Shown here one piece after another: positions 1-64,000 of a DNA stretch of 64,000 bases. The notes under the pieces are model-generated. The model had not been told where the DNA came from. It ran no database searches and saw only the letters and a list, made by a program, of their open reading frames with translations. Numbering within the stretch: position 1 is the first letter of the stretch; each line of letters opens with the position of its first letter. Both the position numbers and the translations under genes were made by a program. The DNA comes from an uncultured Planctomycetales bacterium (GTDB lineage: Bacteria; Omnitrophota; Gorgyraeia; Zapsychrales; JANLHA01), in contig CAYJXI010000002.1 of assembly GCA_964374105.1 (NCBI GenBank), positions 57,730 to 121,729 of the forward strand. The letters are read 5' to 3'.

Positions 1-2
1 TT

Positions 3-291
3 CAGGAGGAGTCCAGCCCGGGGATTAATACCACAATCCGCGACCGATTTTATGGTGCGGCATCAGCTACGCCGGTTACGGTATTTCCGCAGCTGCTCAA
101 ACTGAAGAACCATCATCTTGCTAAACTTCACCCTGGCAGGAAAATTAATCTAGAGAAAGAAATTCAGGAGGTTTTCGAATCGTTCAAGAGTTTTCCTTCG
201 CATTTGACGCTGGATGAGCAGGCCTATTTCGCGATAGGATACTACCACCAGCGACAGGATTTTTTTACGAAAAAGGATACGGACAATAAAT
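3..291 (+). CDS. cas8c: Type I-C Cas8c (Csd1) C-terminal fragment; the 5' end lies outside the window
   Basis: An open frame from the window edge reads ...[29 protein letters not shown] with a stop at 289-291. It lies immediately upstream of cas7, in the canonical I-C order. The C-terminal YFAIGYY-like motif resembles the Csd1 C-terminus. Identity is inferred mainly from position. Confidence 0.55.
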
Positions 292-316
292 AAAATACAA
301 GATAAGGAGTATTACA

Positions 317-1183
317 ATGTCAGCTATTACCAAACGTTATGATTTTGTTTTGTTCTTTGATGTCCAGGATGGTAATCCCAATGGCGATCCCGATGCCGGC
401 AATCTTCCGCGTGTAGATGCCGAAACAGGCATGGGGCTAGTGACGGATGTCTGTTTGAAGCGCAAGGTGCGGAATTATGTCCAGATAATTAAGGAATCAA
501 AAAAGCCATTCGACATATTTGTTAAGGAAAAAGCTGTGCTTAATTCGTTGATTGACGAAGCTCATGAACAACAAAATGTGAAGAATAAGGAGAAAGGTGA
601 TAAGACTGAAGCTGCCCGTCAATGGATGTGTGTGCAATACTATGACATTCGGGCGTTTGGCGCTGTTATGAGCACAGGGAAAAATGCTGGCCAGGTCCGA
701 GGGCCAATTCAGTTGACCTTTGCCCGGTCCGTAGAACCCATTGTTACTCTTGAGCATAGTATCACGCGTATGGCTGTAGCCACGGAAGCAGAAGCGGAAA
801 AACAAAGTGGTGATAACCGGACCATGGGTCGCAAGTTTACTGTTCCTTACGGTCTTTACCGTACTCACGGCTTTGTGTCCGCGCATCTGGCAGCACAAAC
901 AGGTTTTTCTGAAGAAGATTTGGAGTTGTTCTGGGAATCTTTGCAAAGGATGTTTGATCATGATCATTCTGCGGCGCGCGGCCTTATGAGCCCCCGGGCG
1001 TTAATTATTTTCGAGCATGGTTCAGCGCTGGGAACAGCAAACGCGTCGACCCTTTTTGATCGGGTTACATTCAAGCGCTCTAGCGAAGGCCCAGCACGCA
1101 AGTTTTCTGACTATCAGATTTTGCTTGATGGTCAAGCAGTAACAGAAATGCCTAAAATAGTGAACAGTAACAGAAATGCCTAA
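317..1183 (+). CDS. cas7: Type I-C Cas7 (Csd2/DevR family) Cascade backbone subunit
   Basis: The N-terminal motif [19 protein letters not shown] is the hallmark of Csd2/Csh2/DevR Cas7. The gene is 288 aa and followed by cas4-cas1-cas2 and I-C-type repeats. Its 3' end is modified by a 28-bp tandem duplication. Confidence 0.85.
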
Positions 1184-1250
1184 AATAGTGAAAGTGTAAG
1201 TATTTGTTTATCCCCCCAACCCTACCCCACAGCAAAAGGAGGAGTTAGAA

Positions 1251-2078
1251 ATGGGGAATAAAAATCAGATAGTAGAATTTCAGGCTCAGAAAATCCGGAG
1301 GTTTTGGGACGAACAACAAGAGAAGTGGTATTTTTCGGTCATTGATGTGATACAGGCGCTGACTGATAGTACAATCCCGCGCCGTTATTGGTCAGATCTT
1401 AAACGCAAGCTGACAGCAGAGGGAAGTCAGGTGTACGAGAAAATCGTACAACTGAAATTTGTATCAAGTGATGGGAAAAAGTACCTCAGCGGTGCCGCCG
1501 ATACGGAAACCATGTTCCGGATTATCCAGTCCGTCCCTTCCCCCAAAGCGGAGCCTTTCAAATTATGGCTAGCTCGTGTCGGATACGAACGGGTTGAGGA
1601 GGCCGCTGATCCCGAATTGGCCGTTCAAAGAGCCATGCAGTATTATTTGAAGAAAGGTTATTCGGAAGAGTGGATTAACCAGCGCTTAAAAAGTATCGAG
1701 ATTCGAAAATTTTTAACGGATGAATGGCGTAAAAGGGGCGTTAAAGGGAGTGATGAATTCGCGATTCTGACCGATGATATTACGTTTGCTTGGGCAGGGA
1801 TGAAAACCAAAGATTATAAAAAATTCAAGGAACTTAAGAAAGAAAATCTTCGGGATAATATGACCAATCTGGAGCTTATCCTTAACATGCTTGCCGAAGC
1901 GACTACGACTGAAATTTCACAAGTGAAAAAACCGGAAACTTTTAAGGATAACCGAAAGGTCGCGCGTCAAGGCGGCGGGGTGGCTGGCAAAGCGCGCAAG
2001 GACATTGAACAAAAAACAGGAAGAAGCGTTATCAGTCAAGAAACTCATCTTAAAATACTGAAGGGAAGAAAACGATGA
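1251..2078 (+). CDS. DinD-like / Bro-N domain protein (phage antirepressor-like N-terminal domain)
   Basis: The N-terminal 110 aa (QKIRRFWDEQQEKWYFSVIDVIQALTDS...YWSDLKRKL...) resemble the Bro-N fold of E. coli DNA-damage-inducible protein D. There is a strong SD (aaaggagg) 8 nt upstream. The gene sits between cas7 and cas4. Confidence 0.65.
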   Translation: MGNKNQIVEFQAQKIRRFWDEQQEKWYFSVIDVIQALTDSTIPRRYWSDLKRKLTAEGSQVYEKIVQLKFVSSDGKKYLSGAADTETMFRIIQSVPSPKAEPFKLWLARVGYERVEEAADPELAVQRAMQYYLKKGYSEEWINQRLKSIEIRKFLTDEWRKRGVKGSDEFAILTDDITFAWAGMKTKDYKKFKELKKENLRDNMTNLELILNMLAEATTTEISQVKKPETFKDNRKVARQGGGVAGKARKDIEQKTGRSVISQETHLKILKGRKR

Positions 2079-2229
2079 CTACCGCTAACTAAAGTTTTCC
2101 ACGTGCGTGGGGATGCATTGTGCGCGTAGGATTAATGTACAATATTTTGGAGCGAATTGAGCTGGACACATTAGCAGGTATTTTAATTATTCCCCCTCAA
2201 CCTACCCCACAACAAAGGAGAAGTCAGAA

Positions 2230-3336
2230 ATGGGGACACAGCATCGAAATGACCCGGCTCGTAATAAAGAGAAGCCGAGTGCGGCAAAAAAAGATTTAAT
2301 TCCAAAGGAATCAAAATTTATCCTCTATGCCAGCCCGGATGGGCAAGTTAAAGTGGAAGTCTTTCTTCAGGGGGAAACGGTTTGGCTGTCTCAGCAGTTA
2401 ATGGCGGAACTGTTTCAGACAACCAAGCAGAACATAAGTTTACATATTAAGAATATCTTTGAGGAAAATGAGCTGGTCGAAAATTCAGTTGTCAAGGAAT
2501 TCTTGACAACTGCCGCCGACGGGAAAAGTTATCAAACGAAGTTTTACAACCTTGATATGATTATATCCGTTGGATACCGTATCAAGTCCAACGTTGCCAC
2601 GCAATTCCGTATCTGGGCGACGCGTGTATTGCGCGAATATATTGTTAAGGGGTTTGCTCTTGACGATGATCGCCTTAAAAGCGGTAAATCTTTACGGCAG
2701 AAATATTTTGAAGAACTTTTGGAGCGCATCCGTGATATCCGCGCTTCGGAGCGTTTGTTCTATCAGAAAATCACTGATATTTACGCTCAATGCAGCATTG
2801 ATTATGATCCTAATTCATCCGTTACTGAGAAATTTTATGCGGTCGTCCAGAATAAACTGCATTGGGCTATTCATGGGCATACAGCCGCTGAATTGATTGC
2901 CAAGCGAGCCAATGCCTCAAAGCCGTATATGGGGTTGACCACATGGACTAATGCCCTCAGGGGGAAAATTCGTAAGATGGATGTATCGGTTGCGAAAAAT
3001 TATCTGGCGGAAAAGGAACTCCGGCAGTTGAACCGTATCGTGACAATGTATTTGGACTATGCGGAAATGCAGGCAGAAAACAAAAAGGCAATGACCATGA
3101 AGGATTGGGTGGCGAAGCTGGATTCTTTTTTAAGATTTAATGAAAAAGAAATACTCTCTAATCCGGGCAAAATATCATCTGAAGTTGCAAAAGAATTAGC
3201 CGAAAAGGAATTTGCGAAATACGAAAATCAAATTAGAACGTTTGAGGCCTCACAGCCCTCAACTGATTTCGATAAGCTTGTCAACCAAACTGAACAATTG
3301 AAAAGAAAAAGAATCAAACGGAATAAAGGACTATGA
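2230..3336 (+). CDS. RhuM-family protein (virulence protein RhuM family)
   Basis: The central region ETVWLSQQLMAELFQTTKQNISLHIKNIFEENEL...YNLDMIISVGYRIKSNVATQFRIWATRVLREYIVKGFALDDDRL is highly characteristic of RhuM-family proteins. The stop codon overlaps the cas4 ATG (ATGA). Confidence 0.75.
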   Translation: MGTQHRNDPARNKEKPSAAKKDLIPKESKFILYASPDGQVKVEVFLQGETVWLSQQLMAELFQTTKQNISLHIKNIFEENELVENSVVKEFLTTAADGKSYQTKFYNLDMIISVGYRIKSNVATQFRIWATRVLREYIVKGFALDDDRLKSGKSLRQKYFEELLERIRDIRASERLFYQKITDIYAQCSIDYDPNSSVTEKFYAVVQNKLHWAIHGHTAAELIAKRANASKPYMGLTTWTNALRGKIRKMDVSVAKNYLAEKELRQLNRIVTMYLDYAEMQAENKKAMTMKDWVAKLDSFLRFNEKEILSNPGKISSEVAKELAEKEFAKYENQIRTFEASQPSTDFDKLVNQTEQLKRKRIKRNKGL

Positions 3337-4001
3337 ACGAGACTGTGATATACAGTGAAGACAATCTTTTACCCCTATCCGCCATCCAGCACCTGTTTTT
3401 TTGCGAACGCCAGTGCGCGCTCATTCATATCGAACAGTTGTGGGATGAGAATTTGTTCACAGCGCAAGGGAGAATTATGCATGAGAAGGTGCATTCCGAG
3501 ACAGCCGAACGCCGGCGGGATATCCGGGTGGAGTATGGGATGCCGCTAAGATCGCTTAAACTGGGACTCTCCGGCAAAGCGGATGTGGTTGAGTTTCACC
3601 GTCTTGATGGCGGCCATTGGCCCCGCCAAGGACGGGGCTGGCAGCCTTTTCCGGTAGAGTTCAAACGAGGTCGACAAAAGCCCGACAACCGGGATAAAGT
3701 GCAGTTATGCGCTCAGGCGATTTGTCTGGAGGAGATGATGTCGCTTTCCGTCCCGCGAGGCGCGATTTATTATGGTAAAGAGCGGCATCGGACCGAGGTT
3801 GAATTTGACGAGTCTCTGCGGCAAGACACAGAGCAGACAGCGGCGCGGCTGCGCAAACTTATTGAATCGGGCAAAACTCCGCCGCCGGTTTATGAAGAGA
3901 AGTGTGATAGTTGTTCTTTGTTTTCTTTGTGTTTGCCTAAAACTATTGAGAAAAAAATATCGGTGCTGCAGTATCTTTCCCAAATGATCGAGGAATTATG
4001 A
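3333..4001 (+). CDS. cas4: Cas4 RecB-like nuclease with C-terminal Cys cluster
   Basis: The N-terminal LSAIQHLFFCERQCAL and the C-terminal CDSCSLFSLC four-Cys cluster are Cas4 hallmarks. The gene lies between cas7 and cas1, and its stop overlaps the cas1 start. Confidence 0.85.
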   Translation: MNETVIYSEDNLLPLSAIQHLFFCERQCALIHIEQLWDENLFTAQGRIMHEKVHSETAERRRDIRVEYGMPLRSLKLGLSGKADVVEFHRLDGGHWPRQGRGWQPFPVEFKRGRQKPDNRDKVQLCAQAICLEEMMSLSVPRGAIYYGKERHRTEVEFDESLRQDTEQTAARLRKLIESGKTPPPVYEEKCDSCSLFSLCLPKTIEKKISVLQYLSQMIEEL

Positions 4002-5029
4002 AAAAATATTTGAACACTATTTTTGTGACGACCCAGGGGGCATATCTTTTTAAGGAAGGCGAGACGGTCGCGGTTAAAGTGGAAGATGAAGTGAAGATGC
4101 GTGTTCCTGTCCATACAATCGGTGGAATTGTGTGCTTCGGTCAGGTGAGCTGTTCGCCGCCTTTGATGGGATTTTGCGCGGAGAATAATGTGGCGGTCAG
4201 CTTTTTGACGGAAAACGGATATTTTTTAGCGAAGGTGCAGGGATACATTTCAGGGAATGTATTGCTCAGGCGCGAGCAATACAGGCGGGCGGATGACTCA
4301 AAAAGTTCAACGACCATCGCCAAGTCCATATTAATGTCAAAATTTGCTAATTGCCGGACGGTTTTACAGCGGGCCCGGCGCGATCATGCTGATAAAATAG
4401 ATGATGAAGGGTTAAAAAAAGTTTCCGCCCGGTTGAGTTGGTCTTTGAAAGAATTGGAGCGGGACATGAGCTTGGATGCCTTGCGCGGATTGGAAGGCGA
4501 CACGGCGCATTCGTATTTCAGCGCCTTTGATCATTTGATCGTAAATCAGAAAGAGGACTTTTTTTTCCGCGAACGAAGTCGGCGTCCGCCGCTGGATAAT
4601 GTGAATTGTTTATTGTCATTTTTATATACTCTCCTTATGCACGACGTTCGTTCGGCTTTGGAAAGTGTAGGGTTGGATTCGGCGGTCGGATTTTTGCATA
4701 GGGACAGATCGGGCCGGCCGGGACTGGCGTTAGATTTGATGGAAGAATTCCGCCCATTTTTGGCCGACCGGCTGGCGTTGTCTTTGGTCAACTTGGGGCA
4801 GGTTAAAAAAAATGGTTTTAAGAAAAGTGAAGCGGGAGCGGTTTTGATGGATGATGAAACGAGAAAAACTGTTTTAATCGCCTATCAAAACAGGAAACAG
4901 GAAGAGATCACCCATCCGTTTCTTGATGAAAAAATTAACGTCGGTTTATTGTTTCATGTCCAGGCGTTGTTGTTGGCGCGGTATCTGCGCGGCGATTTGG
5001 ATGGTTATCCCGCGTTTATCTGGAAATAA
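3998..5029 (+). CDS. cas1: Cas1 integrase, type I-C
   Basis: 343 aa. It has the typical Cas1 N-terminus (LNTIFVTTQGAYLFKEGETVAV) and conserved acidic/His residues (HRDRSGRPGLALDLMEEFRP). It is followed by cas2. Confidence 0.9.
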   Translation: MKKYLNTIFVTTQGAYLFKEGETVAVKVEDEVKMRVPVHTIGGIVCFGQVSCSPPLMGFCAENNVAVSFLTENGYFLAKVQGYISGNVLLRREQYRRADDSKSSTTIAKSILMSKFANCRTVLQRARRDHADKIDDEGLKKVSARLSWSLKELERDMSLDALRGLEGDTAHSYFSAFDHLIVNQKEDFFFRERSRRPPLDNVNCLLSFLYTLLMHDVRSALESVGLDSAVGFLHRDRSGRPGLALDLMEEFRPFLADRLALSLVNLGQVKKNGFKKSEAGAVLMDDETRKTVLIAYQNRKQEEITHPFLDEKINVGLLFHVQALLLARYLRGDLDGYPAFIWK

Positions 5030-5043
5030 GAGGGAGGCATAAA

Positions 5044-5334
5044 ATGTTTGTCCTTGTTTCTTATGACGTGGCAGTGAGTGAGGAGGGCGGATCGCGACGC
5101 CTGAGGAGAGTGGCCAAGGCTTGTCAGGATTGGGGGCAGCGCGTTCAGTTTTCTGTTTTTGAGTGTATTGTGGATCCGGCTCAATGGACGGTGTTAAAAG
5201 ACAGATTGATAAGCGAGATGGATCAAGCAAAAGACAGCCTGAGGTTTTATTTTTTAGGTTCCAATTGGAAGCGGCGAGTAGAGCACATAGGAGTCAATAA
5301 ATCTTTGGACCAAGAAGGACCATTAATTGTGTAA
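5044..5334 (+). CDS. cas2: Cas2 endoribonuclease
   Basis: 96 aa. MFVLVSYDV...RVQFSVFEC is the Cas2 signature. It lies directly upstream of the leader and repeat array. Confidence 0.85.
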   Translation: MFVLVSYDVAVSEEGGSRRLRRVAKACQDWGQRVQFSVFECIVDPAQWTVLKDRLISEMDQAKDSLRFYFLGSNWKRRVEHIGVNKSLDQEGPLIV

Positions 5335-5517
5335 ACAGTTTTGCGAAGCGGTCAGAGACATATTGTATACAGAAGGTTCGCAGGATGTTTAAAGGCTTGA
5401 AATGTATATTCTTAAGTGAAGTGTTTGATTGTATAGAAAAAATTTTTAAGTTGTTTAAGGTTGGTTCGTGGAAACGTTGAAATAAAGTGTTGATAATTGA
5501 ATAGTTGTAAGAAGTCA

Positions 5518-5615
5518 GTCGCGCCCCGTGCGGGCGCGTGGATTGAAACTTTATAGATACTAATTTTTTCCGGGATCAACGGCGTCGCGCCCCGTGCGGG
5601 CGCGTGGATTGCCCC
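5518..5615 (+). CRISPR. Minimal type I-C CRISPR array: two repeats and one 34-nt spacer
   Basis: Repeat 1 (5518-5549) reads GTCGCGCCCCGTGCGGGCGCGTGGATTGAAAC, which is close to the canonical I-C repeat GTCGCGCCCCGCACGGGCGCGTGGATTGAAAC. The spacer at 5550-5583 reads tttatagatactaattttttccgggatcaacggc. Repeat 2 (5584-5615) is identical for 28 nt and then degenerates (…gattgcccc), as a terminal repeat often does. An AT-rich 183-bp leader lies between the cas2 stop and repeat 1. Confidence 0.8.
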
Positions 5616-5650
5616 GCCTTTCTGTAAGCTTTTTATGGGAGGCGGGGTCC
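5611..5650 (+). terminator. GC-rich hairpin immediately after the degenerate terminal repeat
   Basis: ccccgcctttctgtaagctttttatgggaggcgggg forms an 8-bp stem, ccccgcct/aggcgggg. Confidence 0.35.
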
Positions 5651-5815
5651 CGCTTTCATCTAAGATATAGTATGGAAAAAGCGAGAAAACCTTTCGGGAC
5701 ACGGATCCATCGCTTCAGCAAACTCGGACCTCGCGGCTCGTCTTGCCATGATCTTGGGGTTGACGTTCTTGGGTAGGGTGTGTTATGATACCGCCGTCAA
5801 TCAAAGAGGTTTTTT

Positions 5816-6118
5816 ATGAAAAAAATAGAGGCTATTGTTCGTAAGGAAAAGTTTGCCCAAGTCTATAAGGTTTTGGAAAAATCGGGAATTGGGGGAATGA
5901 CGGTCACCGAGGCTAAAGGTTTTGGACATCATCGCAATGGCCTCAAGGAGAAAGTCAAGATTGAAATTTATGCCGATGAATTTCAAGTCGATAAGGTCGT
6001 GGATATGATTAGACAAACGGCAAAAACTGGCACAACTGGAGATGGGAAGATTGCCGTCCTTAATCTGGAAAGATTATATCGCATTAGAACAGGAGAAGAA
6101 GGGGCCGCGGCCATTTAG
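5816..6118 (+). CDS. Nitrogen regulatory protein P-II family (GlnB/GlnK-like)
   Basis: 100 aa. MKKIEAIVRKEKF...GIGGMTVTEAKGFGHHRNG...EIYADE...GTTGDGKIAV matches the P-II fold and T-loop region. It is not adjacent to amtB or glnA. Confidence 0.75.
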   Translation: MKKIEAIVRKEKFAQVYKVLEKSGIGGMTVTEAKGFGHHRNGLKEKVKIEIYADEFQVDKVVDMIRQTAKTGTTGDGKIAVLNLERLYRIRTGEEGAAAI

Positions 6119-6263
6119 AGAGAAAAAATTTAAATATTATTTTTTTAGTACTCCCCCCATTTTTGAAGACTAATCTCTCACCCTTGAAAAAGTTTTATCT
6201 GTTCATTAACGATTTCAGCCAACGGCTGGAATTTATTAGGGAATTCTTAAGAATAAGTTGCTC

Positions 6264-6291
6264 TTTACAAATTTTGAAAGTGTAATATAAT
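6264..6291 (+). promoter_or_regulatory. Sigma70-like promoter upstream of rpsU
   Basis: tttaca, a 16-nt spacer, then tataat (-10 at 6286-6291), about 70 nt upstream of the rpsU ATG. Confidence 0.4.
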
Positions 6292-6362
6292 ACACTTTGT
6301 TTCAATGAATTTAAGCAAAAAATTATATTAATTCTCGAAGGGAAAGTGGGTGAATTGAAATT

Positions 6363-6524
6363 ATGGTCGAAGTCAGAATTACAGATAAGAACGGTTTTGA
6401 AAAAGCCATGCGGATTTTTAAAAAACAGTGTCAGAAAGAAGGGTTCCTTGTCGAATTAAAAGAGAGACGATACTATACCAAACCCTCAGAAAAGAAGCGC
6501 CGTAAGAAAACTACCTCCTTTTAG
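6363..6524 (+). CDS. rpsU: 30S ribosomal protein S21 (short form, 53 aa)
   Basis: The translation MVEVRITDKNGFEKAMRIFKKQCQKEGFLVELKERRYYTKPSEKKRRKKTTSF matches the S21 pattern (..FE.ALRRFKR.C.K.G.L.E.RRR.YEKPSE.RKR...). It is absent from the supplied ORF track because it is under 60 aa. Confidence 0.75.
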   Translation: MVEVRITDKNGFEKAMRIFKKQCQKEGFLVELKERRYYTKPSEKKRRKKTTSF

Positions 6525-6603
6525 TCATTTCAACAGGGTCCTTTAAACTTTATTTTAAGACAGCGATCATTATTTATTCGCTGTGGAGCGTTAAAGACCT
6601 CCT

Positions 6604-7170
6604 ATGGCAAAAACGCTTAAGCAAGCCCTGCCTGCCCGGCAGGCAGGCCTGCCTGCCGGCAGGCAGGTTGCGATTTTAGTGGAAGATTTATATCAGGTTT
6701 TGGAGGTGTGGTATCCCCTTTTACGACTTAAGGAAGAAGGCATTGCAGTCAAGACGATCGGGACCGGAACAAAAGAAACCTATAGCAGCAAAGAAGGATA
6801 TCCGATCAAGGTGGATTCAGGCATTCAGGATGTGGATGTCAAAGATTTCGATGGTGTCATTATTCCCGGGGGATATGCCCCGGATATCCTGCGCCGTTAT
6901 GAAAGGGTCGTCAATTTTATTAAACGTCTTTATATTGATGGCCGGGTGGTAGCAGCGATTTGCCATGGGGGATGGTTGTTGGTTTCTGCTGGGATCGCCA
7001 AAGGACATAAGCTTACGTGTTTTTTTGCTATCAAGGACGACTTGATCGCTGCGGGTGGGAAATATATCGATCGCGAAGTCGTTGTTGATAAAAATTTAAT
7101 TACCTCTCGTAAACCCGAAGACTTACCTCGATTTGTTCAAGAAATCATTAAACTCATCAAAAAAGGTTAA
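6604..7170 (+). CDS. DJ-1/PfpI family protein (class I glutamine amidotransferase-like)
   Basis: VAILVED...GVIIPGGYAP...AAICHGGWLL contains the nucleophile-elbow Cys typical of DJ-1/PfpI. The first ~20 codons are encoded by two tandem palindromes, so the true start is uncertain. Confidence 0.7.
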   Translation: MAKTLKQALPARQAGLPAGRQVAILVEDLYQVLEVWYPLLRLKEEGIAVKTIGTGTKETYSSKEGYPIKVDSGIQDVDVKDFDGVIIPGGYAPDILRRYERVVNFIKRLYIDGRVVAAICHGGWLLVSAGIAKGHKLTCFFAIKDDLIAAGGKYIDREVVVDKNLITSRKPEDLPRFVQEIIKLIKKG

Positions 7171-7252
7171 TCTTTGTATCAAGGATACTTCCAACGATCC
7201 TGGAGATTTTTAGCAACGACCTTTCCTTTTTAAATCTTAAAGAATTAGAGCG

Positions 7253-8809
7253 ATGATTAAAGTTAAACGAGCCCTCATCAGTGTTTCCGATAAAAATGGT
7301 CTTTTAGATTTTGCGAAAGGGCTTAATCAATTGGGAATTGAAATCATTTCCACCGGAGGGACAGCTAAAGTCCTTAAGGCGAGTGATATTCCGGTCAAAG
7401 AGGTTTCGGATTATACGGGTTTCCCGGAGATCTTGGATGGGCGGATCAAAACGCTTCATCCCGCCATCCATGGCGGGTTGTTGGCCTTGCGCGAAAAAGA
7501 AGAACATATCAGCCAGCTGAAAAAGTTTAATATGGGATTGATCGATATGGTGGTGGTCAATCTTTATCCCTTCCCCCGTTTTATTCAGAAAAAAAATGTA
7601 ACCTTAGAGGAGGCCCTGGAAAATATTGATATTGGAGGGCCCGCCGTGGTTCGTTCTGCTGCCAAAAATTTTAAAAGTGTCGCCGTAATTTGCAATCCCC
7701 TCCGTTATAAAGAAATCCTCAAAGAATTGGATTTGAATCAAGGCCTTTTATCCGATACGGTTTTGATGAATCTAGCGGTCGAGGCCTTTCAACATACGGC
7801 GGACTATGACCGAATCATCTATGATTTTCTTAAAAATAGGGATAAGGATCACGGACTCACTCGGATGCCCTCCGAGTTAAATTTACGATTTCATAAATTG
7901 CAAGATCTTCGTTATGGTGAAAATCCCCACCAAACGGCCGCGTTTTATCAAGATGAAGGACAGGCAAAAGGGTTGGCGAAATTAAAACAACTGCATGGGA
8001 AAGAGATGTCATTCAATAATTTATTGGATCTCAATTCTGCCGTTGAAATCCTTAAGGATTTTGCTTTGCCGACAGCCGTCATCATTAAACACAACAATCC
8101 GACCGGAGTTGCTTGTGCCTCTAGCTTAGGGAAGGCATTTCAAGAGGCTTATCAATGTGATTCCCTTTCTGCATTTGGCGGAATCATTGGTTTAAATAAA
8201 AAGGTTGATTTCAAAACGGCCCAGGCCATCCAAAAAAGTGGTTTCATGGAATGCGTTATTGCCCCGGCTTATGATAAAAACGCCTTTTTCCTTCTTTCCC
8301 AAAAGAAAAATCTAAGAATGATCCAGCTGGATACAAACGATTGGAATCGACAAGAATTTGATTTTAAAAAGATCCTCGGCGGGTTATTATTTCAGGATGA
8401 CGATAACAAAAATATTGATTCTAAGGAATGGCAAATCGCTACCCAAAGGAAGCCCACCCAATCCCAAAGGGAATCAATGTTATTCGGCTGGAAGATCATC
8501 AAACACATCCGATCCAATGCCGTGATTTTGGTCAAGGGGACAAGGACAATTGGCATTGGATGCGGCCAGACCTCTCGAATTGAAAGTATTGTCTTAGCTA
8601 TCAAAAAAGCAGGTCAACAGGCTAGGGATTCGATTTTGATTTCTGAAGCCTTTTTTCCTAAAACCGATAATGTCAAAGTTGCCGCCAGAGCCGGCATTCG
8701 GGCGATCATTCAATCAGGCGGATCCATCGCTGATCAAGATGTGATCAAAGAAGCCAATAGGGCTAAGATGGTCATGGTATTGACCGGAGTTCGGCATTTT
8801 AAACATTAA
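7253..8809 (+). CDS. purH: Bifunctional AICAR transformylase / IMP cyclohydrolase PurH
   Basis: 518 aa. The N-terminal MGS-like IMPCH domain (RALISVSDKNGL...ISTGGTAK...DGRIKTLHP) and the C-terminal AICARFT domain are recognisable. Confidence 0.9.
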   Translation: MIKVKRALISVSDKNGLLDFAKGLNQLGIEIISTGGTAKVLKASDIPVKEVSDYTGFPEILDGRIKTLHPAIHGGLLALREKEEHISQLKKFNMGLIDMVVVNLYPFPRFIQKKNVTLEEALENIDIGGPAVVRSAAKNFKSVAVICNPLRYKEILKELDLNQGLLSDTVLMNLAVEAFQHTADYDRIIYDFLKNRDKDHGLTRMPSELNLRFHKLQDLRYGENPHQTAAFYQDEGQAKGLAKLKQLHGKEMSFNNLLDLNSAVEILKDFALPTAVIIKHNNPTGVACASSLGKAFQEAYQCDSLSAFGGIIGLNKKVDFKTAQAIQKSGFMECVIAPAYDKNAFFLLSQKKNLRMIQLDTNDWNRQEFDFKKILGGLLFQDDDNKNIDSKEWQIATQRKPTQSQRESMLFGWKIIKHIRSNAVILVKGTRTIGIGCGQTSRIESIVLAIKKAGQQARDSILISEAFFPKTDNVKVAARAGIRAIIQSGGSIADQDVIKEANRAKMVMVLTGVRHFKH

Positions 8810-9031
8810 AACAATGTGCGACTTTTAATCAGTTCGGTTGTGAGGGTGAGTGGTGGGTGAGGCGTCGGGTTTTTGGGGTTAGGTTGCCTGAAGGTCAGTA
8901 CCCAAAATCTATAACACATCCGTATCCTTTTTAAAAGAGTGCACCTGACGTTTAACAGGAGGCCCTTTGGTCTTGATGCCTGGGTGATCAACCAATCAAA
9001 ATCCCAAACGTTACCCTTCCTTAAATAAACT

Positions 9032-10615
9032 ATGACACCTCAAGAAGCCAAAGAATATCTTGATTCGTTCATTAATTATGAGGTTCATCTTGGCTTAGGA
9101 GATCCGTCCCAGTTTAAGTTGAGCCGAGTGGAATATCTTTTGGAACTCTTAGGAGGACCTCATAAAAAGTTAAAGTTTATTCATATCGCGGGGACAAAGG
9201 GAAAGGGATCCACCTGTGCCTTTGCGGCCAATATATTAAAATATTCCGGCTACCGGGTTGGACTTTACACCTCCCCGCATTTTTGTGATCTCAACGAGCG
9301 AATAAGAATCCTTTCGTTGACCCATTCGACCCCGCCATGGCGGGGTTCAGGGGCAACCCTGAGTCCTTCGACAAGCTCATCCCGCCCGTTGGCGGGACGA
9401 GCGAAGTCGAGGGGCCAAGCCCCAACATACCTGGGGGGGATAGTCGAACACCTTCAACTTCGCTCAGTGCTCAACCCTGCCCGCCCCGCAAAGCGTAAGC
9501 GGGCCGGGGAGTATAATCGAAGGGCCGAAGGGTTGACCGACCCTTTAAAGAAGCACGACTTTATTTTTGAGGATTGTATTTCGGATCAAGAATTGTGTTC
9601 TTTGATTGAAAAAACCCAACCTTATTTAGAAAAGGCCAGATTGACGACAAAGTATGGACGATTGAGTTATTTTGAGGTCTTGACCGTTTTAGCCTTGTAT
9701 TATTTTTTTAAACAAAATGTCGATGTCGTTGTCTTGGAAACCGGTTTGGGAGGTCGACTCGATGCCACCAATGTCGTTGATTCTTTAGTTTGCGGAATAA
9801 CACCCATCAGCCTTGAACATACCCAACAACTCGGTAACACCCTGGATAAGATTGCTCAAGAGAAAGCAGGGATCCTAAAAGATCCAAATCAGCTGGCCGT
9901 TATCGCACTGCAGCCTTTGGAAGTGTATGAGGTGATTAAAAAAAGATGTGAGGATTTAGGGATTAGGTTTTACACAGTCGGAAAGGATATTCTTTTTCAT
10001 TCTCTTACTCAAGAAGAGTCGCAACAACGGTTTGAAATTAAGGCAGGCAAATCTCTCTATCGATTATCAACTTCCTTGGTAGGAAGACACCAGGTTGTTA
10101 ATGCGGCCACTGCGGTGGGTTTAATTGAGGCCGGTAAAGATTTCGGATTCCAGATAAACGAGGAAAATATTTCTGATGGCATTGCGCAATGCTTTTGGCC
10201 GGGACGTTTTGAGATCATTCAAAAATACCCTTGGGTCATCCTAGATTGTGCGCATAATCCTAGTTCCTGTTTAAAGTTGAAAGAAACAGTTTTAGAATTA
10301 TTTCCTCAGAAGAAAATCCTTTTGATTTTAGGGGTTTCGCAGGATAAGGATATTTTGGGGATTTGTCAAAATCTTCAAAGTATAGCCGCGAGGGTTATTA
10401 CTACCAAAGCCAATCATCCGCGGGCCTTTGATTTCACCCAAAAGAACAGCAAAGATTTATTCCCGGGATGTCAGACGACTATGACCGAAAGTGTTAAGGA
10501 GGCGGTATCGTTAGCTTTTAAAAAGGTGGATCCAGAAGATGTCATCTTAATCACCGGATCGATTTTTGCTGTGGGAGAAGCCAGAGCCTTATTAATTCCC
10601 TCACTCGTCATTTAA
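9032..10615 (+). CDS. folC: Folylpolyglutamate synthase / dihydrofolate synthase FolC, carrying a ~70-aa in-frame insertion
   Basis: FIHIAGTKGKGST (P-loop) and the Mur-ligase family motifs are present. The 527-aa length exceeds the typical ~420-440 aa. The excess is a GC-rich palindromic repeat element at 9320-9545. Confidence 0.8.
   Translation: MTPQEAKEYLDSFINYEVHLGLGDPSQFKLSRVEYLLELLGGPHKKLKFIHIAGTKGKGSTCAFAANILKYSGYRVGLYTSPHFCDLNERIRILSLTHSTPPWRGSGATLSPSTSSSRPLAGRAKSRGQAPTYLGGIVEHLQLRSVLNPARPAKRKRAGEYNRRAEGLTDPLKKHDFIFEDCISDQELCSLIEKTQPYLEKARLTTKYGRLSYFEVLTVLALYYFFKQNVDVVVLETGLGGRLDATNVVDSLVCGITPISLEHTQQLGNTLDKIAQEKAGILKDPNQLAVIALQPLEVYEVIKKRCEDLGIRFYTVGKDILFHSLTQEESQQRFEIKAGKSLYRLSTSLVGRHQVVNAATAVGLIEAGKDFGFQINEENISDGIAQCFWPGRFEIIQKYPWVILDCAHNPSSCLKLKETVLELFPQKKILLILGVSQDKDILGICQNLQSIAARVITTKANHPRAFDFTQKNSKDLFPGCQTTMTESVKEAVSLAFKKVDPEDVILITGSIFAVGEARALLIPSLVI
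9320..9545. repeat. GC-rich compound palindromic element (REP/MITE-like) inserted in-frame in folC
   Basis: It contains accccgccatggcggggt and tcccgcccgttggcgggacga, the same sub-palindromes seen in other copies at 28.8 kb, 46.9 kb and 51.5 kb. Local GC is far above the flanking folC sequence. Confidence 0.6.
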
Positions 10616-10755
10616 GAAACTCTGATTTTATTAGAAGTGGTTTCAAAACCTCTTTATTCCCCCGCCTTAGGGGGAGAATAAAGAAGAAGCTGTTGAGGAG
10701 ATATCCAATTTAGAGGTTATGAAATCAGTTCTAGTTCAAGGGGACGCAAGGAAGA

Positions 10756-12165
10756 ATGTATCAGTATAAAGGTCTTGAGGACACCATCGTTGCCATTTGC
10801 ACACCTTTCGGGCAGGGAGGAATTGGTATTGTCCGTTTAAGCGGGCAGGAAGCCGTCAAGATTGCGGATAAGATGTTTCTTTCAAAAAATAAAAAAAGGC
10901 CCTCCCAATTTAAAAATTTCATGGTGCATTACGGTTACGTCGTTTCTAAAAATGGAATAAATTTAAAAGGGCAAATCATTGATGAGGCACTTCTGACCGT
11001 GATGCGGGCTCCCAGAAGTTATACCAAAGAAAATATTGTAGAAATCAGCTGTCACGGAGGAGTTATGCCTTTAAGGTGCATATTGAATTTGAGCATAGAT
11101 TATGGGGCGCGCTTAGCAGAACCAGGAGAATTTACCAAAAGGGCTTTTTTGAATGGACGGATTGACTTAACCCAGGCCGAGGCGGTTTTGGATATTGTTC
11201 AAGCCAAGACAGAAGCGTTCATGCGAGTTTCTACCCATCAACTCAAAGGAGAGCTGACACTCGAACTAGAGGTTATTCGAGAAGGACTGATGAATATTTA
11301 TACAAAATTGGAGGCCTTTGTGAATTTTCCAGAGGATACAATCGGGGCCGAAGGGAAAAATGAAATTGTCAAACAAATAATTTACCTTGAAGAAAAAGTT
11401 AGTCAATTGTTGAGAACCAGCGAACAGGGAAGGATTTTGAAGGAAGGGATAAAGATTGTTCTCTGCGGTAGTCCCAATGTGGGAAAATCTTCTCTGCTTA
11501 ATTGTTTGCTAAAGCAACCTCGGGCTATTGTGAGTCCTATCCCGGGGACAACCCGAGATACCATCGAGGAAAGTGCGCAAATCAAAGGAATCCCTTTTCA
11601 GCTGGTGGATACCGCCGGTATCCTAGAGCCTCGGGATTTGATCGAACAAGAGGCTATCCACCGGAGCCGTTTGTATATTCAACAGGCGGATTTGATTTTA
11701 TTGATAGTGGATGGAGGCCAAAAAATTTCACAACAGGAGGAAAAATTAATTTCCCTGATTAAGGATCAGAATGTGCTGATTGTTATCAATAAATGTGATT
11801 TGCCAATTCAGTTAAGGGAGGATGAGATCCAAAGAATTCTTCCCAACCACAAAACGATTTTCGTTTCTGCTCTTAAGAAGATTGGAATCGATCAACTGGA
11901 GGAAGGTATTGTTGAAAATGTTTTAAAAGGGCAAGGCATTGATTCTCAAGGGATTCTCATTAGCAATGTCCGTCATATTCAATCCTTGAAAAATTGTATT
12001 AAAGCCATCCATCGCAGCAAAGAGATTTTAATTCAGGGTGTATCGTTGGAATTTGTTTCCGAAGAAATCAAAACCGCGATTAATGATTTGGATAGCATTA
12101 CGGGAAGGAATATCGATGCGGATTTGTTAGACCGGATTTTTTCGCAGTTCTGCATTGGCAAATGA
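10756..12165 (+). CDS. mnmE: tRNA modification GTPase MnmE (TrmE)
   Basis: 469 aa. The G-domain motifs GSPNVGKSSLLN and DTAG are present, together with the C-terminal CIGK motif. Confidence 0.9.
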   Translation: MYQYKGLEDTIVAICTPFGQGGIGIVRLSGQEAVKIADKMFLSKNKKRPSQFKNFMVHYGYVVSKNGINLKGQIIDEALLTVMRAPRSYTKENIVEISCHGGVMPLRCILNLSIDYGARLAEPGEFTKRAFLNGRIDLTQAEAVLDIVQAKTEAFMRVSTHQLKGELTLELEVIREGLMNIYTKLEAFVNFPEDTIGAEGKNEIVKQIIYLEEKVSQLLRTSEQGRILKEGIKIVLCGSPNVGKSSLLNCLLKQPRAIVSPIPGTTRDTIEESAQIKGIPFQLVDTAGILEPRDLIEQEAIHRSRLYIQQADLILLIVDGGQKISQQEEKLISLIKDQNVLIVINKCDLPIQLREDEIQRILPNHKTIFVSALKKIGIDQLEEGIVENVLKGQGIDSQGILISNVRHIQSLKNCIKAIHRSKEILIQGVSLEFVSEEIKTAINDLDSITGRNIDADLLDRIFSQFCIGK

Positions 12166-12190
12166 TTCAATGGAGTCTTTTGAAATTTAT

Positions 12191-13015
12191 TTAAGGATTG
12201 GCATCGGGATAGACATCAGATTGGTCGGTCTCGGAAGATGAGTCAAGATCTTCAAATTCTGTATCCTCCTCATCTTTGGAATCTGGGGGAGCCGATTTTA
12301 TTTTCTCCTGATAAACCTTTTCTGCAATCAGAGAGATTTTTTTCATCAACTCCTCATCGCGAAGAATAGCCAGAAATTTAGGATGGAAAATTAATTCTGA
12401 GTAGTTTTCCTCTTCTATCAGTTCTTGGACCTCTTCATCTTCAGCGAGTTCCTGAATTTTTTCATCAGATATAAAGTTTTGATACTCGGGCGTTTTGGCT
12501 ATTTTTTTTAATTGATCGGGATTCTTTAAAATTAAAAGAGAATCAAAAATATTTTTAGCCAACGGAGTTTGCTTGATCACGGATTCCGTAAACCAACCCC
12601 AGGTTAAAGATTGTTCGATATTTTTTTGCAGGCGCTCTAAGTCCCATAATTGCGGGGGTAGAAGGCTGATGAAAAAAATAACAATCATTGTCAGCCCACC
12701 TTTCCAGAGGAGACTTAAAAGACCACCCAAAAGGCGGCTGGCCCAAAACACGTAATGCCGAAAATTTTTATCGACTGTTCTGCGGCTTAAAAAGAATAGC
12801 AGGGTCAAAAGGATCGAAAGAACAATGGTCCCTCCAGACGTGACAAAAATAGCAGTTATAAGATTATTTGTCACATCATAATATAAAATTCCTACGATTA
12901 AAAAGACGAAAAAAGAAAAAGGCCCAATCAGAGCATATAAAAGGCCATTCCCCCAACCAATCAAAAAACACACTGCCCAAAAGACTAAAAGGAAATAGTC
13001 TAGGGACGTATACAA
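12191..13015 (-). CDS. CvpA-like polytopic membrane protein with an acidic C-terminal extension
   Basis: There are four predicted N-terminal TM helices with a CvpA-like pattern. The C-terminus is glutamate/aspartate-rich. Confidence 0.35.
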   Translation of the reverse strand: MYTSLDYFLLVFWAVCFLIGWGNGLLYALIGPFSFFVFLIVGILYYDVTNNLITAIFVTSGGTIVLSILLTLLFFLSRRTVDKNFRHYVFWASRLLGGLLSLLWKGGLTMIVIFFISLLPPQLWDLERLQKNIEQSLTWGWFTESVIKQTPLAKNIFDSLLILKNPDQLKKIAKTPEYQNFISDEKIQELAEDEEVQELIEEENYSELIFHPKFLAILRDEELMKKISLIAEKVYQEKIKSAPPDSKDEEDTEFEDLDSSSETDQSDVYPDANP

Positions 13016-13106
13016 GAGTTTCTCCTTTTTGAAATTAGTATAACTTAACTGATCATGTTACGAGAGCTTTTTTAGAATTTTTTTCCAGGGATGTGAATGG
13101 ATAGCT

Positions 13107-14825
13107 TTAAGGCCTTTTTGTATCAAACCATGCTTGGTGTAATTTTTTCGCATCGAGGATATAAACATAGGTATTTCTTTTATTCTGGTTAAAGATTTGA
13201 TTAAGGATAAGATCCCGGTACGTACAAACCTCTTCTTCCTGTGTCCAGATTTTACTGGAAGCCAAGGTTGGAAAATAAGCAACGGTAAACTTTTCTAGAT
13301 TTTGGGATAAATAAAGTTCGGTCAAAAAAGGATCACGCATAAAGTCATCTTCGGCACAGTCCAACCAGATAGATCGACCGGTGATCGGGGGAATGAGGAT
13401 GTAACCTTCTGGGACCTGTAAGACGGTCCTCATACCCTCAAATTGAACCTCGTGTTTTCTTTTAGGATTGTTGAGGACAGAAACAGTAAAAGGGTTGTTG
13501 GGGTGATGGATGTAAACCCAAAGCTTCTGAACATTATTTTTAGCAAGCCAGGTGTCAATTTTAGCCGTTGCCATCCGCGTTGGGAAAACATCGAAGAGAA
13601 AAATTCTTAAATTGAAGATGAGATGAGATAAGACTAAAAGGACAATAGTTACCCTCAAGATGTTTTTAAATCTTCTGCTAGGATTAGTAAAAAATCTATG
13701 CTTAATTTCCTGAAAGATAAAACAAACCAAAAAGATGATCCCCATGAACCACGAATAATAATTGCGGCCAAATTGAGACACTTGGGTGATTTCCACTGCC
13801 AGCGGAGTTGAGAGGCTGATCAGGATGAGAAAAAAGAGCGAACGTTGTTTTAGAGAAAGTTTGAATAAGTATAAGATGCTTAATAAATATACGGAAAACA
13901 ATAAAGGCATGATGAGAAAAAAATATTTAATAATCCAAATCCAACCGGCCCCACGAAAGGAAATAGGTTCGGGGAGATTATAGGCATAAGGATAAGGTAA
14001 GTATTTTACAAGATAATCATGGTAAGCCTCGAAATGATTGACATGTTGGCTGGTGAATAGAAAATCAATAAAATTTATCACGCTTTTGAGCGGATCGGGG
14101 AAGGTAAAAAGCAAGATAATGCCTAAACATCCGATAAGAAATAACAAGGCTCTTGTCATGAATGTTTTTATATGTGTTTTACTCAACGAAATTTTAAAAG
14201 GATCGAGAAAATAAACAAAAAGAAAGTAAGGGAGAAAGAGAGTCGCGGTGGGAGAAGAGAAAAGCATAAACCCAAAACAAATGCCGGCTACCAGCGAAGG
14301 AATTGATTTGTCTTGAGATTTAAGCAAGAAAAAAACGGTAAATAAGAAGAACATCATCACCCAAGGTTGATGGGCTCCCTGAAGGACATACTGGTATGAC
14401 CAAAACGATGTGGCAAAAATAAAAAAGGCGATCAGGCCAATATGGTGATCAAAAAGTTTTTTGATGATGAGGTAGATGAGAATCGAAGAGACCTGGACAG
14501 CTAGAATCAAAAGGAGAATGTTGGGATATAAGGTCTCGTTGTCTTTAAGGATTTTTTGCATAATGGCAATACCCAGGATCATGGATTCTTTGCCGTGCAT
14601 ACTAATCCGGCCCAATGTGCCCGGGGCAGGGACATTATGCATTTCTGAAAAGTAAGGCAGTTCGAAAAGTTTAGCAGCTGTCGGAATATAAGCAAAGTAG
14701 GAGTCGGTTGGCCAAAAGTTGATGTAAACGGTCGATAGGGCAAGACCTAAGGAAATGAAGGTCGTAAGCATGATAACCAAAACTAAATAGATGGACTTAA
14801 TGTTTTTTGTGATGGGAAGAGCCAT
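13107..14825 (-). CDS. Polytopic membrane protein, GT-C/PMT/ArnT-like candidate glycosyltransferase (paralog A)
   Basis: 572 aa with at least 10 TM helices, followed by a soluble ~150-aa C-terminal domain. It is a paralog of the adjacent gene. Conserved blocks include YINFWP.DSY..YIPTA and ILIPPITG. Confidence 0.4.
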   Translation of the reverse strand: MALPITKNIKSIYLVLVIMLTTFISLGLALSTVYINFWPTDSYFAYIPTAAKLFELPYFSEMHNVPAPGTLGRISMHGKESMILGIAIMQKILKDNETLYPNILLLILAVQVSSILIYLIIKKLFDHHIGLIAFFIFATSFWSYQYVLQGAHQPWVMMFFLFTVFFLLKSQDKSIPSLVAGICFGFMLFSSPTATLFLPYFLFVYFLDPFKISLSKTHIKTFMTRALLFLIGCLGIILLFTFPDPLKSVINFIDFLFTSQHVNHFEAYHDYLVKYLPYPYAYNLPEPISFRGAGWIWIIKYFFLIMPLLFSVYLLSILYLFKLSLKQRSLFFLILISLSTPLAVEITQVSQFGRNYYSWFMGIIFLVCFIFQEIKHRFFTNPSRRFKNILRVTIVLLVLSHLIFNLRIFLFDVFPTRMATAKIDTWLAKNNVQKLWVYIHHPNNPFTVSVLNNPKRKHEVQFEGMRTVLQVPEGYILIPPITGRSIWLDCAEDDFMRDPFLTELYLSQNLEKFTVAYFPTLASSKIWTQEEEVCTYRDLILNQIFNQNKRNTYVYILDAKKLHQAWFDTKRP

Positions 14826-14852
14826 GGTTAATCGTTCTGATCTAATAAGATT

Positions 14853-16586
14853 TTACCGGATGGGTAATATTTTAGGAAATTGAGCAAACCATTCTTTTTG
14901 GAGTTTACTAGCATCCAGGATGTAGACATATCCCTTTTTTCTGTCTTTTTCATCAATGCCCTTGATAATTAAGTCGAGATAAGTACAGATCTCTTCCTCT
15001 TGAACCCATATTTTACTTGTGGCCATCGTTTTAAAGGAAGCCGCAACATACTTTTTAAAATCTGAGGAATGATATAATTCGGTTAAATAGGGATCTAAAG
15101 TAAAATCCGTGTAACGGCATTCTTTAAAAATCGTTTTCCCAGTGATAGGAGGAATTAAAATATAACCCTCTTGGGCTTGTCGGATATTATCCATGCCATA
15201 AAATTTTATTTCCTCTTTTTGTTTGGGATTATTGAGAAACTGGACGAAATTGAGATTAAGGGGGTGGTTAAAATAAACATAAATTCTTTTGATATTTCGT
15301 TCCCTGAGCCAGTGATGAATTCGGGTGGTGGCTAATCGGGTAGGAAAAACATCGGTTGAAAAAATATAAAGGTTAAAGATAAGATGCAATAAGAAGAGGC
15401 CGATTAGCGAACCTAGAAATTTCAATTTGACTTTTTTGTTGGTCAAGTTTTTCTCAAAATGGTATGCGGCCAGGCAAATAAGAAAGATGAGCCCTACGAT
15501 CCAGGAGAAATAATTTCTCCCGAATTGGGCTACCCCAACCCACTCGGCCAGTAAAGGGGTGGAAAGGCTAATCAAACACAGATACAGCAGTTGGATTTTC
15601 TGCAACGAAGTTTTTATCAAATACAGTAAACTCACAATATACCAAGGAAACATAATAGGCATGATCAAGAAAAAATATTTGAATATCCATACAAATCCCT
15701 CGCCCCGCAGGCTCTCAGGGAGGGGAAAATAACGGGAGAGATAACTTTGATAAATAACAAAATTATTCCCTGACTGACTGGCACGGATGAATAGAGAATA
15801 ATCTTTAATGTTTTTGATACAATGCGGGAAGGTAAAAAGTAAAAAAATACCTAAGACCCCTAACCCAAAGATTAAACATTGATGGTAGGGGAAGGAGTGA
15901 ATTTTTGTAGCCGAAGAATTTTCGTTCATAATCTTCCATAAGTAGAAACCAAGAAAGTAAGGAAAGTAAAGGGGAGCCGTTGGTGAGGAGAATAACATAA
16001 ATCCAAAGAAGATGCCTGACAGAAGATACGAAAAATTTGATTCTTTAAAGCAGAACAAAAAGAAAACCGTAAAAAGAAAATTCAAAAGCACCAAAGGTTG
16101 GTGGGCTCCTTGCAAACAGTACATATATGGCCCAAAGCAAGTCATAAATAAAAGACTCGCCAAAATCCCTATCTCTCTACCGAAGAATTTAGAAAAGATT
16201 GTATAAAATAAGATGGACGATATGCCGATGGAAATAATCAAAAGAAACACATTGGGATATAAACTCTGAAAATCATTCAGTATTCGTTGCATGACGGCAA
16301 TTCCTAAAATCAGGGCTTCCTTGCCATGCATGGTAATCTTGATTAAGCCATCGATGGGTAGATCATGCATTTCGGAAAGAAAAGGTTTTTCAAAGAGACG
16401 TCTTGCGGTTGGAATATAAGGTGTATAGGAATCTGAGGGCCAAAAGTTAATGTAGTAGGTTGACAAGGATAAGAGAAATATGATTGTTAAGGAGAAGACA
16501 AGGATAAACAAAAAATAGAATCTTTGTCTTTGGATGAAGAATAAATCACGCAAAGATTGAGAGAATTTCCTTAGAGAATTGTTCAT
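14853..16586 (-). CDS. Polytopic membrane protein, GT-C/PMT/ArnT-like candidate glycosyltransferase (paralog B)
   Basis: 577 aa with the same architecture and conserved blocks as 13107-14825. Confidence 0.4.
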   Translation of the reverse strand: MNNSLRKFSQSLRDLFFIQRQRFYFLFILVFSLTIIFLLSLSTYYINFWPSDSYTPYIPTARRLFEKPFLSEMHDLPIDGLIKITMHGKEALILGIAVMQRILNDFQSLYPNVFLLIISIGISSILFYTIFSKFFGREIGILASLLFMTCFGPYMYCLQGAHQPLVLLNFLFTVFFLFCFKESNFSYLLSGIFFGFMLFSSPTAPLYFPYFLGFYLWKIMNENSSATKIHSFPYHQCLIFGLGVLGIFLLFTFPHCIKNIKDYSLFIRASQSGNNFVIYQSYLSRYFPLPESLRGEGFVWIFKYFFLIMPIMFPWYIVSLLYLIKTSLQKIQLLYLCLISLSTPLLAEWVGVAQFGRNYFSWIVGLIFLICLAAYHFEKNLTNKKVKLKFLGSLIGLFLLHLIFNLYIFSTDVFPTRLATTRIHHWLRERNIKRIYVYFNHPLNLNFVQFLNNPKQKEEIKFYGMDNIRQAQEGYILIPPITGKTIFKECRYTDFTLDPYLTELYHSSDFKKYVAASFKTMATSKIWVQEEEICTYLDLIIKGIDEKDRKKGYVYILDASKLQKEWFAQFPKILPIR

Positions 16587-16714
16587 GATTGTTTAAAACT
16601 TATTTCACATTTAGGGTTATATAACTAATGGTACTTATTTAAAGGAAAAACTAGAATAGAGATCGTAAGCTATTTTAATAAAATTTCTTTAGATGGTATA
16701 AGGATTATTTAAAA

Positions 16715-17026
16715 TTATTTGGAACGATGCACAGCCGAAGAAGAGCTTTGCGGGGCCTGCGATTCTTCAAGACTGGATTTGGATTGAGGAGAGGTCAAAA
16801 TGACATAACAGATATAAGGGATGAAGAAGATCCCAGCAAGGAAGACGACAAAGACGGGAGCAAGAAGGATATATTTGACAGGTGTGGGGAGTTTTAACTT
16901 CCCTTTCTTGGCCTTTTTGGCTTGGAGGGTTTCATATTCCGCCAGGCTCATTTGCTGAAACCCTCGTTCTTTGTATTTTTTTGATAGGTCTTCTTTATTA
17001 TCAGTCGTCATACTTAAATTTATCAA
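16715..17026 (-). CDS. Small single-pass membrane protein, hypothetical
   Basis: 103 aa with a Lys-rich N-terminus and one TM helix. Codon usage fits the local genome. Confidence 0.3.
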   Translation of the reverse strand: MINLSMTTDNKEDLSKKYKERGFQQMSLAEYETLQAKKAKKGKLKLPTPVKYILLAPVFVVFLAGIFFIPYICYVILTSPQSKSSLEESQAPQSSSSAVHRSK

Positions 17027-17205
17027 GTTTTCTTTTTGCCAGAAAGAAGTATAACAGGTAAAATCGATGAAATCAATGGGTGAAGAAATTTTTTAAATGA
17101 TCGTTTTCCCTTTTAATGATTGATGAAGAGAATTTTTTTGGAAAACCTATTGATAATTTCGCGAGTCGTAATAAAATGAAATTAGAGTTAAAAACATTAG
17201 AAGCT

Positions 17206-17332
17206 GTTTCATAACCTTCCTTTGTCATTCCCGAATGCCTTAATCGGAAATCCAAAGGAGAATTTTCCTCGGGCTGGATTCCTGCTTTCGCAGGAATGAC
17301 ATCGGAGACAGGTGATTTAGGGGTTATGAAAC
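17206..17332. mobile_element. MITE-like element: an 11-bp terminal inverted repeat flanking a REP palindrome
   Basis: The TIRs are gtttcataacc and ggttatgaaac. The inner palindrome reads gtcattcccgaatgccttaatcgg...ctgctttcgcaggaatgac. The minus-strand ORF 17073..17357 runs through it and is probably spurious. Confidence 0.5.
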
Positions 17333-17360
17333 CAGTTCTAATAAAATAGGATTTCAATTT

Positions 17361-17699
17361 ATGATCTATAGACCTGAACGCAGAAGAGATAAACGGGCTT
17401 TATGTCTGGTGCCGATTGAGTCTAAGCTGGGGACCTTGTTTGAGGGGATTAAGACTGTCGATATTAGTCTAGGAGGAATGGGATTTGTTTCCAAGAAGAA
17501 ACTTCCTCTTCATCAGAAAATGGCCATTGAAATAGAATTGATCCCTCAAGAAAGACCGATCCTTGTATTAGGCAAGGTGAGGTGGTTGACTCCTTTTTCT
17601 CAAGCGCGGTTATATCGCATTGGTTTGCAATTTGAAGGCGTTTTACAATATCCTTCAAGGTTACGGTTGAATAAATATATGAAATCAAGAGAAAAATAA
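17361..17699 (+). CDS. PilZ domain protein (c-di-GMP receptor-like)
   Basis: RRRDKR...DISLGGMGF matches the PilZ RxxxR ... DxSxxG motifs. Confidence 0.6.
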   Translation: MIYRPERRRDKRALCLVPIESKLGTLFEGIKTVDISLGGMGFVSKKKLPLHQKMAIEIELIPQERPILVLGKVRWLTPFSQARLYRIGLQFEGVLQYPSRLRLNKYMKSREK

Positions 17700-17759
17700 A
17701 ATTCTCTTTAGTGCTGGTTCGGGGATTTTAAAATTATTCTTGGTCAAGAGAAAGGATAT

Positions 17760-18095
17760 TTGCCGGTGAAAAATAATCGTATTTTTGAGCGATTCCCAGC
17801 AAGATTTCCAGCGAAATTTAGGAATTCTTTTAATGATTTTGGTACCAATGTCTTTTTAAGGAATGCCTCTGCCTCCGGGGTTAAAATTACAACCCATGAG
17901 AAGTTATTTCAAAATGATAGCGTCTCCTTATTGGTTAAATTACCGGATGGCCACGATCCCTTGGTTTTGAATTGTCAGGTTATTTGGTCTAAAAATAGAG
18001 ATCCCAATCTATGGGATGTGGGATTAAAACTCTATAAAATCAACTTTATGCAGATACAAAGATTATTTAAATTGGTAGAAGACAGCAGTCTGTGA
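17760..18095 (+). CDS. PilZ domain protein, second tandem copy
   Basis: NNRIFERFP...RNASASGVKI is PilZ-like. It lies directly downstream of the first PilZ gene. Confidence 0.5.
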   Translation: MPVKNNRIFERFPARFPAKFRNSFNDFGTNVFLRNASASGVKITTHEKLFQNDSVSLLVKLPDGHDPLVLNCQVIWSKNRDPNLWDVGLKLYKINFMQIQRLFKLVEDSSL

Positions 18096-18271
18096 AAAGA
18101 TTTCTTATCCTTGATCTTTATAGGCAGGATGTTTTGCAATTCCTTCTTTAATCTTTTATAAAAATCTTGACCAGAAAATCCCCGTGTGTTAAACTCCCCA
18201 ATATTTATTAATCAGAAAAATTCTTTACAAGATTTAACCTTAGTAATTTTTTTAGAAATGGAAAATAATAG

Positions 18272-20689
18272 ATGAAGTACGGGCATTTCTCCAAAGACGG
18301 ACTTGAATACATCATCACTGATCCTAATACTCCTCGCCCTTGGATCAATTATCTGACTAACGAACAATATTGCTGTATTATCTCGCAATGCGCTGGTGGT
18401 TATAGTTTTTATAAAGATTGTCGAACGAATCGGATCACGCGGTGGCTTCCGGAAAATTGGCATTTTGACCGACCAGGGAAATATCTTTTTATCCGCGATA
18501 AAAATAAAGTTTGGTCTTTAACTTACCAACCTCTTCGCGTCAAGCCGAAGTTTTTTCAATGCCGTCATGGACTAGGTTACACGGTTATTGAATCTCTAAA
18601 TCAGGGAGTAAAATCCAAGGTCACTTATTTTGTCCCCCCCAAGGATGATTGTGAAGTTTGGCTTGTGGAATTGACTAATACAACCAAAAAAGAGAGGGCC
18701 CTTGAGATTTATCCTTATGTGGAATTCCTTATTGGCGATTATCAGGAGGAACTCCGTTATCGCAATATCATGAATCTTTACAACCGTGTTTGGTTTGACA
18801 AATCCCGTCAGGCTGTCTTTGCCAAAAAGACCGCCATGTGGCAAGGGATGAATATCCAGCCTTTTGACACCTTGGTTTTTTTTGCTTCTTCCTTAGTGGT
18901 GAAAGGATGTTGCACTCATAAAGATACCTTTTTGGGAAGATATAATACTGAGGAAAAACCGGAAAGTATATTTCAGGGGAAATTCAAAAATTTCCTTTTG
19001 TGTTCGGGAGAAGAGGGAATCGGATCCTTTAAACACATTGTTCGTCTTAACCCCAGCGATACAAAAGAATTTACGGTGATCCTAGGGCAAACCACGGGAA
19101 TACCGGAAATTGCCAAGATCTTAACAAAATATAGGGATGTGAAGAATGCCAAAAAGGAGCTTACAAATACAAAAGAGCTTTGGCGTAAAAGGATTTTGGA
19201 TAATATCATGATTGATACCCCGGATAAAGATTTTAATTCGTTATACAATATTTGGGTAAAGTATCAAGTTTATATGTGTAATCTTTGGTCACGTTCTCCC
19301 AGTTATTATCATGAAGGTTCCGGAGGCAGGGGTTATCGAGATTCAGCCCAAGATTTAGAAGCGATTGTCTCCATCAATCCAAAATTGACTCGTCAAAAAA
19401 TTTTAAAAATTGCCTCTTTGATCCGACGGGATGGCACCTCGGCTCCAGGCTGGTCGGATACCTCCGGCCCATATAAACACCGTCCCAATAAAGATCATCC
19501 GATTTGGCTTACCGCTACTGTCAGTGCTTATATCAAAGAGACCGGAGACAAGGACGTTTTGTTTGAGTACGCCCCTTATTTAAAAGACCATTGGCGAGGA
19601 GGCTGGGAGATGGATCCAAATTATAAAGGAGGAAGCCAAACGGATGGGGAAGGGACGCTTTTGGAGCATTTAGAAAAAAATTTACAATTTTGTTTTAATG
19701 ATGTGGGGGAAAAAGGATTTCCTCGTATTGGCCATGCCGATTGGAATGATGCCATTGATGCGGCAGGGATTCGCCATAAAGGAGAAAGTGTTTGGTTAGC
19801 CCAGGCCTTGGTTCGGTCATTGAAAATATTGGCAGAAATTTTTGATTTGATTGGGAATGAAAAAAAGAAAACGGAATACCTGCAAATGGCTAAGACCATG
19901 GATGAACGCATCAACTCCATTGCCTGGGATGGGGAATGGTATACCCGAGGTTATGATGACGATGGGCTGGCTTATGGGAGCAAACAGGATAAAGAAGGAA
20001 AGATTTTCTTAAATACTCAGGCTTGGGCCATTTTAGCGGGGGTGGCTAGGGGAGAGAGATTAAAAACTGTCATCCAATCGGTTGATCAGTATCTGAATGG
20101 TCCTCACGGTTTGGCTTTATTTTATCCCGCCTATTCTTCTTGGGTTAAACGGTTAGGCCGCATCAGTATGTTCTCGGAAGGAACAAAAGAAAACGCTGCT
20201 GTTTTCTGCCATGCCGCTACATTTATGACAGTAGCTTTGGCGATGAGTGGCTATGGCGATAAGGCTCATGAGGCTATGCGCAAAATTATGCCCAATGCCC
20301 AAAAAGATATGGAAATTTATAAAACCGAACCCTATGTCTTTGCCGAATATCTTGTAGGGCCTCAGAATCCTTATCGATATGGAGAGGGGGCCTTTACTTG
20401 GATCACCGGTTCCTCGGGGTGGCAATTTATGTTGGCCACCGAATGGATTTTAGGTGCTAGACGAGATTACCAAGGATTAAGGATCGATCCTTGCATCCCT
20501 AAGAAGTGGAAAAAATGTTTTATCCGACGTCCGTTTCGCGGGGATATTTATGATATTGAGATTACGAATCCTTTTGGTAAGGAACACGGCGTTAAGCAAG
20601 TCTTCATCGATGGGAAAGAAATCGATGGGGATCTCATTGTTCCTTTTCAAGATGGGAGGATTCATCGAGTCAAAGTCATCATGGGTTGA
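18272..20689 (+). CDS. GH94 family glycoside phosphorylase (cellobiose / cellodextrin / chitobiose phosphorylase-like)
   Basis: 805 aa. The N-terminus MKYGHFSKDGLEYIITDPNTPRPWINYLTN matches the conserved start of cellobiose phosphorylases. Confidence 0.8.
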   Translation: MKYGHFSKDGLEYIITDPNTPRPWINYLTNEQYCCIISQCAGGYSFYKDCRTNRITRWLPENWHFDRPGKYLFIRDKNKVWSLTYQPLRVKPKFFQCRHGLGYTVIESLNQGVKSKVTYFVPPKDDCEVWLVELTNTTKKERALEIYPYVEFLIGDYQEELRYRNIMNLYNRVWFDKSRQAVFAKKTAMWQGMNIQPFDTLVFFASSLVVKGCCTHKDTFLGRYNTEEKPESIFQGKFKNFLLCSGEEGIGSFKHIVRLNPSDTKEFTVILGQTTGIPEIAKILTKYRDVKNAKKELTNTKELWRKRILDNIMIDTPDKDFNSLYNIWVKYQVYMCNLWSRSPSYYHEGSGGRGYRDSAQDLEAIVSINPKLTRQKILKIASLIRRDGTSAPGWSDTSGPYKHRPNKDHPIWLTATVSAYIKETGDKDVLFEYAPYLKDHWRGGWEMDPNYKGGSQTDGEGTLLEHLEKNLQFCFNDVGEKGFPRIGHADWNDAIDAAGIRHKGESVWLAQALVRSLKILAEIFDLIGNEKKKTEYLQMAKTMDERINSIAWDGEWYTRGYDDDGLAYGSKQDKEGKIFLNTQAWAILAGVARGERLKTVIQSVDQYLNGPHGLALFYPAYSSWVKRLGRISMFSEGTKENAAVFCHAATFMTVALAMSGYGDKAHEAMRKIMPNAQKDMEIYKTEPYVFAEYLVGPQNPYRYGEGAFTWITGSSGWQFMLATEWILGARRDYQGLRIDPCIPKKWKKCFIRRPFRGDIYDIEITNPFGKEHGVKQVFIDGKEIDGDLIVPFQDGRIHRVKVIMG

Positions 20690-20729
20690 TCCCCATGTTT
20701 ATTATATCCTTTGTTGGCTTAAGTCGGTT

Positions 20730-20758
20730 TTGACAAATTTCTGTTGGCGTGTTAAAAT
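20730..20758 (+). promoter_or_regulatory. Strong sigma70-type promoter for the sugar ABC operon
   Basis: TTGACA (20730-20735), a 17-nt spacer, then TAAAAT (20753-20758). Confidence 0.55.
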
Positions 20759-20835
20759 GCACCCTTTGAATTAGCCACATTTCTTTTTGCAATTGGAGGC
20801 AAATGGTTGGCGAACATTGATCATTCCACCCATTT

Positions 20836-20869
20836 CCAAACACCCGGTGTTTGGAGACAGGTGTTTGGG
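20836..20869 (+). promoter_or_regulatory. Perfect 19-bp palindrome plus a half-site repeat between the promoter and the ABC binding-protein gene; a candidate operator
   Basis: ccaaacacccggtgtttgg is a perfect palindrome. It is followed by agacaggtgtttggg, which repeats the right half-site. Confidence 0.4.
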
Positions 20870-20896
20870 ATGACCAAAATGTAGCCTTTAAATTCA

Positions 20897-22204
20897 ATGA
20901 ACATAAATAAAAAAATTTTTCTTACCATCCAATTCTTCCTGTTATCCCTTCTTCTTTTCTTTCCATTAGGATGTTTCAACAGAGTAAAAAATCCGAATAC
21001 CCTTGTCGTATGGCATTGGATGACGGATCGTCATGAGGTCTTTGAAACATTAGCAGAAAAATACGAAAAAGAAACTGGTAATAAAATTATTTTTGAACTC
21101 TATGCGCCTTCCGATGTTTACTCACAGAAAGTGGTTGCTGCTGCTCAGGCAAAAATTTTACCCGATATCTTTGGGATCTTGGATAAAAAGTCAATTGTCG
21201 CCTCTTTCATTGAAAGCGGGTTTGTAGCGGATTTGTCCGAAGAGTTCAAAAAAGATGATGCGGCTTGGGAGAAAACTTTCTTCCCTAAGGCTTTGGCGGT
21301 CAATCGCTTTGAGGAAGGCAACTCCTATCATATCAAACCCGGCATTTATGGAGTTCCCATTGATGTAACAAATATTCAAATGCTTTATAACAAAAAGTTA
21401 TTGAAGAAAGCAGGTATTGACCAACCTCCAAAAACATTTGCGGAATTACTTGAGGCGAGCGAGGCTCTCAAACGCGTTGGGATAGCAGGAATTGTTTCAG
21501 GCTGGGGGGAACTTTGGATGGCAGAGTGTTTCGCCTCAAATTATGCCTTTAACATCATGGGAGAAGAAAAAGTGATGGCCACATACCGAGGGGAAATCCC
21601 CTACACTGATCCGGATTGGATCAAAGTTTTTGATATATTCGCCCAGCTGAGAGACAAAGGAGCTTTGGCAGAAGGGATTGTGACAAAAGCAAATAAATAT
21701 GCGGAACAAGATTTTGCCTTAGAGCGAGCTGCGTTTGCCTTTAATGGTTCCTGGGGTGTGAATGAATATCATAAAAGGAATCCGGAATTAGAGTATGGGG
21801 CCATGCTCCCACCTGCGATAAATGACAAATTACCGATGAAAATATGGGGGGGAGCTGGGTCATCATTTAAAGTTAATAATCATTCAAAGAATAAGGACAA
21901 GGCTATTGCTTTTTTAAAATGGTTAACGGCCAAAGAACAACAGGTCTTTCTAGCTCAGCAGACAAAAAATTTGCCCTCGAATAGAGATGCTTTAGCTTCT
22001 ATCCCTAAGATACTTTCAGAATTTGCCATGGTCATGGATCATACAACACATCCTACGATCTGGCCCATTAATGAAGATGCCCTTGTGACCGAGGCTTTTG
22101 ATAAAGGGCTGCAAGCCATTATGATAGGGGAAATGACCCCTCAAGAAGTTGCCCAAGAGGTGCAAGGAGTTAAGAAACGTCAGTTGGGAAAGACCAAAAG
22201 GTGA
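20897..22204 (+). CDS. ABC transporter extracellular solute-binding protein (carbohydrate, family 1)
   Basis: 435 aa with an N-terminal signal/lipobox-like sequence (LLLFFPLGCF) and a sugar-SBP fold. Two MalF/MalG-type permeases follow. Confidence 0.8.
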   Translation: MNINKKIFLTIQFFLLSLLLFFPLGCFNRVKNPNTLVVWHWMTDRHEVFETLAEKYEKETGNKIIFELYAPSDVYSQKVVAAAQAKILPDIFGILDKKSIVASFIESGFVADLSEEFKKDDAAWEKTFFPKALAVNRFEEGNSYHIKPGIYGVPIDVTNIQMLYNKKLLKKAGIDQPPKTFAELLEASEALKRVGIAGIVSGWGELWMAECFASNYAFNIMGEEKVMATYRGEIPYTDPDWIKVFDIFAQLRDKGALAEGIVTKANKYAEQDFALERAAFAFNGSWGVNEYHKRNPELEYGAMLPPAINDKLPMKIWGGAGSSFKVNNHSKNKDKAIAFLKWLTAKEQQVFLAQQTKNLPSNRDALASIPKILSEFAMVMDHTTHPTIWPINEDALVTEAFDKGLQAIMIGEMTPQEVAQEVQGVKKRQLGKTKR

Positions 22205-22218
22205 TAAAAACGGTTAGT

Positions 22219-22251
22219 CAGTAGGGGCGACCCGGCGGGTCGCCCCTACTT
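22219..22251 (+). terminator. Intra-operon hairpin (partial terminator) between the SBP gene and the permease genes
   Basis: agtaggggcgacccggcgggtcgcccctact forms a perfect 13-bp stem with a short T tract. Confidence 0.5.
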
Positions 22252-22262
22252 TAGGGATTATC

Positions 22263-23189
22263 ATGGAAGGTTATAAAACTCAAAGGTCTTTGTCGGCAAA
22301 GTTAAAAGATAAAACCGAAAATTTTTTTTTCATTGCCCCCGCTGTCGTTATCTTCTCAATTTTTTATGTTTATCCTTTCATCAATATCTTCCATTTATCT
22401 CTTTTTGAATGGAATGGAATCAGTCCAAGCCGAGAATTTGTCGGTTTAGATAATTTTAAAGAATTGATGTATGATAAGGTGTGGTGGTCATCCATGGGGC
22501 ATGCGGCCTATATCACCCTTATCGCGCTTACGTTTCAAAATGCCCTGGCCTTTGCCTTGGCACTTGCTTGTGACCGAGAAATCCGGCTTAAAAAATTTTA
22601 TCGAGTTGTTTTTTTTATTCCACCTGTTTTATCTGAGATCGTTATCGGGTTAATTTGGCAGTGGATCCTATATTCGGGAATTCACGATGGAGAATATATA
22701 GGATTATTAAATTATTTTCTCGATAAGGCAGGATTGCATCATTTGGCGCATAATTGGTTATCGGACCCTAAGACGGCTTTGACGTGTATTGCGGTTGTTC
22801 ACAGTTGGAAGGGATTCGGTTGGGGATTTATCATTTTATTGGCGGGATTGCAGACAATTGATCGACAATTGTATGAAGCCGCTCGCGTGGATGGAGCGGG
22901 AAGTTGGAATATATTCTTGAATGTGACTATCCCCTTGATGCTGCCGGTGATTGTCGTTGTTGTTATTTTAACAATTTTAGGATCGATGCAAGTGTTTGTT
23001 CTTATTCTCTCCATGGTAGGACAAGGTTTGGTTTACCATACTGAGGTGCCGGTGACAAGGATTCTGGCTTCCATGATGGGAACAAATCGTTTTGGTTATG
23101 CGTGTGCCCAGGGGGTAGTTTTTGGATTGATTTTGGTCGTTGTCTCTTTCACGCTCAAGCTTTTATCGAATAAAATGAAACAGGCCTAA
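22263..23189 (+). CDS. Sugar ABC transporter permease (MalF/UgpA-like)
   Basis: The EAA-loop region is EAARVDGAGSWNIFLNVTIPL. Six TM helices are predicted. Confidence 0.85.
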   Translation: MEGYKTQRSLSAKLKDKTENFFFIAPAVVIFSIFYVYPFINIFHLSLFEWNGISPSREFVGLDNFKELMYDKVWWSSMGHAAYITLIALTFQNALAFALALACDREIRLKKFYRVVFFIPPVLSEIVIGLIWQWILYSGIHDGEYIGLLNYFLDKAGLHHLAHNWLSDPKTALTCIAVVHSWKGFGWGFIILLAGLQTIDRQLYEAARVDGAGSWNIFLNVTIPLMLPVIVVVVILTILGSMQVFVLILSMVGQGLVYHTEVPVTRILASMMGTNRFGYACAQGVVFGLILVVVSFTLKLLSNKMKQA

Positions 23190-23280
23190 AAGCCTTCAGC
23201 CATCAGTTTTCAGTTATCAGAAAGAAGATAAAGCTTATGATTAACTGAGAGCTGATGACTGAAAGCTGAAAACTCAAATT

Positions 23281-24123
23281 ATGATCGAACGCTATAAAAT
23301 TATTCGTATCTTCAAATCGGTTGTCACCCATTTGTTATTGGGGAGTGTCACCTTGACGTGTTTATTGCCATTTTTTTGGATGGTAAGGTGTGCGTTGATG
23401 AGTGAAGATACGATTTTTACGGATAAATCTTTGATTCCTTCCCAATTGCATTTTGAAAATTTTTACTTGGCTTGGACCAAAGGAAACTTTGGAATTTATT
23501 TTTTGAATAGTGTGATTTATACGGCTACGGTCGTCATGGGTATTATTTTGATTTCCTCTTTAGCCGCCTTTGCTTTTTCCCGATTGAAATTCCCTGGGAG
23601 AAATTTATTCTATTTTGTGTTTGTGGCGGCGATGATGATCCCCTTGCCAGGAAGTTTTGTCCCTCTGTATGTGCTTATGAATAAATTAGGATTGGTGAAT
23701 AATCCGGTTGGATACATCATTTGTATGATCAATGTGGGATTGTCTTTGAGCATATTGCTTCTTAAAACATTTTTTGACAAAATGCCCTTGGATCTAGAAG
23801 ACGCCGCCAGAATTGACGGATGTTCCAAATTAGGGATCTGGTGGCATGTGGCCTTGCCCCTCGCTCGGCCGGCCATTGCGGTCATAGCTATCTTTAATTC
23901 CCTCAATGTTTGGAATGAGTACATCCTTGCTATGCTTTTATTGAATGATAAAAATTTAATGCCGCTCCAAAGGGGGTTGATGGTCTTTCAGGGACAACAT
24001 AGTGTTGATTATCATCTGTTGTTGGCGGGATTGACGATTACAGCCATTCCTATAATTATCATATATTTATTTATGCAAAAACATATTATTAAAGGGCTTT
24101 CCTCGGGTGCTATTGTAGGATAG
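23281..24123 (+). CDS. Sugar ABC transporter permease (MalG/UgpE-like)
   Basis: The EAA-loop region is EDAARIDGCSKLGIWWHVALPLARPA. Confidence 0.85.
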   Translation: MIERYKIIRIFKSVVTHLLLGSVTLTCLLPFFWMVRCALMSEDTIFTDKSLIPSQLHFENFYLAWTKGNFGIYFLNSVIYTATVVMGIILISSLAAFAFSRLKFPGRNLFYFVFVAAMMIPLPGSFVPLYVLMNKLGLVNNPVGYIICMINVGLSLSILLLKTFFDKMPLDLEDAARIDGCSKLGIWWHVALPLARPAIAVIAIFNSLNVWNEYILAMLLLNDKNLMPLQRGLMVFQGQHSVDYHLLLAGLTITAIPIIIIYLFMQKHIIKGLSSGAIVG

Positions 24124-24162
24124 CTTTTGTGTGATCCTGCCTGATGGCAGTCAGGTGTTGGC

Positions 24163-26586
24163 ATGAAGGATAGAGTGGTGAAATTCAAAATTCGATTCTT
24201 ATTAATTGGTGCTTGCCTTCCCGGGTTCTTACTGCAATCTGCCCTCCTTTCCTTTTCTCAAACAGAAAAGGATGTTCAATCAGCAGAAACTCCCGAACCT
24301 TCTGTTGAAGTCAACGAAACCACAATTCCTCCAGTGGAGAGTTCATCCAAACCGCCAGACGTGCCTTCCAAAGAGCTTGTCGGTCGAGCGTGGGAGGCCT
24401 CCAGCCAAGGCGACCTTAAAAAACTTGACTTTTTAGTGAATGAGTGTTTAACCCAATATGAAAGCCAAGCCAGAAGACTGCATGCTCAATTGAATGATTT
24501 CCCGGCGCGCGATAAGATTGAAGAATACCGGGTCATGAATGATGTGGCGACAATCCTCTTTGTTCAAGGGGAGGCCCTGATGAATTTTGGGAAAACAGAA
24601 GAGGCCATGGTTGTTTTTAAGAAAATTATTGATGAGTACAAATGGTCGCAGGCCTGGGATCCTCGGGGATGGTATTGGTCCATTGCCGAAAAAAGTCAAG
24701 CAAGTATCAATGTGATAACAGGCAATATCCCCGATGAAGAACCCGATAAAATTGAAGAACGCATAAAGACATTACCCAATTTGTTCACCAAGGGAAAAGA
24801 AAGTATTATTAATTATTTAAGATATGGTAACTTTTTTGAGGTTGGAACGCAGAATTATCGTTATGAGATCAAGGATCCCCAAGGCCTTTCTGCGGCTGTG
24901 GGAGAGGGGATTTATCCGAATACAGGATCGGTATTAAAAAATCCGGGTTACAAAAAGGCCCATGAAGAAGGGCGTCTGGGAGGGAGTCATTGGGATTTTG
25001 TGCACAGTGATGATCTGGAAGCCGCCTTTTACAAATGGGCGACAGCTCCGGAGCCTTGGGGGGTAAAGCTTTTTTATATTGGGATGATTTTTGAGAAGGC
25101 CAAAATGTATTTAGAGGCCATCAAGGCTTATCAGTCAATTGTTGTGCATTTTCCCCAATCGGTGGGATGGACCTATTGGCAGACTCCCTGGTATCCTGCC
25201 CAGGCAGCCATTGCTAAGATTAAACACATCATCCGCAGTCATCCGGAATTAAACCTCAAGGCCAAATGGATGAAAGTGGAGATAAAAAATGGGTTTGATA
25301 ATAATATCAGAAATGATATTGTCGTGACTTATCCTGGGGTGATCAAAAAGAAATCCGTTTGGGATCATCTGCAAGATAAGCTACCCGCGGCAAGATCCCA
25401 AGTGCAATTAGGCAAAATCAAAAAAAAGGTTGGTGAGGGAAAAGTCCAACTTCTTCAGTACGACAATGGTCACTGGCAATTGTTAGTCGAAGGAAAACCG
25501 TTCCTTATAAGAGGGATGACCTATCATCCCACTAAGGTTGGCCAAAGCCCGGATAAGGGAACTTTAGTCAGTTGGATGGATGTGGATATAAATAAAAATG
25601 GCCTTGCCGATGGGCCCTATGATTCTTGGGTGGATAAAAATAAAAACCATCAACAAGACCCGGATGAATCAGTCGTAGGAGACTTTCGATTGATGAAAGA
25701 ATTAGGGGTAAATACCCTTCGGGAATATCATCAGCCTTTCAAATTGAATAAAGATTTCTTAAGAAAGATGCATAAAGAATATGGATTTTATGTGATGTTA
25801 GGAGATTATTTAGGAAAATACACTTTGGGATCAGGGGCATCGTGGTTTGAAGGGACTGATTATGAAAATCCCGAACACCAAAAAAATATGATGGAAGCGG
25901 TTAAGAACATGGTTATGGAATTCAAAGACGAACCATATATTTTGCTTTGGATTTTAGGGAATGAAAATAATTATGGAGTAGCCTGTAATGCGGATCAAAA
26001 GCCCGAAGCCTATTTTAAGTTTGTCAATGAGGTTGCCAAAATGATGAAATCCATTGATCCCCATCATCCCATTGCCCTGTGTAACGGAGATACGTTATAT
26101 TTGGATGTGTTTGCGAAATATGCCACGGAAATTGATGTCTATGCGGCTAACGTCTATCGAGGAGATTATGGGTTTGGTTCCTTTTGGGAACAGGTTTCGG
26201 ATGCCTCTGGGAGGCCGGCCTTTATCACGGAATATGGAAGCCCGGCCTATGCCAGACATTTAGCGCTCGAGGAAGCAGAAGAAGCCCAGGCTAATTATCA
26301 TCGGGGAAATTGGCTAGATATTGAGTCCAATGCGGTGGGACAAAAAGAAGGAGTTGGAAATGCCTTGGGAGGGGTACTGTTTGAATGGGTCGATGAATGG
26401 TGGAAAAATTATGAGCCGTTTTATCATGATAAGAAATCCGATGCGATTGGTCCTTTCCCAGGAGGATATTATTATGAAGAATGGTTCGGGATCACCAGTC
26501 AAGGCAAAGGTAATCACAGCCCTTTTTTAAGACAGTTAAGAAAGAGTTATTTTACTTATAGAGAAATGTGGAATAAAGATAGGTAG
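24163..26586 (+). CDS. Secreted GH2-like TIM-barrel glycoside hydrolase with a novel N-terminal ~110-aa domain
   Basis: It has a signal peptide. The N-terminal domain is shared with ORF 26971-27831. The central region carries LacZ-like motifs (VNTLREYHQP like NAVRCSHYP; ILLWILGNENNYG like IIWSLGNESG). Confidence 0.5.
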   Translation: MKDRVVKFKIRFLLIGACLPGFLLQSALLSFSQTEKDVQSAETPEPSVEVNETTIPPVESSSKPPDVPSKELVGRAWEASSQGDLKKLDFLVNECLTQYESQARRLHAQLNDFPARDKIEEYRVMNDVATILFVQGEALMNFGKTEEAMVVFKKIIDEYKWSQAWDPRGWYWSIAEKSQASINVITGNIPDEEPDKIEERIKTLPNLFTKGKESIINYLRYGNFFEVGTQNYRYEIKDPQGLSAAVGEGIYPNTGSVLKNPGYKKAHEEGRLGGSHWDFVHSDDLEAAFYKWATAPEPWGVKLFYIGMIFEKAKMYLEAIKAYQSIVVHFPQSVGWTYWQTPWYPAQAAIAKIKHIIRSHPELNLKAKWMKVEIKNGFDNNIRNDIVVTYPGVIKKKSVWDHLQDKLPAARSQVQLGKIKKKVGEGKVQLLQYDNGHWQLLVEGKPFLIRGMTYHPTKVGQSPDKGTLVSWMDVDINKNGLADGPYDSWVDKNKNHQQDPDESVVGDFRLMKELGVNTLREYHQPFKLNKDFLRKMHKEYGFYVMLGDYLGKYTLGSGASWFEGTDYENPEHQKNMMEAVKNMVMEFKDEPYILLWILGNENNYGVACNADQKPEAYFKFVNEVAKMMKSIDPHHPIALCNGDTLYLDVFAKYATEIDVYAANVYRGDYGFGSFWEQVSDASGRPAFITEYGSPAYARHLALEEAEEAQANYHRGNWLDIESNAVGQKEGVGNALGGVLFEWVDEWWKNYEPFYHDKKSDAIGPFPGGYYYEEWFGITSQGKGNHSPFLRQLRKSYFTYREMWNKDR

Positions 26587-26970
26587 CTGATGGGCAGGCA
26601 TAATTTCAATAACTCAAATCGTATCAGAAATAAAACTCTCTAGAAACCAAAGGGTTAGAAAGTTTAAGAGTTAGAATTATGATTTAAAAATCATCCTAGA
26701 TCCGGTGGCCGGGGCCAGGGTAAATTTAATTTTGTCGAAATGGAAAAAAAATGTTAAACTTTTATAGCGAGCAAGTCAGGAAGTATATCGAAATTAACCA
26801 GAGGGGAGGTGTCGTGAAGTCATTAAAAAGGGAGAAATCTATAAATTCAATTGTATTTTCAAAGAAACTTCCGCAAAACATTCAAGGGTTAAGATAATTT
26901 AGAGATAAGCGTTTCATTTCACTAGAGAAAAGAAGTAAAATCTTCTTATAAAAATAGGAGGTAAGTTGCA

Positions 26971-27831
26971 ATGGCAAAGAAAGTTGTAGGCAAAGTTTTG
27001 ATTTTAATCTTGGCATCTGTTCTTTTTTGGCCTAGGCAGGCTTCAGCATACAATTATGGTGATTATCGTTCCGTCACCTTAGCGACTAAGGCATGGGAAG
27101 CATTAGCCAAGAAAGATCTAGAAGCGGTCTTAGCCTTTAGCAATAAATGCATTGAATTATATGCTGATCAGGCAAAGAAGATGCAAGAAAGCCTTAGCGA
27201 ATATCCTTCTGGTAGCAATGAAGAAATTTTTGCTTATTGGGCTTTGAATGATGTAGCTACCAGCTTGTTTATTCAAGGGGAGGCCTACCGTAATGCTAAT
27301 ATGCAGGAAGAGGCTAAAACAGTCTATCAAAGGATTATTGAGGAATTCAGTTTTGGCCAGTGTTGGGATAATGGGGGTTGGTTCTGGAAACCCGCTGAGG
27401 CGGCTAAGGAAAAAGTCGCCATGATTGAATCTGGCTCCAATTTGGATTTCGGTGATTATAAATCTACTACCCTTACCGTCAAGGCTTGGGAGGCCCTCGC
27501 TAGCGAAGACCTAGATGCGGTCTTGGCTTATGCGAATAAATGCTTGGAATTGTATGAAAATAAAGCTAAAGAAATGCAGAATTCTTTGACAGAATATCCT
27601 TGGGAGTCTAAAGAAAAAATCTTTAGCTATTGGGCTCTCAATGATGTTGGGACATCTCTATTTATTAAAGGCGAGGCCTTAAAACACGCTGGAAAAGTCG
27701 AAGAAGCTAAAAAAGCCTATCAGAGATTGATTGGTGAATACTATTATGCCCAGTGCTGGGATCCGCAAGGCTGGTTTTGGAAACCTTCTGAAGCTGCACA
27801 GCAAAAATTGGATGAATTATCAGAGACTTAA
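26971..27831 (+). CDS. Secreted protein made of two tandem copies of the novel ~110-aa YWALNDV...QCWD..GWFWKP domain
   Basis: A signal peptide is present. The two internal repeats are about 55% identical to each other and clearly related to the N-terminal domain of the upstream hydrolase. Confidence 0.5.
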   Translation: MAKKVVGKVLILILASVLFWPRQASAYNYGDYRSVTLATKAWEALAKKDLEAVLAFSNKCIELYADQAKKMQESLSEYPSGSNEEIFAYWALNDVATSLFIQGEAYRNANMQEEAKTVYQRIIEEFSFGQCWDNGGWFWKPAEAAKEKVAMIESGSNLDFGDYKSTTLTVKAWEALASEDLDAVLAYANKCLELYENKAKEMQNSLTEYPWESKEKIFSYWALNDVGTSLFIKGEALKHAGKVEEAKKAYQRLIGEYYYAQCWDPQGWFWKPSEAAQQKLDELSET

Positions 27832-27964
27832 TTCCTAATCAATTGATTAAAGGTAGAGGATAGAGGGAGAAATTGGTCATTTGAGTTGTATATGAAATTT
27901 TCGGATGACACCAATCATCCTCTATCCTATACCGACAACCTTGTTTAGAAAGTGAGTTTTAAAA

Positions 27965-28606
27965 ATGAGATTCATTATCTATTTTTTATTCCTTACTGTT
28001 GTAATGGGCTGTCAGAAAACAATTGCCGATAACCCTTCACCATCCGATCCCAATCAAAAGATTCAAGGGGTGGCTGAGGATCCTGCTTTTAAATCTTTTA
28101 TGCTTTATAAAGATAAAGGTTCACGTGATAATCATTTTATTCCTTCGGGATTTATGCCAAACGGAAAGTGTCTTACCCTTGAGGATGCCTGGAAGGAAGG
28201 GTGTTTTGATGGCAGTACTTGTATCGAGATTATTTATGATAGAGAGTGTTCACTCAAGGATCAAAAGTGGGCAGGAATCTATTGGTTAAATCCAGCAAAT
28301 AATTGGGGTAACCAAAAAGGAGGTTTTAATCTTTCGGGTGCCAAGAAATTGACATTCTGGGCCAAAGGGAAAAAAGGGGGGGAAAGAATCGAAGAATTTA
28401 AGATCGGAGGAATCACGGGTGATTATCCTGATACCGATATGGCCATGATTGGTCCTGTTGTCTTAACCAATGAATGGCAGCAATATACCATTGACTTACG
28501 GGGTAAAGATTTATCTTATATTAGTGGAGGGTTTTCCTGGGCTACCAATGTGGATGTCAATTCGGAAAGCTGTACTTTTTATTTGGATAATATTCAATAC
28601 GAATAA
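27965..28606 (+). CDS. Lipoprotein, possibly carbohydrate-binding (beta-sandwich)
   Basis: It has a lipobox (VVMGC). The mature part is rich in aromatic residues and Gly, and it sits in a glycan-utilisation context. Confidence 0.35.
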   Translation: MRFIIYFLFLTVVMGCQKTIADNPSPSDPNQKIQGVAEDPAFKSFMLYKDKGSRDNHFIPSGFMPNGKCLTLEDAWKEGCFDGSTCIEIIYDRECSLKDQKWAGIYWLNPANNWGNQKGGFNLSGAKKLTFWAKGKKGGERIEEFKIGGITGDYPDTDMAMIGPVVLTNEWQQYTIDLRGKDLSYISGGFSWATNVDVNSESCTFYLDNIQYE

Positions 28607-28711
28607 TAGTTTTCAAAAAAGTAATTCATTATAAATACTCTTCTGTAACTCTCCTGTAAATCTCGGGACACGCGTTCACTTAAGAACGGTGTCCTTTTTT
28701 ATTTTACCCCG

Positions 28712-28830
28712 ATGCCAGAAAGCCATTCATCCATACCCGTAACGGACATGGCTTTCTGGGTCGGGGTTCCGACCCCCGAAGGGGCGTCGGAACCCCGAAA
28801 GAAGAGATGTCACCCCGCCATGGCGGGGTG
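28712..28830. repeat. REP/MITE-like GC-rich palindromic element
   Basis: The flanking inverted repeat is ccagaaagccat / atggctttctgg. Inner palindromes ggggttccgacccc, gtcggaaccccg and accccgccatggcggggt are shared with the folC insert. Confidence 0.5.
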
Positions 28831-29038
28831 GAGCTTCACAAGTTGCATGGGGGGGATTGATGCATAAAATCAAAATTCTTCAAATCATATTTTTCATCGG
28901 TGGCTTAAGATTGATAAAGAGAACGCCTGAAACACGAGAATATATATGAATTTATTTACTTTTTTCTTGTATTGCCTTTGATACTTTGTTATATTCATTA
29001 CGTTATATTTTATTTTTAAAATAAATAAAAGGGGGGAT

Positions 29039-30340
29039 ATGTCCAAAGTCGCAAGACAGATTGTTTTGATTTTAGCAATTCTTGTCGTAGGTGTTTTTCT
29101 TTTTGCGGGTTATACATTAATAGAAAAACAAAGGTTAATCAAAGAGAAGGATTCATTAGAAAAACAAATTGAAGAATTCCAAAATCGAGAGAAAAAATAC
29201 GTTGTTGATAATAAAGCCTTGCAAGACAAACTGAACGATGTGGAAAAGGCCAAGGCCAAGATGGAGGAGCGCTTGAAGACAGTGGATGCCGATATGGAGG
29301 CCTTAAATACGAAAATCAAACAGTTAACCCAAGAGCGTGATGAATGGCAAAAACGAGTTGATGAAATTAAAAAAGAAAGAGACGATCTGTTAGTCAAAGT
29401 TCAAGAGAAACCCGAACCACAGATCGTTTACAAATATATCGAGAAAGAGGCCACTGAGGAAGAAAAAGAAGGGCAAGTTCAACCCCCGGAGGGTCAAGGA
29501 AAGGAAGACGGCGTTTATAAAATCGAATCTGTTACTGAGGAAGATGAATCCTATTGGGCAGATGTCCTTAAGGGAAAGGCCGCTTTAGCATTGGAAGTCG
29601 AAAAGTTGACAGAAGAATTATCCAAGAGTTCGGTTGAGGTCGTTGAATTAAAGAAACAGAACTCTGATTTACAATTAGAATTGAGCAGTGTTAAGAATCA
29701 GAAAGAGGGTATTGAAAGAGATATCAAATATGGAAAGGATTTATCGGATACTCTCTCTTTAGAGTTGGCCCGTTCCAAGAATGACAACAAGTTTTTAAAT
29801 AATCGAATTGGCAAATTGAATGAAGAGAATAATTACCTTAGAGAGCAAATGAAACAATTGACTTCTACCAAGATCGCCTTGGAAAAAAGCATTGTGCGTT
29901 TACAAGATGAGAAAAAGGAAGTTGAGAAGAAACTCCTAGAAACAGAAAATGTGATCCAAAGTCGGATTGATGAGATTTGGCAGATCAAAGAGAGTTTAGA
30001 TAAAAGCTTTCAAACGACAAAACCGGGGATGACAAATGAAATTGAACTCCCACCCATTATTGTGAGTGCGCAAGAATCGGGAGGGGAATCAACTGATGAA
30101 TCAAGGAAAGAGACAGGTCCGGGTTTTCAGGGTAATGTTGTTAGCGTTAATGAAGAGAACAATTTTGTCATTCTCGATCTGGGAGAGGCAGAGGGCATAA
30201 AAATCGGGGATGCGTTAAGTGTCTATCGTGGTACGGAATTCGTGGCGGCCTTAGAAGTCATTCAAGTCCGCAAGGACATTGCCGCAGCGGATATTAAAAA
30301 TAAAGTTGCCAAAATTTTGATTGGAGATGAAGTTCGATAA
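29039..30340 (+). CDS. Membrane-anchored long coiled-coil protein with a small C-terminal beta domain
   Basis: It has an N-terminal TM helix and about 300 aa of heptad-rich sequence rich in E, K, L and Q. An acidic linker is followed by a C-terminal ~70-aa G.VV...ILDLG...G.KIGD domain, which may be SAF/FlgA-like. Confidence 0.45.
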   Translation: MSKVARQIVLILAILVVGVFLFAGYTLIEKQRLIKEKDSLEKQIEEFQNREKKYVVDNKALQDKLNDVEKAKAKMEERLKTVDADMEALNTKIKQLTQERDEWQKRVDEIKKERDDLLVKVQEKPEPQIVYKYIEKEATEEEKEGQVQPPEGQGKEDGVYKIESVTEEDESYWADVLKGKAALALEVEKLTEELSKSSVEVVELKKQNSDLQLELSSVKNQKEGIERDIKYGKDLSDTLSLELARSKNDNKFLNNRIGKLNEENNYLREQMKQLTSTKIALEKSIVRLQDEKKEVEKKLLETENVIQSRIDEIWQIKESLDKSFQTTKPGMTNEIELPPIIVSAQESGGESTDESRKETGPGFQGNVVSVNEENNFVILDLGEAEGIKIGDALSVYRGTEFVAALEVIQVRKDIAAADIKNKVAKILIGDEVR

Positions 30341-30379
30341 GTTCTTTCTCTCTCAAAGGTAGAGTTCTTAAATTTTATC

Positions 30380-31417
30380 TTGCCCATTTCCTATCGAGGT
30401 GAATTCACATTGATCAAAAATAAGAAAGTCAGAATTGAAGATGTTGCCCAGAGGGCTAAAGTCTCTATTACCACTGTCTCGCGTGTGATCAATAATATCC
30501 CGACAGTCAGTAAAAAAAATCAGGCCCGCGTGGAGGAGGCTATTGCTTTTTTTAAATATAAGCCCAATGTCAGTGCTCAGCGGTTGGCACGCGGGCTTAA
30601 TAATGCGGTGGGGCTTGTCATGCCAGGATATCCGGGGATTTTTCACTCCTTTTATGCCATCGAGTTGATTCGCGGGGTAGGACATGCTTGTGAAACTTTG
30701 AAGTTAGACCTTGTTTTTCATATCACCAATGGGGCCAATCCTATCAATTCCAACAGCGTGGGAGGTGTCATCTTTGCAGATATCATCGATAATAGGCAAC
30801 AAGTCATTTCTGCCATAGAACATGGGGTTCCCTGCATGGTCATTAACAATATCGTTGATGATTTAGAGGTGAATTATATCGGAATTGATAATTTTACTGG
30901 TGGTAATATGGCGACGGATTATCTGGTCAGCCTGGGTCACCACCGGATTGCTACGGTCACCGGGAATTTGCAAACTCAGGCTGGGAAACACCGATTTGAA
31001 GGTTATAAGCAGGCTTTCAATAAGTATAAAATTGATATCAACAATGATTATATCATTGAAGGCGATTATTCCCGTCGAACTGCCCGACTGGGGGCAGAAA
31101 AATTATTATCCCTCCCGAAACCTCCTACCGCAATTTTTGCCGCTAGCGACGATATGGCTTTGGAAATCATCACGGTGATTATGGAAAAAGGGTTCAAAGT
31201 CCCTGAAGATATCTCGGTGATTGGTTTTGATGATAATCCCTCCGCCATTTATGGCCCCATTGCCTTAACGACCGTCAGACAACCCTTGTTTAAAATGGGT
31301 GAGGATGCCGTTAAGTATTTAAACGCTATTGTGACCGAAAAAAAGAGATCACCAGTTCAGATGGTCTTAACGCCTCAACTCGTGGTCAGAGATTCGTGTA
31401 CGACTCCTAAGAAATAA
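30380..31417 (+). CDS. LacI family transcriptional regulator
   Basis: The HTH reads VRIEDVAQRAKVSITTVSRVINN, followed by a periplasmic-binding-protein-like domain. The true start is probably the TTG near 30410. Confidence 0.85.
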   Translation: MPISYRGEFTLIKNKKVRIEDVAQRAKVSITTVSRVINNIPTVSKKNQARVEEAIAFFKYKPNVSAQRLARGLNNAVGLVMPGYPGIFHSFYAIELIRGVGHACETLKLDLVFHITNGANPINSNSVGGVIFADIIDNRQQVISAIEHGVPCMVINNIVDDLEVNYIGIDNFTGGNMATDYLVSLGHHRIATVTGNLQTQAGKHRFEGYKQAFNKYKIDINNDYIIEGDYSRRTARLGAEKLLSLPKPPTAIFAASDDMALEIITVIMEKGFKVPEDISVIGFDDNPSAIYGPIALTTVRQPLFKMGEDAVKYLNAIVTEKKRSPVQMVLTPQLVVRDSCTTPKK

Positions 31418-31510
31418 AATCATTCCCTTAAGATGAATGGATTGACAAAACTCCAATCTCGCTGTAATTTATAGCGAAATCCATCCTGCAGGAAAGAGGA
31501 GTTTTTTTTA

Positions 31511-31681
31511 ATGAATAAAATTATTACAATCATCATGTACGTGTTATGGATCGGTACGGTCATTGCCATCTTGGCGACGACCTTCACAAATTTCCAATAT
31601 GAGGATTTAAATCTCTTTGCTCTCGTTCTTTTTGCTCTTGCATTATTGAATTCTTTTTTTGTTGTCACAAGAAGAAGATAA
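31511..31681 (+). CDS. Small hydrophobic protein (56 aa), hypothetical
   Basis: MNKIITIIMYVLWIGTVIAILATTF...LFALVLFALALL encodes two TM segments. It lies upstream of mnmG and is under 60 aa, so it is not in the ORF track. Confidence 0.25.
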   Translation: MNKIITIIMYVLWIGTVIAILATTFTNFQYEDLNLFALVLFALALLNSFFVVTRRR

Positions 31682-33596
31682 GGTATTGAAAGTGAATCGA
31701 AATGAATTTGATTGTATCGTGATTGGAGCTGGTCATGCCGGAATTGAGGCGGCCTTGGCCACCTCCCGCATGGGGCTTAAAACCGCTATGGTGACGTTGT
31801 CTATTGAGACGATTGGCCAGATGAGCTGTAACCCAGCCATCGGTGGTGTGGGTAAGGGGCAACTGGTTAAGGAGATCGATGCCTTAGGTGGGGAAATGGG
31901 GCTGGCGGCTGATCGGACAGCAATCCAGTTTCGTCAATTGAATGCCTCTAAGGGAGGTGCCGTGCGTTCTTCCCGTTGCCAGTCGGATCGAAAGCTTTAT
32001 CGACTTTATATGCAAAATGTTATTCTCAAGCAAGATCATCTTAAGGTTATCGCGGATAAGGTGGGAGAGATTTTGGTCCAGAATGGGAAAGTCATTGGCA
32101 TTAAAACAGAATCTGGGGAAGAATTTCGCACCCCAACTGTTGTTGTGACAACCGGTACTTTCTTAAAAGGACGCATTCATGTGGGGACAATAATCACTCC
32201 CGGAGGAAGAATCGGAGAGCAAAATTCCACCTGCTTAGCTGACAATCTTAAGGGTCTTGGTTTTGAGATCTTGGCTTTTAAGACAGGAACGCCTCCTCGG
32301 CTGGATGGCCGAACCATCGATTTTTCCAAAATGGAAATCCAATATTCCGATGATCCGCCTATTCCTTTTTCTTTCCGAACATCCGGTATTCCCAAAGATC
32401 AAAAATTATTGCCCTGTTATATTACCCATACGAGCTTAAAAACCCATGATATCATTCGGGCTAATCTTCACTTATCTCCCATGTATTCCGGCCAGATCAA
32501 GGCAACGGGGGTAAGGTACTGCCCCTCCATCGAGGATAAAATTAAGAAATTTGTTGACAAACCTACGCACCATGTGTTCCTTGAACCAGAAGGTTTGGAT
32601 ACTTGTGAATATTATCCCAATGGAATTTCTACCGGTCTTCCCGCGGATGTCCAAGAGGAAATGGTTCATTCCATTCCGGGCTTAGAAAAGGCGGTGATGA
32701 CCCGTGCGGGATATTCTATTGAACACGGAGTAGTCCCTCCCACAGAATTGACTCCCTTTCTTGAAACAAAAAAGATCCAAGGGCTTTTCTTAGCTGGCCA
32801 GATTAACGGGACAACAGGATATGAAGAGGCGGCTTCCCAGGGGATTGCGGCGGGGATCAATGCGGCGTTGAAGGTTAAAAATCAAGAACCCTTTATCTTA
32901 GGCCGGCATGAATCCTATATTGGGGTCTTGATAGATGATTTGACTACCAAAGGAACGGATGAGCCTTATCGTATGTTTACCTCGCGGGTGGAGTATCGCC
33001 TTATTATTAGAGAAGATAATGCCGACAGACGCTTGTCGCACTATGGGTATCGATTCGGACTCTTGTCGCATGAGGACTATCGAAAGATTGAAAAGAAATA
33101 TGAGCTGATCGAGAAAGAGTTGGATCACCTGAAATCAACTCGTATTGATCCGGGTTCAGAAACAACTAAACACCTTAATCAGATTCTGGTTGCTAATAAC
33201 AGCAGTCCCTTAAGACAGCCTATGCTTTTAAGTGAAATTTTAAAAAGACCAGAGGTGAGTTATTGCATGATTGCCCCGTTTGATGGGCAGCTTAAAGATT
33301 TCCCCAAAGCACTGATTGATCAGGTGGAATATGAAATTAAATATGAAGGTTTTATTCAAAGACAGTTAAAAAGTGTAGAGAGATTTAAGCATATCGAAAA
33401 CATTAAAATTCCTGCTGATATCGACTATGGAATGATCCCTGGTCTTTCCAACGAAATTAAGCAGAAATTAAAGCGGTTCTTGCCCCTAACGTTAGGCCAG
33501 GCTAATCGGATTTCGGGGGTCACTCCAGCGGCTATCACGATCTTGATGATTTATTTAAGAAAATTAAGCCTTCAGCGGAAAGGACAAACTCTTTAG
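31659..33596 (+). CDS. mnmG: tRNA uridine-5-carboxymethylaminomethyl modification enzyme MnmG (GidA)
   Basis: The FAD-binding N-terminus reads FDCIVIGAGHAGIEAALATSRMG...CNPAIGG. The true start is probably the GTG at 31692 (VNRNEFDCIV). Confidence 0.9.
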   Translation: MLSQEEDKVLKVNRNEFDCIVIGAGHAGIEAALATSRMGLKTAMVTLSIETIGQMSCNPAIGGVGKGQLVKEIDALGGEMGLAADRTAIQFRQLNASKGGAVRSSRCQSDRKLYRLYMQNVILKQDHLKVIADKVGEILVQNGKVIGIKTESGEEFRTPTVVVTTGTFLKGRIHVGTIITPGGRIGEQNSTCLADNLKGLGFEILAFKTGTPPRLDGRTIDFSKMEIQYSDDPPIPFSFRTSGIPKDQKLLPCYITHTSLKTHDIIRANLHLSPMYSGQIKATGVRYCPSIEDKIKKFVDKPTHHVFLEPEGLDTCEYYPNGISTGLPADVQEEMVHSIPGLEKAVMTRAGYSIEHGVVPPTELTPFLETKKIQGLFLAGQINGTTGYEEAASQGIAAGINAALKVKNQEPFILGRHESYIGVLIDDLTTKGTDEPYRMFTSRVEYRLIIREDNADRRLSHYGYRFGLLSHEDYRKIEKKYELIEKELDHLKSTRIDPGSETTKHLNQILVANNSSPLRQPMLLSEILKRPEVSYCMIAPFDGQLKDFPKALIDQVEYEIKYEGFIQRQLKSVERFKHIENIKIPADIDYGMIPGLSNEIKQKLKRFLPLTLGQANRISGVTPAAITILMIYLRKLSLQRKGQTL

Positions 33597-33636
33597 AAAG
33601 AAGTTAATTGGACTTTAATAAACAGGGGGAAGGGAA

Positions 33637-34599
33637 ATGGCACAAGTGAATACGGAAAGTAAAATGAGGATTGCTAGTGACGTCACCGAATTGATCGGGA
33701 ACACACCACTAGTGAGAGTCAATAAAGTGAACAAGGGCTGTTTTGCGGATGTTGTCTTGAAGCTCGAGTTTTGTAACCCTTTAGGTTCAGTGAAAGACCG
33801 CATTGGGTTTAGTATGATTGAGGCCGCAGAAAAGGCCGGCAAGATCAAAAAAGAAGAAACGATTATTTTAGAACCAACTTCCGGCAACACGGGCATTGCC
33901 TTGGCCTTTGTCTGCGCGGTCAAAGGATACAAATTAACCTTGACCATGCCGGAAACGATGAGTTTGGAAAGACGAGCCCTGCTGAGGGCCTTTGGCGCTA
34001 ATTTGATTTTAACTCCTGGACCTGAAGGGATGCGAGGGGCGGTTAAGAAAGCCCAGGAATTGGCGGCTTCGGACAAACGGTATTTTATTCCGCAACAATT
34101 TGAAAACCCGGCCAATCCCGAGATCCACCGAAAAACGACTGCCGAGGAAATTTGGAATGATACCTGTGGTCAGGTTGATATCTTAATTTCTGGGATCGGG
34201 ACAGGAGGGACGATCACCGGTGTGGCGGAGGTCATCAAGAAACGAAAACCATCGTTTAAGGCTATCGCGGTTGAACCCAAAGGATCCCCAGTTCTCTCAG
34301 GAGGGAAACCAGGTCCGCATAAAATTCAGGGGATTGGGGCGGGATTTGTTCCCGCCATTCTTAATACCAAGATCATTGATGAAATCATTCAGGTGGATAA
34401 TGATGAGTCCTTTGCCCATGCCAAGATGTTAATCCGGGAGGAAGGAATTTTAGGTGGAATCTCATCGGGGGCAGCTCTTTGTGCGGCCTTGCAGGTGGCG
34501 CGCAGACCAGAGAATAAAGGAAAACTGATCGTTGTGATTATCCCCAGCACCGCAGAGCGATATTTAAGTACCGATCTCTTTGCGGAATTTCGGGGATAA
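33637..34599 (+). CDS. cysK: Cysteine synthase A (O-acetylserine sulfhydrylase)
   Basis: LIGNTPLVR...[11 protein letters not shown] (the PLP lysine) and GTGGT are present. Confidence 0.9.
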
Positions 34600-34645
34600 A
34601 ATTTCGTGACCAGCGGCACCGCATTAAAAAATTTTTAGAGAGTGA

Positions 34646-34683
34646 CAAGTAGGGGCACGGCATGCCGTGCCCCTACTTGTTTT
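34646..34683 (+). terminator. Rho-independent terminator after cysK
   Basis: caagtaggggcacggcatgccgtgcccctacttg forms a perfect stem and is followed by tttt. Confidence 0.7.
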
Positions 34684-34694
34684 AAGGAGATCCG

Positions 34695-35384
34695 ATGCCT
34701 TACGAGGCTTCAAACAAAGTCTTAAAGTTTTTCTTATTAATTTTTTTAATAATATTTTTTTTGGCGATTGGGAGCTTTTTTCATTTTGATGTGGATTCTT
34801 TTAAGACGTTTTTGTCGCAATTCCCACCTTGGATCACTTGGATTATTTATATCGTTTTATATGTTGTCGTCACCTTTTTTATTTGGCTTGGGCCCAAGGA
34901 TGTTTTTCGAATTGCCGCGGCAGTCATTTATGGGGCGTTGATCAGCACTCTTTTAGTTTATACGGCCGAGATGTTCAATTGTCTTGTGCTGTTTACTTTG
35001 AGCCGGAAACTAGGACGCTCTTTTGTGGAAAGTAAACTTAAAGGGAAGATGCGGCGAGTGGATGAGGCGATTGCCGATACAAGTTTTTGGTCGATTTTCT
35101 TTTTAAGATTTTTCCCGATTATCCCGTTTCGATTTCTTGATCTCGGGTTTGGATTAACGAAGATTTCCTTGAGGAAGTATTTCGTGATTTCCCTGATTTC
35201 TTCGCCTTTACGGATTTTCTTCAATCTATTTTTTTTAAGCCTGGGGACAGAGTTTATTCTGAATCCCTTTAAGCTTCAAGAATATCTTTGGGAACATCCC
35301 TATATTATGTATTTGGGTTTTGGATATGTTGTCAGTTCGCTTTTTATAATTTTTATTTTAAAGAGAAAGTGGAAGAAAAATTGA
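34695..35384 (+). CDS. DedA / TVP38 (SNARE-associated) family membrane protein
   Basis: The topology is multi-TM and the conserved DedA glycine-rich reentrant region is present. Confidence 0.6.
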   Translation: MPYEASNKVLKFFLLIFLIIFFLAIGSFFHFDVDSFKTFLSQFPPWITWIIYIVLYVVVTFFIWLGPKDVFRIAAAVIYGALISTLLVYTAEMFNCLVLFTLSRKLGRSFVESKLKGKMRRVDEAIADTSFWSIFFLRFFPIIPFRFLDLGFGLTKISLRKYFVISLISSPLRIFFNLFFLSLGTEFILNPFKLQEYLWEHPYIMYLGFGYVVSSLFIIFILKRKWKKN

Positions 35385-35412
35385 TTTCAATTTTATCGGG
35401 ATCACCTTCGGT

Positions 35413-36069
35413 TTATAAATTCCTAGGACCTTCCTCCGTATTTTGATATCCCTCGGTAGCGGTTAATTCCCCTCCGGTTTTAATCGTGTAAGATTTAAAT
35501 CCACTGGATCCTGGATATTCCGGGGTGGCTTTGAAGGAATATCCATCAGAATGAAATTCGCACTGATAGGTATATCCTTTGATAGATTCATCACAATAGT
35601 TTGAGTTAAGGTAAGGAAGATTAGCAGAGGTGAGATCCAATAGGCTTGTGGGATAACTCCCATGGTTGTCGGTGGCATATTTCTCGCTGGCGGTGGATAA
35701 GGTTTGTAAGGTGCCCTTGGCAATGGCTTCATTGGCGCTGATCTTGGCCTTTAACAAGTTAGGGATCGCAATAGCGGCCAATAAAGCAAAGACAGGGAGA
35801 ATAGCAAAAATAATGATGAGAACTAAAACGGGGGTAGGGAGGGATGCTGGAGGTCTTTGGGCACCCGCCATTGAGGGATTCCTGTGGATTGGCCAATCAC
35901 TGAAGGCTAAGAAGATTGGCATAATGAGATTGGCAACGGGGATAAACATAAGAAGCCCGATGGCTCCGGGAAAACCCGCCTTGCTAAAAATTCGCCACCA
36001 GATCCAACCGTAGAGGACGATAAAACCTATAATGATTCCAAAAGTAAACAATGAGATAAGCATGAGCAT
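35413..36069 (-). CDS. Type IV pilin-like domain protein with an atypical multi-TM N-terminal extension
   Basis: A pilin-type hydrophobic helix (FALLAAIAIPNLLKAKISANEAIAKGTLQTL) is recognisable. There is no G/FTLIE prepilin cleavage motif. About 90 aa with 3-4 TM segments precede it. Confidence 0.45.
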   Translation of the reverse strand: MLMLISLFTFGIIIGFIVLYGWIWWRIFSKAGFPGAIGLLMFIPVANLIMPIFLAFSDWPIHRNPSMAGAQRPPASLPTPVLVLIIIFAILPVFALLAAIAIPNLLKAKISANEAIAKGTLQTLSTASEKYATDNHGSYPTSLLDLTSANLPYLNSNYCDESIKGYTYQCEFHSDGYSFKATPEYPGSSGFKSYTIKTGGELTATEGYQNTEEGPRNL

Positions 36070-36166
36070 GTATTCCTCCTAGATTTTTAAAGCATTATGG
36101 CAGATAGAAATCTTTTTTAACGAAAATAAGAATGGTTATTTTTATGAATTTTAATTTTAGTATTAT

Positions 36167-37189
36167 TTAAATAAGTTCATTGCCAATGGGCCGCCAATCG
36201 GTAAAGACAGGGTCGAATTGACGTCCTTTGAGTATCGCAATAATCTCGGCAACGGATCGGGTGTCTTCAATATCAAATTGGGGATCTTGTTCTTCCGGCG
36301 GCTTTAAGGTATAGCCTCCCACCGAGGTGTTAGATCCAGCAGAAATTCTCGTGACACCTAATTCAAGGGCGTGGTCGCGTAAATGCGCACTTTCGCGGGT
36401 GGAGAGATTAATCCCCACACGGGGGAATTGAATACGTGTAAGACAGATGATTTTGATAAAAGTCACATCATCGACACTGCAGATGGCAAATTCCCTTCCT
36501 TTAATTTTCTTAAGACGAGGAAAAGAAACAGTATATTCCACTCCCGGGAAATTCTTTTCCATATAACGCAGGTGTTGATAAAGGGCATAAAGATCTTCCG
36601 CAACATCGGCTAATCCCAAAAGGATTCCTAGCGAGATTTGTCTTATTCCTGCCGTAGCCGCCCTTGGGGGGGTATTCAATCGGTAATCGTAATCACTCTT
36701 TTTCCCGGAGATATGAACCTCGGCATACCGATTTCGATTATAGGTTTCCTGATATACCGTTATTCCATCCACCCCATGCAAATATAAATTTTTGTATTCT
36801 TCTATTCCCATGGGATGAACTTCTAAGCCGATACTCGTGAAATACTGTTTAGCAACGGCGACAGCTTCTTTGAGATAAGACGTAGGGGTTACCTTGTAGG
36901 ATTCGCCGGTGAGGATCAAAATATTCTCAATCCCGGTTCTTGCCACAAAGTCCATTTCCTTGTGCATGTCTTCGATGGATAACTTGATTCGGTCAATGCG
37001 GTTATGGCTGTGGTAACCGCAGTAGGTACACCAGCTGCTACAATAATTGGAAATATACAAAGGGGCATAAAGAGAGATGGTTCGACCGAAATATTGGCGC
37101 GTGATCTTTGCCGACTCTTGCGCTAAAAATTCGGTTGCTTCTGGTTGAGGATCATTAAGAATGTCTTTGAGGGAGGCAAGGTCTAACAT
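36167..37189 (-). CDS. thiH: Radical SAM 2-iminoacetate synthase ThiH (tyrosine lyase)
   Basis: The CSSWCTYCG motif (CxxxCxxC) is present. It lies in an operon with thiG and thiS. Confidence 0.7.
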   Translation of the reverse strand: MLDLASLKDILNDPQPEATEFLAQESAKITRQYFGRTISLYAPLYISNYCSSWCTYCGYHSHNRIDRIKLSIEDMHKEMDFVARTGIENILILTGESYKVTPTSYLKEAVAVAKQYFTSIGLEVHPMGIEEYKNLYLHGVDGITVYQETYNRNRYAEVHISGKKSDYDYRLNTPPRAATAGIRQISLGILLGLADVAEDLYALYQHLRYMEKNFPGVEYTVSFPRLKKIKGREFAICSVDDVTFIKIICLTRIQFPRVGINLSTRESAHLRDHALELGVTRISAGSNTSVGGYTLKPPEEQDPQFDIEDTRSVAEIIAILKGRQFDPVFTDWRPIGNELI

Positions 37190-37263
37190 ATTTTCATATT
37201 GTCATACCTGTGTAAGCAGGTATCTAGAAGATTAATATTGGAGTGGATTCCCGCTTCGCGCGT

Positions 37264-38079
37264 TTAAGGTTTGTCATAAAGAAATCCCGTTAAGGGAGAA
37301 GAGGCGTTGGCCATATTTTTTTTGCCGGGGATTTTACTTAAATAACCAAGTCGTCCCGCCTTTACCGCTAAAGAAAAGGCCTCCGCCAAAAGGGCGGGAT
37401 GACCTGCGGTGGCAACAGCCGTGTTTGCCAAAACAGCATCAGCCCCCAATTCCATGGCTTCGGCAGCCTGAGAGGGCTTTCCAATTCCTGCATCCACCAC
37501 AATGGGGATATCAATTTCCTGAATGAGGATTTTAATAAATTCCTTAGCCTTGAGGCCTTGGTTACTTCCCATTAAAGATCCCAAGGGCATGACTGTCGCA
37601 GCTCCGGCTTTCACCAATTCGCGGGCTACATAAAGATCGGGATATATATAGGGAAGAACCACAAAACCTTCTTTGGTTAAGAGTTCAGTGGCCTTGATGG
37701 TTTCGTAATTATCCGGAAGAAGATATTTACTGTCATTAATGACTTCTATCTTAATCCAGTTGCCGCAGCCGGATTCACGGGCAAGGCGGGCAATGCGCAG
37801 TGCTTCTTTAGCATTTCTTGCCCCTGAGGTGTTGACCATTAACGTGATGTGAGGTGGGATGTATTCCAAGATATTTTCCTCATGGCGTTCCAAATCGATT
37901 CGCCTTAAGGCCACAGTCACTAATTCTATTCCTGAGGCTTGGATACATTCGGTCAGCTCTGTTTTATTTTTGAATTTTCCTGTCCCCAGGAAGAATCGAT
38001 TGGTGAACATCTTCCCCGCGATCAAAAGAGGTGCATCCTTAATGGTTTCTGATAATTTTAGGTCACTGGAGGTATTCAT
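37264..38079 (-). CDS. thiG: Thiazole synthase ThiG
   Basis: 271 aa. The ThiG family pattern (…VTVALRR…GA..VMP.GS.IGS..G…) is present. Confidence 0.85.
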
Positions 38080-38156
38080 AATTTCTATTAAGTTTTAATT
38101 GAAATATTTATGTAAATTATTGAATTGTGGGATGTGAATGGTTGAAAGAGTCTGAA

Positions 38157-38360
38157 TTATCCGCCACCCACAAAGTTGATTAGTTCTATCGCATCTCCAT
38201 TGTTTACGGCTGTCTTTGACCATTGGGGCCGTTTGATAATTTGCCCATTAACCTCCGCCATGACACGGACAGTCCCTTTACAAAAAAGATCAACGACATT
38301 TTGCAAGTTGGTGGAAGCGGGAAGATCCCTTTGTTGGCCATTCAATATAATTTTCATCAT
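38157..38360 (-). CDS. thiS: Sulfur carrier protein ThiS
   Basis: 67 aa with a ubiquitin-like fold and a C-terminal GG. It lies upstream of thiG. Confidence 0.7.
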   Translation of the reverse strand: MMKIILNGQQRDLPASTNLQNVVDLFCKGTVRVMAEVNGQIIKRPQWSKTAVNNGDAIELINFVGGG

Positions 38361-38556
38361 TTAACCCCAATGTTTAAACAAAAGTATTTTAAAATAGTTT
38401 ACTTGAAAAAGCAAATGATTCAAGATAAGCTATCTCAAGTCGCGAAGAAATTTTAACATTTCATTGCCGAAATTCTCTAATTGGTGTTATTATTTTTTTA
38501 ATCAATAGAATATCTGCTATAGTTAAAAATAAGAAGGGATAATAAGATTTAGAAAA

Positions 38557-39090
38557 ATGGAAGATAAAAAATTAATCAATATCGTCATTATTCTCTTTCT
38601 TGTTGCTTTTGGGGTGCGGTATATAATAAAGAACCTCCATGACCCGACCGTTTATAAAGGCAGTTGGTATACTGTCAAGATCCCAGAAGGTTGGCAAAAA
38701 CGCCAAGAGAAAGATGAAGTATTATTTATAAGCCCTGAGGTAGATGTGCTAACCGATACCCCCTATGCCATCTTCTCCATTTATACCAAGGCAGCGCAAG
38801 GCGCTTTATTCATTGAAGATTATATGCAACAAGTTTTTGAAATGCTATCCCAGGCTAACGGTCAAATTGTGGATAAGGGAGAGATTAAGGTCGATGAAGA
38901 AATCGCTCAATGGGTTTTATTCCATCAGCATGAACCAGCCCTCGTTTATTTAACCTTTTATGTCGTTGATGATTATAATAGGTTGACGCGGATCCAATTT
39001 GTTTCGACTCCCAATAAATTTCAGAAATATCGAGAAGAGTTTGAAAAATTTAAAGGAAGTCTTAAGTTCAAAAGATTATTTAAGGTTTAA
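38557..39090 (+). CDS. Hypothetical membrane-anchored protein
   Basis: It has an N-terminal TM helix and no recognisable motifs. Confidence 0.35.
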   Translation: MEDKKLINIVIILFLVAFGVRYIIKNLHDPTVYKGSWYTVKIPEGWQKRQEKDEVLFISPEVDVLTDTPYAIFSIYTKAAQGALFIEDYMQQVFEMLSQANGQIVDKGEIKVDEEIAQWVLFHQHEPALVYLTFYVVDDYNRLTRIQFVSTPNKFQKYREEFEKFKGSLKFKRLFKV

Positions 39091-39518
39091 CCCTTTCCTA
39101 AAAGGAATTTTGCATGAATTGGGAACCGTTATTCTTTTTTATAACCCGTGGTATCATTACTATTCGAGAAAAGACTTTAAATTTTTTTAAAAAATTTATA
39201 TTTCCTTTTGACTTCAATTCATTAACGTGTAATAATTGCACACTAGAAAACTTTTTCTCCTTGTCTGTATTTTATTTGGACATTGATTCTTTGAATTTAT
39301 TCGGTTATTAAATAAATTTTCCGATACCAAATGAAACCCAATGGCGAGATATTTATGGCCGATTTATCAAGAATGAAAGGCTCAAGAAGGGGGTTGGAGA
39401 ATCCGTATTAATATTTTTTATATTTGTAGTATAAAAAATTTAATTTTATTAGATAATAATAGTTAGAAAGGTTAGAAGAGTCTCCATAACCTTTTAACAA
39501 GGAGAACAAAGATAAAAG

Positions 39519-40028
39519 ATGAACGAACCTCATGAACGTCTGAATAAAACAAGTAGTAAAACTTCGACAGCTTTTGGTTATCAATTATTACTTGATCTTT
39601 ATGATTGCCAAGAAGGAGTCTGTGATGATTTAGGCCGGTGTTATCAGTTTCTGGATGAAGCGGTGACGACCTTAGGGATGGAAAAACAAGCCCCGCCCAA
39701 TATCTTTCGTAGTGATGAAAGACTTTTCCCCGACAAGGCGGGCCTTTCGGGATGGGTCCCTTTGATTGAAAGTTCCATTGTCATTCATACGTTGTCAGTT
39801 AAGAATTTTATTTCCATTGATGTTTACTGCTGTAAATGTTTTGATGTCAAGGTCGCTAAAGAACTGTGCCGGAAATTTTTTAGTCCTAAGCGAATGGATG
39901 TCCAATACATCGAACGGGGACAGGATTACTACAAGACCGATTCCAACTATCACAGTTTAGTGGTGAAAAAGGCACAGGCAAAACCGGCAGAGGTTACAAT
40001 CCATAAAAAAGAGCCGCAGTTAGTTTAA
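39519..40028 (+). CDS. speH: S-adenosylmethionine decarboxylase proenzyme, class 1A (SpeH/SpeD)
   Basis: LLLDLYDC...ESSIVIHTLSV...ISIDVYCC parallels the Bacillus SpeH pattern (..ESHLTIHSFPE...ASIDVYTCG), including the processing Ser. Confidence 0.65.
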   Translation: MNEPHERLNKTSSKTSTAFGYQLLLDLYDCQEGVCDDLGRCYQFLDEAVTTLGMEKQAPPNIFRSDERLFPDKAGLSGWVPLIESSIVIHTLSVKNFISIDVYCCKCFDVKVAKELCRKFFSPKRMDVQYIERGQDYYKTDSNYHSLVVKKAQAKPAEVTIHKKEPQLV

Positions 40029-40146
40029 TCCTACTCATCAATTTATCTTTGCTTTATTCTTTGAAGGGGAATGGCCAAAATATTGGAAATTCCCCATTAT
40101 TTTTTAATATCTGCTAAAATAACCCCAACTTGGTTGTGGCGATATT

Positions 40147-40193
40147 TTCCTAACACCCGGTATTTGTGTCAAACAAACACCGGGTGTTAGGAA
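40147..40193 (+). promoter_or_regulatory. 14-bp perfect inverted repeat with a 19-nt loop upstream of leuS
   Basis: The arms are ttcctaacacccgg and ccgggtgttaggaa. The arm shares the aacacccggtgtt core with the operator-like palindrome at 20836. Confidence 0.35.
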
Positions 40194-40261
40194 ATGTACT
40201 TTTAGAAAAAACGATTAAATCAAAATTCTCTCATACATATAAAACTTATTAAAAGCGATAT

Positions 40262-42742
40262 ATGGCTGCCTATACCACTCACGAAATAAAACGTATCGAA
40301 CAAAAGTGGCAGGACATCTGGGCCAAGAAAGAAATTTTTAAAGCCATCTTGGATTTAAAGAAGCCCAAATACTATTGTCTGGAGATGTTTCCTTATCCTT
40401 CGGGGAAGATCCACCTGGGACATGTGCGGAATTACACAATTGCCGATTGTATTGCCCGTTTTAAAATGATGCAAGGCTTTAATGTGCTTCATCCCATGGG
40501 ATATGATGCCTTTGGTCAGCCCGCGGAGAATGCGGCCATCAAACATAAAATTGATCCTGCGCAATGGACGGAACGGTGTATTGAGGACATGCGCGATGGT
40601 TTAAAGAGAATGGGTTTTTCCTACGACTGGAGTCGTCAGATAGCCACCTGCGATAAAGAATATTATCGCTGGAACCAATGGATCTTTTTAAAAATGTTTG
40701 AGAAAGGCCTAGCCTATCGTAAAGCCTCATCGGTCAATTGGTGCCCCAGCTGTGAGACAACCTTGGCCAATGAAGAGGTCATTCAAGGCGAATGCTGGCG
40801 CTGCAAGATACAAGTGATTCAGAAAGATTTAGAACAATGGTATTTAAAAATCACCCATTATTCGGAAAGCTTATTAGCGGATTTAAAGACATTGAACCAT
40901 TGGCCGCAGCGAGTCCTCACCATGCAGGAAAACTGGATTGGGAAAAGTTTTGGGGTAGAGATTTATTTTAAGATTAAAAAGACCGGTAAGACTCTGTCGG
41001 TTTTTACCACCCGTCCAGATACGATTTTTGGCGCCACTTACGTCGTCTTGGCCCCAGAGCATCCTTTAGTGAAAGAACTCATTCCCGGGACTTCTTTTGA
41101 AAACCCCATCCAGAAATTTGTAGAGAAGACCAGCCGCATGAGTAAAAGTTTAAGGATGTCAGCGGATCTTAGAAAGGAAGGGATTTTCACCGGTCAATAT
41201 GCGATCAATCCCGTTAATGGCGAGGAAATCCCTATTTGGGTAGCGGATTATGTGCTGATGGAATACGGAACAGGGGCCATCATGGCTGTTCCTACTCATG
41301 ATCAAAGGGATTTTCTATTTGCCAAAGAATATAAACTTTCCATGCGGATTGTCATTCAAAATCCAAAAGAACCAAATCTGACCGAAAAAGATTTAGTGCA
41401 AGCCTATGAGGAGGCCGGCATCCTTATCAATTCCAAGCAATTTAACGGTCTTGACAATGAAGCAGCCAAGAAAAAAATTGCCGAATGGATGCAAAATAAT
41501 TCTATAGGGAAGATCAATGTTTACTGGCGCTTGAGGGATTGGCTGATTTCCCGTCAGAGATATTGGGGGACACCAATTCCGATCATTTATTGCGAAACCT
41601 GTGGTCTTGTCCCGGTTCCCGAATCTCAATTGCCGGTTGAATTGCCCAAAAAAATCAAGATTACCGGAGTCGGGGGAAGTCCTTTAGCCCAATGCCGTGA
41701 GTTTGTCGAGGCCCAATGTCCTCGGTGTTGGAAAAAGGCCCGGAGGGAAACCGACACCATGGCGACCTTTTTTGATTCCTCGTGGTATTTTCTTCGTTTT
41801 TGTTCACCCCATAATGATCGAGAAGTGTTTGATCAAACCGAGGTCCGATATTGGATGCCGGTGGATCAATATATCGGCGGAATTGAACATGCTATCCTGC
41901 ATTTATTGTACTCCCGGTTTTTTACCAAGTTTTTCAAAGATTTAGGATGGATTGATTTTACGGAGCCTTTCCGTTGCCTCTTGACGCAGGGGATGGTCTT
42001 AAAAGGCGGGGAGGTCATGTCCAAATCCAAGGGCAACACGGTTGATCCCGATTGTGTCATTGACAAATACGGGGCAGATACCTTAAGGCTTTTTATTTTG
42101 TTTGCTGCACCACCGGAGGATCAATTGGAATGGAATGACAATGCTATGGATGGCTCCTGGAGATTTTTAAGCCGCGTTTTTAATCTGGTGCAGAATCGTT
42201 ATAAAACCCTTTCGTTGCCAGGTGATCCCCATACCTTGGATGAGGAAGACGAGGATTTAGAAAGGGAACGGCATGCAACGATCAAAAAAGTGACCGAGGA
42301 CATCACCAATGGTTTTAAGTTCAACACCGCGATCAGCCAGGCTATGATTTTAATGAATTGCATAGAAAAATATGATGCAGGGGGTGATTCCCACAAGCAG
42401 ACCTTGCTCAATAAAACGTTAAAAACAGTGGTTTTGTTATTATCGCCATTTACTCCTCACATCTGTGAAGAACTATGGCACCTGATGGCCGGCAAGGAAG
42501 AGAGTATTATTCAAGTCCCTTGGCCTGAATTTGATGCAAAGGCAATCAGGTTTAAGACGATCACAATCGTCGTTCAAGTGAATGGGAAGCTCCGCGGCAA
42601 ATTCGAATTTCCTCCCGGCGCAACCGAACCCCAACTGCGGGAAACCATCCTCAGGGATGAAAAGATCCGCCAACACCTCAATGACAAACCCATCCAAAAA
42701 TTCATTGTCGTTCCCGATAAGCTCGTGAATATTGTGGTGTAA
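40262..42742 (+). CDS. leuS: Leucyl-tRNA synthetase
   Basis: 826 aa. The HIGH motif ([12 protein letters not shown]) and the KMSKS motif are present. Confidence 0.95.
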
Positions 42743-42916
42743 AACCTTTGTGAAGATAATTCCCAGCATGGACGAAGGGATATAAGCCTCCAGGACACAA
42801 TTTTTTAGTTTTAGCTTGTGAATCTTCTTTAATCCCCTTATAGTGAGTGCTATCAGGGCACGTGGTATGAGTGCGTCACCGCAGTGCTTAATTAAACTAT
42901 CTACAAAAGGGAGAAA

Positions 42917-43042
42917 ATGCTAAGAAAAATGATTTTTTTGATTGTGGTTTGCCTGATGATGGTCATGAATGCTGGATGTGCCTTGATCCCAGTAGCCCTC
43001 AGTGCCGGGGCGGCTTATGGGATTTATCGGGCGACGCACTAA
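42917..43042 (+). CDS. Small lipoprotein (41 aa), entericidin-like
   Basis: The translation is MLRKMIFLIVVCLMMVMNAGCALIPVALSAGAAYGIYRATH. It has a lipobox (NAGC) and a good SD. It is absent from the ORF track. Confidence 0.35.
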   Translation: MLRKMIFLIVVCLMMVMNAGCALIPVALSAGAAYGIYRATH

Positions 43043-43246
43043 AGGTGGACGCATAAGAAAAAGGGAAGAAAAAGGGGACAACGCCCTTTTAAGAAAATCG
43101 CTGTTGTCACGGTATCCTCGAAATTTGTCAGTCAAGGTTATCATTGACATGATGACTTAAGCCTGTTAATATTTTTCCATTCCCCCCAAGAATTTTTTTT
43201 CTATTTCCCCTCCCAATACTTATTATTTCCCCTTAAACAATCGTTT

Positions 43247-43594
43247 ATGTTTGATTTAACCAAACAAGAGCGGATTGTGCTTATTTCTTTGGGTTTGATC
43301 ATCTTGCTGGGGTCTTTGTTTAAGTATTTTATCAAGAGATATCCTTTTTTAGAGGAGTCTGTCCATTATCTAGAGAAAAACCGTTATTTTAAAAAAATTG
43401 ATCTCAATACTGCCACGATCGAGCAATTGAAACAAATCCCCTATATCGGCGACAAAAGGGCCGAGTGGATTGTGGAATTCCGCACTCAACAAGGGAATTT
43501 TAAAACCGCGGAGCAATTGAAAGAGGTCAAAGGTATCGGGGATACCACGTATGAGCAGATCCTTCCCTTTGTTAAAATCAAATTAAAAGATTAA
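43247..43594 (+). CDS. comEA: ComEA-like DNA-binding competence protein (helix-hairpin-helix)
   Basis: It has an N-terminal TM helix. The HhH motifs are IDLNTATIEQLKQIPYIGDKRAEWIV and LKEVKGIGDTTYEQI. Confidence 0.8.
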   Translation: MFDLTKQERIVLISLGLIILLGSLFKYFIKRYPFLEESVHYLEKNRYFKKIDLNTATIEQLKQIPYIGDKRAEWIVEFRTQQGNFKTAEQLKEVKGIGDTTYEQILPFVKIKLKD

Positions 43595-43599
43595 ATCTT

Positions 43600-45150
43600 A
43601 TGATCCATATTCGCTCCTTTTTCTGTCTGGTTGTTTCCTTTGGGTGTGGGATTGCCTTGGAAAATTTCTATTCCCTTCCTTTAACGCTGTCTTCGGTTAT
43701 TACAACGCTGCTATTCATTTTAAGCATGTCCTTTGTGAATCAAAGGGTTGTTTCCCTGCTTCTTCTTTTGATCGCCTTTTTGGGTCTGGGGATGGGTTAT
43801 ACCCAAGCGTTCACAACCTTTCCCAAAAATCATTTCTATTATTCCCTGGGCGATCATTACCGAAAAATGATCGGGATAGAAGGGGTGATCACATCCGAGG
43901 TGCAAAGAAGAGAATATTTCCGCGGCACAAAGACCACTTTTGAACTTGAGGTCAAAAGAATTCGGGTGCACACAAAATGGCTTAACAAAGAGGGAAGGCT
44001 ATTAGTCAATCTTTACCAAGATTCGGACTTAAGGTACGGAGACTATCTTTCTTTAACCGGCCATCTGCATCGGCCTTATGAATTTTTTGTAAGAAAGAAT
44101 TTTTCCTATCGAGAATATCTGAAAAGAAAAAGGATTCACTTTATTTTAAGTGTGGGAAGAGAGGGAACATCCCAAGTGTTAGATCAACATCGAGCGAATG
44201 GCACAATCGATCTTGCCTACCGATTGCGGGAACATTTAAAGAGTATTTATGCCAAACACCTCACACCTAGGGAGGCCTCTGTCTTGCAGGCCTTAGTGGT
44301 GGGAGACCAGTCCCACATCCCACGCACCCTTAGAGACTTATTCGTCAGAACCGGCACCGCCCATATTCTGGCGGTGAGTGGGTTTAATGTGGGGATTGTA
44401 GCGGCCTTTATATTTCTTTTCTTAAGATTGCTCCCTGTGCCTTTACAAATTCAATACGTGCTGACCATTTTATTGATCATTGGTTATGCGATCTTGACCG
44501 GTCTTCAACCCTCGATTGTAAGGGCCGCCATCATGGCCGTCATTTTTTTCTTAGGTTTATTGATTGAGAAGGAGGTTGACGGCCTCCATACCTTATCCTT
44601 GGCCGCGTTTCTTTTACTTCTTTATAATCCGATGTATCTATTCGATATCGGTTTTCAGCTTTCCTTTATGAGTGTCTTGGCCTTGATTGTCTTGTATCCT
44701 GCCCTTTATCATCCTTTGACTTTGCTTCCCATCCCTTTCGATAAGCACCCGGTTCGCTATCTTATCCATTCTCTTTTAGTTTCTCTGGCGGCGTGGCTGG
44801 GGGTGGCGGCCTTGATCGCCTTTTATTTTGAGATTGTGACCCCCGTTACGATCCTGGCGAATCTCTTGATTCTCCCGTTAACGACGATGATTGTATTTTT
44901 GGGATTGGGTTTGCTTTTGATCGAGACCCTTTTCCCTTTGCTGGCTTATCCCTTTGTTATCTGTATTAAAGTTGTCTTAAATTTGATGGTGGCGATTGTC
45001 TTTGGGTTGGATCAACTCCCGGGGTCGCATTTTTATTTAAGAGAAATTTCTTGGGGCTTTGTCATTCTCTATTATCTTGTCTTAGGGATCATGACAGGCA
45101 TTTTACTTAAGAAGGCAGAGAAGATCCGGACTGCATCTGTTTTGACCTGA
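43600..45150 (+). CDS. comEC: ComEC/Rec2 family DNA internalisation channel (competence domain only, no beta-lactamase domain)
   Basis: 516 aa and polytopic. The DUF4131 and competence domains are recognisable. It lies immediately after comEA. Confidence 0.7.
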   Translation: MIHIRSFFCLVVSFGCGIALENFYSLPLTLSSVITTLLFILSMSFVNQRVVSLLLLLIAFLGLGMGYTQAFTTFPKNHFYYSLGDHYRKMIGIEGVITSEVQRREYFRGTKTTFELEVKRIRVHTKWLNKEGRLLVNLYQDSDLRYGDYLSLTGHLHRPYEFFVRKNFSYREYLKRKRIHFILSVGREGTSQVLDQHRANGTIDLAYRLREHLKSIYAKHLTPREASVLQALVVGDQSHIPRTLRDLFVRTGTAHILAVSGFNVGIVAAFIFLFLRLLPVPLQIQYVLTILLIIGYAILTGLQPSIVRAAIMAVIFFLGLLIEKEVDGLHTLSLAAFLLLLYNPMYLFDIGFQLSFMSVLALIVLYPALYHPLTLLPIPFDKHPVRYLIHSLLVSLAAWLGVAALIAFYFEIVTPVTILANLLILPLTTMIVFLGLGLLLIETLFPLLAYPFVICIKVVLNLMVAIVFGLDQLPGSHFYLREISWGFVILYYLVLGIMTGILLKKAEKIRTASVLT

Positions 45151-45332
45151 AATCCCCATCATGGCAGGCAAAACTGGGGACAGACACACTATTTTTTAAA
45201 ATCCTTTGCCTTGCAAAAAGGGATAGGGTAAAATGGGAGGTAATGGGAAAAAGAAAACAGAAGAAACACCCCAAAGTTAAGTACAATTTGTTTAACAGAT
45301 TTCTAAGCAGTTAAAAACAAAAGGAGTTGCCT

Positions 45333-45485
45333 ATGGATCCAGATTCAAGTAAACAGCTGTTGGACAAATTAGAAGCCATAACCAAAGAATTAAAAAGAAT
45401 GGCCGATGCCTTGTCGGTCTTTAAAGTGGCCACCATTGCTTTCATTATTGCCGCATTAGCCGTTATTATAAAAAATTTTTTGTGA
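45333..45485 (+). CDS. Small membrane protein (50 aa), hypothetical
   Basis: MDPDSSKQLLDKLEAITKELKRMADALSVFKVATIAFIIAALAVIIKNFL, preceded by a good SD (aaaggag). Confidence 0.3.
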   Translation: MDPDSSKQLLDKLEAITKELKRMADALSVFKVATIAFIIAALAVIIKNFL

Positions 45486-45811
45486 ATATAAGACTTTCTC
45501 GCCAACATAAGAATAGTCCTGTCATTTCTTTTTATACTGCCGGAAGTCGTCGAACGTTTTTAGATAAAACTTGGCCTTAAGAGAAATTTTAACAGAATTA
45601 ACCAGTTGGATATTTTTGTCACAACTCGATGAAATGAAGAGGGATAACTAGAAACACTCTAAATCAGATCCAATCCTTTGCTTTTGCCATTTTTTCCTTC
45701 TATACTTAATTTAGATATCAGAATAAGCAAGAGATATCCAGGCAAGATGGTTGGACCAATGTCTACCTTCAGAGGAGAGCATTGGGGTTTTGACCAAAGA
45801 GAAGGAAGTTA

Positions 45812-46849
45812 TTGATGGATTCAAAAAAAGAAAAAAATCAGGATGTTAAACCTGCGAATTTTCCTGGGCTTAAGCTCTTGGCTAAATATCAAAACCCCAA
45901 GCGCATCCGCAGTATTTGGCAATTGATCAATACGATGGTGCCGTATGCGTTTTTGTGGTATGTGATGTACTACAGCCTCTCAGTTTCCTATTGGCTCACA
46001 CTTCTTATTGCGGTGCTTGCCGGTGGGCTTTTGGTACGTGTTTTCATTATTTTTCATGACTGCGGCCATGGATCCTTTTTTAAATCCACCAAGGTTAATC
46101 ATTTTTGGGGATTTATAACGGGAGTTTTGACCTTCACCCCTTTTGATACTTGGCGGCATGAACATGCGAGGCATCATGCCGCGGCCGGGAATTTGGATAA
46201 ACGCGGATTCGGGGATGTGTGGACCATGACTGTTAAGGAATATCTTAAGGCCCCTCGCTTAAAACGTTTCTGCTACCGGTTTGTCCGCAATCCGTTTTGT
46301 TTGCTTTTTATTATCCCCAGTTTCTTGTTTTTGATTATTCATCGGATTCCCAAACCTAGCCATGGCCCCCGAGGATCTTGGGAGACTCATCTGACGAATC
46401 TAGCGATTTTGGAGATGGCGATTTTTTTAAGTCTTTTGATCGGGTGGAAGGAATATCTTTTAATCCAACTGCCGGTTGTCATCGTTGCCGGGACGGCCGG
46501 GGTGTGGCTTTTTTACGTCCAGCATCAGTTTGAAGGGGTTTATTGGGAGCGTCATGGTCAGTGGGATTATGTGACTGAGGCCTTGAAAGGGAGTTCATTT
46601 TATAAATTGCCCAAAGTTTTAGACTGGTTTACTGGAAGTATCGGTTTTCATCACATTCATCATCTCTGTCCAAGGATCCCCAATTATTATCTGGCGAAAT
46701 GTTACAGAGAAAATAAAATTTTTCAGAAGATCAAACCCATCACGATCCTTTCAAGCCTGAAATCGCTGACCTTTCGTCTCTGGGATGAACAGAATCAACG
46801 ATTAGTGGGTTTTGGATACCTAAGGAAATTGAAGCAACAAGGCGCCTAA
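45812..46849 (+). CDS. Membrane fatty-acid desaturase
   Basis: The three His boxes are HDCGH, HEHARHH and HHIHHL. Confidence 0.8.
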   Translation: MMDSKKEKNQDVKPANFPGLKLLAKYQNPKRIRSIWQLINTMVPYAFLWYVMYYSLSVSYWLTLLIAVLAGGLLVRVFIIFHDCGHGSFFKSTKVNHFWGFITGVLTFTPFDTWRHEHARHHAAAGNLDKRGFGDVWTMTVKEYLKAPRLKRFCYRFVRNPFCLLFIIPSFLFLIIHRIPKPSHGPRGSWETHLTNLAILEMAIFLSLLIGWKEYLLIQLPVVIVAGTAGVWLFYVQHQFEGVYWERHGQWDYVTEALKGSSFYKLPKVLDWFTGSIGFHHIHHLCPRIPNYYLAKCYRENKIFQKIKPITILSSLKSLTFRLWDEQNQRLVGFGYLRKLKQQGA

Positions 46850-46874
46850 CGGTTTAATCCACCTCCACATCTTG

Positions 46875-46990
46875 AATTCCAAGGGAGTCCCGGTCCCTTT
46901 CGAATCCCATGTCATGCCTGCGAAAGCAGGCATCTGGGTGGTTTTCCTTCTTCGTGGATTCCTCCCGCCCTTGGCGGGACGGGAATGACA
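46875..46990. repeat. REP/MITE-like GC-rich palindromic element
   Basis: It contains gtcatgcctgcgaaagcaggcatc and attcctcccgcccttggcgggacgggaatgac. Confidence 0.5.
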
Positions 46991-47160
46991 AAATCGATTA
47001 TTAACTTTTACCGAACAGATGTAGATATTTAAGTTATTTCCTTCCTTACCTCTCTGTTGAAAGAAATTGAAAAAACAAGTGAACTATGTTAAATTGGTGC
47101 AAGATTTGAGTTTTTACAGAGTTTAGAAATTAGTAACGGCCTGCTTACAGGAAAAAAGGA

Positions 47161-48111
47161 ATGTTCCGACGTAGTCTTTTAACTTTAATTTTTATTTTAT
47201 TATTTAATACCTTATCTTATGCCTTCTGGGTTTGGACTCCTGAGACAAACCAATGGGTTAATCCCAAATATGCGGTCAAGCAAACCCCTCAGGATCAACT
47301 GAACTTTGCCAAAGAATTTTACCAGGCCAAAGACTATAAAAAGGCCATCAACGAGTTCCAAAAATTGATCAAACATTACCCCCGGGCGCGGGAAGCGGCT
47401 GAGGCTCAGTTTTATATTGCCCGCTCTTATGAAGAGCAGGGAGAACTGTTTGCGGCCTTCAAGAATTATCAGACCGTTGTTGAGAAATACCCTTTCAGTG
47501 AGCGATCCTCAGAAATTATTAAAAGACAGTATGAGGTGGGAAATCAATTTTTAGAAGGAAAAGAAAGAAGGAATAAGTTCATGTCCACGGTGGCAGGGGA
47601 AGATTATAATATGATTGAGATTTTTCGCACCGTCATCAAGAATGCCCCTTACGGAGAATTTGCCGCCCCCTCCCAATACAAGATTGGACTTTATCTTCAA
47701 GAAAAACAATTGTTTCAAGAGGCCAGGGACGAATTTGAGAAGACGATCAATGATTATCCGGATTCAGAATGGGCCAAGGCGGCGAAATATCAGATAGCCC
47801 TTTCGGATGCCAAGCGCTCCGCCGAGGCGCAATATGATCAAAAGGTGACAAATTCTGCCATCGAGGAGTTCAAAGACTTTGTTAAGGACAATCCTGAAGT
47901 AGAATTATCCAAAGAAGCCAGAAATCAGATTTATCAGTTAAGAATCAAAGAGGCGGAGAATAATTATCTGATCGCGAAATTCTACGAAAAACAAAAACAA
48001 TATGATGCAGCCAAGGTCTATTACACGACCATAGTCGAAAAATATAAAAATACGCCTTGGGCAGCCAAGGCCTTGGAAAAGTTGCGTCAACTTAACCGCA
48101 ATAAGAAATAA
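47161..48111 (+). CDS. bamD: Outer-membrane protein assembly factor BamD-like TPR lipoprotein
   Basis: It has a signal peptide and TPR repeats (YQAKDYKKAINEFQKLIKHYP...). Confidence 0.65.
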   Translation: MFRRSLLTLIFILLFNTLSYAFWVWTPETNQWVNPKYAVKQTPQDQLNFAKEFYQAKDYKKAINEFQKLIKHYPRAREAAEAQFYIARSYEEQGELFAAFKNYQTVVEKYPFSERSSEIIKRQYEVGNQFLEGKERRNKFMSTVAGEDYNMIEIFRTVIKNAPYGEFAAPSQYKIGLYLQEKQLFQEARDEFEKTINDYPDSEWAKAAKYQIALSDAKRSAEAQYDQKVTNSAIEEFKDFVKDNPEVELSKEARNQIYQLRIKEAENNYLIAKFYEKQKQYDAAKVYYTTIVEKYKNTPWAAKALEKLRQLNRNKK

Positions 48112-48112
48112 A

Positions 48113-48646
48113 GTGAAAAGATTCAGTATCATCATTGGGATCATCCTCTATCTAGGCTCGGGGTGCGGATATTCAGCCAGATCGGCCTTGCCTGGGGGGG
48201 CAAAGTCTATTCACGTTGATAATATCAAAAATAGTATCGATTACACCTCAGATCAAGCCGATCGTGCCCGCAATATTTACCTTCCCCTTTTGGAAGTGAA
48301 GATCCGCAATGCGATCGTGGATCGATTCTTGTTTGACGGCAACTTACGGATCCAAGAGGCGGATATAGCCAACCTTTTTTTAAAGGGCGAATTGGTCAAT
48401 TATCAGCGAATCGCATTACGGTATACCGATAATAATGACGTGGAAGAATATCGTGTCCAGATCATTGTGAATTTAGTTTTATCGGATCAAAAGCAAGATG
48501 AGGTCATCTGGGAAGAGAAAGGATTTACCGGGGAGGCGACGTATTTTGTCAGTGGCCCTTCGGCCCGATCCGAGACTGCTGCCGTAGAAGAGGCAACAGT
48601 AGATTTGGCCAGACGAATTGTCGAACGAACAATTGAAAATTGGTAA
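48113..48646 (+). CDS. lptE: LPS-assembly lipoprotein LptE-like
   Basis: It has a lipobox (LGSGCGYS). The conserved leuS-lptE-holA synteny, as in E. coli, supports the call. Confidence 0.5.
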   Translation: MKRFSIIIGIILYLGSGCGYSARSALPGGAKSIHVDNIKNSIDYTSDQADRARNIYLPLLEVKIRNAIVDRFLFDGNLRIQEADIANLFLKGELVNYQRIALRYTDNNDVEEYRVQIIVNLVLSDQKQDEVIWEEKGFTGEATYFVSGPSARSETAAVEEATVDLARRIVERTIENW

Positions 48647-48742
48647 ATTCTAAAAATTACGACGAGAAGATTTGTTGTTTAGTCTATTGTGATTTTTGTA
48701 TTGTTTATTGTTTGTGATTTGTGAAACTGTCAGTTGTAAATT

Positions 48743-49471
48743 TTGGGTCACTCAACTAATAAGCATTTACATCCACTTGCTTTTAATTCACTCATTTTTA
48801 ATATTTTTATGATTTATTTTTTCTTAGGGGATGACAAGAAACACGATACCCAAATTTTGGAGCTCAAACAAAAGTATCTCACAACCCCCTTAGCTTTGCA
48901 ATTTGATTGCGATGTCCTTACGGCAACGAAACTCGATAAAGACTCTCTTAAGAAAACCCTCCTTTTAGTTCCGGCGGTTTCCAAGCAACGTTTGATTGTG
49001 ATCCGTGACTGTCATCAGATGAATGAAGATAACAAGACCTTTCTTGTGGATTTTGTTAGCCATCGACCGGATGAGGTTGTTTTGATTTTAGAGTCCCGGG
49101 AATTAACGTCGCAAGATTCTTTTGTGAAGAGATTAAAATCCTTTGCTAAGATCAGTGAGAGTTTCATTGAAGAAAAGACCAATGTCTTTAGCATGACCCG
49201 TGCCTTAAGCGAAAGGCGTCTCTCTGAGGCTTTAAAGATATTATCCGAGCTTCTAATGGAAGGGGTCCATCCCTTGCAAATCATGGGTGGGGTTGTCTGG
49301 TTTTGGGGAAAAACGAGATCCCAGTTATCTTTTTATCAATTTGAAAATGGTCTAAAGGTATTAGAAGAAGCGGATTTGAATATGAAGAGAAGTCGCTTGA
49401 AGCCCGATTACACTTTGGAAGTCTTGATCACCAAATTGGCTGAAATTCTTAGAGCGCCACAAAAGGGATGA
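48743..49471 (+). CDS. holA: DNA polymerase III delta subunit (compact HolA)
   Basis: The position after leuS-lptE and a delta-like N-domain pattern (YFFLGDD...RLIVIRDCHQM) support the call. Confidence 0.55.
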   Translation: MGHSTNKHLHPLAFNSLIFNIFMIYFFLGDDKKHDTQILELKQKYLTTPLALQFDCDVLTATKLDKDSLKKTLLLVPAVSKQRLIVIRDCHQMNEDNKTFLVDFVSHRPDEVVLILESRELTSQDSFVKRLKSFAKISESFIEEKTNVFSMTRALSERRLSEALKILSELLMEGVHPLQIMGGVVWFWGKTRSQLSFYQFENGLKVLEEADLNMKRSRLKPDYTLEVLITKLAEILRAPQKG

Positions 49472-49495
49472 ATTTAAAATCCGGGAGGGACGTTT

Positions 49496-49771
49496 TCAAT
49501 TTTTAAGACCGGCTAGCAACCGAGCAAAACTCGATTTTCGACGGGCTGCCGTATTCTTATGGAGGAGATTTCGTTTAGTTGCTTTATCTAACTTTTTATA
49601 GAGAGTCTTTAAGTTGACAGCTGCCTCGGTTAAATTTTTATTATTAACCGAAATCAGAAATCTCTTGATGGTTTTCTTAAGGTCCGTTTTAATGTCGAGA
49701 TTATGCAGCTTTCTTTTTAAACTTTTTCGTAAATCTTTGATACCCGTTCTTCGTTGAGGCAAATCAATCAC
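49496..49771 (-). CDS. rpsT: 30S ribosomal protein S20
   Basis: 91 aa. The basic, alpha-helical sequence ends ...LHKNTAARRKSSFARLL as S20 does. Confidence 0.85.
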   Translation of the reverse strand: MIDLPQRRTGIKDLRKSLKRKLHNLDIKTDLKKTIKRFLISVNNKNLTEAAVNLKTLYKKLDKATKRNLLHKNTAARRKSSFARLLAGLKN

Positions 49772-49814
49772 TCCTTTCTTTAAGAAGCCTATACTTTATC
49801 AGAGAGGTTTAAGG

Positions 49815-51374
49815 ATGTCAACTGTAAATTCTTCTGAGGGTGAACATCAACGTTTAATCCTCAAATCAACTTCTTTGATTGCCTTGGGAACCTTGAGTTC
49901 CCGTATCTTGGGATTTTTTCGAGATATTATCTTGGCCAATATCTTTGGGACAGGGATGAAGGCGGATTGTTTTTTTGTAGCCCTTAAGATCCCTAATCTG
50001 TTTCGGGATCTGGTGGGGGAGGGGGCAACGAACTCTGCCGTCGTTCCCGTCCTATCCGAATATCACCAGAAAAAGGAAAGGAAAGAATTCTGGCAATTTG
50101 TGGCGGTGATCTTTCTCTGGGCCTTTTTGATTTTAAGTTTCCTTACCATGATCGGTGTTTTAATGGCCCCTTTTCTTATCCGCGTCATTGCCCCTGGCTT
50201 TCTAGATGATCTTGAGAAATTCTCTTTGACGGTTCAGTTAACCCGGATGATGTTCCCTTATTTGATCTTTATTGGTCTGGTGGCCTACAGTATGGCGATT
50301 TTATATACTTTCCGATTGTTTTTAGTTCCAGCCTTTAGTCCTTGTTTGTTGAATATCGCCATGATCACAAGCGCGGTTTTGGCCGCTTCCACAATGCCAG
50401 AACCCATTTATGGGCTGGCGATTGGGGTTCTGGCAGGGGGAATCTTGCAGTTCTTGGTTCAGATTCCTCCTTTATTCAAAACTGGAATCATTTGGCAATG
50501 GCCCAGGAGTTTAAACCATCCGGGGGTGGCCAAGGTTGGGAGGCTTTTGATCCCTCGCTTATTCGGGGCGGGGATTTATCAATTGAGTGTTTTTGTGGAT
50601 ACGTTCTGTGCCTCGTTATCTTTTCTGGTTGGGTTGGGCGGGATTTCCGCGATTTATTATGCCAATAGAATTGTCCAATTCCCCATGGGGATCTTTAGCA
50701 TTGCCTTGGCCTCGGCGGTTTTGCCTACTCTCTCGAGTTTGGCGGCTTTAAACAATCATGATCAATTGAAGAGCACTTTAAAATTTGCCATCGCCAATAA
50801 TTTCTTTATAATGTTTCCCATCAGTTTTGCGTTGATCCTCTTGGCCGAACCGGTGATCCGCGTTCTTTTTGAAAGAGGGGAATTTGACCATTATTCCACG
50901 ATGATCACTGCCATCACCTTATTGTTTTATTCGATAGGTTTGTTTAGTTTTGGCGGGATCAAAATTCTGGTGACCGTCTTTTATGCCCTGCAGGACACCA
51001 AAACCCCGGTTAAGGTGGCAGCCTTTTGCCTTGTTTTGAATATTCTGCTCAATGTCCTTTTGATCAAGCCCTTAAAAATAGGAGGGATTGCTTTAGCCAA
51101 TTCCCTCGCCTCTTTGACCAATTTTTTGATTTTATTTTATCTGATTGAAAAAAGATTAGGGGAAATTACTTCCCAGCTGAAGTTGGTGGTAGGAAAGGTA
51201 ACCTTCGCTACCCTTGGTTTGGGGGTCTTTGTTTCCTGGTCTAAATTTTTGATCAGCCAGGAAGTGCTCCTGTTGTTGTTGGTGGGGTTCCTGGGGCCTG
51301 TGATTTATGGTCTATTGTGTTATGCCTTAAAGGTAGAAACAATGAAGTCGTTCTTCTCTTTGCTTAAGCGCTAG
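49815..51374 (+). CDS. murJ: Lipid II flippase MurJ (MviN)
   Basis: 519 aa with 14 TM helices. The N-terminal RDIILANIFGTGMKADCFFVALKIPNLFRDL is characteristic. Confidence 0.9.
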   Translation: MSTVNSSEGEHQRLILKSTSLIALGTLSSRILGFFRDIILANIFGTGMKADCFFVALKIPNLFRDLVGEGATNSAVVPVLSEYHQKKERKEFWQFVAVIFLWAFLILSFLTMIGVLMAPFLIRVIAPGFLDDLEKFSLTVQLTRMMFPYLIFIGLVAYSMAILYTFRLFLVPAFSPCLLNIAMITSAVLAASTMPEPIYGLAIGVLAGGILQFLVQIPPLFKTGIIWQWPRSLNHPGVAKVGRLLIPRLFGAGIYQLSVFVDTFCASLSFLVGLGGISAIYYANRIVQFPMGIFSIALASAVLPTLSSLAALNNHDQLKSTLKFAIANNFFIMFPISFALILLAEPVIRVLFERGEFDHYSTMITAITLLFYSIGLFSFGGIKILVTVFYALQDTKTPVKVAAFCLVLNILLNVLLIKPLKIGGIALANSLASLTNFLILFYLIEKRLGEITSQLKLVVGKVTFATLGLGVFVSWSKFLISQEVLLLLLVGFLGPVIYGLLCYALKVETMKSFFSLLKR

Positions 51375-51446
51375 AGATAAAGGAAATAAAAGTACCGGGT
51401 GCTTCGGGGATAGGTAACGGATATTTTCTCATTTAACGTATCCTTT

Positions 51447-51610
51447 GGGTAGCCGAATATGTGTCCAAATAAAATGCTTATTCTCGATGACAATAGTGGC
51501 TTGAGAGATGATTTGTGCTATCCCCGAATGTCTTAATCGGTCCCGCCTTGGCGGGGCTGCTTTCGCAGGAATGACAAATCTAATAATTTGGACATGAGTG
51601 GGGGTAGCCG
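51447..51610. mobile_element. MITE-like element: imperfect terminal inverted repeats flanking a REP palindrome
   Basis: The left arm is gggtagccgaatatgtgtccaaat and the right arm is atttggacatgagtgggggtagccg. The core tccccgaatgtcttaatcggtcccgccttggcggggctgctttcgcaggaatgac is related to the 17.2 kb copy. Confidence 0.5.
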
Positions 51611-51625
51611 GTAGCTTCCAATGCT

Positions 51626-52861
51626 ATGGACTTGAAAGAAAAAATCAAGAGCCTGCCTTTGACGAGCGGTGTTTATCTTATGAAAAATTCGAAGAATGAG
51701 GTCCTCTATGTCGGCAAGGCGGTCTCTTTACGCAAACGGCTTCAATCATACTCCCGGTCATCTAAAACATTTTCAAAGACCGATTTGCTTATCTCTGCGC
51801 TAGACGATGTAGAAGTGATTACGACGCATAGTGAGGCCGAGGCCCTCATCTTAGAAGCCAGTCTGATTAAAAAATATCAGCCCAAATACAATGTGGAACT
51901 GCGGGATGATAAAAGTTATCCCTTTATCGAAGTGACAGATGAGAAGTTCCCGCGGATTGCGGTTGTTCGTCCAAGAAAAAGAAATCCGGGATCCCAGTAT
52001 TATGGCCCTTATGTGAATCCCCGTTTGATCCGGAAGGCCCTTTCGATCATCCGCAAAATTTTCCACTTTCGAACCTGTAATCCCTTTCCGAATAAAGAGT
52101 GCCTTGATTATCACATTGGGCTTTGTGATGCCCCTTGCATCCAAAATATCAGCGAGGAAGAATATCGAAAGAATATCGAGAATGTGTGTTTCATTCTAGA
52201 AGGGAAAAAGGATGAATTGTATCGAAATTTAAGGCAACAGATGGAAACTTTAGCCCGAGAGAAAAAGTATGAACAGGCCGCAAAGGTCAGAGATCAATTG
52301 CGGGCGATCGGTGCCCTTTATTCGGGAACACGAGACATCAATTATTATAAGGAATCAGAACAGCTTCAGCGAATCTTAGGGTTACCCAAACGTCCGGAAA
52401 GGATAGAGGCGTTTGACATTTCCAACATCATGGGGAACCAAAGTGTAGGATCGATGGTGTCTTTTTTTAATGGCCAACCGGATAAAAATTATTATCGGCG
52501 TTTTCGCATCAAAGAAGTTGCGGGAATCGATGATTTTAAAATGATGGCCGAGATTGTGAAACGCCGTTACCGACGTCTTAAAAATGAAGGGGCTACCTTT
52601 CCTGATCTGATTGTGATCGATGGCGGGAAAGGACAATTATCAGCGGCCTTGGAACAACTAGTAGGATTAAAGATAGAAATCCCCATAATTTCTTTGGCCA
52701 AAAGAGAAGAAGAGATTTTTGTTCCCCACAAAAAAAACTCCATTGTGTTGCCCAAGGATTCTCTAGGGTTAAAACTTTTACAGCGAATCAGAGATGAAGC
52801 GCACCGATTTGCCGTCTCTTATCATCGCATTCTAAGAAGGAAAAACACGTTTCCTTCTTGA
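51626..52861 (+). CDS. uvrC: Short UvrC-family excinuclease (GIY-YIG plus endonuclease domain, no C-terminal (HhH)2)
   Basis: The GIY-YIG domain reads SGVYLMKNSKNEVLYVGKA. UvrBC-interaction and RNase-H-like regions are present (…RDEAHRFAV). The protein ends at 411 aa, against about 600 aa for canonical UvrC. Confidence 0.7.
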   Translation: MDLKEKIKSLPLTSGVYLMKNSKNEVLYVGKAVSLRKRLQSYSRSSKTFSKTDLLISALDDVEVITTHSEAEALILEASLIKKYQPKYNVELRDDKSYPFIEVTDEKFPRIAVVRPRKRNPGSQYYGPYVNPRLIRKALSIIRKIFHFRTCNPFPNKECLDYHIGLCDAPCIQNISEEEYRKNIENVCFILEGKKDELYRNLRQQMETLAREKKYEQAAKVRDQLRAIGALYSGTRDINYYKESEQLQRILGLPKRPERIEAFDISNIMGNQSVGSMVSFFNGQPDKNYYRRFRIKEVAGIDDFKMMAEIVKRRYRRLKNEGATFPDLIVIDGGKGQLSAALEQLVGLKIEIPIISLAKREEEIFVPHKKNSIVLPKDSLGLKLLQRIRDEAHRFAVSYHRILRRKNTFPS

Positions 52862-53175
52862 CTCGATTAATAGATTCAGTAAAAATGAAAGCGAAGATAT
52901 TAACCGATTTTGAGTGGAAGGTCTTAAAGGAGACTTTAAAAATCCCTTTGGGAGAGACACGAACCTACAAATGGATTGCCCAAAGGATCGGTCATCCTAA
53001 AGCTGGCAGGGCGGTAGGCCAGGCCTTGAGGAGAAATCCTTATCCCTTGATCATTCCCTGTCATCGGGTGATTCGCGCAGATGGTTCGCTGGGCGGATAC
53101 GCAGGCCATAGGACACAAAAAAAAGCCCAATTGTTGGCGCTGGAGAGAAGGATAGCCCATCATTTTAAAAGATAA
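52858..53175 (+). CDS. Stand-alone methylated-DNA-protein-cysteine methyltransferase (MGMT/Ogt) C-terminal domain protein
   Basis: The active-site motif IPCHRVIRADGSLGGY is present. The likely true start is the ATG at 52885 (MKAKIL...). It overlaps or abuts the uvrC-like stop. Confidence 0.7.
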   Translation: MTRLIDSVKMKAKILTDFEWKVLKETLKIPLGETRTYKWIAQRIGHPKAGRAVGQALRRNPYPLIIPCHRVIRADGSLGGYAGHRTQKKAQLLALERRIAHHFKR

Positions 53176-53258
53176 AAAGAAAATTTTTTCTTCTTTGAGT
53201 TAAGAGACATTTTTAGATTTATAGCAGTAAGTAACGAAGGAAAGTTTAACAAAAACCT

Positions 53259-54065
53259 ATGAGAATAATCTTTAGGGTCTTCCTGGCAGTCATTTGTCTC
53301 TGCTTGGCCATCATAGCTTATTATCAATGGTCAGAATTTCGCTATTTACAAGAATTAGGTGGGAGTAGACATTGTGGCCAGGATTATGATAGGGAAGCGG
53401 TCGTGAAAGAAATTATTAGTTTCAATGAACTGCTTCTTACCAATGGGCAACGCGTTCGTTTGATAGGTATGCTCATTCCAGATCAAAATTCCGGTCAGCA
53501 AAGATATTACTCAGTAATTTCGAGTAATGACTTTGGAGAGGGATACCATTTAACAATCGTAAAAGATAATATAGAATGGATTGCCCAAGAAGCGGCTTCT
53601 TTCCTTGAGGCTGCCGTTGAAGGGCGGCATGTTTGTTTAGAGTTCGATCAACAGAAGAAAGACAAAGATGGAAGATTATTGGCTTATGTTTATTTGTCTC
53701 GCACAAGTTATTATAATATGGAACCTGCGCCTCAAGAAAAGGAGTTCCTTTATCAACCTGGTTTAGATAGATTGCCTTTCGAAGGGAAATACCTGCTCAT
53801 CAATAAATATCTCCTTATTTTTTATAATCTTGGTTCTTCAGACGATCCTTCCCATTTAAAACATGCTGAATTATTCAGAGATCTTTATAACAATTATTCA
53901 ATATATCAAACTGAGCAAACCTGTTTGGTTTATGAAGACTGCCAGGATATAGATTGTTCGGTTTTTAGGGAAAGAGTCGATGATTCGTTTCAGAAAATTT
54001 GTACGGAGGGAAAATGTGAATGTGCTTATTATAATCATTACGGTTATTTTTTTCATAGACGTTGA
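53259..54065 (+). CDS. Thermonuclease (SNase-like) family protein with an N-terminal membrane anchor
   Basis: GQRVRLIGMLIPD and DKDGRLLAYVYL parallel the staphylococcal nuclease motifs (VRLIGVDTPE; DKYGRGLAYIY). Confidence 0.5.
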   Translation: MRIIFRVFLAVICLCLAIIAYYQWSEFRYLQELGGSRHCGQDYDREAVVKEIISFNELLLTNGQRVRLIGMLIPDQNSGQQRYYSVISSNDFGEGYHLTIVKDNIEWIAQEAASFLEAAVEGRHVCLEFDQQKKDKDGRLLAYVYLSRTSYYNMEPAPQEKEFLYQPGLDRLPFEGKYLLINKYLLIFYNLGSSDDPSHLKHAELFRDLYNNYSIYQTEQTCLVYEDCQDIDCSVFRERVDDSFQKICTEGKCECAYYNHYGYFFHRR

Positions 54066-54326
54066 TAGATGTGACCCAGTGGACCGTTTACGGGACTAGG
54101 GGAGGTTAAAGATAAAGACCGTTTTTGCTAACCATAGGCAGGAGTGATAGGTTGTGTCAGCAGTGCCCCTTTAAGGACACTTCTAGTGAAAATTATTGAT
54201 GCATTTAAAGTTATTTAGAAACGGTCTTGTTGAGATACAACAGTTTCAGATTTGTAGGAAATGTATTTTTATCCGATGGATTTATAAGTAAAATACCTCC
54301 AAATAACGAAAAATAATAGAAGACTT

Positions 54327-55406
54327 ATGGATCTTAAAAATTTATTTAAGATGATGGTGGAAAAAGAGGCTTCGGATTTATTCCTGCGGACCGATACCTA
54401 TCCGCGGGCGCGAATTCATGGGGTGGTGAAGATTATTGATTCAGAAAAGATCACCAAAGAAGAGATGGTCAATGCGACCAATACTCTTTTGGCCACTGAT
54501 GAGCGTAAAAAAAGATTTGCTGAGAACATGGATATTGATTTTGCCCATTATGAAGCGGAGGTAGGCAGATTCCGGATCAATATCTTTATCCAGCGAGGGA
54601 CACCGGCGATTGTGGCCAGACACATTCATACCCATGTGAAGACCTTTCAGGAATTGAATCTTCCGGATGAACTTTTAAAAAAATTATGCGAAGAATCTTC
54701 CGGACTTGTTATTATTTCCGGTCCAGCCGGAAGCGGAAAATCAACGACCATCGCCAGCATGATGGATTACATCAATCAAAATAGTGAAAAACACATCGTC
54801 ACCTTAGAGGATCCCATTGAATTCATCTTCGAAGATCAAAAAAGTATCATTAATCAGAGGGAACTAGGGGCGGATGTCCATTCGTATCCGGCGGCCCTTA
54901 AACATGTGACGCAACAAAGTCCGGATATCATTTATATTGGAACAATCCGGGATGTCGATACTATGCGGGCGGCCATCCATTCCACTGAATTAGGAACCTT
55001 TGTCTTGACCACTTTTCATACGGTCAATGCAGTCCAAACCATTACCAGGATTATTAATTTCTTCCCTCCTTATTTACACGATGAAGTCCGGATGCAGCTT
55101 TCGATTATTCTTAAAAGCGTTATCTCCTTAAGGCTCCTGCCCCGTTTGGATAAAACGGGCCGTATCCCAGCCTTTGAAACTATAGTTGTCACTCCCACCA
55201 TTGCCCGTCTTATCAGGGAAGGGAATATCAATCAAATCCAATCCTTCATTGATGAGGGTGAATTATTCGGGATGCAGTCCTTCAAAAAGTCCCTGGTCCA
55301 CTTGGTCAAGCAGGGGATCGTTGCCGAAGAAGATGCCCGCAAGGCGGCCGACAGCAAAGATGATTTCAATCTGGAATTGAGGGGAGTCAAGAGATTTCAA
55401 AAATAA
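54327..55406 (+). CDS. pilT: Type IV pilus retraction ATPase PilT/PilU family
   Basis: ASDLFL, Walker A (GPAGSGKSTT), Asp box and His box are present. Confidence 0.85.
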   Translation: MDLKNLFKMMVEKEASDLFLRTDTYPRARIHGVVKIIDSEKITKEEMVNATNTLLATDERKKRFAENMDIDFAHYEAEVGRFRINIFIQRGTPAIVARHIHTHVKTFQELNLPDELLKKLCEESSGLVIISGPAGSGKSTTIASMMDYINQNSEKHIVTLEDPIEFIFEDQKSIINQRELGADVHSYPAALKHVTQQSPDIIYIGTIRDVDTMRAAIHSTELGTFVLTTFHTVNAVQTITRIINFFPPYLHDEVRMQLSIILKSVISLRLLPRLDKTGRIPAFETIVVTPTIARLIREGNINQIQSFIDEGELFGMQSFKKSLVHLVKQGIVAEEDARKAADSKDDFNLELRGVKRFQK

Positions 55407-55420
55407 TTTTTAAATAGAAT

Positions 55421-55479
55421 GGGGGACGTTTCTATTTTTCAGGTGAAGATAAGAATTAAAAATAGAAACGTCCCCCTAA
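55421..55479 (+). terminator. Perfect 19-bp inverted repeat after pilT
   Basis: gggggacgtttctattttt ... aaaaatagaaacgtccccc. A tataat -10 element for prfB follows. Confidence 0.6.
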
Positions 55480-55540
55480 ATATTATGTTATAATACCCCT
55501 CAATAATTTAACTTTTGAAGACAATTTTTGATTTAAAACA

Positions 55541-56639
55541 ATGTTAGACGATATTCTGCAAAAGACCGAATCTCTTGATGAGAAACTCGCCCAATTAAGG
55601 GGGTTTCTTTGACATCCCCAAGAAACGAGAAGAAATCCAGTCCATCCAAGAAAAAATGTCCCAGCCCAATTTCTGGCAAGAAGTAGAATCTTCCAGCAAA
55701 TTAGTGAGTGTACTTAAAAACCTCAAATCCTGTGTGGATCCCTTTGAAAAATGTGTAAAAAAGTTGGAAGACATTAGGGCACTGGCAGAGGTTTCGCTTA
55801 AAGAGAGAGATGAGGAATTTTTAAAACATCTTGAAGAAGAAATTGGGACACTGGAAAAAGAAATTCAGACCCTAGAGACCCAATCCTTTTTAAATGGGCC
55901 CTTTGATCGAAACAATGCCATTTTGAGTATCAATGCCGGAGCAGGCGGGACAGAATCCTGTGATTGGAGCAATATGTTATTAAGGATGTATACCCGCTGG
56001 GCGGATAACCACCATTATCGGGTGATGATGACCGACATTCTGCCTGGCGAGGAGGCCGGGATTAAAAATGTGACCTTGACTATTGAAGGGGAAATGGTTT
56101 ATGGGTATCTTAAAGGGGAAAAAGGGGTTCATCGCTTAGTGAGGATTTCTCCCTTTGATGCCAATAAAAGACGGCATACCTCCTTTGCCTCAGTGGATGT
56201 TATTCCTGAGATTGAAGATGAGATTGAGGTCCAGATCAATCCCGATGATTTAAGGATAGACATCTTCCGTTCTTCCGGACCCGGAGGGCAGAGTGTCAAC
56301 ACCGCGGATTCGGCCGTGAGGATGACGCATATACCAACGGGAATTGTGGTCCAATGCCAGAATGAACGTTCTCAACTGCAAAATAGACAAACGGCCATGA
56401 AGATCTTAAGAGCACGATTGTATGAACGAAAAAGTAAAGAGCAAGAAGAACGGATGGCCAAAGAATATGGAAAGAAGCAGAAAATCGAATGGGGAAGTCA
56501 GATCCGATCGTATGTGATGCATCCCTATTTCCTGGTCAAAGATCACCGCACAGAAATTGAGACAGCTCAAGTACAAAAGGTTATGGATGGGGATTTAAGT
56601 TTGTTTATTGAGGGCTATCTTAGAATGAAGAAAGAATAA
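55541..56639 (+). CDS. prfB: Peptide chain release factor 2, made by programmed +1 ribosomal frameshift
   Basis: Frame 0 reads [23 protein letters not shown] then UGA. The classic shift site CUU UGA C lies at 55607-55613, preceded by the SD-like AGGGGG at 55598-55603. The +1 frame continues [10 protein letters not shown]...SQPNFWQEV through the GGQ motif (SGPGGQSVN). Confidence 0.9.
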
Positions 56640-56643
56640 ACTC

Positions 56644-59616
56644 ATGTTTGATTTCATTGTCAGAAAAATTGCGGTTAAAAATGCGCAGAGATTTATTGAT
56701 CGATTGGAGCCTAAAGTCGGGATCCATATCCCGCGTGATTTGCCGATTCCCGCTATCGGCAGCGTAAAAAGGATGAGTGCCGTGGTTTCCAAGATCAATG
56801 GTCTTGAGCCTAAGATGAGCCAGATGTCGGATCATGAGTTAAAGGAAAAAACCCAAGAGTTTAAGATAAGATATGAACAGTCAATCCAAGAGAAACGAAA
56901 AGAGTTAGAGGAGCTGCAAAGTCAGCTTAAGAAAGCTGTATCCCTTGCTGACCGCGAGGAGTTAAGTCTCGCCTTAGCCAAGGGTAAAGAAGAATTCAAA
57001 AAAACAAGAAAAGCTGCCTTGAACGCCATTCTGCCCGAGGTCTTTGCGGTTGTCCGGGAGGTGGGAAAACGTGTTTTATCCATGCGGCACTTTGATGTGC
57101 AATTGGTGGGTGGGATTGTCCTGCATGAAGGAAATATTGCGGAGATGGCCACGGGTGAAGGGAAAACCCTTGTCGCCACCCTGCCGGCGTATCTTAATGC
57201 GTTGACCGGTGAGGGTGTACATATTGTGACAGTCAATGATTATTTGGCCAGACGAGATCGGGAATGGATGGGGCCTATCTATGAATTTTTAGGCCTTCGG
57301 GTCGGGGTGATTTTACATGATATGGATCCTCAGGAAAGACAGGAGGCTTATCATTGCGACATCACTTATGGCACCAATAATGAGTTTGGATTCGATTATT
57401 TGCGGGATAACATGGTGGATACGAAGAAACGGATGACCCAGCGGGGACATCATTTTGCCATTGTTGATGAGGTGGATAGTATTCTGATTGATGAGGCCAG
57501 GGTTCCTCTGATCATCTCTGGTCCCGCGGAGGAATCAACCGATAAATATTATACTGCCAACGAGATTGTCAAAAGATTAAAGGGAAGACGGACTACCGAA
57601 CAAGAAGAGGTGGATGCTAAATATCGTAATGAAGATCTCTCTATTGGTTATGATTACCTGGCTAATGAAAAAAATCGTTCTATTGCTTTAACCGAAGAGG
57701 GAGAAATCAAGGCGGCCCGTCAATTTGGAGTGGATAATTTGCATGACATGGATACCATTGAATACCGTCATCATGTCCTGCAGGCCCTGCGAGCAAAAGA
57801 ATTTTTTAAAAGGGATGTGGATTATGTTATGCGCGACGGTCAGGTCATCATCGTGGATGAATTCACGGGACGCCTGATGCCGGGACGGCGTTGGTCAGAC
57901 GGCCTGCATCAAGCGGTGGAAGCCAGAGAGGCCATTAAAATCGAACGCGAGAATCAAACCCTGGCGACAATAACCTTTCAGAATTATTTCCGCATGTATG
58001 ACAAGTTAAGCGGCATGACCGGCACCGCTTATACCGAGGCTAATGAATTTAAACAGATTTATCTCTTGGATTGTGTGGTGATCCCGCCCAATCGGATTTT
58101 AAGACGCACGAATCACACGGATTGCATTTATAAAAGTGTCAAAGAGAAATTCAATGCGGTTGTCAGTGAGATTGAAGATTACTATAATCGCGGTCAACCG
58201 GTTTTGGTAGGGACGATTTCCATTGAAAAGTCGGAATATCTTTCTTTAGCTTTACGACAAAAAGGTATTCCTCATCAGGTTTTGAATGCCAAGTATCATG
58301 AAAGGGAGGCCCAGATTATTGCCCAAGCAGGCCGCCACAAAGCGGTGACCATTGCTACCAACATGGCGGGACGCGGGACCGATATCTTGTTGGGTGGGAA
58401 TGCGGAGGTCCTCACCAAAAACCTTGCTGATCAGAAATTGAAAGATATGGAAAATAAAGAAGAGCGGGCCGCCTCGATGAAAAAATTTTTAGAACAATTC
58501 CAGCAGCAGGTCCAAAAGGAACACGAGTTGGTTGTCTCCATAGGAGGATTGCATGTCTTGGGAACAGAACGCCATGAATCCCGGCGGATTGATAATCAGC
58601 TGCGCGGACGATCCGGTCGGCAGGGAGATCCAGGATCATCGCGATTTTACGTTGCCTTGGAAGATGATCTGATGCGCCTTTTTGGCCAGGGGATTATGAA
58701 TATGTGGAATAAATTGGGGGTGGAGGAAGGTCAGGTGATTGAACACCCTTGGGTGGCGGGGGCCTTGGAGAGGGCCCAAAAGCGGGTCGAAAACTACAAT
58801 TTTGAAATCCGCAAACAGCTTTTGGAATTTGATAATGTCATGAATAAACAAAGAGAGGCCATTTATGGACTTAGGCGGATGATTTTGGAGAGTGAGGACA
58901 TTAAGGATCGTGTCATCGAAGCCATGGAAGAAATCGTTAACTTAATTTTAAACCAATATTTATTTTCTGGGCAACAAGAAGGCAACTGGGATATCGATGG
59001 CCTGGAGGTTTATCTAAAGTCAAAATTTAACTTTGATATTGCTCCCTTGAAAGAACAAATTCGTAACATGAATCAAGATGAGATTTATGATTTGATCTTA
59101 GGAGGGTTGCTTAAGGTTTATGAACACAGAGAGCAGGATTTTCCCAAGGAAGAGCTGCGGGAAATTGAGAAATTTTTACTTCTTAATATCATTGATGCAA
59201 AATGGAAAGATCATCTCTATGCCATGGATCAGCTCAAAGAAGGGGTGGGGTTAAGATCCTATGGGCAGCGCGATCCTTTGGTTGAATACAAACGGGAAGG
59301 GTTTATGATGTTCCAGATGATGTATGAATCCATCAACCAAGAACTTGTGGAAACAATTTTTCGAGTCCGGCCGGTTGTGCGAGGGAATTGGCCCAAAGGT
59401 GTCTTTAGTTCCTTGCCACAAAATTTGATTCATCAAGATATCACCAGTTTTTCCGCAGGACCAGAAGAAGGAGCTTCTTCTCTAGAATCTGATGCCATTA
59501 AAGAACCCCCTCTCTCCCCCAAACCTTATCAGAAATCTCAACCCAAGGTGGGGCGCAACGACCCTTGTCCTTGCGGCAGCGGGAAGAAGTATAAAAAATG
59601 CTGTGGAAGAGCTTAA
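56644..59616 (+). CDS. secA: Preprotein translocase ATPase SecA
   Basis: 990 aa. The DEAD-like motor and the C-terminal zinc finger [14 protein letters not shown] are present. There is a ~35-aa N-terminal insertion relative to E. coli SecA. Confidence 0.95.
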
Positions 59617-61157
59617 AGAAACCACCCTCTCTTTTATCTTCGATCATTCTTTGCCTTCTATCTTCTTTTCTATTAATTTTATCTTATCCTCAATTTAATT
59701 TTTGGATATTGGCCTGGGTCGGTCTTGTGCCTTGGATGATATCCTTGGAAGGTCAAAAAGGAGGGAAGGCCTTTGGTTTAGGCTATTTGTGTGGACTTGT
59801 TTTTTTCACCGGAACTCTTTATTGGTTTGTGCATGTGACCGTTCTGGGGACTATTTTACTCATGTTGTATCTGGCTGTGTATTTTGGTTTATTTGCTTTG
59901 GGTTTTGTGTATTTTCAAAGAAAAAAATATATTTGGAGACTGTTTTTAATCCCAAGCCTTTGGGTGGGCTTAGAATTTATCCGAGATAAATTTTTGACAG
60001 GATTTGGCTGGGTCAGTTTAGGTCATTCACAATATTTGGTGTTACCGCTCATTCAAGTCGCCGATGTGACCGGGGTATGGGGAGTTTCCTTTCTCTTGGT
60101 TTTGGTAAATTTTTTTTTAAAAGAATTGTTGCTTGATAAGAGAAAAGAGGGGCAACCGAGAACAGAGGTGGCGGTATCAACGTTTTTGGTTGTGGGGATT
60201 TTAATCCTCATCTTAGTTTACGGGATCTATCAACTTCAATTTCCCTCTAGGAAGCCAATGGCGAAAGTGAATATGACAATCGTCCAAACGAATGTCGTTC
60301 AAGAAATCAAATGGGATGAAAGGGCTTGGCCGTCCATTTTGGATAAAGTGTTAGCGCTCACCCAAAGGGCGGCCAGATCCCAAACTGATCTTATAATTTG
60401 GCCGGAGACATCTTTCCCGGGGATCTTATGGGAATCGGAATCGAAGAAAAGTTTTGAAAAGTTAAAACAATCCATCACCCAAGAGAGAATCCCCCTCTTG
60501 GTGGGGGCGGTGACAAAAGTAAAGGAAAATTATTTTAATTCCGCTATTTTGATTTCCAAAGAAGGGGAGATTGTACAACAACACGATAAATTGCATTTAG
60601 TGCCTTTCGGAGAATATATACCTTTAAGAAACATTTTTCCATTTTTCGAGGATATTGTCCCTATTGCTGATTTCACCGCGGGAAAGAGATTAACCTTTTT
60701 TCCGGTATTCCCCGATCGTCTCCCAGAACAAAATTATTATTTTGGAGTCCTGATTTGTTTTGAAGATACGATCTCCGAAATTTCAAGATTATTTGTCAAT
60801 AAAGGAGCCCATCTTTTGATCAATATGACAAACGACGCCTGGTTTTTAGATACTAAAGCTCCTTATTTGCATTTGCAGGCTAGCATTTTCCGAACGATTG
60901 AGAATCGCAGAAGCCTTGTCCGTTCAACCAATACGGGGGTTAGTTGTATCATTGATCCCTGGGGACGGATAACCCAAACTTTGCAGGATCCGCATGGGAA
61001 AGAAACATTTATTGAGGGATGGATCACTCCATCCATTCTTTTGAACGATCAAAAGACTTTTTATACAAAATTTGGAGATATTTTTACATATTTTTGTTTT
61101 GGTTGTATACTAATGGGTGTTGTTTTGGCTAAAAATAGGAAAGATCCAGTCTCTTAA
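59598..61157 (+). CDS. lnt: Apolipoprotein N-acyltransferase Lnt
   Basis: It has an N-terminal polytopic domain and a C-terminal nitrilase-like domain with the catalytic Cys context (VLICFEDT). Confidence 0.8.
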
Positions 61158-61209
61158 TCTTTTTAAGTAGAGGCAAGCCGGCGGGAAAGCCCCTCCCCGA
61201 TCGTAAGAG

Positions 61210-61971
61210 GTGGGACTTAATAACCTAAGAACTCTAGGGAGGATCTTTATGATACTAGGCAGAAATAGTTTAATGGTCATTGGTTACAGCTTATGCATCC
61301 TGTATGGGACTTCATTTCTAATTTATTTTTGGATTATGGCTTATGAGCCTTTCCGTATCCACTCGTTTGTTTTGTCGTTTCTTTTTTTTATTCTATTCTT
61401 TTCTTCATGGGCCACCATGCAATTTAAGGAATGGGGACGTAGAACACTCATCCTGGCCAACGGGATTGCTCTTGTCTATCAGCTAGCACTCTATAGTCAG
61501 TTTGCTGATTTTATTCAGCCGAGTTATCTTTTTATGCACGGTATCGTTGTTTTATTTTTCGGCCAGAAAAAAATCGTTCAACAATTTAAGGGAGAATGGC
61601 AATTCAAAAGAAAGAGTATTCTTATTGTTGATGATGATGAGGGGTTACAAAAAACGGTTCAAAAAATTTTGCTTCCTAGAGGTTACAGTGTTCTGACCGC
61701 CACTAGCGGTGAAAAGGGTTTGCAAATCGCAAAATTGCAAAAACCCGATTTGATCGTTCTCGATGTGATCCTGCCGGGCATTAAAGGAAGAGACGTGTGT
61801 GCTCAATTAAAACAAAATCATGACACAAAGAGTATCCCTGTGATTTTTCTAACCGCAAAAGATTCTGAAGATGATATTAAGGCAGAATTAGCGGCAGGGG
61901 GGATTTCCCATCTTACAAAACCGGTCAGCGCCAACACCCTGTTGGTAGAAATTAAAAAAATCCTCGGGTAA
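61210..61971 (+). CDS. Membrane-anchored stand-alone receiver (REC) domain protein
   Basis: About 130 aa of 4-TM N-terminal region, then REC (ILIVDDDEG...DLIVLDVILPG...TAKDS...LTKP). The phospho-acceptor Asp and conserved Lys are present. There is no output domain. Confidence 0.6.
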   Translation: MGLNNLRTLGRIFMILGRNSLMVIGYSLCILYGTSFLIYFWIMAYEPFRIHSFVLSFLFFILFFSSWATMQFKEWGRRTLILANGIALVYQLALYSQFADFIQPSYLFMHGIVVLFFGQKKIVQQFKGEWQFKRKSILIVDDDEGLQKTVQKILLPRGYSVLTATSGEKGLQIAKLQKPDLIVLDVILPGIKGRDVCAQLKQNHDTKSIPVIFLTAKDSEDDIKAELAAGGISHLTKPVSANTLLVEIKKILG

Positions 61972-62038
61972 TTTGTATATTCCTTATTTCAATCATGCAG
62001 ATGAAGTCAACAAGTCAGTCGAGTCATAACATATCAAC

Positions 62039-62752
62039 ATGAAATTAAGACTATTATTTAGATTAGTCGCATTTTTCTTTGCAATTTTGTACGGGACTTT
62101 ACTTTTAGTTTGGTATTTGACGGATAGGACACTGGATTTTGAATTGATTCTATTTATTGTTTTATTGCTTTCCACGGTAGGACTTATATTAGAAAAAGAG
62201 TGGGCAAGAAAGACCGTAGTTTTTGTTAGTCTGGTGGGAGTGGGTTATGTTTTGTGGGATATGATTTATCTTACGCGCCAGATGGATATCCTTCCTCTTA
62301 TTTTTATTGGAATTTGTATTTTGGTCATTTGCATTTATCAATATCCACAGTTTAAGAGATATTATCAAAGCGGGTTTCTTCATCCCAATTGGAAAATTTT
62401 GGTGGTCGATGATGACAAGATTTTTTTGAAATTAATCCGTACTCACTTCCTACGCTATGGGATTTATTTATTGGCCGCTCAGACAGGGGAGGAAGGCCTG
62501 CAAATGGCCAGTAAAAAGATTCCGGATTTAATTATCCTGGATGTGATCTTGCCTGATATGAATGGCAAAGAAGTTTGTGTTCAACTGAAAGAAGATAGTC
62601 GAACGAAAGATATCCCAGTGATATTCTTAACCGTTAAGGAATCTCCAGAAGAATTGAAGGCGGAGCTGGAGGCCGGAGGGATTTTGCATTTCACCAAGCC
62701 GGTTGATTTTCAAGAACTGTACTTAGAAATTAAGAAAATTTTAGGTTCCTAA
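62039..62752 (+). CDS. Membrane-anchored stand-alone receiver (REC) domain protein, tandem paralog
   Basis: Same architecture, with REC reading ILVVDDDKIFL...DLIILDVILPD...TVKESPEEL...FTKP. Confidence 0.6.
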   Translation: MKLRLLFRLVAFFFAILYGTLLLVWYLTDRTLDFELILFIVLLLSTVGLILEKEWARKTVVFVSLVGVGYVLWDMIYLTRQMDILPLIFIGICILVICIYQYPQFKRYYQSGFLHPNWKILVVDDDKIFLKLIRTHFLRYGIYLLAAQTGEEGLQMASKKIPDLIILDVILPDMNGKEVCVQLKEDSRTKDIPVIFLTVKESPEELKAELEAGGILHFTKPVDFQELYLEIKKILGS

Positions 62753-62849
62753 AGGGGATAGTCCCTAAAAAGGGTACACTTCCCTTGCCTAATGTTCCTA
62801 AGAGGGACACACAACTGTCCCCTTAACGTACTTAAGGGTTTGGAAGACC

Positions 62850-63821
62850 ATGTTGAATTCCCATGATCGGATTAAAAAAATTAAAAGGACTGTTGCCCGT
62901 TATGGTCTTTATACTTTTTCCTGGTTAATTGAGAAGCTCCCCTATCCCATTGTTAAGGGCATAACGCGTGCTTTTATTGCTTTAGGATTTCAATTGACGA
63001 TGAGACAGAAAAAAATAGCCAGAGAGAGTCTTAAGATTGCTTTTGGCCAGGTTATGGATAGGCACAAGATCAATCGGATTATTCGTGCTTGTTTTGAAAA
63101 TTTAGGGAGGGGCATGATTGAACTCATTTATTTTATGGCTCATCCCAAGATGATTAAAGAGAAAGTCTTTTTTGAAGGAAAGGAGCATTTGGATAATGCG
63201 CTTAAAGAGGGACGAGGAGTTGTTGCGGTCAGTGCCCATTTTGGGAATTTTCCATTAATGCTTTTGCGATTGGCCCAGGAAGGATATAAAACCAACGCCA
63301 TTATTCGGCCGACCCGGGACCAAGATATCGAGAAATATTTTCTTCAACAAAGAACTAAACTTGGACTTACGACAATCTATAGTCACCCGCGTAAGACGTG
63401 TGTGGATACAACGATCAAGGCTTTGAGAAATAATGAGATTGTCTTTATTCCTTTAGATCAAAATTTTGGAAGTGACGGCGGGATCTTTGTGGATTTTTTT
63501 GGTCAAAAGGCGGCAACGGCTACCGGCCCAGTTGTCTTTGCGAAGCGAACCAAATCCCTCATTCTTCCTATGTTTATTGTTCGAGAAAAGGAAGACCTCA
63601 ATAAAATTATCATCGAACCAGCTTTTGCTTTGGAAGAGATAGAAGATGATGAAGAGATGGTTTATGTGAATGTTTCCAAGATCACGCAACTCATTGAAAG
63701 ATATATAAGAAAGTATCCTCATGAATGGGGATGGATGCATCGTCGTTGGAAAAGTCGACCGGTAGGGGAGGAGAATTTAATATCTCAACTGAAGTATAAG
63801 TCCAAGAGTGAGGCCGTCTAA
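62850..63821 (+). CDS. Lipid A biosynthesis late acyltransferase (LpxL/HtrB-like, LPLAT family)
   Basis: 323 aa with an N-terminal membrane anchor and an HX4D-type acyltransferase region (SAHFGNF). Confidence 0.65.
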   Translation: MLNSHDRIKKIKRTVARYGLYTFSWLIEKLPYPIVKGITRAFIALGFQLTMRQKKIARESLKIAFGQVMDRHKINRIIRACFENLGRGMIELIYFMAHPKMIKEKVFFEGKEHLDNALKEGRGVVAVSAHFGNFPLMLLRLAQEGYKTNAIIRPTRDQDIEKYFLQQRTKLGLTTIYSHPRKTCVDTTIKALRNNEIVFIPLDQNFGSDGGIFVDFFGQKAATATGPVVFAKRTKSLILPMFIVREKEDLNKIIIEPAFALEEIEDDEEMVYVNVSKITQLIERYIRKYPHEWGWMHRRWKSRPVGEENLISQLKYKSKSEAV

Positions 63822-63837
63822 AGTAAAGTGAGGGAAT

Positions 63838-64000
63838 ATGTCGATAGATAAGAAGATTAAATCCAGCAAACCATTATTATTTATTTTAGGGAGTTTTGTT
63901 TTGATTTTGGGGACCATTTTGATATTACTTTGGTGGCAGGATGTGGTGATTCTCTTTCGAGGGATCTTTGGGATATTATTAGCCTTAGGTGGAATGTTTG
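63838..64000 (+). CDS. Start of a membrane protein (5' partial; continues beyond the window)
   Basis: An ATG with an SD is followed by hydrophobic segments. Confidence 0.25.
   Translation, partial: MSIDKKIKSSKPLLFILGSFVLILGTILILLWWQDVVILFRGIFGILLALGGMF

Follow-up and report, generated by a model that had tools for sequence, protein, structure and literature searches.

A cassette of seven genes, all on the forward strand, occupies positions 18272-28606 of the window, by which is meant the whole 64-kb stretch of DNA that was analysed; an ORF check confirmed each of the seven reading frames (Table 1). Strong homology signals fall on long ORFs, and the genes are therefore not due to chance. The same sugar-harvesting cassette is conserved across the uncultured phylum Omnitrophota. 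The first-pass annotation placed its limits at 18272-28606; the genes are present, but these limits are too narrow, since synteny adds two PilZ genes (17361-18095) on one side and a coiled-coil/LacI pair (29039-31417) on the other.

Table 1. Genes and signals of the cassette and its flanks in the window
Feature	Position	Strand	Evidence
PilZ protein 1, 112 aa	17361..17699	+	Pfam PilZ 4.5e-12
PilZ protein 2, 111 aa	17760..18095	+	Pfam PilZ 8.3e-10
GH94 disaccharide phosphorylase, cytoplasmic, 805 aa	18272..20689	+	Pfam PF17167 (catalytic domain) 1.1e-104, PF06165 (supersandwich) 1.9e-66
Sigma-70-like promoter match, best in region	20730..20758	+	TTGACA-17-TAAAAT, with TG; 5′ of SBP gene
Sugar-binding protein (SBP), CUT1-type ABC importer, 435 aa	20897..22204	+	Pfam SBP_bac_8 8e-35, SBP_bac_1 1.4e-33
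ABC permease 1, 308 aa, 6 predicted TM segments	22263..23189	+	Pfam BPD_transp_1 1e-18; hydropathy scan
ABC permease 2, 280 aa, 6 predicted TM segments	23281..24123	+	Pfam BPD_transp_1 1.4e-17; hydropathy scan
Exported glycoside hydrolase, 807 aa	24163..26586	+	Partial Glyco_hydro_2_C TIM-barrel match, TPR_6
Exported protein, two TPR-like modules, 286 aa	26971..27831	+	Pfam TPR_6 1.4e-11
Lipoprotein, beta-sandwich carbohydrate-binding-module fold, 213 aa	27965..28606	+	Pfam: no match
Intrinsic-terminator-like hairpin with U tract	28665..28705	+	Closes SBP-to-lipoprotein unit
Membrane-anchored coiled-coil protein, 433 aa, small C-terminal beta domain	29039..30340	+	N-terminal TM segment
LacI-family transcription regulator	30380..31417	+	Pfam LacI HTH 2.1e-15, Peripla_BP_3 6.5e-32

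Signals and regulators

The promoter match in front of the SBP gene is weak evidence, being a consensus match only in a background of 48 sigma-70-like matches against 36 +/- 6.7 in shuffles. At the other end of the unit the segment 28660-28850 folds with an MFE of -97.2 kcal/mol (z = -8.25), a value that none of 200 shuffles attained, and the terminator-like hairpin is followed by three further GC-rich hairpins, to about 28830. The LacI gene, which had been placed 2 kb downstream, lies 1.8 kb 3′ of the cassette and is found in 18 related loci; a search for a LacI operator identified none. The coiled-coil protein occurs in 22 related loci, directly 5′ of LacI wherever both are present, and its Pfam hits consist of coiled-coil noise and FlgT_C at 2.2e-5, below the curated cut-off. 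PilZ protein 1 carries both an RxxxR motif (RRDKR) and a DxSxxG motif (DISLGG) and is predicted to be a c-di-GMP receptor; the motifs of PilZ protein 2 are RIFER and NASASG. Of 80 related loci, 23 have PilZ genes no more than three genes away from the cassette, and in 14 they lie immediately 5′ of it.

The ABC importer

The importer comprises one binding protein and two permeases. An ABC ATPase signature (LSGGQ plus Walker A) is absent from the 64-kb window and from all 83 related loci, in agreement with the earlier description of an SBP and two permeases 3′ of GH94 with no ATPase gene. The lipobox-like N-terminus of the SBP (..LLLFFPLGC) suggests that it is probably a lipoprotein. It has no close solved relative, its best PDB E-value being 1.4e-22, to a maltose-binding protein, and it is weakly similar to the chitin-oligosaccharide-binding proteins NgcE and NagB1. 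This similarity, together with the strong match of chitobiose phosphorylases to the GH94 protein (5.9e-118), would fit use of chito-oligosaccharides in which the GH94 serves as chitobiose phosphorylase. Such a role is highly improbable: neither the window nor the related cassettes hold a chitinase family (GH18/19/20) or a GlcNAc catabolic gene, and the linked enzymes are all glucan-active.

The exported hydrolase

The 807-aa enzyme had been described as secreted and GH2-like. Its cleavable-type N-terminal signal bears out export, but the enzyme is closer to GH158/GH157 than to GH2. The signal peptide is followed by a disordered linker (aa 17-61), a TPR-like module (aa ~69-186), a second helical region with a beta-sandwich (aa ~207-442) and a clan GH-A TIM barrel (aa ~443-807). 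In Pfam it matches TPR_6 and, at 5.4e-16, positions 36-218 of the 302 in the Glyco_hydro_2_C profile. Assignment to GH2 was rejected, as the protein is without the GH2 sugar-binding and Ig-like domains and matches only part of a generic TIM-barrel model. The test that the first-pass annotation had set for its reading, support for both the GH94 and the GH2 assignment, gave a split result, with GH94 supported and GH2 not.

The best PDB sequence matches of the hydrolase are two GH158 endo-beta-1,3-glucanases (E 1.6e-14 and 1.8e-13 with a family profile); all GH2 matches are weaker, by 6-7 orders of magnitude. Sequence and fold matches alike are best to the endo-beta-1,3-glucanase families GH158 and GH157; the alignments used for AF2 contained little diversity (60-70% identity), a point against the beta-1,3 reading. 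Both catalytic glutamates, the acid/base E601 (codon 25963-25965) and the nucleophile E690 (codon 26230-26232), are invariant and align with the catalytic pair of GH158(Pro), the processive beta-1,3-glucanase (PDB 9oro; Nat Commun 2026, PMC13195107) that is the best sequence match. Laminaribiose is the main product of GH158(Pro), which depends on a beta-1,3 linkage at subsites -2/-1 (PMC13195107); a disaccharide product would suit a disaccharide phosphorylase as the next enzyme of the pathway. GH158(Pro) is also able to cut a beta-1,4 bond where a beta-1,3 bond precedes it, which favours the cellodextrin or mixed-linkage reading taken up below. The resemblance is partial: the two enzymes are only 27% identical over 266 structurally aligned residues, and the similarity to GH158 is significant in sequence only over barrel beta-strands 4 to 7/8, which counts against a beta-1,3 specificity. 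From the aromatic platform of GH158(Pro) (Trp77, Phe278, Tyr291, Trp236), only the equivalent of Phe278 could be checked in the hydrolase, where it is F740.

The TPR-like protein and the lipoprotein

The hydrolase and the 286-aa protein share a helical module of roughly 130 aa (36% identity, E 5e-28 and 5e-26); each half of the smaller protein matches aa 56-186 of the hydrolase, so that it consists of two copies, and TPR_6 is its only Pfam match. The domain had been called novel; it is indeed common to the two proteins, but is a divergent TPR-like module that occurs fused or free. Other loci encode it just 5′ of a shorter hydrolase (about 650 aa) that is without the module. The 286-aa protein probably works with the hydrolase, as its partner or adaptor. 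Its cleavable-type signal and the lipobox-like N-terminus of the 213-aa protein (..VVMGC) fit the earlier view of both as secreted or lipoprotein accessories.

The 213-aa lipoprotein is a CBM11/CBM30-like beta-sandwich. GH17 is a beta-1,3-glucan-active family, and the lipoprotein domain is fused to GH17 in 5 of the 18 multidomain relatives sampled, its sole other glycosidase fusion among these being to a hydrolase-like TIM barrel. The lipoprotein is probably a glucan-binding protein. Its closest CBM folds, however, bind beta-1,4 and mixed-linkage glucans, which counts against the beta-1,3 reading. CBM11 is its best fold match, and a protein with the domain order CBM11-CBM11-hydrolase-CBM9 occurs in some related loci; both observations lend support to the use of cellodextrins or mixed-linkage beta-glucan.

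The GH94 phosphorylase

The earlier GH94 assignment is borne out by both Pfam domains (Table 1), and an N-terminus without a signal peptide fits the cytoplasmic location that had been proposed. The catalytic Asp493 in the WND loop (491-493), the RD motif (356-357) and the phosphate His 647 are shared with cellobiose phosphorylase (CBP; C. thermocellum 3qde, Cellvibrio gilvus 2cqs), as are length and domain order. Its best solved matches are cellobiose phosphorylases, led by 3qde (2.6e-141; identity only 36%), and its homologues are named as such by automatic annotation. These points, too, favour cellodextrin or mixed-linkage beta-glucan use, in which the exported enzyme would free cellobiose-containing oligosaccharides for a true cellobiose phosphorylase; we regard this as unlikely.

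Judged by its sequence, the enzyme combines a cellobiose-phosphorylase architecture with a different acceptor site: Glu649, Tyr653 and Asn667 of CBP are replaced by Arg630, Phe634 and Ala648. The first two of these positions are likewise Arg and Phe in laminaribiose phosphorylase 6ggy, a point in favour of the beta-1,3 reading. The GRISMFSEGTKEN motif is invariant throughout the clade of the window enzyme, and PsLBP has GRAFGF at the equivalent place; no PsLBP structure contains an acceptor, and what its Arg/Phe pair does is deduced from the structure of CBP. At full length, laminaribiose phosphorylase (6e-42) is a more distant match to the window protein than are cellobiose phosphorylases (E 1e-141). 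Both points count against the beta-1,3 reading.

Related loci

Most of the 83 loci (Omnitrophota, Elusimicrobiota) share a core made up of the SBP, both permeases, the hydrolase and the lipoprotein. In 15 the same cassette includes a GH161 gene, whose product matches the solved GH161 9qqk at E 6.5e-220, and in two (L046, L063) this gene adjoins a GH94 of the window type. Enzymes of family GH161 phosphorolyse beta-1,3-glucan and leave laminaribiose. Two further loci (L014, L016) have the synteny of the window (PilZ, PilZ, GH94 slot, SBP, two permeases, hydrolase, TPR protein, lipoprotein), with the GH94 slot filled by an orthologue of Paenibacillus laminaribiose phosphorylase (LBP; E 1.2e-258). 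The substrate, which had been left open between cellodextrin, laminaridextrin and chitooligosaccharide, is narrowed by the GH158, GH161, LBP and GH17 links to a glucan with beta-1,3 linkage, in preference to cellodextrin or chitin. Counting against this, genes of the GH161 or LBP type are confined to 17 of about 80 loci; the paralogous hydrolases of other loci (45-70% identity) could have a different specificity.

The cassette is already known in outline. West-Roberts et al. (bioRxiv 10.1101/2023.11.21.568195) noted small PilZ, binding-protein, permease and glycosyl hydrolase genes 3′ of Omnitrophota giant genes, apparently the same cassette, described at the Pfam level and read as degradation of prey cell walls; a 2026 preprint mentions ‘GH2 catalytic-domain’ proteins beside giant genes. 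In two of the loci found here (L084, L085) the cassette directly follows giant genes, of 23,032 and 21,600 codons. Harvesting of envelope glycans from bacterial or archaeal prey is nonetheless improbable. In the window the cassette adjoins no giant gene, its neighbours being MnmE and two PMT_2 glycosyltransferase genes, and none was seen within the 10-kb flanks of the cassettes in Elusimicrobiota and Endomicrobia. No peptidoglycan- or pseudomurein-related component was found, and all family links found point to beta-1,3-glucan, which to our knowledge is not a usual wall polymer of bacteria or archaea.

In a further alternative, c-di-GMP would control the remodelling or recycling of a beta-glucan that the cell itself makes, either periplasmic glucan or exopolysaccharide, with the hydrolase as a periplasmic glucanase or transglycosylase. 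This is equally doubtful, since the cassette encodes no glucan synthase and the importer, phosphorylases and LacI or ROK repressors of the related loci form a standard catabolic pattern; regulators of these two families are typical of catabolic loci. In addition, related loci contain proteins resembling outer-membrane proteins, and the CBM-like lipoprotein in multiple copies, as do systems for capture of external glycans.

Discussion

Among the closest known systems are beta-1,3-gluco-oligosaccharide gene clusters of Paenibacillus and Acholeplasma (Kuhaudomlarp et al. 2019, PMC6484121). These likewise combine an extracellular beta-1,3-glucanase and a CUT1-type ABC importer that brings no nucleotide-binding subunit of its own with phosphorylases that complete the breakdown in the cytoplasm; their GH161-GH94 tandems, already described beside such importers, reappear here in related loci. 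The present system differs in belonging to a diderm host of the PVC group and in having, in place of GH16, a glucanase that is GH158-like and fused to TPR; the window's GH94 clade is separate from characterised laminaribiose phosphorylases, and a CBM-like lipoprotein, TPR partner, PilZ proteins and coiled-coil protein are added. In Bacteroides, a locus dedicated to beta(1,3)-glucan (Dejean et al. 2020, PMC7157763) also pairs a GH158-type retaining endo-laminarinase, BuGH158 (PDB 6pal), with glycan-binding lipoproteins. Here, however, an ABC importer replaces the SusC/SusD pair, breakdown ends in phosphorolysis rather than with a GH3 beta-glucosidase, and TPR and beta-sandwich domains at the N-terminus of the hydrolase stand in place of the C-terminal Ig-like domain of GH158.

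Gene content, family relationships, catalytic residues, synteny and domain fusions, all directly observed, make it probable that the cassette serves this Candidatus Omnitrophota bacterium in the use of a beta-1,3-glucan, of laminarin or curdlan type and possibly of mixed linkage. It counts against this that no characterised enzyme or protein falls in the hydrolase clade, the GH94 clade or the lipoprotein family. The overall design first proposed, an exported glycanase with accessories, ATPase-less ABC uptake, a cytoplasmic GH94 and LacI, is upheld. In the beta-1,3-glucan reading, the retaining clan GH-A glucanase would cut the glucan to laminaribiose or short oligosaccharides, assisted by the TPR-like partner and the lipoprotein. 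Substrate and products, the siting of the exported proteins in an envelope of two membranes, and the regulatory roles of LacI and PilZ are inferences. The lipoprotein SBP and permeases would bring in the products, with an ATPase encoded elsewhere in the genome energising the transporter. The LacI-family protein presumably represses the genes, and the two PilZ proteins presumably place the system under c-di-GMP control. In the cytoplasm, GH94 would convert the disaccharide to glucose and glucose-1-phosphate, by which one ATP would be saved.

Gene content and topology of the cassette

The seven ORFs that the first-pass annotation had placed at 18272-28606 were all found there, on the plus strand, and the topology proposed for them was upheld; the GH94 protein has no signal peptide, lipobox-like N-termini are seen in the solute-binding protein and in the 213-aa protein, and the 807-aa and 286-aa proteins carry cleavable-type signal peptides. 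The design proposed for the locus, extracellular trimming followed by ABC uptake and phosphorolysis, also stands, but the assignment of the hydrolase to GH2 does not, the boundaries had been drawn too narrowly, and the substrate, which had been left open, can now be narrowed. The evidence described below makes it probable that the locus is a beta-1,3-glucan utilisation cassette, in which a laminarin-type beta-1,3-glucan would enter the cell as a di- or oligosaccharide before being phosphorolysed.

Features of the window and occurrence of the cassette genes in the related loci
Feature	Position	Strand	Evidence or detail	Loci (of 83)
CRISPR-Cas remnant	317-5611			
Cas7	317-1183			
Bro-N gene	1251-2078		between cas genes	
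RhuM-family gene	2230-3336		between cas genes	
Cas4	3333-4001			
Cas1	3998-5029			
Minimal CRISPR array	5518 and 5584		two 28-nt repeats (GTCGCGCCCCGTGCGGGCGCGTGGATTG)	
PMT_2-type (GT39/GT83-like) membrane glycosyltransferases	13107-16586	-	two tandem genes, divergent from the PilZ/GH94 block	
PilZ protein 1	17361-17699	+	Pfam, 4.5e-12; upstream of GH94	
PilZ protein 2	17760-18095	+	Pfam, 8.3e-10; upstream of GH94	
GH94 phosphorylase (805 aa)	18272-20689	+	PF17167, 1.1e-104 (aa 306-728); PF06165, 1.9e-66 (aa 21-272)	13
Best promoter-like site	20730-20758			
Inverted repeat	20836-20854		CCAAACACC-C-GGTGTTTGG	
Family-1 solute-binding protein	20897-22204	+	Pfam	43
Permease 1	22263-23189	+	BPD_transp_1, Pfam	
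Inter-permease spacer	23190-23280		91 bp	
Permease 2	23281-24123	+	BPD_transp_1, Pfam	48
Exported hydrolase (807 aa)		+	GH158-like barrel	82
TPR protein (286 aa)		+		26
Lipoprotein (213 aa)		+		67
Intrinsic-terminator-like hairpin and U tract	28665-28705		3' of the lipoprotein gene	
Folded region	28660-28850		MFE -97.2 kcal/mol, z = -8.25	
Perfect 20-nt palindrome	28811-28830		CACCCCGCCATGGCGGGGTG	
Coiled-coil protein				22
LacI	30380-31417		PF00356, 2.1e-15; PF13377, 6.5e-32	18

A CUT1-type carbohydrate importer comprises a cluster-B solute-binding protein, two BPD_transp_1 permeases and an MsmK/MalK-type ATPase, and the binding protein and both permeases of a putative one are present in the window by Pfam. 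An ABC ATPase gene, already noted as missing beside the importer, is absent both from the 64-kb window and from the 83 related loci; shared-ATPase importers elsewhere likewise have no ATPase gene of their own. The best solved relatives of the binding protein are maltose, chitin-oligosaccharide, xylo-oligosaccharide and beta-1,2-glucan binders, all with weak E-values, and because they are both mixed and weak the binding protein is uninformative on substrate. Chitin and beta-1,2-glucan were considered as substrates and rejected, use of chitin oligosaccharides being extremely improbable. In the 91-bp spacer between the permease genes a long imperfect inverted repeat appears, by eye, to be present (..CAGCCATCAGTTTTCAG.. 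/ ..CTGATGACTGAAAGCTGAAAACT).

Lnt and BamD are encoded in the window and the host must therefore have two membranes. Neither a SusC-like TonB-dependent transporter nor a SusD-like lipoprotein, as in polysaccharide utilisation loci of the Bacteroidota type, was found in the window, and Rfam and tRNA scans of it detected no RNA genes. Far upstream of the cassette lies a CRISPR-Cas remnant.

The exported hydrolase

The 807-aa protein had been called GH2-like. This could not be sustained, as the sugar-binding and Ig-like domains of GH2 are absent (neither PF02837 nor PF00703, the N-terminal GH2 domains, was found by Pfam) and the barrel model PF02836 is matched only in part (profile positions 36-218 of 302, 59 bits). 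NCBIfam beta-galactosidase/beta-glucuronidase models scored around 30 bits against cut-offs of 544-1284. The jelly-roll, Ig-like and barrel order of GH2 is absent and TPR-like helices are found at the N-terminus; membership of GH2 was accordingly rejected.

The top matches among solved structures are instead two GH158 endo-beta-1,3-glucanases, the processive enzyme GH158(Pro) (PDB 9oro) and BuGH158 (PDB 6pal). Searched as a single sequence, the hydrolase matched these with E-values of 3.5e-12 and 2.3e-9 respectively, the best GH2 structure giving 6.4e-5, and with a profile of 54 homologues the corresponding values were 1.6e-14, 1.8e-13 and 7.5e-8. In the AlphaFold model (pLDDT 81, pTM 0.80) the signal peptide leads into a disordered linker, after which come a module of TPR-like helices (aa 69-186), a further helical region with a beta-sandwich (aa ~207-442) and a (beta/alpha)8 barrel. 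All of the accessory domains are N-terminal, with TPR-like helices in aa 69-359 and the beta-sandwich in aa 365-442, and the model stops with the barrel. The hydrolase is closest to GH158/GH157, yet of a different architecture, the C-terminal Ig-like domain of GH158 being absent.

As in GH158, a family of clan GH-A, the barrel bears an acid/base glutamate after strand 4, within an NE motif, and a nucleophile glutamate after strand 7. Because these residues, E601 (GNENN) and E690 (ITEYG), do not vary among the 54 homologues and pair in the alignment with Glu143 and Glu229 of GH158(Pro), the protein is predicted from its sequence to be a retaining hydrolase of clan GH-A that is competent in catalysis. 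The protein is 60-71% identical to its best 120 database matches, which are labelled Omnitrophota wherever the source gives a name, and its homologues are labelled Candidatus Omnitrophota nearly without exception. An exported enzyme of this type might also serve in remodelling the cell's own glucan, though for a cassette that joins it to an importer and a phosphorylase this is very unlikely.

The GH94 phosphorylase

The GH94 assignment was confirmed over the full length of the protein, with the Pfam scores of both the catalytic (PF17167) and the supersandwich (PF06165) domain far over the curated cut-offs and an alignment to the cellobiose phosphorylase of C. thermocellum (CtCBP, PDB 3qde) that runs from residue 1 to 805. 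The hallmarks of the family are a WND loop that supplies the catalytic Asp, an RD sugar-phosphate motif and a conserved phosphate His (PMC6771811); here these are W491-N492-D493, R356-D357 and H647, kept in all clade members examined. The best 120 database homologues are 66-80% identical, each source that names an organism being from Omnitrophota, and the loci of three further homologues, chosen for their context, all show the order PilZ genes (two to four), GH94, binding protein, two permeases, hydrolase.

The length and domain order of the protein are those of the cellobiose-phosphorylase type, as would be expected if the cassette served for the use of cellodextrins or of a mixed-linkage glucan. 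Over 776 aligned columns the protein is 36% identical to CtCBP, below the level of about 40% by which isofunctional GH94 clusters are defined (PMC9052796), and Glu649, Tyr653 and Asn667 of the C. gilvus enzyme are replaced by Arg630, Phe634 and Ala648. Position 649 is one at which mutation alters acceptor specificity in the enzyme of C. uda, a close relative of the C. gilvus enzyme. With R630 and F634 at acceptor (+1) positions and identity this low, the protein was not placed in the cellobiose phosphorylase subgroup. Cellodextrin or mixed-linkage glucan use is judged unlikely. A fragment query of the PDB gave cellobiose phosphorylases in all five of the alignments listed, and the residue comparison at the acceptor positions accordingly covers the cellobiose and laminaribiose enzymes.

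The motif GRISMFSEGTKEN in the acceptor-site region is invariant in the clade of the window GH94, and the Paenibacillus laminaribiose phosphorylase (PsLBP, PDB 6ggy) has GRAFGF at this position, so that both enzymes share the Arg and the Phe. Membership of the PsLBP subgroup was also rejected, the match to 6ggy reaching only 6.3e-42 in two stretches; PsLBP is ~910 aa long with a beta-hairpin gate, whereas the window GH94 is shorter, at 805 aa, and not orthologous. In two loci with exact synteny to the window (L014 and L016), however, the GH94 slot is occupied by a 905-912-aa orthologue of PsLBP (E 1.2e-258). Since the Arg and Phe are shared and a true PsLBP orthologue occurs in the same slot, the window GH94 may work like a laminaribiose phosphorylase though it lies outside the PsLBP clade. 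It is read as a disaccharide phosphorylase, most probably with laminaribiose as its substrate, an assignment drawn from context and two residues and not from orthology.

The TPR protein and the lipoprotein

An apparently novel domain had been proposed to be common to the hydrolase and its partner. The sharing is real, as the 286-aa protein consists of two tandem copies of the N-terminal module of the hydrolase (36% identity; E 5e-28 and 5e-26), but the fold is not entirely new, being TPR-like (Pfam TPR_6, with weak similarity to YbgF). A third, weaker echo of the module is found at aa 300-356 of the hydrolase. In one group of related loci the TPR protein gene lies just 5' of a shorter hydrolase (~650 aa) without the module. 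That the module occurs either fused or separate points to a physical partnership of the two proteins.

The 213-aa lipoprotein, a candidate carbohydrate-binding protein of the CBM11/CBM30-like kind, which have a beta-jelly-roll fold, matches none of the Pfam families, and not one of its 1497 homologues has a name. When 1.84 billion representatives were searched with a profile, 2653 proteins matched, many of them multidomain or built of repeats, with as many as 8 copies. Among 18 multidomain relatives sampled, the domain is fused to GH17 in five and to a hydrolase-like barrel in one, and no other glycosidase family was found. GH17 enzymes are active on beta-1,3-glucan. No sequence link between the lipoprotein and the CBM11 domain of one related locus (L043) was detected by hhalign.

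Related loci

The comparison set comprised 80 loci from one-genome-per-species contigs and six from assemblies, with ORFs clustered. The conserved order is binding protein, permease 1, permease 2, hydrolase, an optional TPR protein and one to four lipoprotein copies. Often found 3' of this are a 415-460-aa barrel-only paralogue, unannotated outer-membrane-like proteins of 666 or 929 aa, a ROK regulator or the coiled-coil and LacI pair, an MFS_2 transporter (18 of 83 loci) and phosphorylases. The hosts are Omnitrophota, then Elusimicrobiota and Endomicrobia, in both of which the hydrolase is shorter, and a few MAGs labelled as other phyla.

A 1074-aa protein in 15 of the 83 loci is a GH161 (E 6.5e-220 to the solved GH161, PDB 9qqk), and in two of them, L046 and L063, it adjoins a GH94 of the window's clade. 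To our knowledge the only activity known for GH161 enzymes is phosphorolysis of beta-1,3-glucan, which they do not carry beyond laminaribiose. Tandems of GH161 and GH94 adjoining ATPase-less ABC importers have already been described (PMC6484121). The GH161 proteins and the PsLBP orthologues of L014 and L016 speak directly to the substrate; this phosphorylase evidence for beta-1,3-glucan comes from a minority of the related loci.

Several variants of the cassette were observed. In L011 (approximately 7967-10000) an MFS_2 (GPH-family) transporter stands between GH94 and the hydrolase in place of the binding protein and two permeases; L016 and L002 were noted alongside it. An unannotated protein of 313 aa (cluster c28, e.g. 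L003:7108-8049) forms a pair with MFS_2 in several loci. Directly 5' of the binding protein gene in L002, in the place of GH94, is a 1147-aa protein (172-3615) with a CBM4_9 match and a C-terminal Hint/PT-HINT (pretoxin) domain. The 929-aa protein lies within the cassette in 13 loci (L017:4569-7358) and the 666-aa protein in 14 (L083:11799-13799); the 929-aa type has an N-terminal TPR, looks rich in beta-strands by eye and has Phe as its last residue. Neither type matches Pfam or occurs in the window, and both may be outer-membrane glucan channels.

Extent and regulation

Both PilZ proteins upstream of GH94 have intact RxxxR and [D/N]xSxxG motifs and are predicted to be c-di-GMP receptors. With a purpose-built HMM, 23 of 80 non-redundant loci were found to have a PilZ gene no more than three genes from the cassette, directly upstream in 14, a count that is probably too low because many of the fetched loci end early on the upstream side. 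This conserved link hints that a second messenger controls the uptake of glycan, for which we are aware of no established precedent. In L037 (3578-5689) and eight other loci, which also contain GH161, the gene 3' of the lipoprotein encodes a ~700-aa protein that begins with a PilZ domain, continues through a TM segment and a coiled coil, and ends in a domain whose matches are weak and of the (alpha/alpha)6 GH76/GH88-like type. By analogy with the coiled-coil protein of the window, it may be a c-di-GMP-controlled membrane partner.

The 433-bp spacer 3' of the lipoprotein gene contains four strong hairpins, of which the first is terminator-like and therefore the block from binding protein to lipoprotein probably ends there. 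The others are GC-rich, one being the palindrome, and could be REP-like elements; the hairpins of 28660-28850 have no Rfam match. Apart from this terminator, a promoter and terminator scan gave counts not clearly above shuffled expectation.

The LacI regulator reported downstream of the cassette is present, with an N-terminal HTH and a periplasmic-binding-protein-like effector domain. It forms a separate conserved pair with the coiled-coil gene, 40 bp away, whose sole match is a FlgT_C/TsaP-like C-terminal domain, below threshold and rejected as an identification. A palindrome scan of all intergenic regions gave no conserved candidate for a LacI operator, and none of the shared 6-mer inverted repeats counted in 14 syntenic loci was conserved. 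The inverted repeat at 20836-20854 was rejected as an operator, being not conserved 5' of binding protein genes in related loci; it sits between the best promoter-like site and the start codon of the binding protein, and its half-site GGTGTTTGG has one further copy downstream.

Association with giant genes

A 2023 preprint on giant genes of Omnitrophota described pilZ, SBP-dependent carbohydrate transport and glycosyl hydrolase genes downstream of them, read as serving prey cell-wall degradation, and a 2026 preprint placed "GH2 catalytic-domain" proteins beside giant genes. In L084 (1-8724) and L085 (1-6926), from two related Omnitrophota genomes, the cassette of PilZ, GH94, binding protein, permeases and hydrolase is immediately downstream of giant genes, whose products have 23,032 and 21,600 residues respectively. 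Four PilZ genes are present in L085, with a GH116 gene after the cassette. The existence of the cassette is therefore not new, as these loci show that the gene set of the 2023 preprint is the same; its family-level dissection and beta-1,3-glucan assignment appear to be, and a literature search found no paper pairing Omnitrophota with cellobiose phosphorylase.

That the cassette harvests the envelope of prey would fit the many genomes in which it stands directly behind giant genes tied to predation. The window contains no giant gene, the upstream neighbours being MnmE and the two PMT_2 glycosyltransferase genes (one of these conserved in L009 only), and such harvesting is hardly to be expected as the role of the cassette.

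Discussion

Utilisation of beta-1,3-glucan is thus the reading that we favour. We know of no characterised member of the hydrolase, GH94 or lipoprotein clades. It is doubtful, but worth stating as a whole, that Omnitrophota have in the cassette their conserved nutritional module, common with Elusimicrobiota, and that it is a beta-1,3-glucan harvester gated by c-di-GMP and PilZ. In that event the TPR-fused GH158-like hydrolase would be the first member of a GH family or subfamily of its own, the lipoprotein would carry a new CBM family, the GH94 clade would have reached laminaribiose specificity on a cellobiose-phosphorylase scaffold, and in many lineages the cassette would be functionally coupled to the giant protein and secretion apparatus just upstream. 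The 'predatory' machinery would then feed on host or prey glucan, and not on peptidoglycan.

Of interest to enzymologists are three uncharacterised families or clades for which the cassette allows clear predictions: a GH158-like glucanase fused to TPRs, a domain of CBM-like type also found on GH17 enzymes, and a clade of GH94 whose acceptor site is not of the cellobiose type. Omnitrophota are abundant, uncultured and very small bacteria, whose lifestyle as free-living fermenters, parasites or predators is disputed, and the cassette is among their most conserved accessory loci. The assignment of a laminarin-type substrate can be tested; it would change the reading of the carbon source of Omnitrophota, and beta-1,3-glucan would suggest itself as an enrichment substrate for their cultivation.

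Follow-up and report, generated by a model that had tools for sequence, protein, structure and literature searches.

The window, that is, the whole 64,000-nt stretch of DNA that was analyzed, carries a glycan-utilization operon in which two exported proteins, an 807-aa hydrolase and a 286-aa protein, share a repeated module (Table 1). Both ORFs exist as an earlier note on this DNA had described them, and an AGGAGG ribosome-binding site precedes the ATG of the 286-aa gene by 8 nt. The gene order importer, hydrolase, and stand-alone module protein is kept across Omnitrophota species, and the stand-alone gene lies directly 3′ of the hydrolase gene in 63 of 69 evaluable species loci. The best 80 genomic loci all share the operon; their titles read Omnitrophota, "uncultured Planctomycetales bacterium," or "uncultured bacterium." Among 48 full-length related loci, the ABC importer genes are present in 47–48, the 213-aa lipoprotein-like protein in 44, the 433-aa coiled-coil protein in 40, and the LacI-family regulator in 39. 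The 213-aa protein had no match in Pfam or the PDB and a weak one to the NCBIfam choice-of-anchor J model (E = 1.4e-4). The nearest solved structure of the GH94 enzyme, which holds the same gene position in two related loci (L001 and L002), is cellobiose phosphorylase (PDB ID: 3qde, E = 3e-141), and the enzyme is closer to cellobiose and chitobiose phosphorylases than to the GH94 laminaribiose phosphorylase.

Table 1. Operon genes and features of the two module-bearing proteins, in window coordinates
Feature	Position (nt)	Strand	Basis
GH94 disaccharide phosphorylase, cytoplasmic	18272..20689	+	Pfam GH94, E 1e-104
Sugar ABC importer	20897..24123	+	ORFs; Pfam SBP_bac_1 and BPD_transp_1 on orthologues
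Importer, lipoprotein solute-binding protein	20897..22204	+	
Importer, permeases	22263..23189; 23281..24123	+	
807-aa exported hydrolase	24163..26586	+	ORF; Pfam Glyco_hydro_2_C, E 5e-16, and TPR_6
Hydrolase, signal peptide (~residues 1–31) and low-complexity Pro/Ser/Glu linker (~28–61)	24163..24345	+	Sequence MKDRVVKFKIRFLLIGACLPGFLLQSALLSFS; putative cleavage site
Hydrolase, module copy, residues 69–186	24367..24720	+	HMM E 6e-63; BLASTP E 4e-31 vs 286-aa protein
Hydrolase, Trp-rich β-hairpin QAWDPRGWYWS, residues 163–173	24649..24681	+	DSSP strands 163–166, 170–173
Hydrolase, degenerate half module (~300–359): one TPR, hairpin GWTYWQTPWYP, capping helix	25060..25239	+	Pfam TPR_6 303–333; hmmsearch; hhalign
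Hydrolase, β-sandwich between helical region and barrel, residues 365–453	25255..25521	+	AF2 strands 365–375, 386–396, 419–453
Hydrolase, GH158-like (β/α)8 catalytic domain, clan GH-A	25660..26583	+	Profile vs PDB sequences; Foldseek
Catalytic motif residues N600/E601; E690	25960..25965; 26230..26232	+	Invariant columns
286-aa exported protein, two tandem modules	26971..27831	+	ORF
286-aa protein, signal peptide, residues 1–26 (...RQASA/YNYG)	26971..27048	+	KK n-region, hydrophobic core, A-S-A; putative cleavage site
286-aa protein, module copy A, residues 32–154	27064..27432	+	HMM E 1e-68; Pfam TPR_6 98–126
286-aa protein, module copy B, residues 163–286	27457..27828	+	HMM E 3e-68; Pfam TPR_8/TPR_2 229–254
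213-aa lipoprotein-like protein	27965..28606	+	Lipobox VVMGC in sequence
433-aa membrane-anchored coiled-coil protein, small C-terminal domain	29039..30340	+	Coiled-coil-type Pfam matches only, plus weak FlgT_C
LacI-family regulator	30380..31417	+	Pfam LacI and Peripla_BP on orthologues

The module is present in three full copies, and a six-frame scan of the window detected no further ones. An HMM built from the copies matched the hydrolase at residues 69–185 and the 286-aa protein at residues 32–154 and 163–283. BLASTP with the hydrolase copy retrieved both copies of the 286-aa protein (E = 4e-31 and 1e-28, 38% identity), and its Smith–Waterman score was 239, where 500 shuffles gave 29.5 ± 5.1 (z = 41). 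Hardly any gaps are needed to align the three copies, in which 36 columns are invariant; the global identities of the hydrolase copy to the other two are 38.1% and 39.0%, and copies A and B are 61.0% identical in protein and 69% in DNA. The proposals of the earlier note that three copies lie in two secreted proteins and that the 286-aa protein consists almost wholly of two tandem copies are thus confirmed. Its unit of ~110 aa is in fact ~120 aa, the hydrolase copy that it placed at ~70–180 spans residues 69–186, and the hydrolase has an additional degenerate C-terminal half copy. This half copy was found by hmmsearch (E = 0.006, aligned to module positions 65–121) and by hhalign (E = 4e-5, probability 70%). 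The shared signature also holds: its parts AW..A, LNDVxT..F, and QCWDxxGWFWKP are those conserved in 226 modules of other proteins.

The description of the module as discrete, repeated, helical, and Trp-rich was right. AF2 models were examined for the hydrolase (pLDDT 85.7, pTM 0.82) and the 286-aa protein (pLDDT 90.5, pTM 0.74). In the hydrolase, a signal peptide and a disordered linker are followed by the module, the helical region with the half module, the β-sandwich, and the barrel; the N terminus is modeled as a helix (3–24), and residues 28–61 have pLDDT below 50. The corresponding part of the 286-aa protein is a helix (2–18) with disordered residues 19–24. The hydrolase module comprises helices 69–81, 85–108, 116–141, and 145–158, a hairpin (163–166/170–173), and helix 174–186. 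Copy A comprises helices 34–46, 50–73, 83–87, 90–108, and 112–125, a hairpin (131–132/138–139), and helix 141–154, and copy B helices 165–177, 181–204, 214–218, 221–239, and 243–256, a hairpin, and helix 272–285. The half module repeats this pattern with helices 299–312 and 316–329, strands 335–336/342–343, and helix 345–359. In 91 hydrolase orthologues, the hairpin residues D166, G169, and W172 are invariant, and the hydrolase copy's capping helix is distinct in sequence (WSVAEKSQASIDV) and strictly conserved, with K177 and S181 invariant. The tryptophan spacing of the hairpin is trpzip-like, and the hairpin could be structural only.

The fold of the module is not new. The module is a short, compact, extracytoplasmic domain of the tetratricopeptide (TPR) type, in which two TPR helix pairs are followed by the Trp-rich β-hairpin, which replaces the next helix, and by the capping helix. 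Its helix-turn-helix pairs are stacked like those of solved TPR domains. TPR_6 (PF13174), whose cut-off is 26.3 bits, scored 44.7 on the 286-aa and 34.1 on the 807-aa protein and matched 34 of 42 isolated modules. The earlier note had recognized no known CBM or TPR family, and the TPR part of that statement fails at the superfamily level. It stands in that no existing model has the same boundaries, since the Pfam TPR models span only ~28 of the ~121 module residues (positions 66–93), and in that no CBM (or SusD) model appeared among the Pfam matches at E ≤ 1. No Pfam or NCBIfam model covers the first helix pair, the 74–89 loop, the hairpin, or the capping helix, NCBIfam gave only subthreshold YbgF matches for the module proteins, and no sequence relatives of the module were found in the PDB.

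The hydrolase had been called GH2-like, but the nearest solved relatives of its catalytic domain are β-1,3-glucanases of the endo/processive family GH158. In the profile comparison with PDB sequences, it matched GH158(Pro) (9oro, E = 9e-15) and BuGH158 (6pal, E = 9e-14), and the best Foldseek matches were again GH158 (E = 9e-13, TMt 0.54–0.56), followed by GH2 and GH72. However, the sequence alignment covers only ~130–180 residues, the structural alignment shows only ~18% identity, and a true GH158 of another locus (L091) is 28% identical over 191 aa (E = 2e-17). As in GH158, the NE and E motifs of clan GH-A are kept; G599-N600-E601-N602-N603-Y604-G605 (GNENNYG) and the ITEYG motif with E690 are invariant in 91 sequences, and E601 and E690 are probably the acid/base and the nucleophile, respectively, by analogy with the clan. 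Unlike characterized GH158 enzymes, the hydrolase has an N-terminal extension of ~430 residues consisting of the module, half module, and β-sandwich. A GH2 assignment was rejected because only the TIM-barrel model PF02836 matches, the N-terminal part consists of TPR-like helices and not of the GH2 architecture, in which sugar-binding and Ig-like domains precede the barrel, and the NCBIfam β-galactosidase and β-glucuronidase models score 25–30 bits against cut-offs of 544–1284.

The module forms a large unnamed family that recurs with β-1,3-glucan-cleaving enzymes. Homologues of the 286-aa protein number at least 2150, with 65–75% identity for the two-module forms, and those of the hydrolase more than 1361; the 119 closest among the matches listed are 59–71% identical. 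Mean column identity is 70% for the stand-alone protein and 58% for the hydrolase. The link to β-glucanases takes three independent forms: the GH158-like fusion of the window hydrolase and its homologues, a gene pair with a true GH158, and a GH128 fusion with two modules (P0280; 6uaq, E = 1.5e-26). In the gene pair, the gene of an exported single-module protein overlaps the GH158 gene by 17 nt; the enzyme matches GH158(Pro) at E = 5e-86 and BuGH158 at E = 3e-66, and the pair recurs in L091, L093, and L094/L095 with differing neighbors. As the CAZy definition of a CBM requires, the module is a discrete fold appended to enzymes: the GH158-like barrel, GH128, a GH72/GH2_C-like protein, and a GT2 synthase, in which the modules lie between transmembrane helices 1 and 2. 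Further fusions involve a CHB_HEX_C_1 protein and Ser/Thr kinases, whose modules occupy the sensor position, external to the membrane; the fusions outside the main family are a small sample of one cluster each. The module also occurs in RHS and giant proteins, in proteins with 1–7 modules, and in many single-module proteins, so it is not specific to this glycan system as the earlier note had supposed. Every examined member has a signal peptide or a membrane anchor.

A binding or scaffolding role, as the earlier note had suggested, would be consistent with these fusion and neighborhood data. We tentatively propose, as the leading reading though somewhat short of an even chance, that the module is a groove like that of the PgaA TPR domain, which binds a β-glucan chain and/or the glucanase. 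The residues conserved family-wide are W42, Q72, N93, D94, T97, D133, and W139 (286-aa numbering), and outside the core, conservation falls on residues that are polar or aromatic (W, Q, N, D, and T). Judging from the TPR register, W42 would be residue 9 in the first repeat and T97 and I101 residues 2 and 6 in the second, facing the groove, and the conserved residues would cluster on one face. The module would be a non-catalytic accessory of β-glucan-active enzymes. Its concave face, lined by the family-wide residues together with the hairpin tryptophans, would hold a β-glucan chain, most likely β-1,3 or mixed-linkage, and the module would stay bound to a GH158-type glucanase as a fusion or partner subunit. 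The fused copy may bring the chain into position at the GH158-like barrel, and the two-module protein, periplasmic or surface-located, may be a partner that handles glycan multivalently. Released oligosaccharides would enter through the ABC importer and then be phosphorolyzed by GH94. GH158(Pro) releases disaccharides (PMC13195107), which would suit the importer and the disaccharide phosphorylase. Against the groove proposal counts the kinship of the window GH94 with cellobiose and chitobiose phosphorylases, which weakens the identification of the β-glucan. TPR domains usually bind proteins or peptides, which also speaks against a glucan groove, as do the possibly structural hairpin, the small number of fusions, and two single-module proteins whose contexts are not glycan-catabolic (L089, beside a phosphate transporter, porin, and two-component genes; L090, beside GT2 and NDP-sugar genes). 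A bolder version, possible and on balance unlikely, is that the module founds an α-helical, TPR-based CBM family specific for β-1,3 or mixed-linkage glucans, which would serve GH158 and GH128 glucanases in appended form or as a partner subunit and would have been reused as the extracellular ligand sensor of Ser/Thr kinases and in glucan synthases.

The main rival, which we regard as rather doubtful, is a pure protein–protein adaptor that binds a peptide or domain of envelope partners. Candidate partners would be the 213-aa lipoprotein, the 433-aa coiled-coil protein, the glucanase, and other modules, and the stand-alone protein with two or three modules would be a small scaffold on which the hydrolase is assembled and tethered to the cell envelope. 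The overlapping split genes together with fusion elsewhere (a Rosetta-stone pattern) argue for physical association with the glucanase, the pTM values of both models may reflect fixed packing of the modules on their neighbors, and the stand-alone protein is very conserved and co-conserved with two uncharacterized envelope proteins. Comparable envelope proteins would be YbgF/CpoB, BamD, and the TPR proteins proposed to organize cellulases on Fibrobacter succinogenes, which in the Fibrobacter model bridge cellulases, fibro-slime, and OmpA (PMC6851124). However, the common factor of the diverse fusion partners (GH158-like, GH128, GT2, CHB_HEX_C_1, and kinases) is polysaccharide, with no obvious shared protein; the kinase sensor position suggests a diffusible or polymeric ligand, and the conserved surface-type residues (Trp, Asp, Asn, and Gln) are those that sugar sites typically have.

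The kinase fusions, whose modules are extracellular, resemble PASTA-type wall sensors and bear on a further reading that we hold to be improbable, namely that the module recognizes a cell-wall glycan (peptidoglycan or another) of the cell itself, a host, or prey and targets enzymes and sensors to the wall, like PASTA domains on kinases or SLR/TPR wall-binding proteins. The operon would then serve envelope remodeling or predation and not nutrient β-glucan. The concentration of the family in Omnitrophota among the best 80 loci, the published discussion (10.1101/2023.11.21.568195) of this phylum, with its giant proteins rich in TPRs, as predatory or host-dependent, and the module in RHS and giant proteins would fit, but the hallmarks of the operon (LacI regulator, ABC sugar importer, and cytoplasmic GH94) are those of sugar catabolism, and the partner hydrolases belong to β-1,3-glucanase families, not to muramidases or amidases. 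The strict conservation of the hydrolase capping helix suggests a fixed interdomain contact and, with the high pTM of the 807-aa model, raises the very improbable case that the module itself binds no ligand and serves GH158-type enzymes as an intramolecular structural or folding element, such as a lid or stabilizing subunit, with stand-alone forms as duplicated remnants. Stand-alone proteins are, however, more conserved than the hydrolase and present in most of the species loci, and there are proteins with 1–7 modules as well as many fusions that have no relation to GH158.

If the module does bind glucan chains, a helical TPR scaffold would join the repertoire of carbohydrate-binding modules, ~1760 sequence clusters labeled only "tetratricopeptide repeat protein" would be explained, and a handle on β-glucan uptake by the uncultured, possibly host-dependent Omnitrophota would be gained. 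Should the CBM-family version be true, TPR grooves would be a means of general glycan recognition beyond the SusD and exopolysaccharide-export contexts; should the module be a protein adaptor, it would define a small system that scaffolds envelope-bound glycanases. The conserved Omnitrophota operon with a GH158-like enzyme, ABC importer, and GH94 is not of the PUL type. Either way, a dedicated ~120-aa profile would better annotation, and the module–GH158 gene pair offers a compact experimental system.

One of the nearest known systems is the C-terminal TPR domain of YbgF/CpoB of Tol-Pal (PDB ID: 2xev; TPR_6; TIGR02795). Members of that family carry a coiled-coil domain at the N terminus and are encoded among tol-pal genes, whereas the modules directly follow the signal peptide or linker without a coiled coil and have GH94, the ABC importer, and LacI as neighbors; with TIGR02795 scores of 17.5 and 16.9 bits (cut-off 90.1) and 17% identity, membership was rejected. 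The module also differs in its long helix 50–73, 74–89 loop, and Trp-rich hairpin, as well as in forming tandem independent units and glycoside hydrolase fusions. The nearest functional analogy is the periplasmic TPR module of PgaA from the PNAG export system (residues 220–342; three repeats, ~120 aa), which uses a conserved concave groove to bind PNAG and in addition binds the hydrolase/deacetylase PgaB, which it stimulates (PMC9384988). Chain handling and enzyme partnering would be shared with PgaA, and one member of the module family is fused to a GT2 synthase; AlgK, BcsC, and PelB have related TPR domains. No sequence relationship with the PgaA-type TPRs was detectable, and whereas those TPRs belong to export porins of the outer membrane and are encoded in biosynthetic operons, the module lies in a catabolic operon, accompanies β-1,3-glucanases, and has a β-hairpin. 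Known CBMs are almost all β-rich folds, whereas the module is helical and its carbohydrate binding putative; SusD-like proteins also have TPR-like helices as a scaffold. In the β(1,3)-glucan loci of Bacteroides, GH158 works with separate glycan-binding proteins, SGBP-A (SusD-like) and SGBP-B (PMC7157763). The window differs from these loci in its use of an ABC importer and LacI regulator in place of SusC/D and a hybrid two-component sensor, and it resembles them, and CBMs, in that a regulated uptake locus encodes non-catalytic exported proteins or modules beside, or fused to, a GH158-type glucanase.

The three full copies of the module in the window, one in the 807-aa exported hydrolase and two in tandem (copies A and B) in the 286-aa stand-alone protein, align almost without gaps and share 36 invariant columns. 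The repeat that the earlier note had claimed in these two proteins is real: the hydrolase copy matched the 286-aa protein with BLASTP E values of 4e-31 and 1e-28 (38% identity), and the local alignment score of 239, compared with 29.5 ± 5.1 in 500 shuffles (z = 41), rules out chance similarity. Copies A and B are 61% identical at the protein level and 69% at the DNA level; this DNA identity and the separate conservation of each copy across species rule out a recent DNA duplication artefact. The boundaries placed by an HMM of the copies define a unit of ~120 aa with a period of ~131 aa. A fourth copy is a degenerate half in the hydrolase, supported by a Pfam TPR_6 match (residues 303–333), hmmsearch (E 0.006) and hhalign (E 4e-5 over 57 columns), and its TPR–hairpin–helix pattern is also present in the structure model of the hydrolase. 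A window-wide scan found no further copies. The gene of the 286-aa protein has the ribosome-binding site AGGAGG, 8 nt before its ATG.

Features of the module proteins, their operon and related loci (nucleotide positions refer to the window unless another locus is named)
Feature	Position	Strand	Remark
GH94 phosphorylase	18272–20689		Nearest to cellobiose/chitobiose phosphorylases (3qde, E 3e-141)
Hydrolase ORF, 807 aa	24163–26586	+	
Module copy in hydrolase	residues 69–185		
Half copy in hydrolase	residues ~300–359		Degenerate
Hairpin motif, hydrolase	24649–24681		W-D-(N/P)-x-G-W-F/Y-W
First intergenic gap	26587–26970		384 nt
Module protein ORF, 286 aa	26971–27831	+	
Copy A	residues 32–154		
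Copy B	residues 163–283		
Hairpin motif, copy A	27358–27390		Turn NG
Hairpin motif, copy B	27751–27783		
C60 of module protein	27148–27150		In long helix (NKC)
C131 of module protein	27361–27363		At hairpin start (QCW)
First helix pair	residues 34–46 and 50–73		Copy A numbering, AlphaFold2
Loop with short helix	residues 83–87 (helix)		Copy A numbering, AlphaFold2
Second helix pair	residues 90–108 and 112–125		Copy A numbering, AlphaFold2
β-Hairpin			Formed by QCWDxxGWFWKP motif, AlphaFold2
Capping helix	residues 141–154		Copy A numbering, AlphaFold2
Lipoprotein-like protein, 213 aa	27965–28606		Weak choice-of-anchor J match only
Second intergenic gap	28607–29038		432 nt
Coiled-coil protein, 433 aa	29039–30340		N-terminal membrane anchor, long coiled coil, small C-terminal domain
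Generic TPR protein	47161–48111		Marginal module-profile score (E 0.04), outside module family
Module–GH158 cassette	L091, 8001–9972		17-nt overlap
Module–GH158 cassette	L093, 15–1866		17-nt overlap
Module–GH158 cassette	L094, 1877–3734		17-nt overlap
Ser/Thr kinase P0392	L005, 8001–10109		One transmembrane helix, two modules outside

The AlphaFold2 model of the 286-aa protein (pLDDT 90.5, pTM 0.74, from an 86-sequence alignment) consists of two helix pairs per module, followed by the hairpin and the capping helix. Of the two pairs, the second has the classic TPR form and is matched by Pfam TPR_6, TPR_2 and TPR_8; for TPR_6, the whole-protein score is 44.7 bits (cut-off 26.3). Based on this match and the model, the fold is already known, a short TPR_6-type domain, and homologues are publicly annotated as "tetratricopeptide repeat protein." TPR_6 matched 34 of the 42 isolated modules but spans only positions 66–93 of 121; the whole 120-aa unit, which includes the long helix and the Trp hairpin, constitutes a TPR subfamily that has no model of its own. 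The novelty proposed in the earlier note is therefore only partly right: the subfamily is distinct, but the module lies within the TPR family and its fold is not new. Membership in YbgF was tested and ruled out. Neither the 286-aa protein nor its family profile had a significant match among PDB sequences, the best being the designed TPR CTPR3Y3 (E 0.2–0.6).

The hairpin spacing of Trp, a four-residue turn and Trp matches that of the designed "tryptophan zipper," so the hairpin may be a self-stabilising structural element, instead of or besides a ligand site. C60 and C131 have equivalents in copy B and are near-invariant among stand-alone copies, and a periplasmic disulfide fixing the hairpin to the long helix is possible. 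The hydrolase copy keeps the first of the two cysteines and lacks the second.

The family is large. At least 2150 homologues of the 286-aa protein were found, and the best 120 contain two (~285 aa) or three (~415 aa) modules; among these 120, the two-module proteins are 65–75% identical to it and the named ones are all from Omnitrophota MAGs. For the hydrolase, the number of homologues is at least 1361 (59–71% identity for the 119 closest listed). Among 1.84 billion representatives, the module profile matched 1760 clusters at E ≤ 1e-3, of which 959 reach E ≤ 1e-10. Architectures were examined in 154 sequences (the best 150 and four cluster mates), which carry one to seven modules and include several giant proteins; 78 have a single module, and 62 of these are small proteins of <240 aa. 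Ten more multi-domain members, scanned against Pfam, contributed nothing new. A one-genome-per-species scan with the three window copies confirmed 360 stretches, the best 80 of which are from Omnitrophota-type MAGs (titled Omnitrophota or generic) and all represent the hydrolase-type copy, making them uninformative on other architectures. A search with P0396, the single-module protein of L091, was dominated by Omnitrophota two-module proteins and yielded no new architectures or taxa. Every inspected member begins with a signal peptide, a lipoprotein signal or a membrane anchor. Kinase fusions are arranged as a kinase, a transmembrane helix and then two modules, and in the GT2 fusion the modules are placed between transmembrane helices 1 and 2. 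These signals and topologies place the module outside the cytoplasm. Residues conserved among 226 modules are S34, L37, A41, W42, A68, Q72, L75, L92, N93, D94, V95, T97, I101, A115, D133, G136, and W139.

The hydrolase had been described in the earlier note as GH2-like. Only a generic barrel model matches, and GH2 membership is ruled out by equivalog scores far under threshold. Its nearest relatives are GH158 β-1,3-glucanases (profile E 9e-15; Foldseek E 9e-13), followed by GH2 and GH72, and the NE and E motifs of clan GH-A are invariant. In the window, the genes run from the GH94 phosphorylase through the lipoprotein solute-binding protein and two permeases to the hydrolase and the module protein, which are followed by the 213-aa lipoprotein, the 433-aa coiled-coil membrane protein, LacI and GidA; other contigs, complete or long, show the same arrangement. 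Of 69 evaluable loci, 63 have the stand-alone module gene after the hydrolase gene. In the 48 full-length species loci, the solute-binding protein and permeases are present in 47–48, the 213-aa protein in 44, the coiled-coil protein in 40, and LacI in 39. No PDB or Pfam relative was found for the 213-aa protein, and no family assignment was obtained for the 433-aa protein. The GH94 enzyme is far more distant from the GH94 laminaribiose phosphorylase (6ggy, E 6e-42) than from the cellobiose/chitobiose type, a kinship that contrasts with the GH158-like (β-1,3) partner; mixed-linkage glucan is one possibility for the operon substrate. Two long gaps interrupt the otherwise tight operon, the first ranging from 29 to 409 nt among related loci. 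Neither Rfam families nor tRNAs were found in the window, and its promoter and terminator scans gave matches at shuffle level.

The module is tied to β-1,3-glucanase families in three independent ways. In Omnitrophota it is fused with the GH158-like barrel. Elsewhere, the gene of a single-module exported protein overlaps the start of a true GH158 gene, whose product has its own signal peptide and matches the characterised β-1,3-glucanases GH158(Pro) (9oro, E 5e-86) and BuGH158 (6pal, E 3e-66); the same pairing was seen in two other contexts, whose neighbouring genes are otherwise unrelated. Thirdly, two modules are fused onto a GH128 catalytic domain. The cassette contigs have 59–63% GC, compared with 33–56% in the Omnitrophota loci, and L091 also carries PF07596/N_methyl genes, which are typical of Planctomycetota-like genomes; GC content and these neighbours hint that the split-pair contigs may lie outside Omnitrophota. 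Further fusions involve a GT2 synthase, a CHB_HEX_C_1 protein, an RHS protein and Ser/Thr kinases, and a GH72/GH2_C-like giant protein with a module fusion adjoins a GH5 gene. One single-module gene lies near GT2/NDP-sugar genes, and another in a non-glycan context among phosphate-transport and two-component genes. The two-module Ser/Thr kinase (P0392 and P0375, of the same topology) adjoins a response-regulator/CheB-like gene, occurs on ~25 contigs and is a candidate glycan-sensing or wall-sensing kinase. The novelty lies in a distinct TPR subfamily, widespread but without a model, that has a Trp hairpin, behaves as a self-contained module and is recurrently coupled to GH158- and GH128-type β-glucanases.

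Here, we tentatively propose that the module is a polysaccharide-binding TPR groove that may also contact the enzyme. When the module is aligned with the TPR consensus, W42 falls at position 9 of the first repeat, and in the second T97 and I101 occupy positions 2 and 6; such positions line the concave groove in ligand-binding TPRs. Because the hairpin replaces the next helix A, its Trp and Asp would extend the groove face. A conserved Trp/Asn/Asp/Gln/Thr surface, on an extracytoplasmic module that accompanies glucanases, a synthase and sensor kinases, is best accounted for by such a polysaccharide-binding groove. Contact with the enzyme is suggested by the occurrence of both fused and split forms and by the high pTM of the models. 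That the module amounts to a helical, TPR-based CBM family for β-glucans is a more doubtful step.

A classical protein–protein adaptor or scaffold is a serious, if rather unlikely, alternative: the structural relatives normally bind proteins, the module genes are conserved together with those of two uncharacterised envelope proteins, and TPR proteins have been proposed as organisers of cellulases on Fibrobacter (PMC6851124). Cell-wall recognition tied to a host-dependent lifestyle seems improbable, and a purely structural element of the enzyme still more so. An inhibitor or immunity role was rejected because the module is fused to an enzyme.

The proposed mechanism has parallels in known systems. 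Bacteroides GH158 operates with separate glycan-binding proteins (PMC7157763), and a GH158 enzyme releases disaccharides processively (PMC13195107), which would suit the importer and the GH94 disaccharide phosphorylase of the window. The closest worked-out analogy is the three-repeat TPR module of PgaA, which binds PNAG in its concave groove and both binds and stimulates PgaB (PMC9384988).
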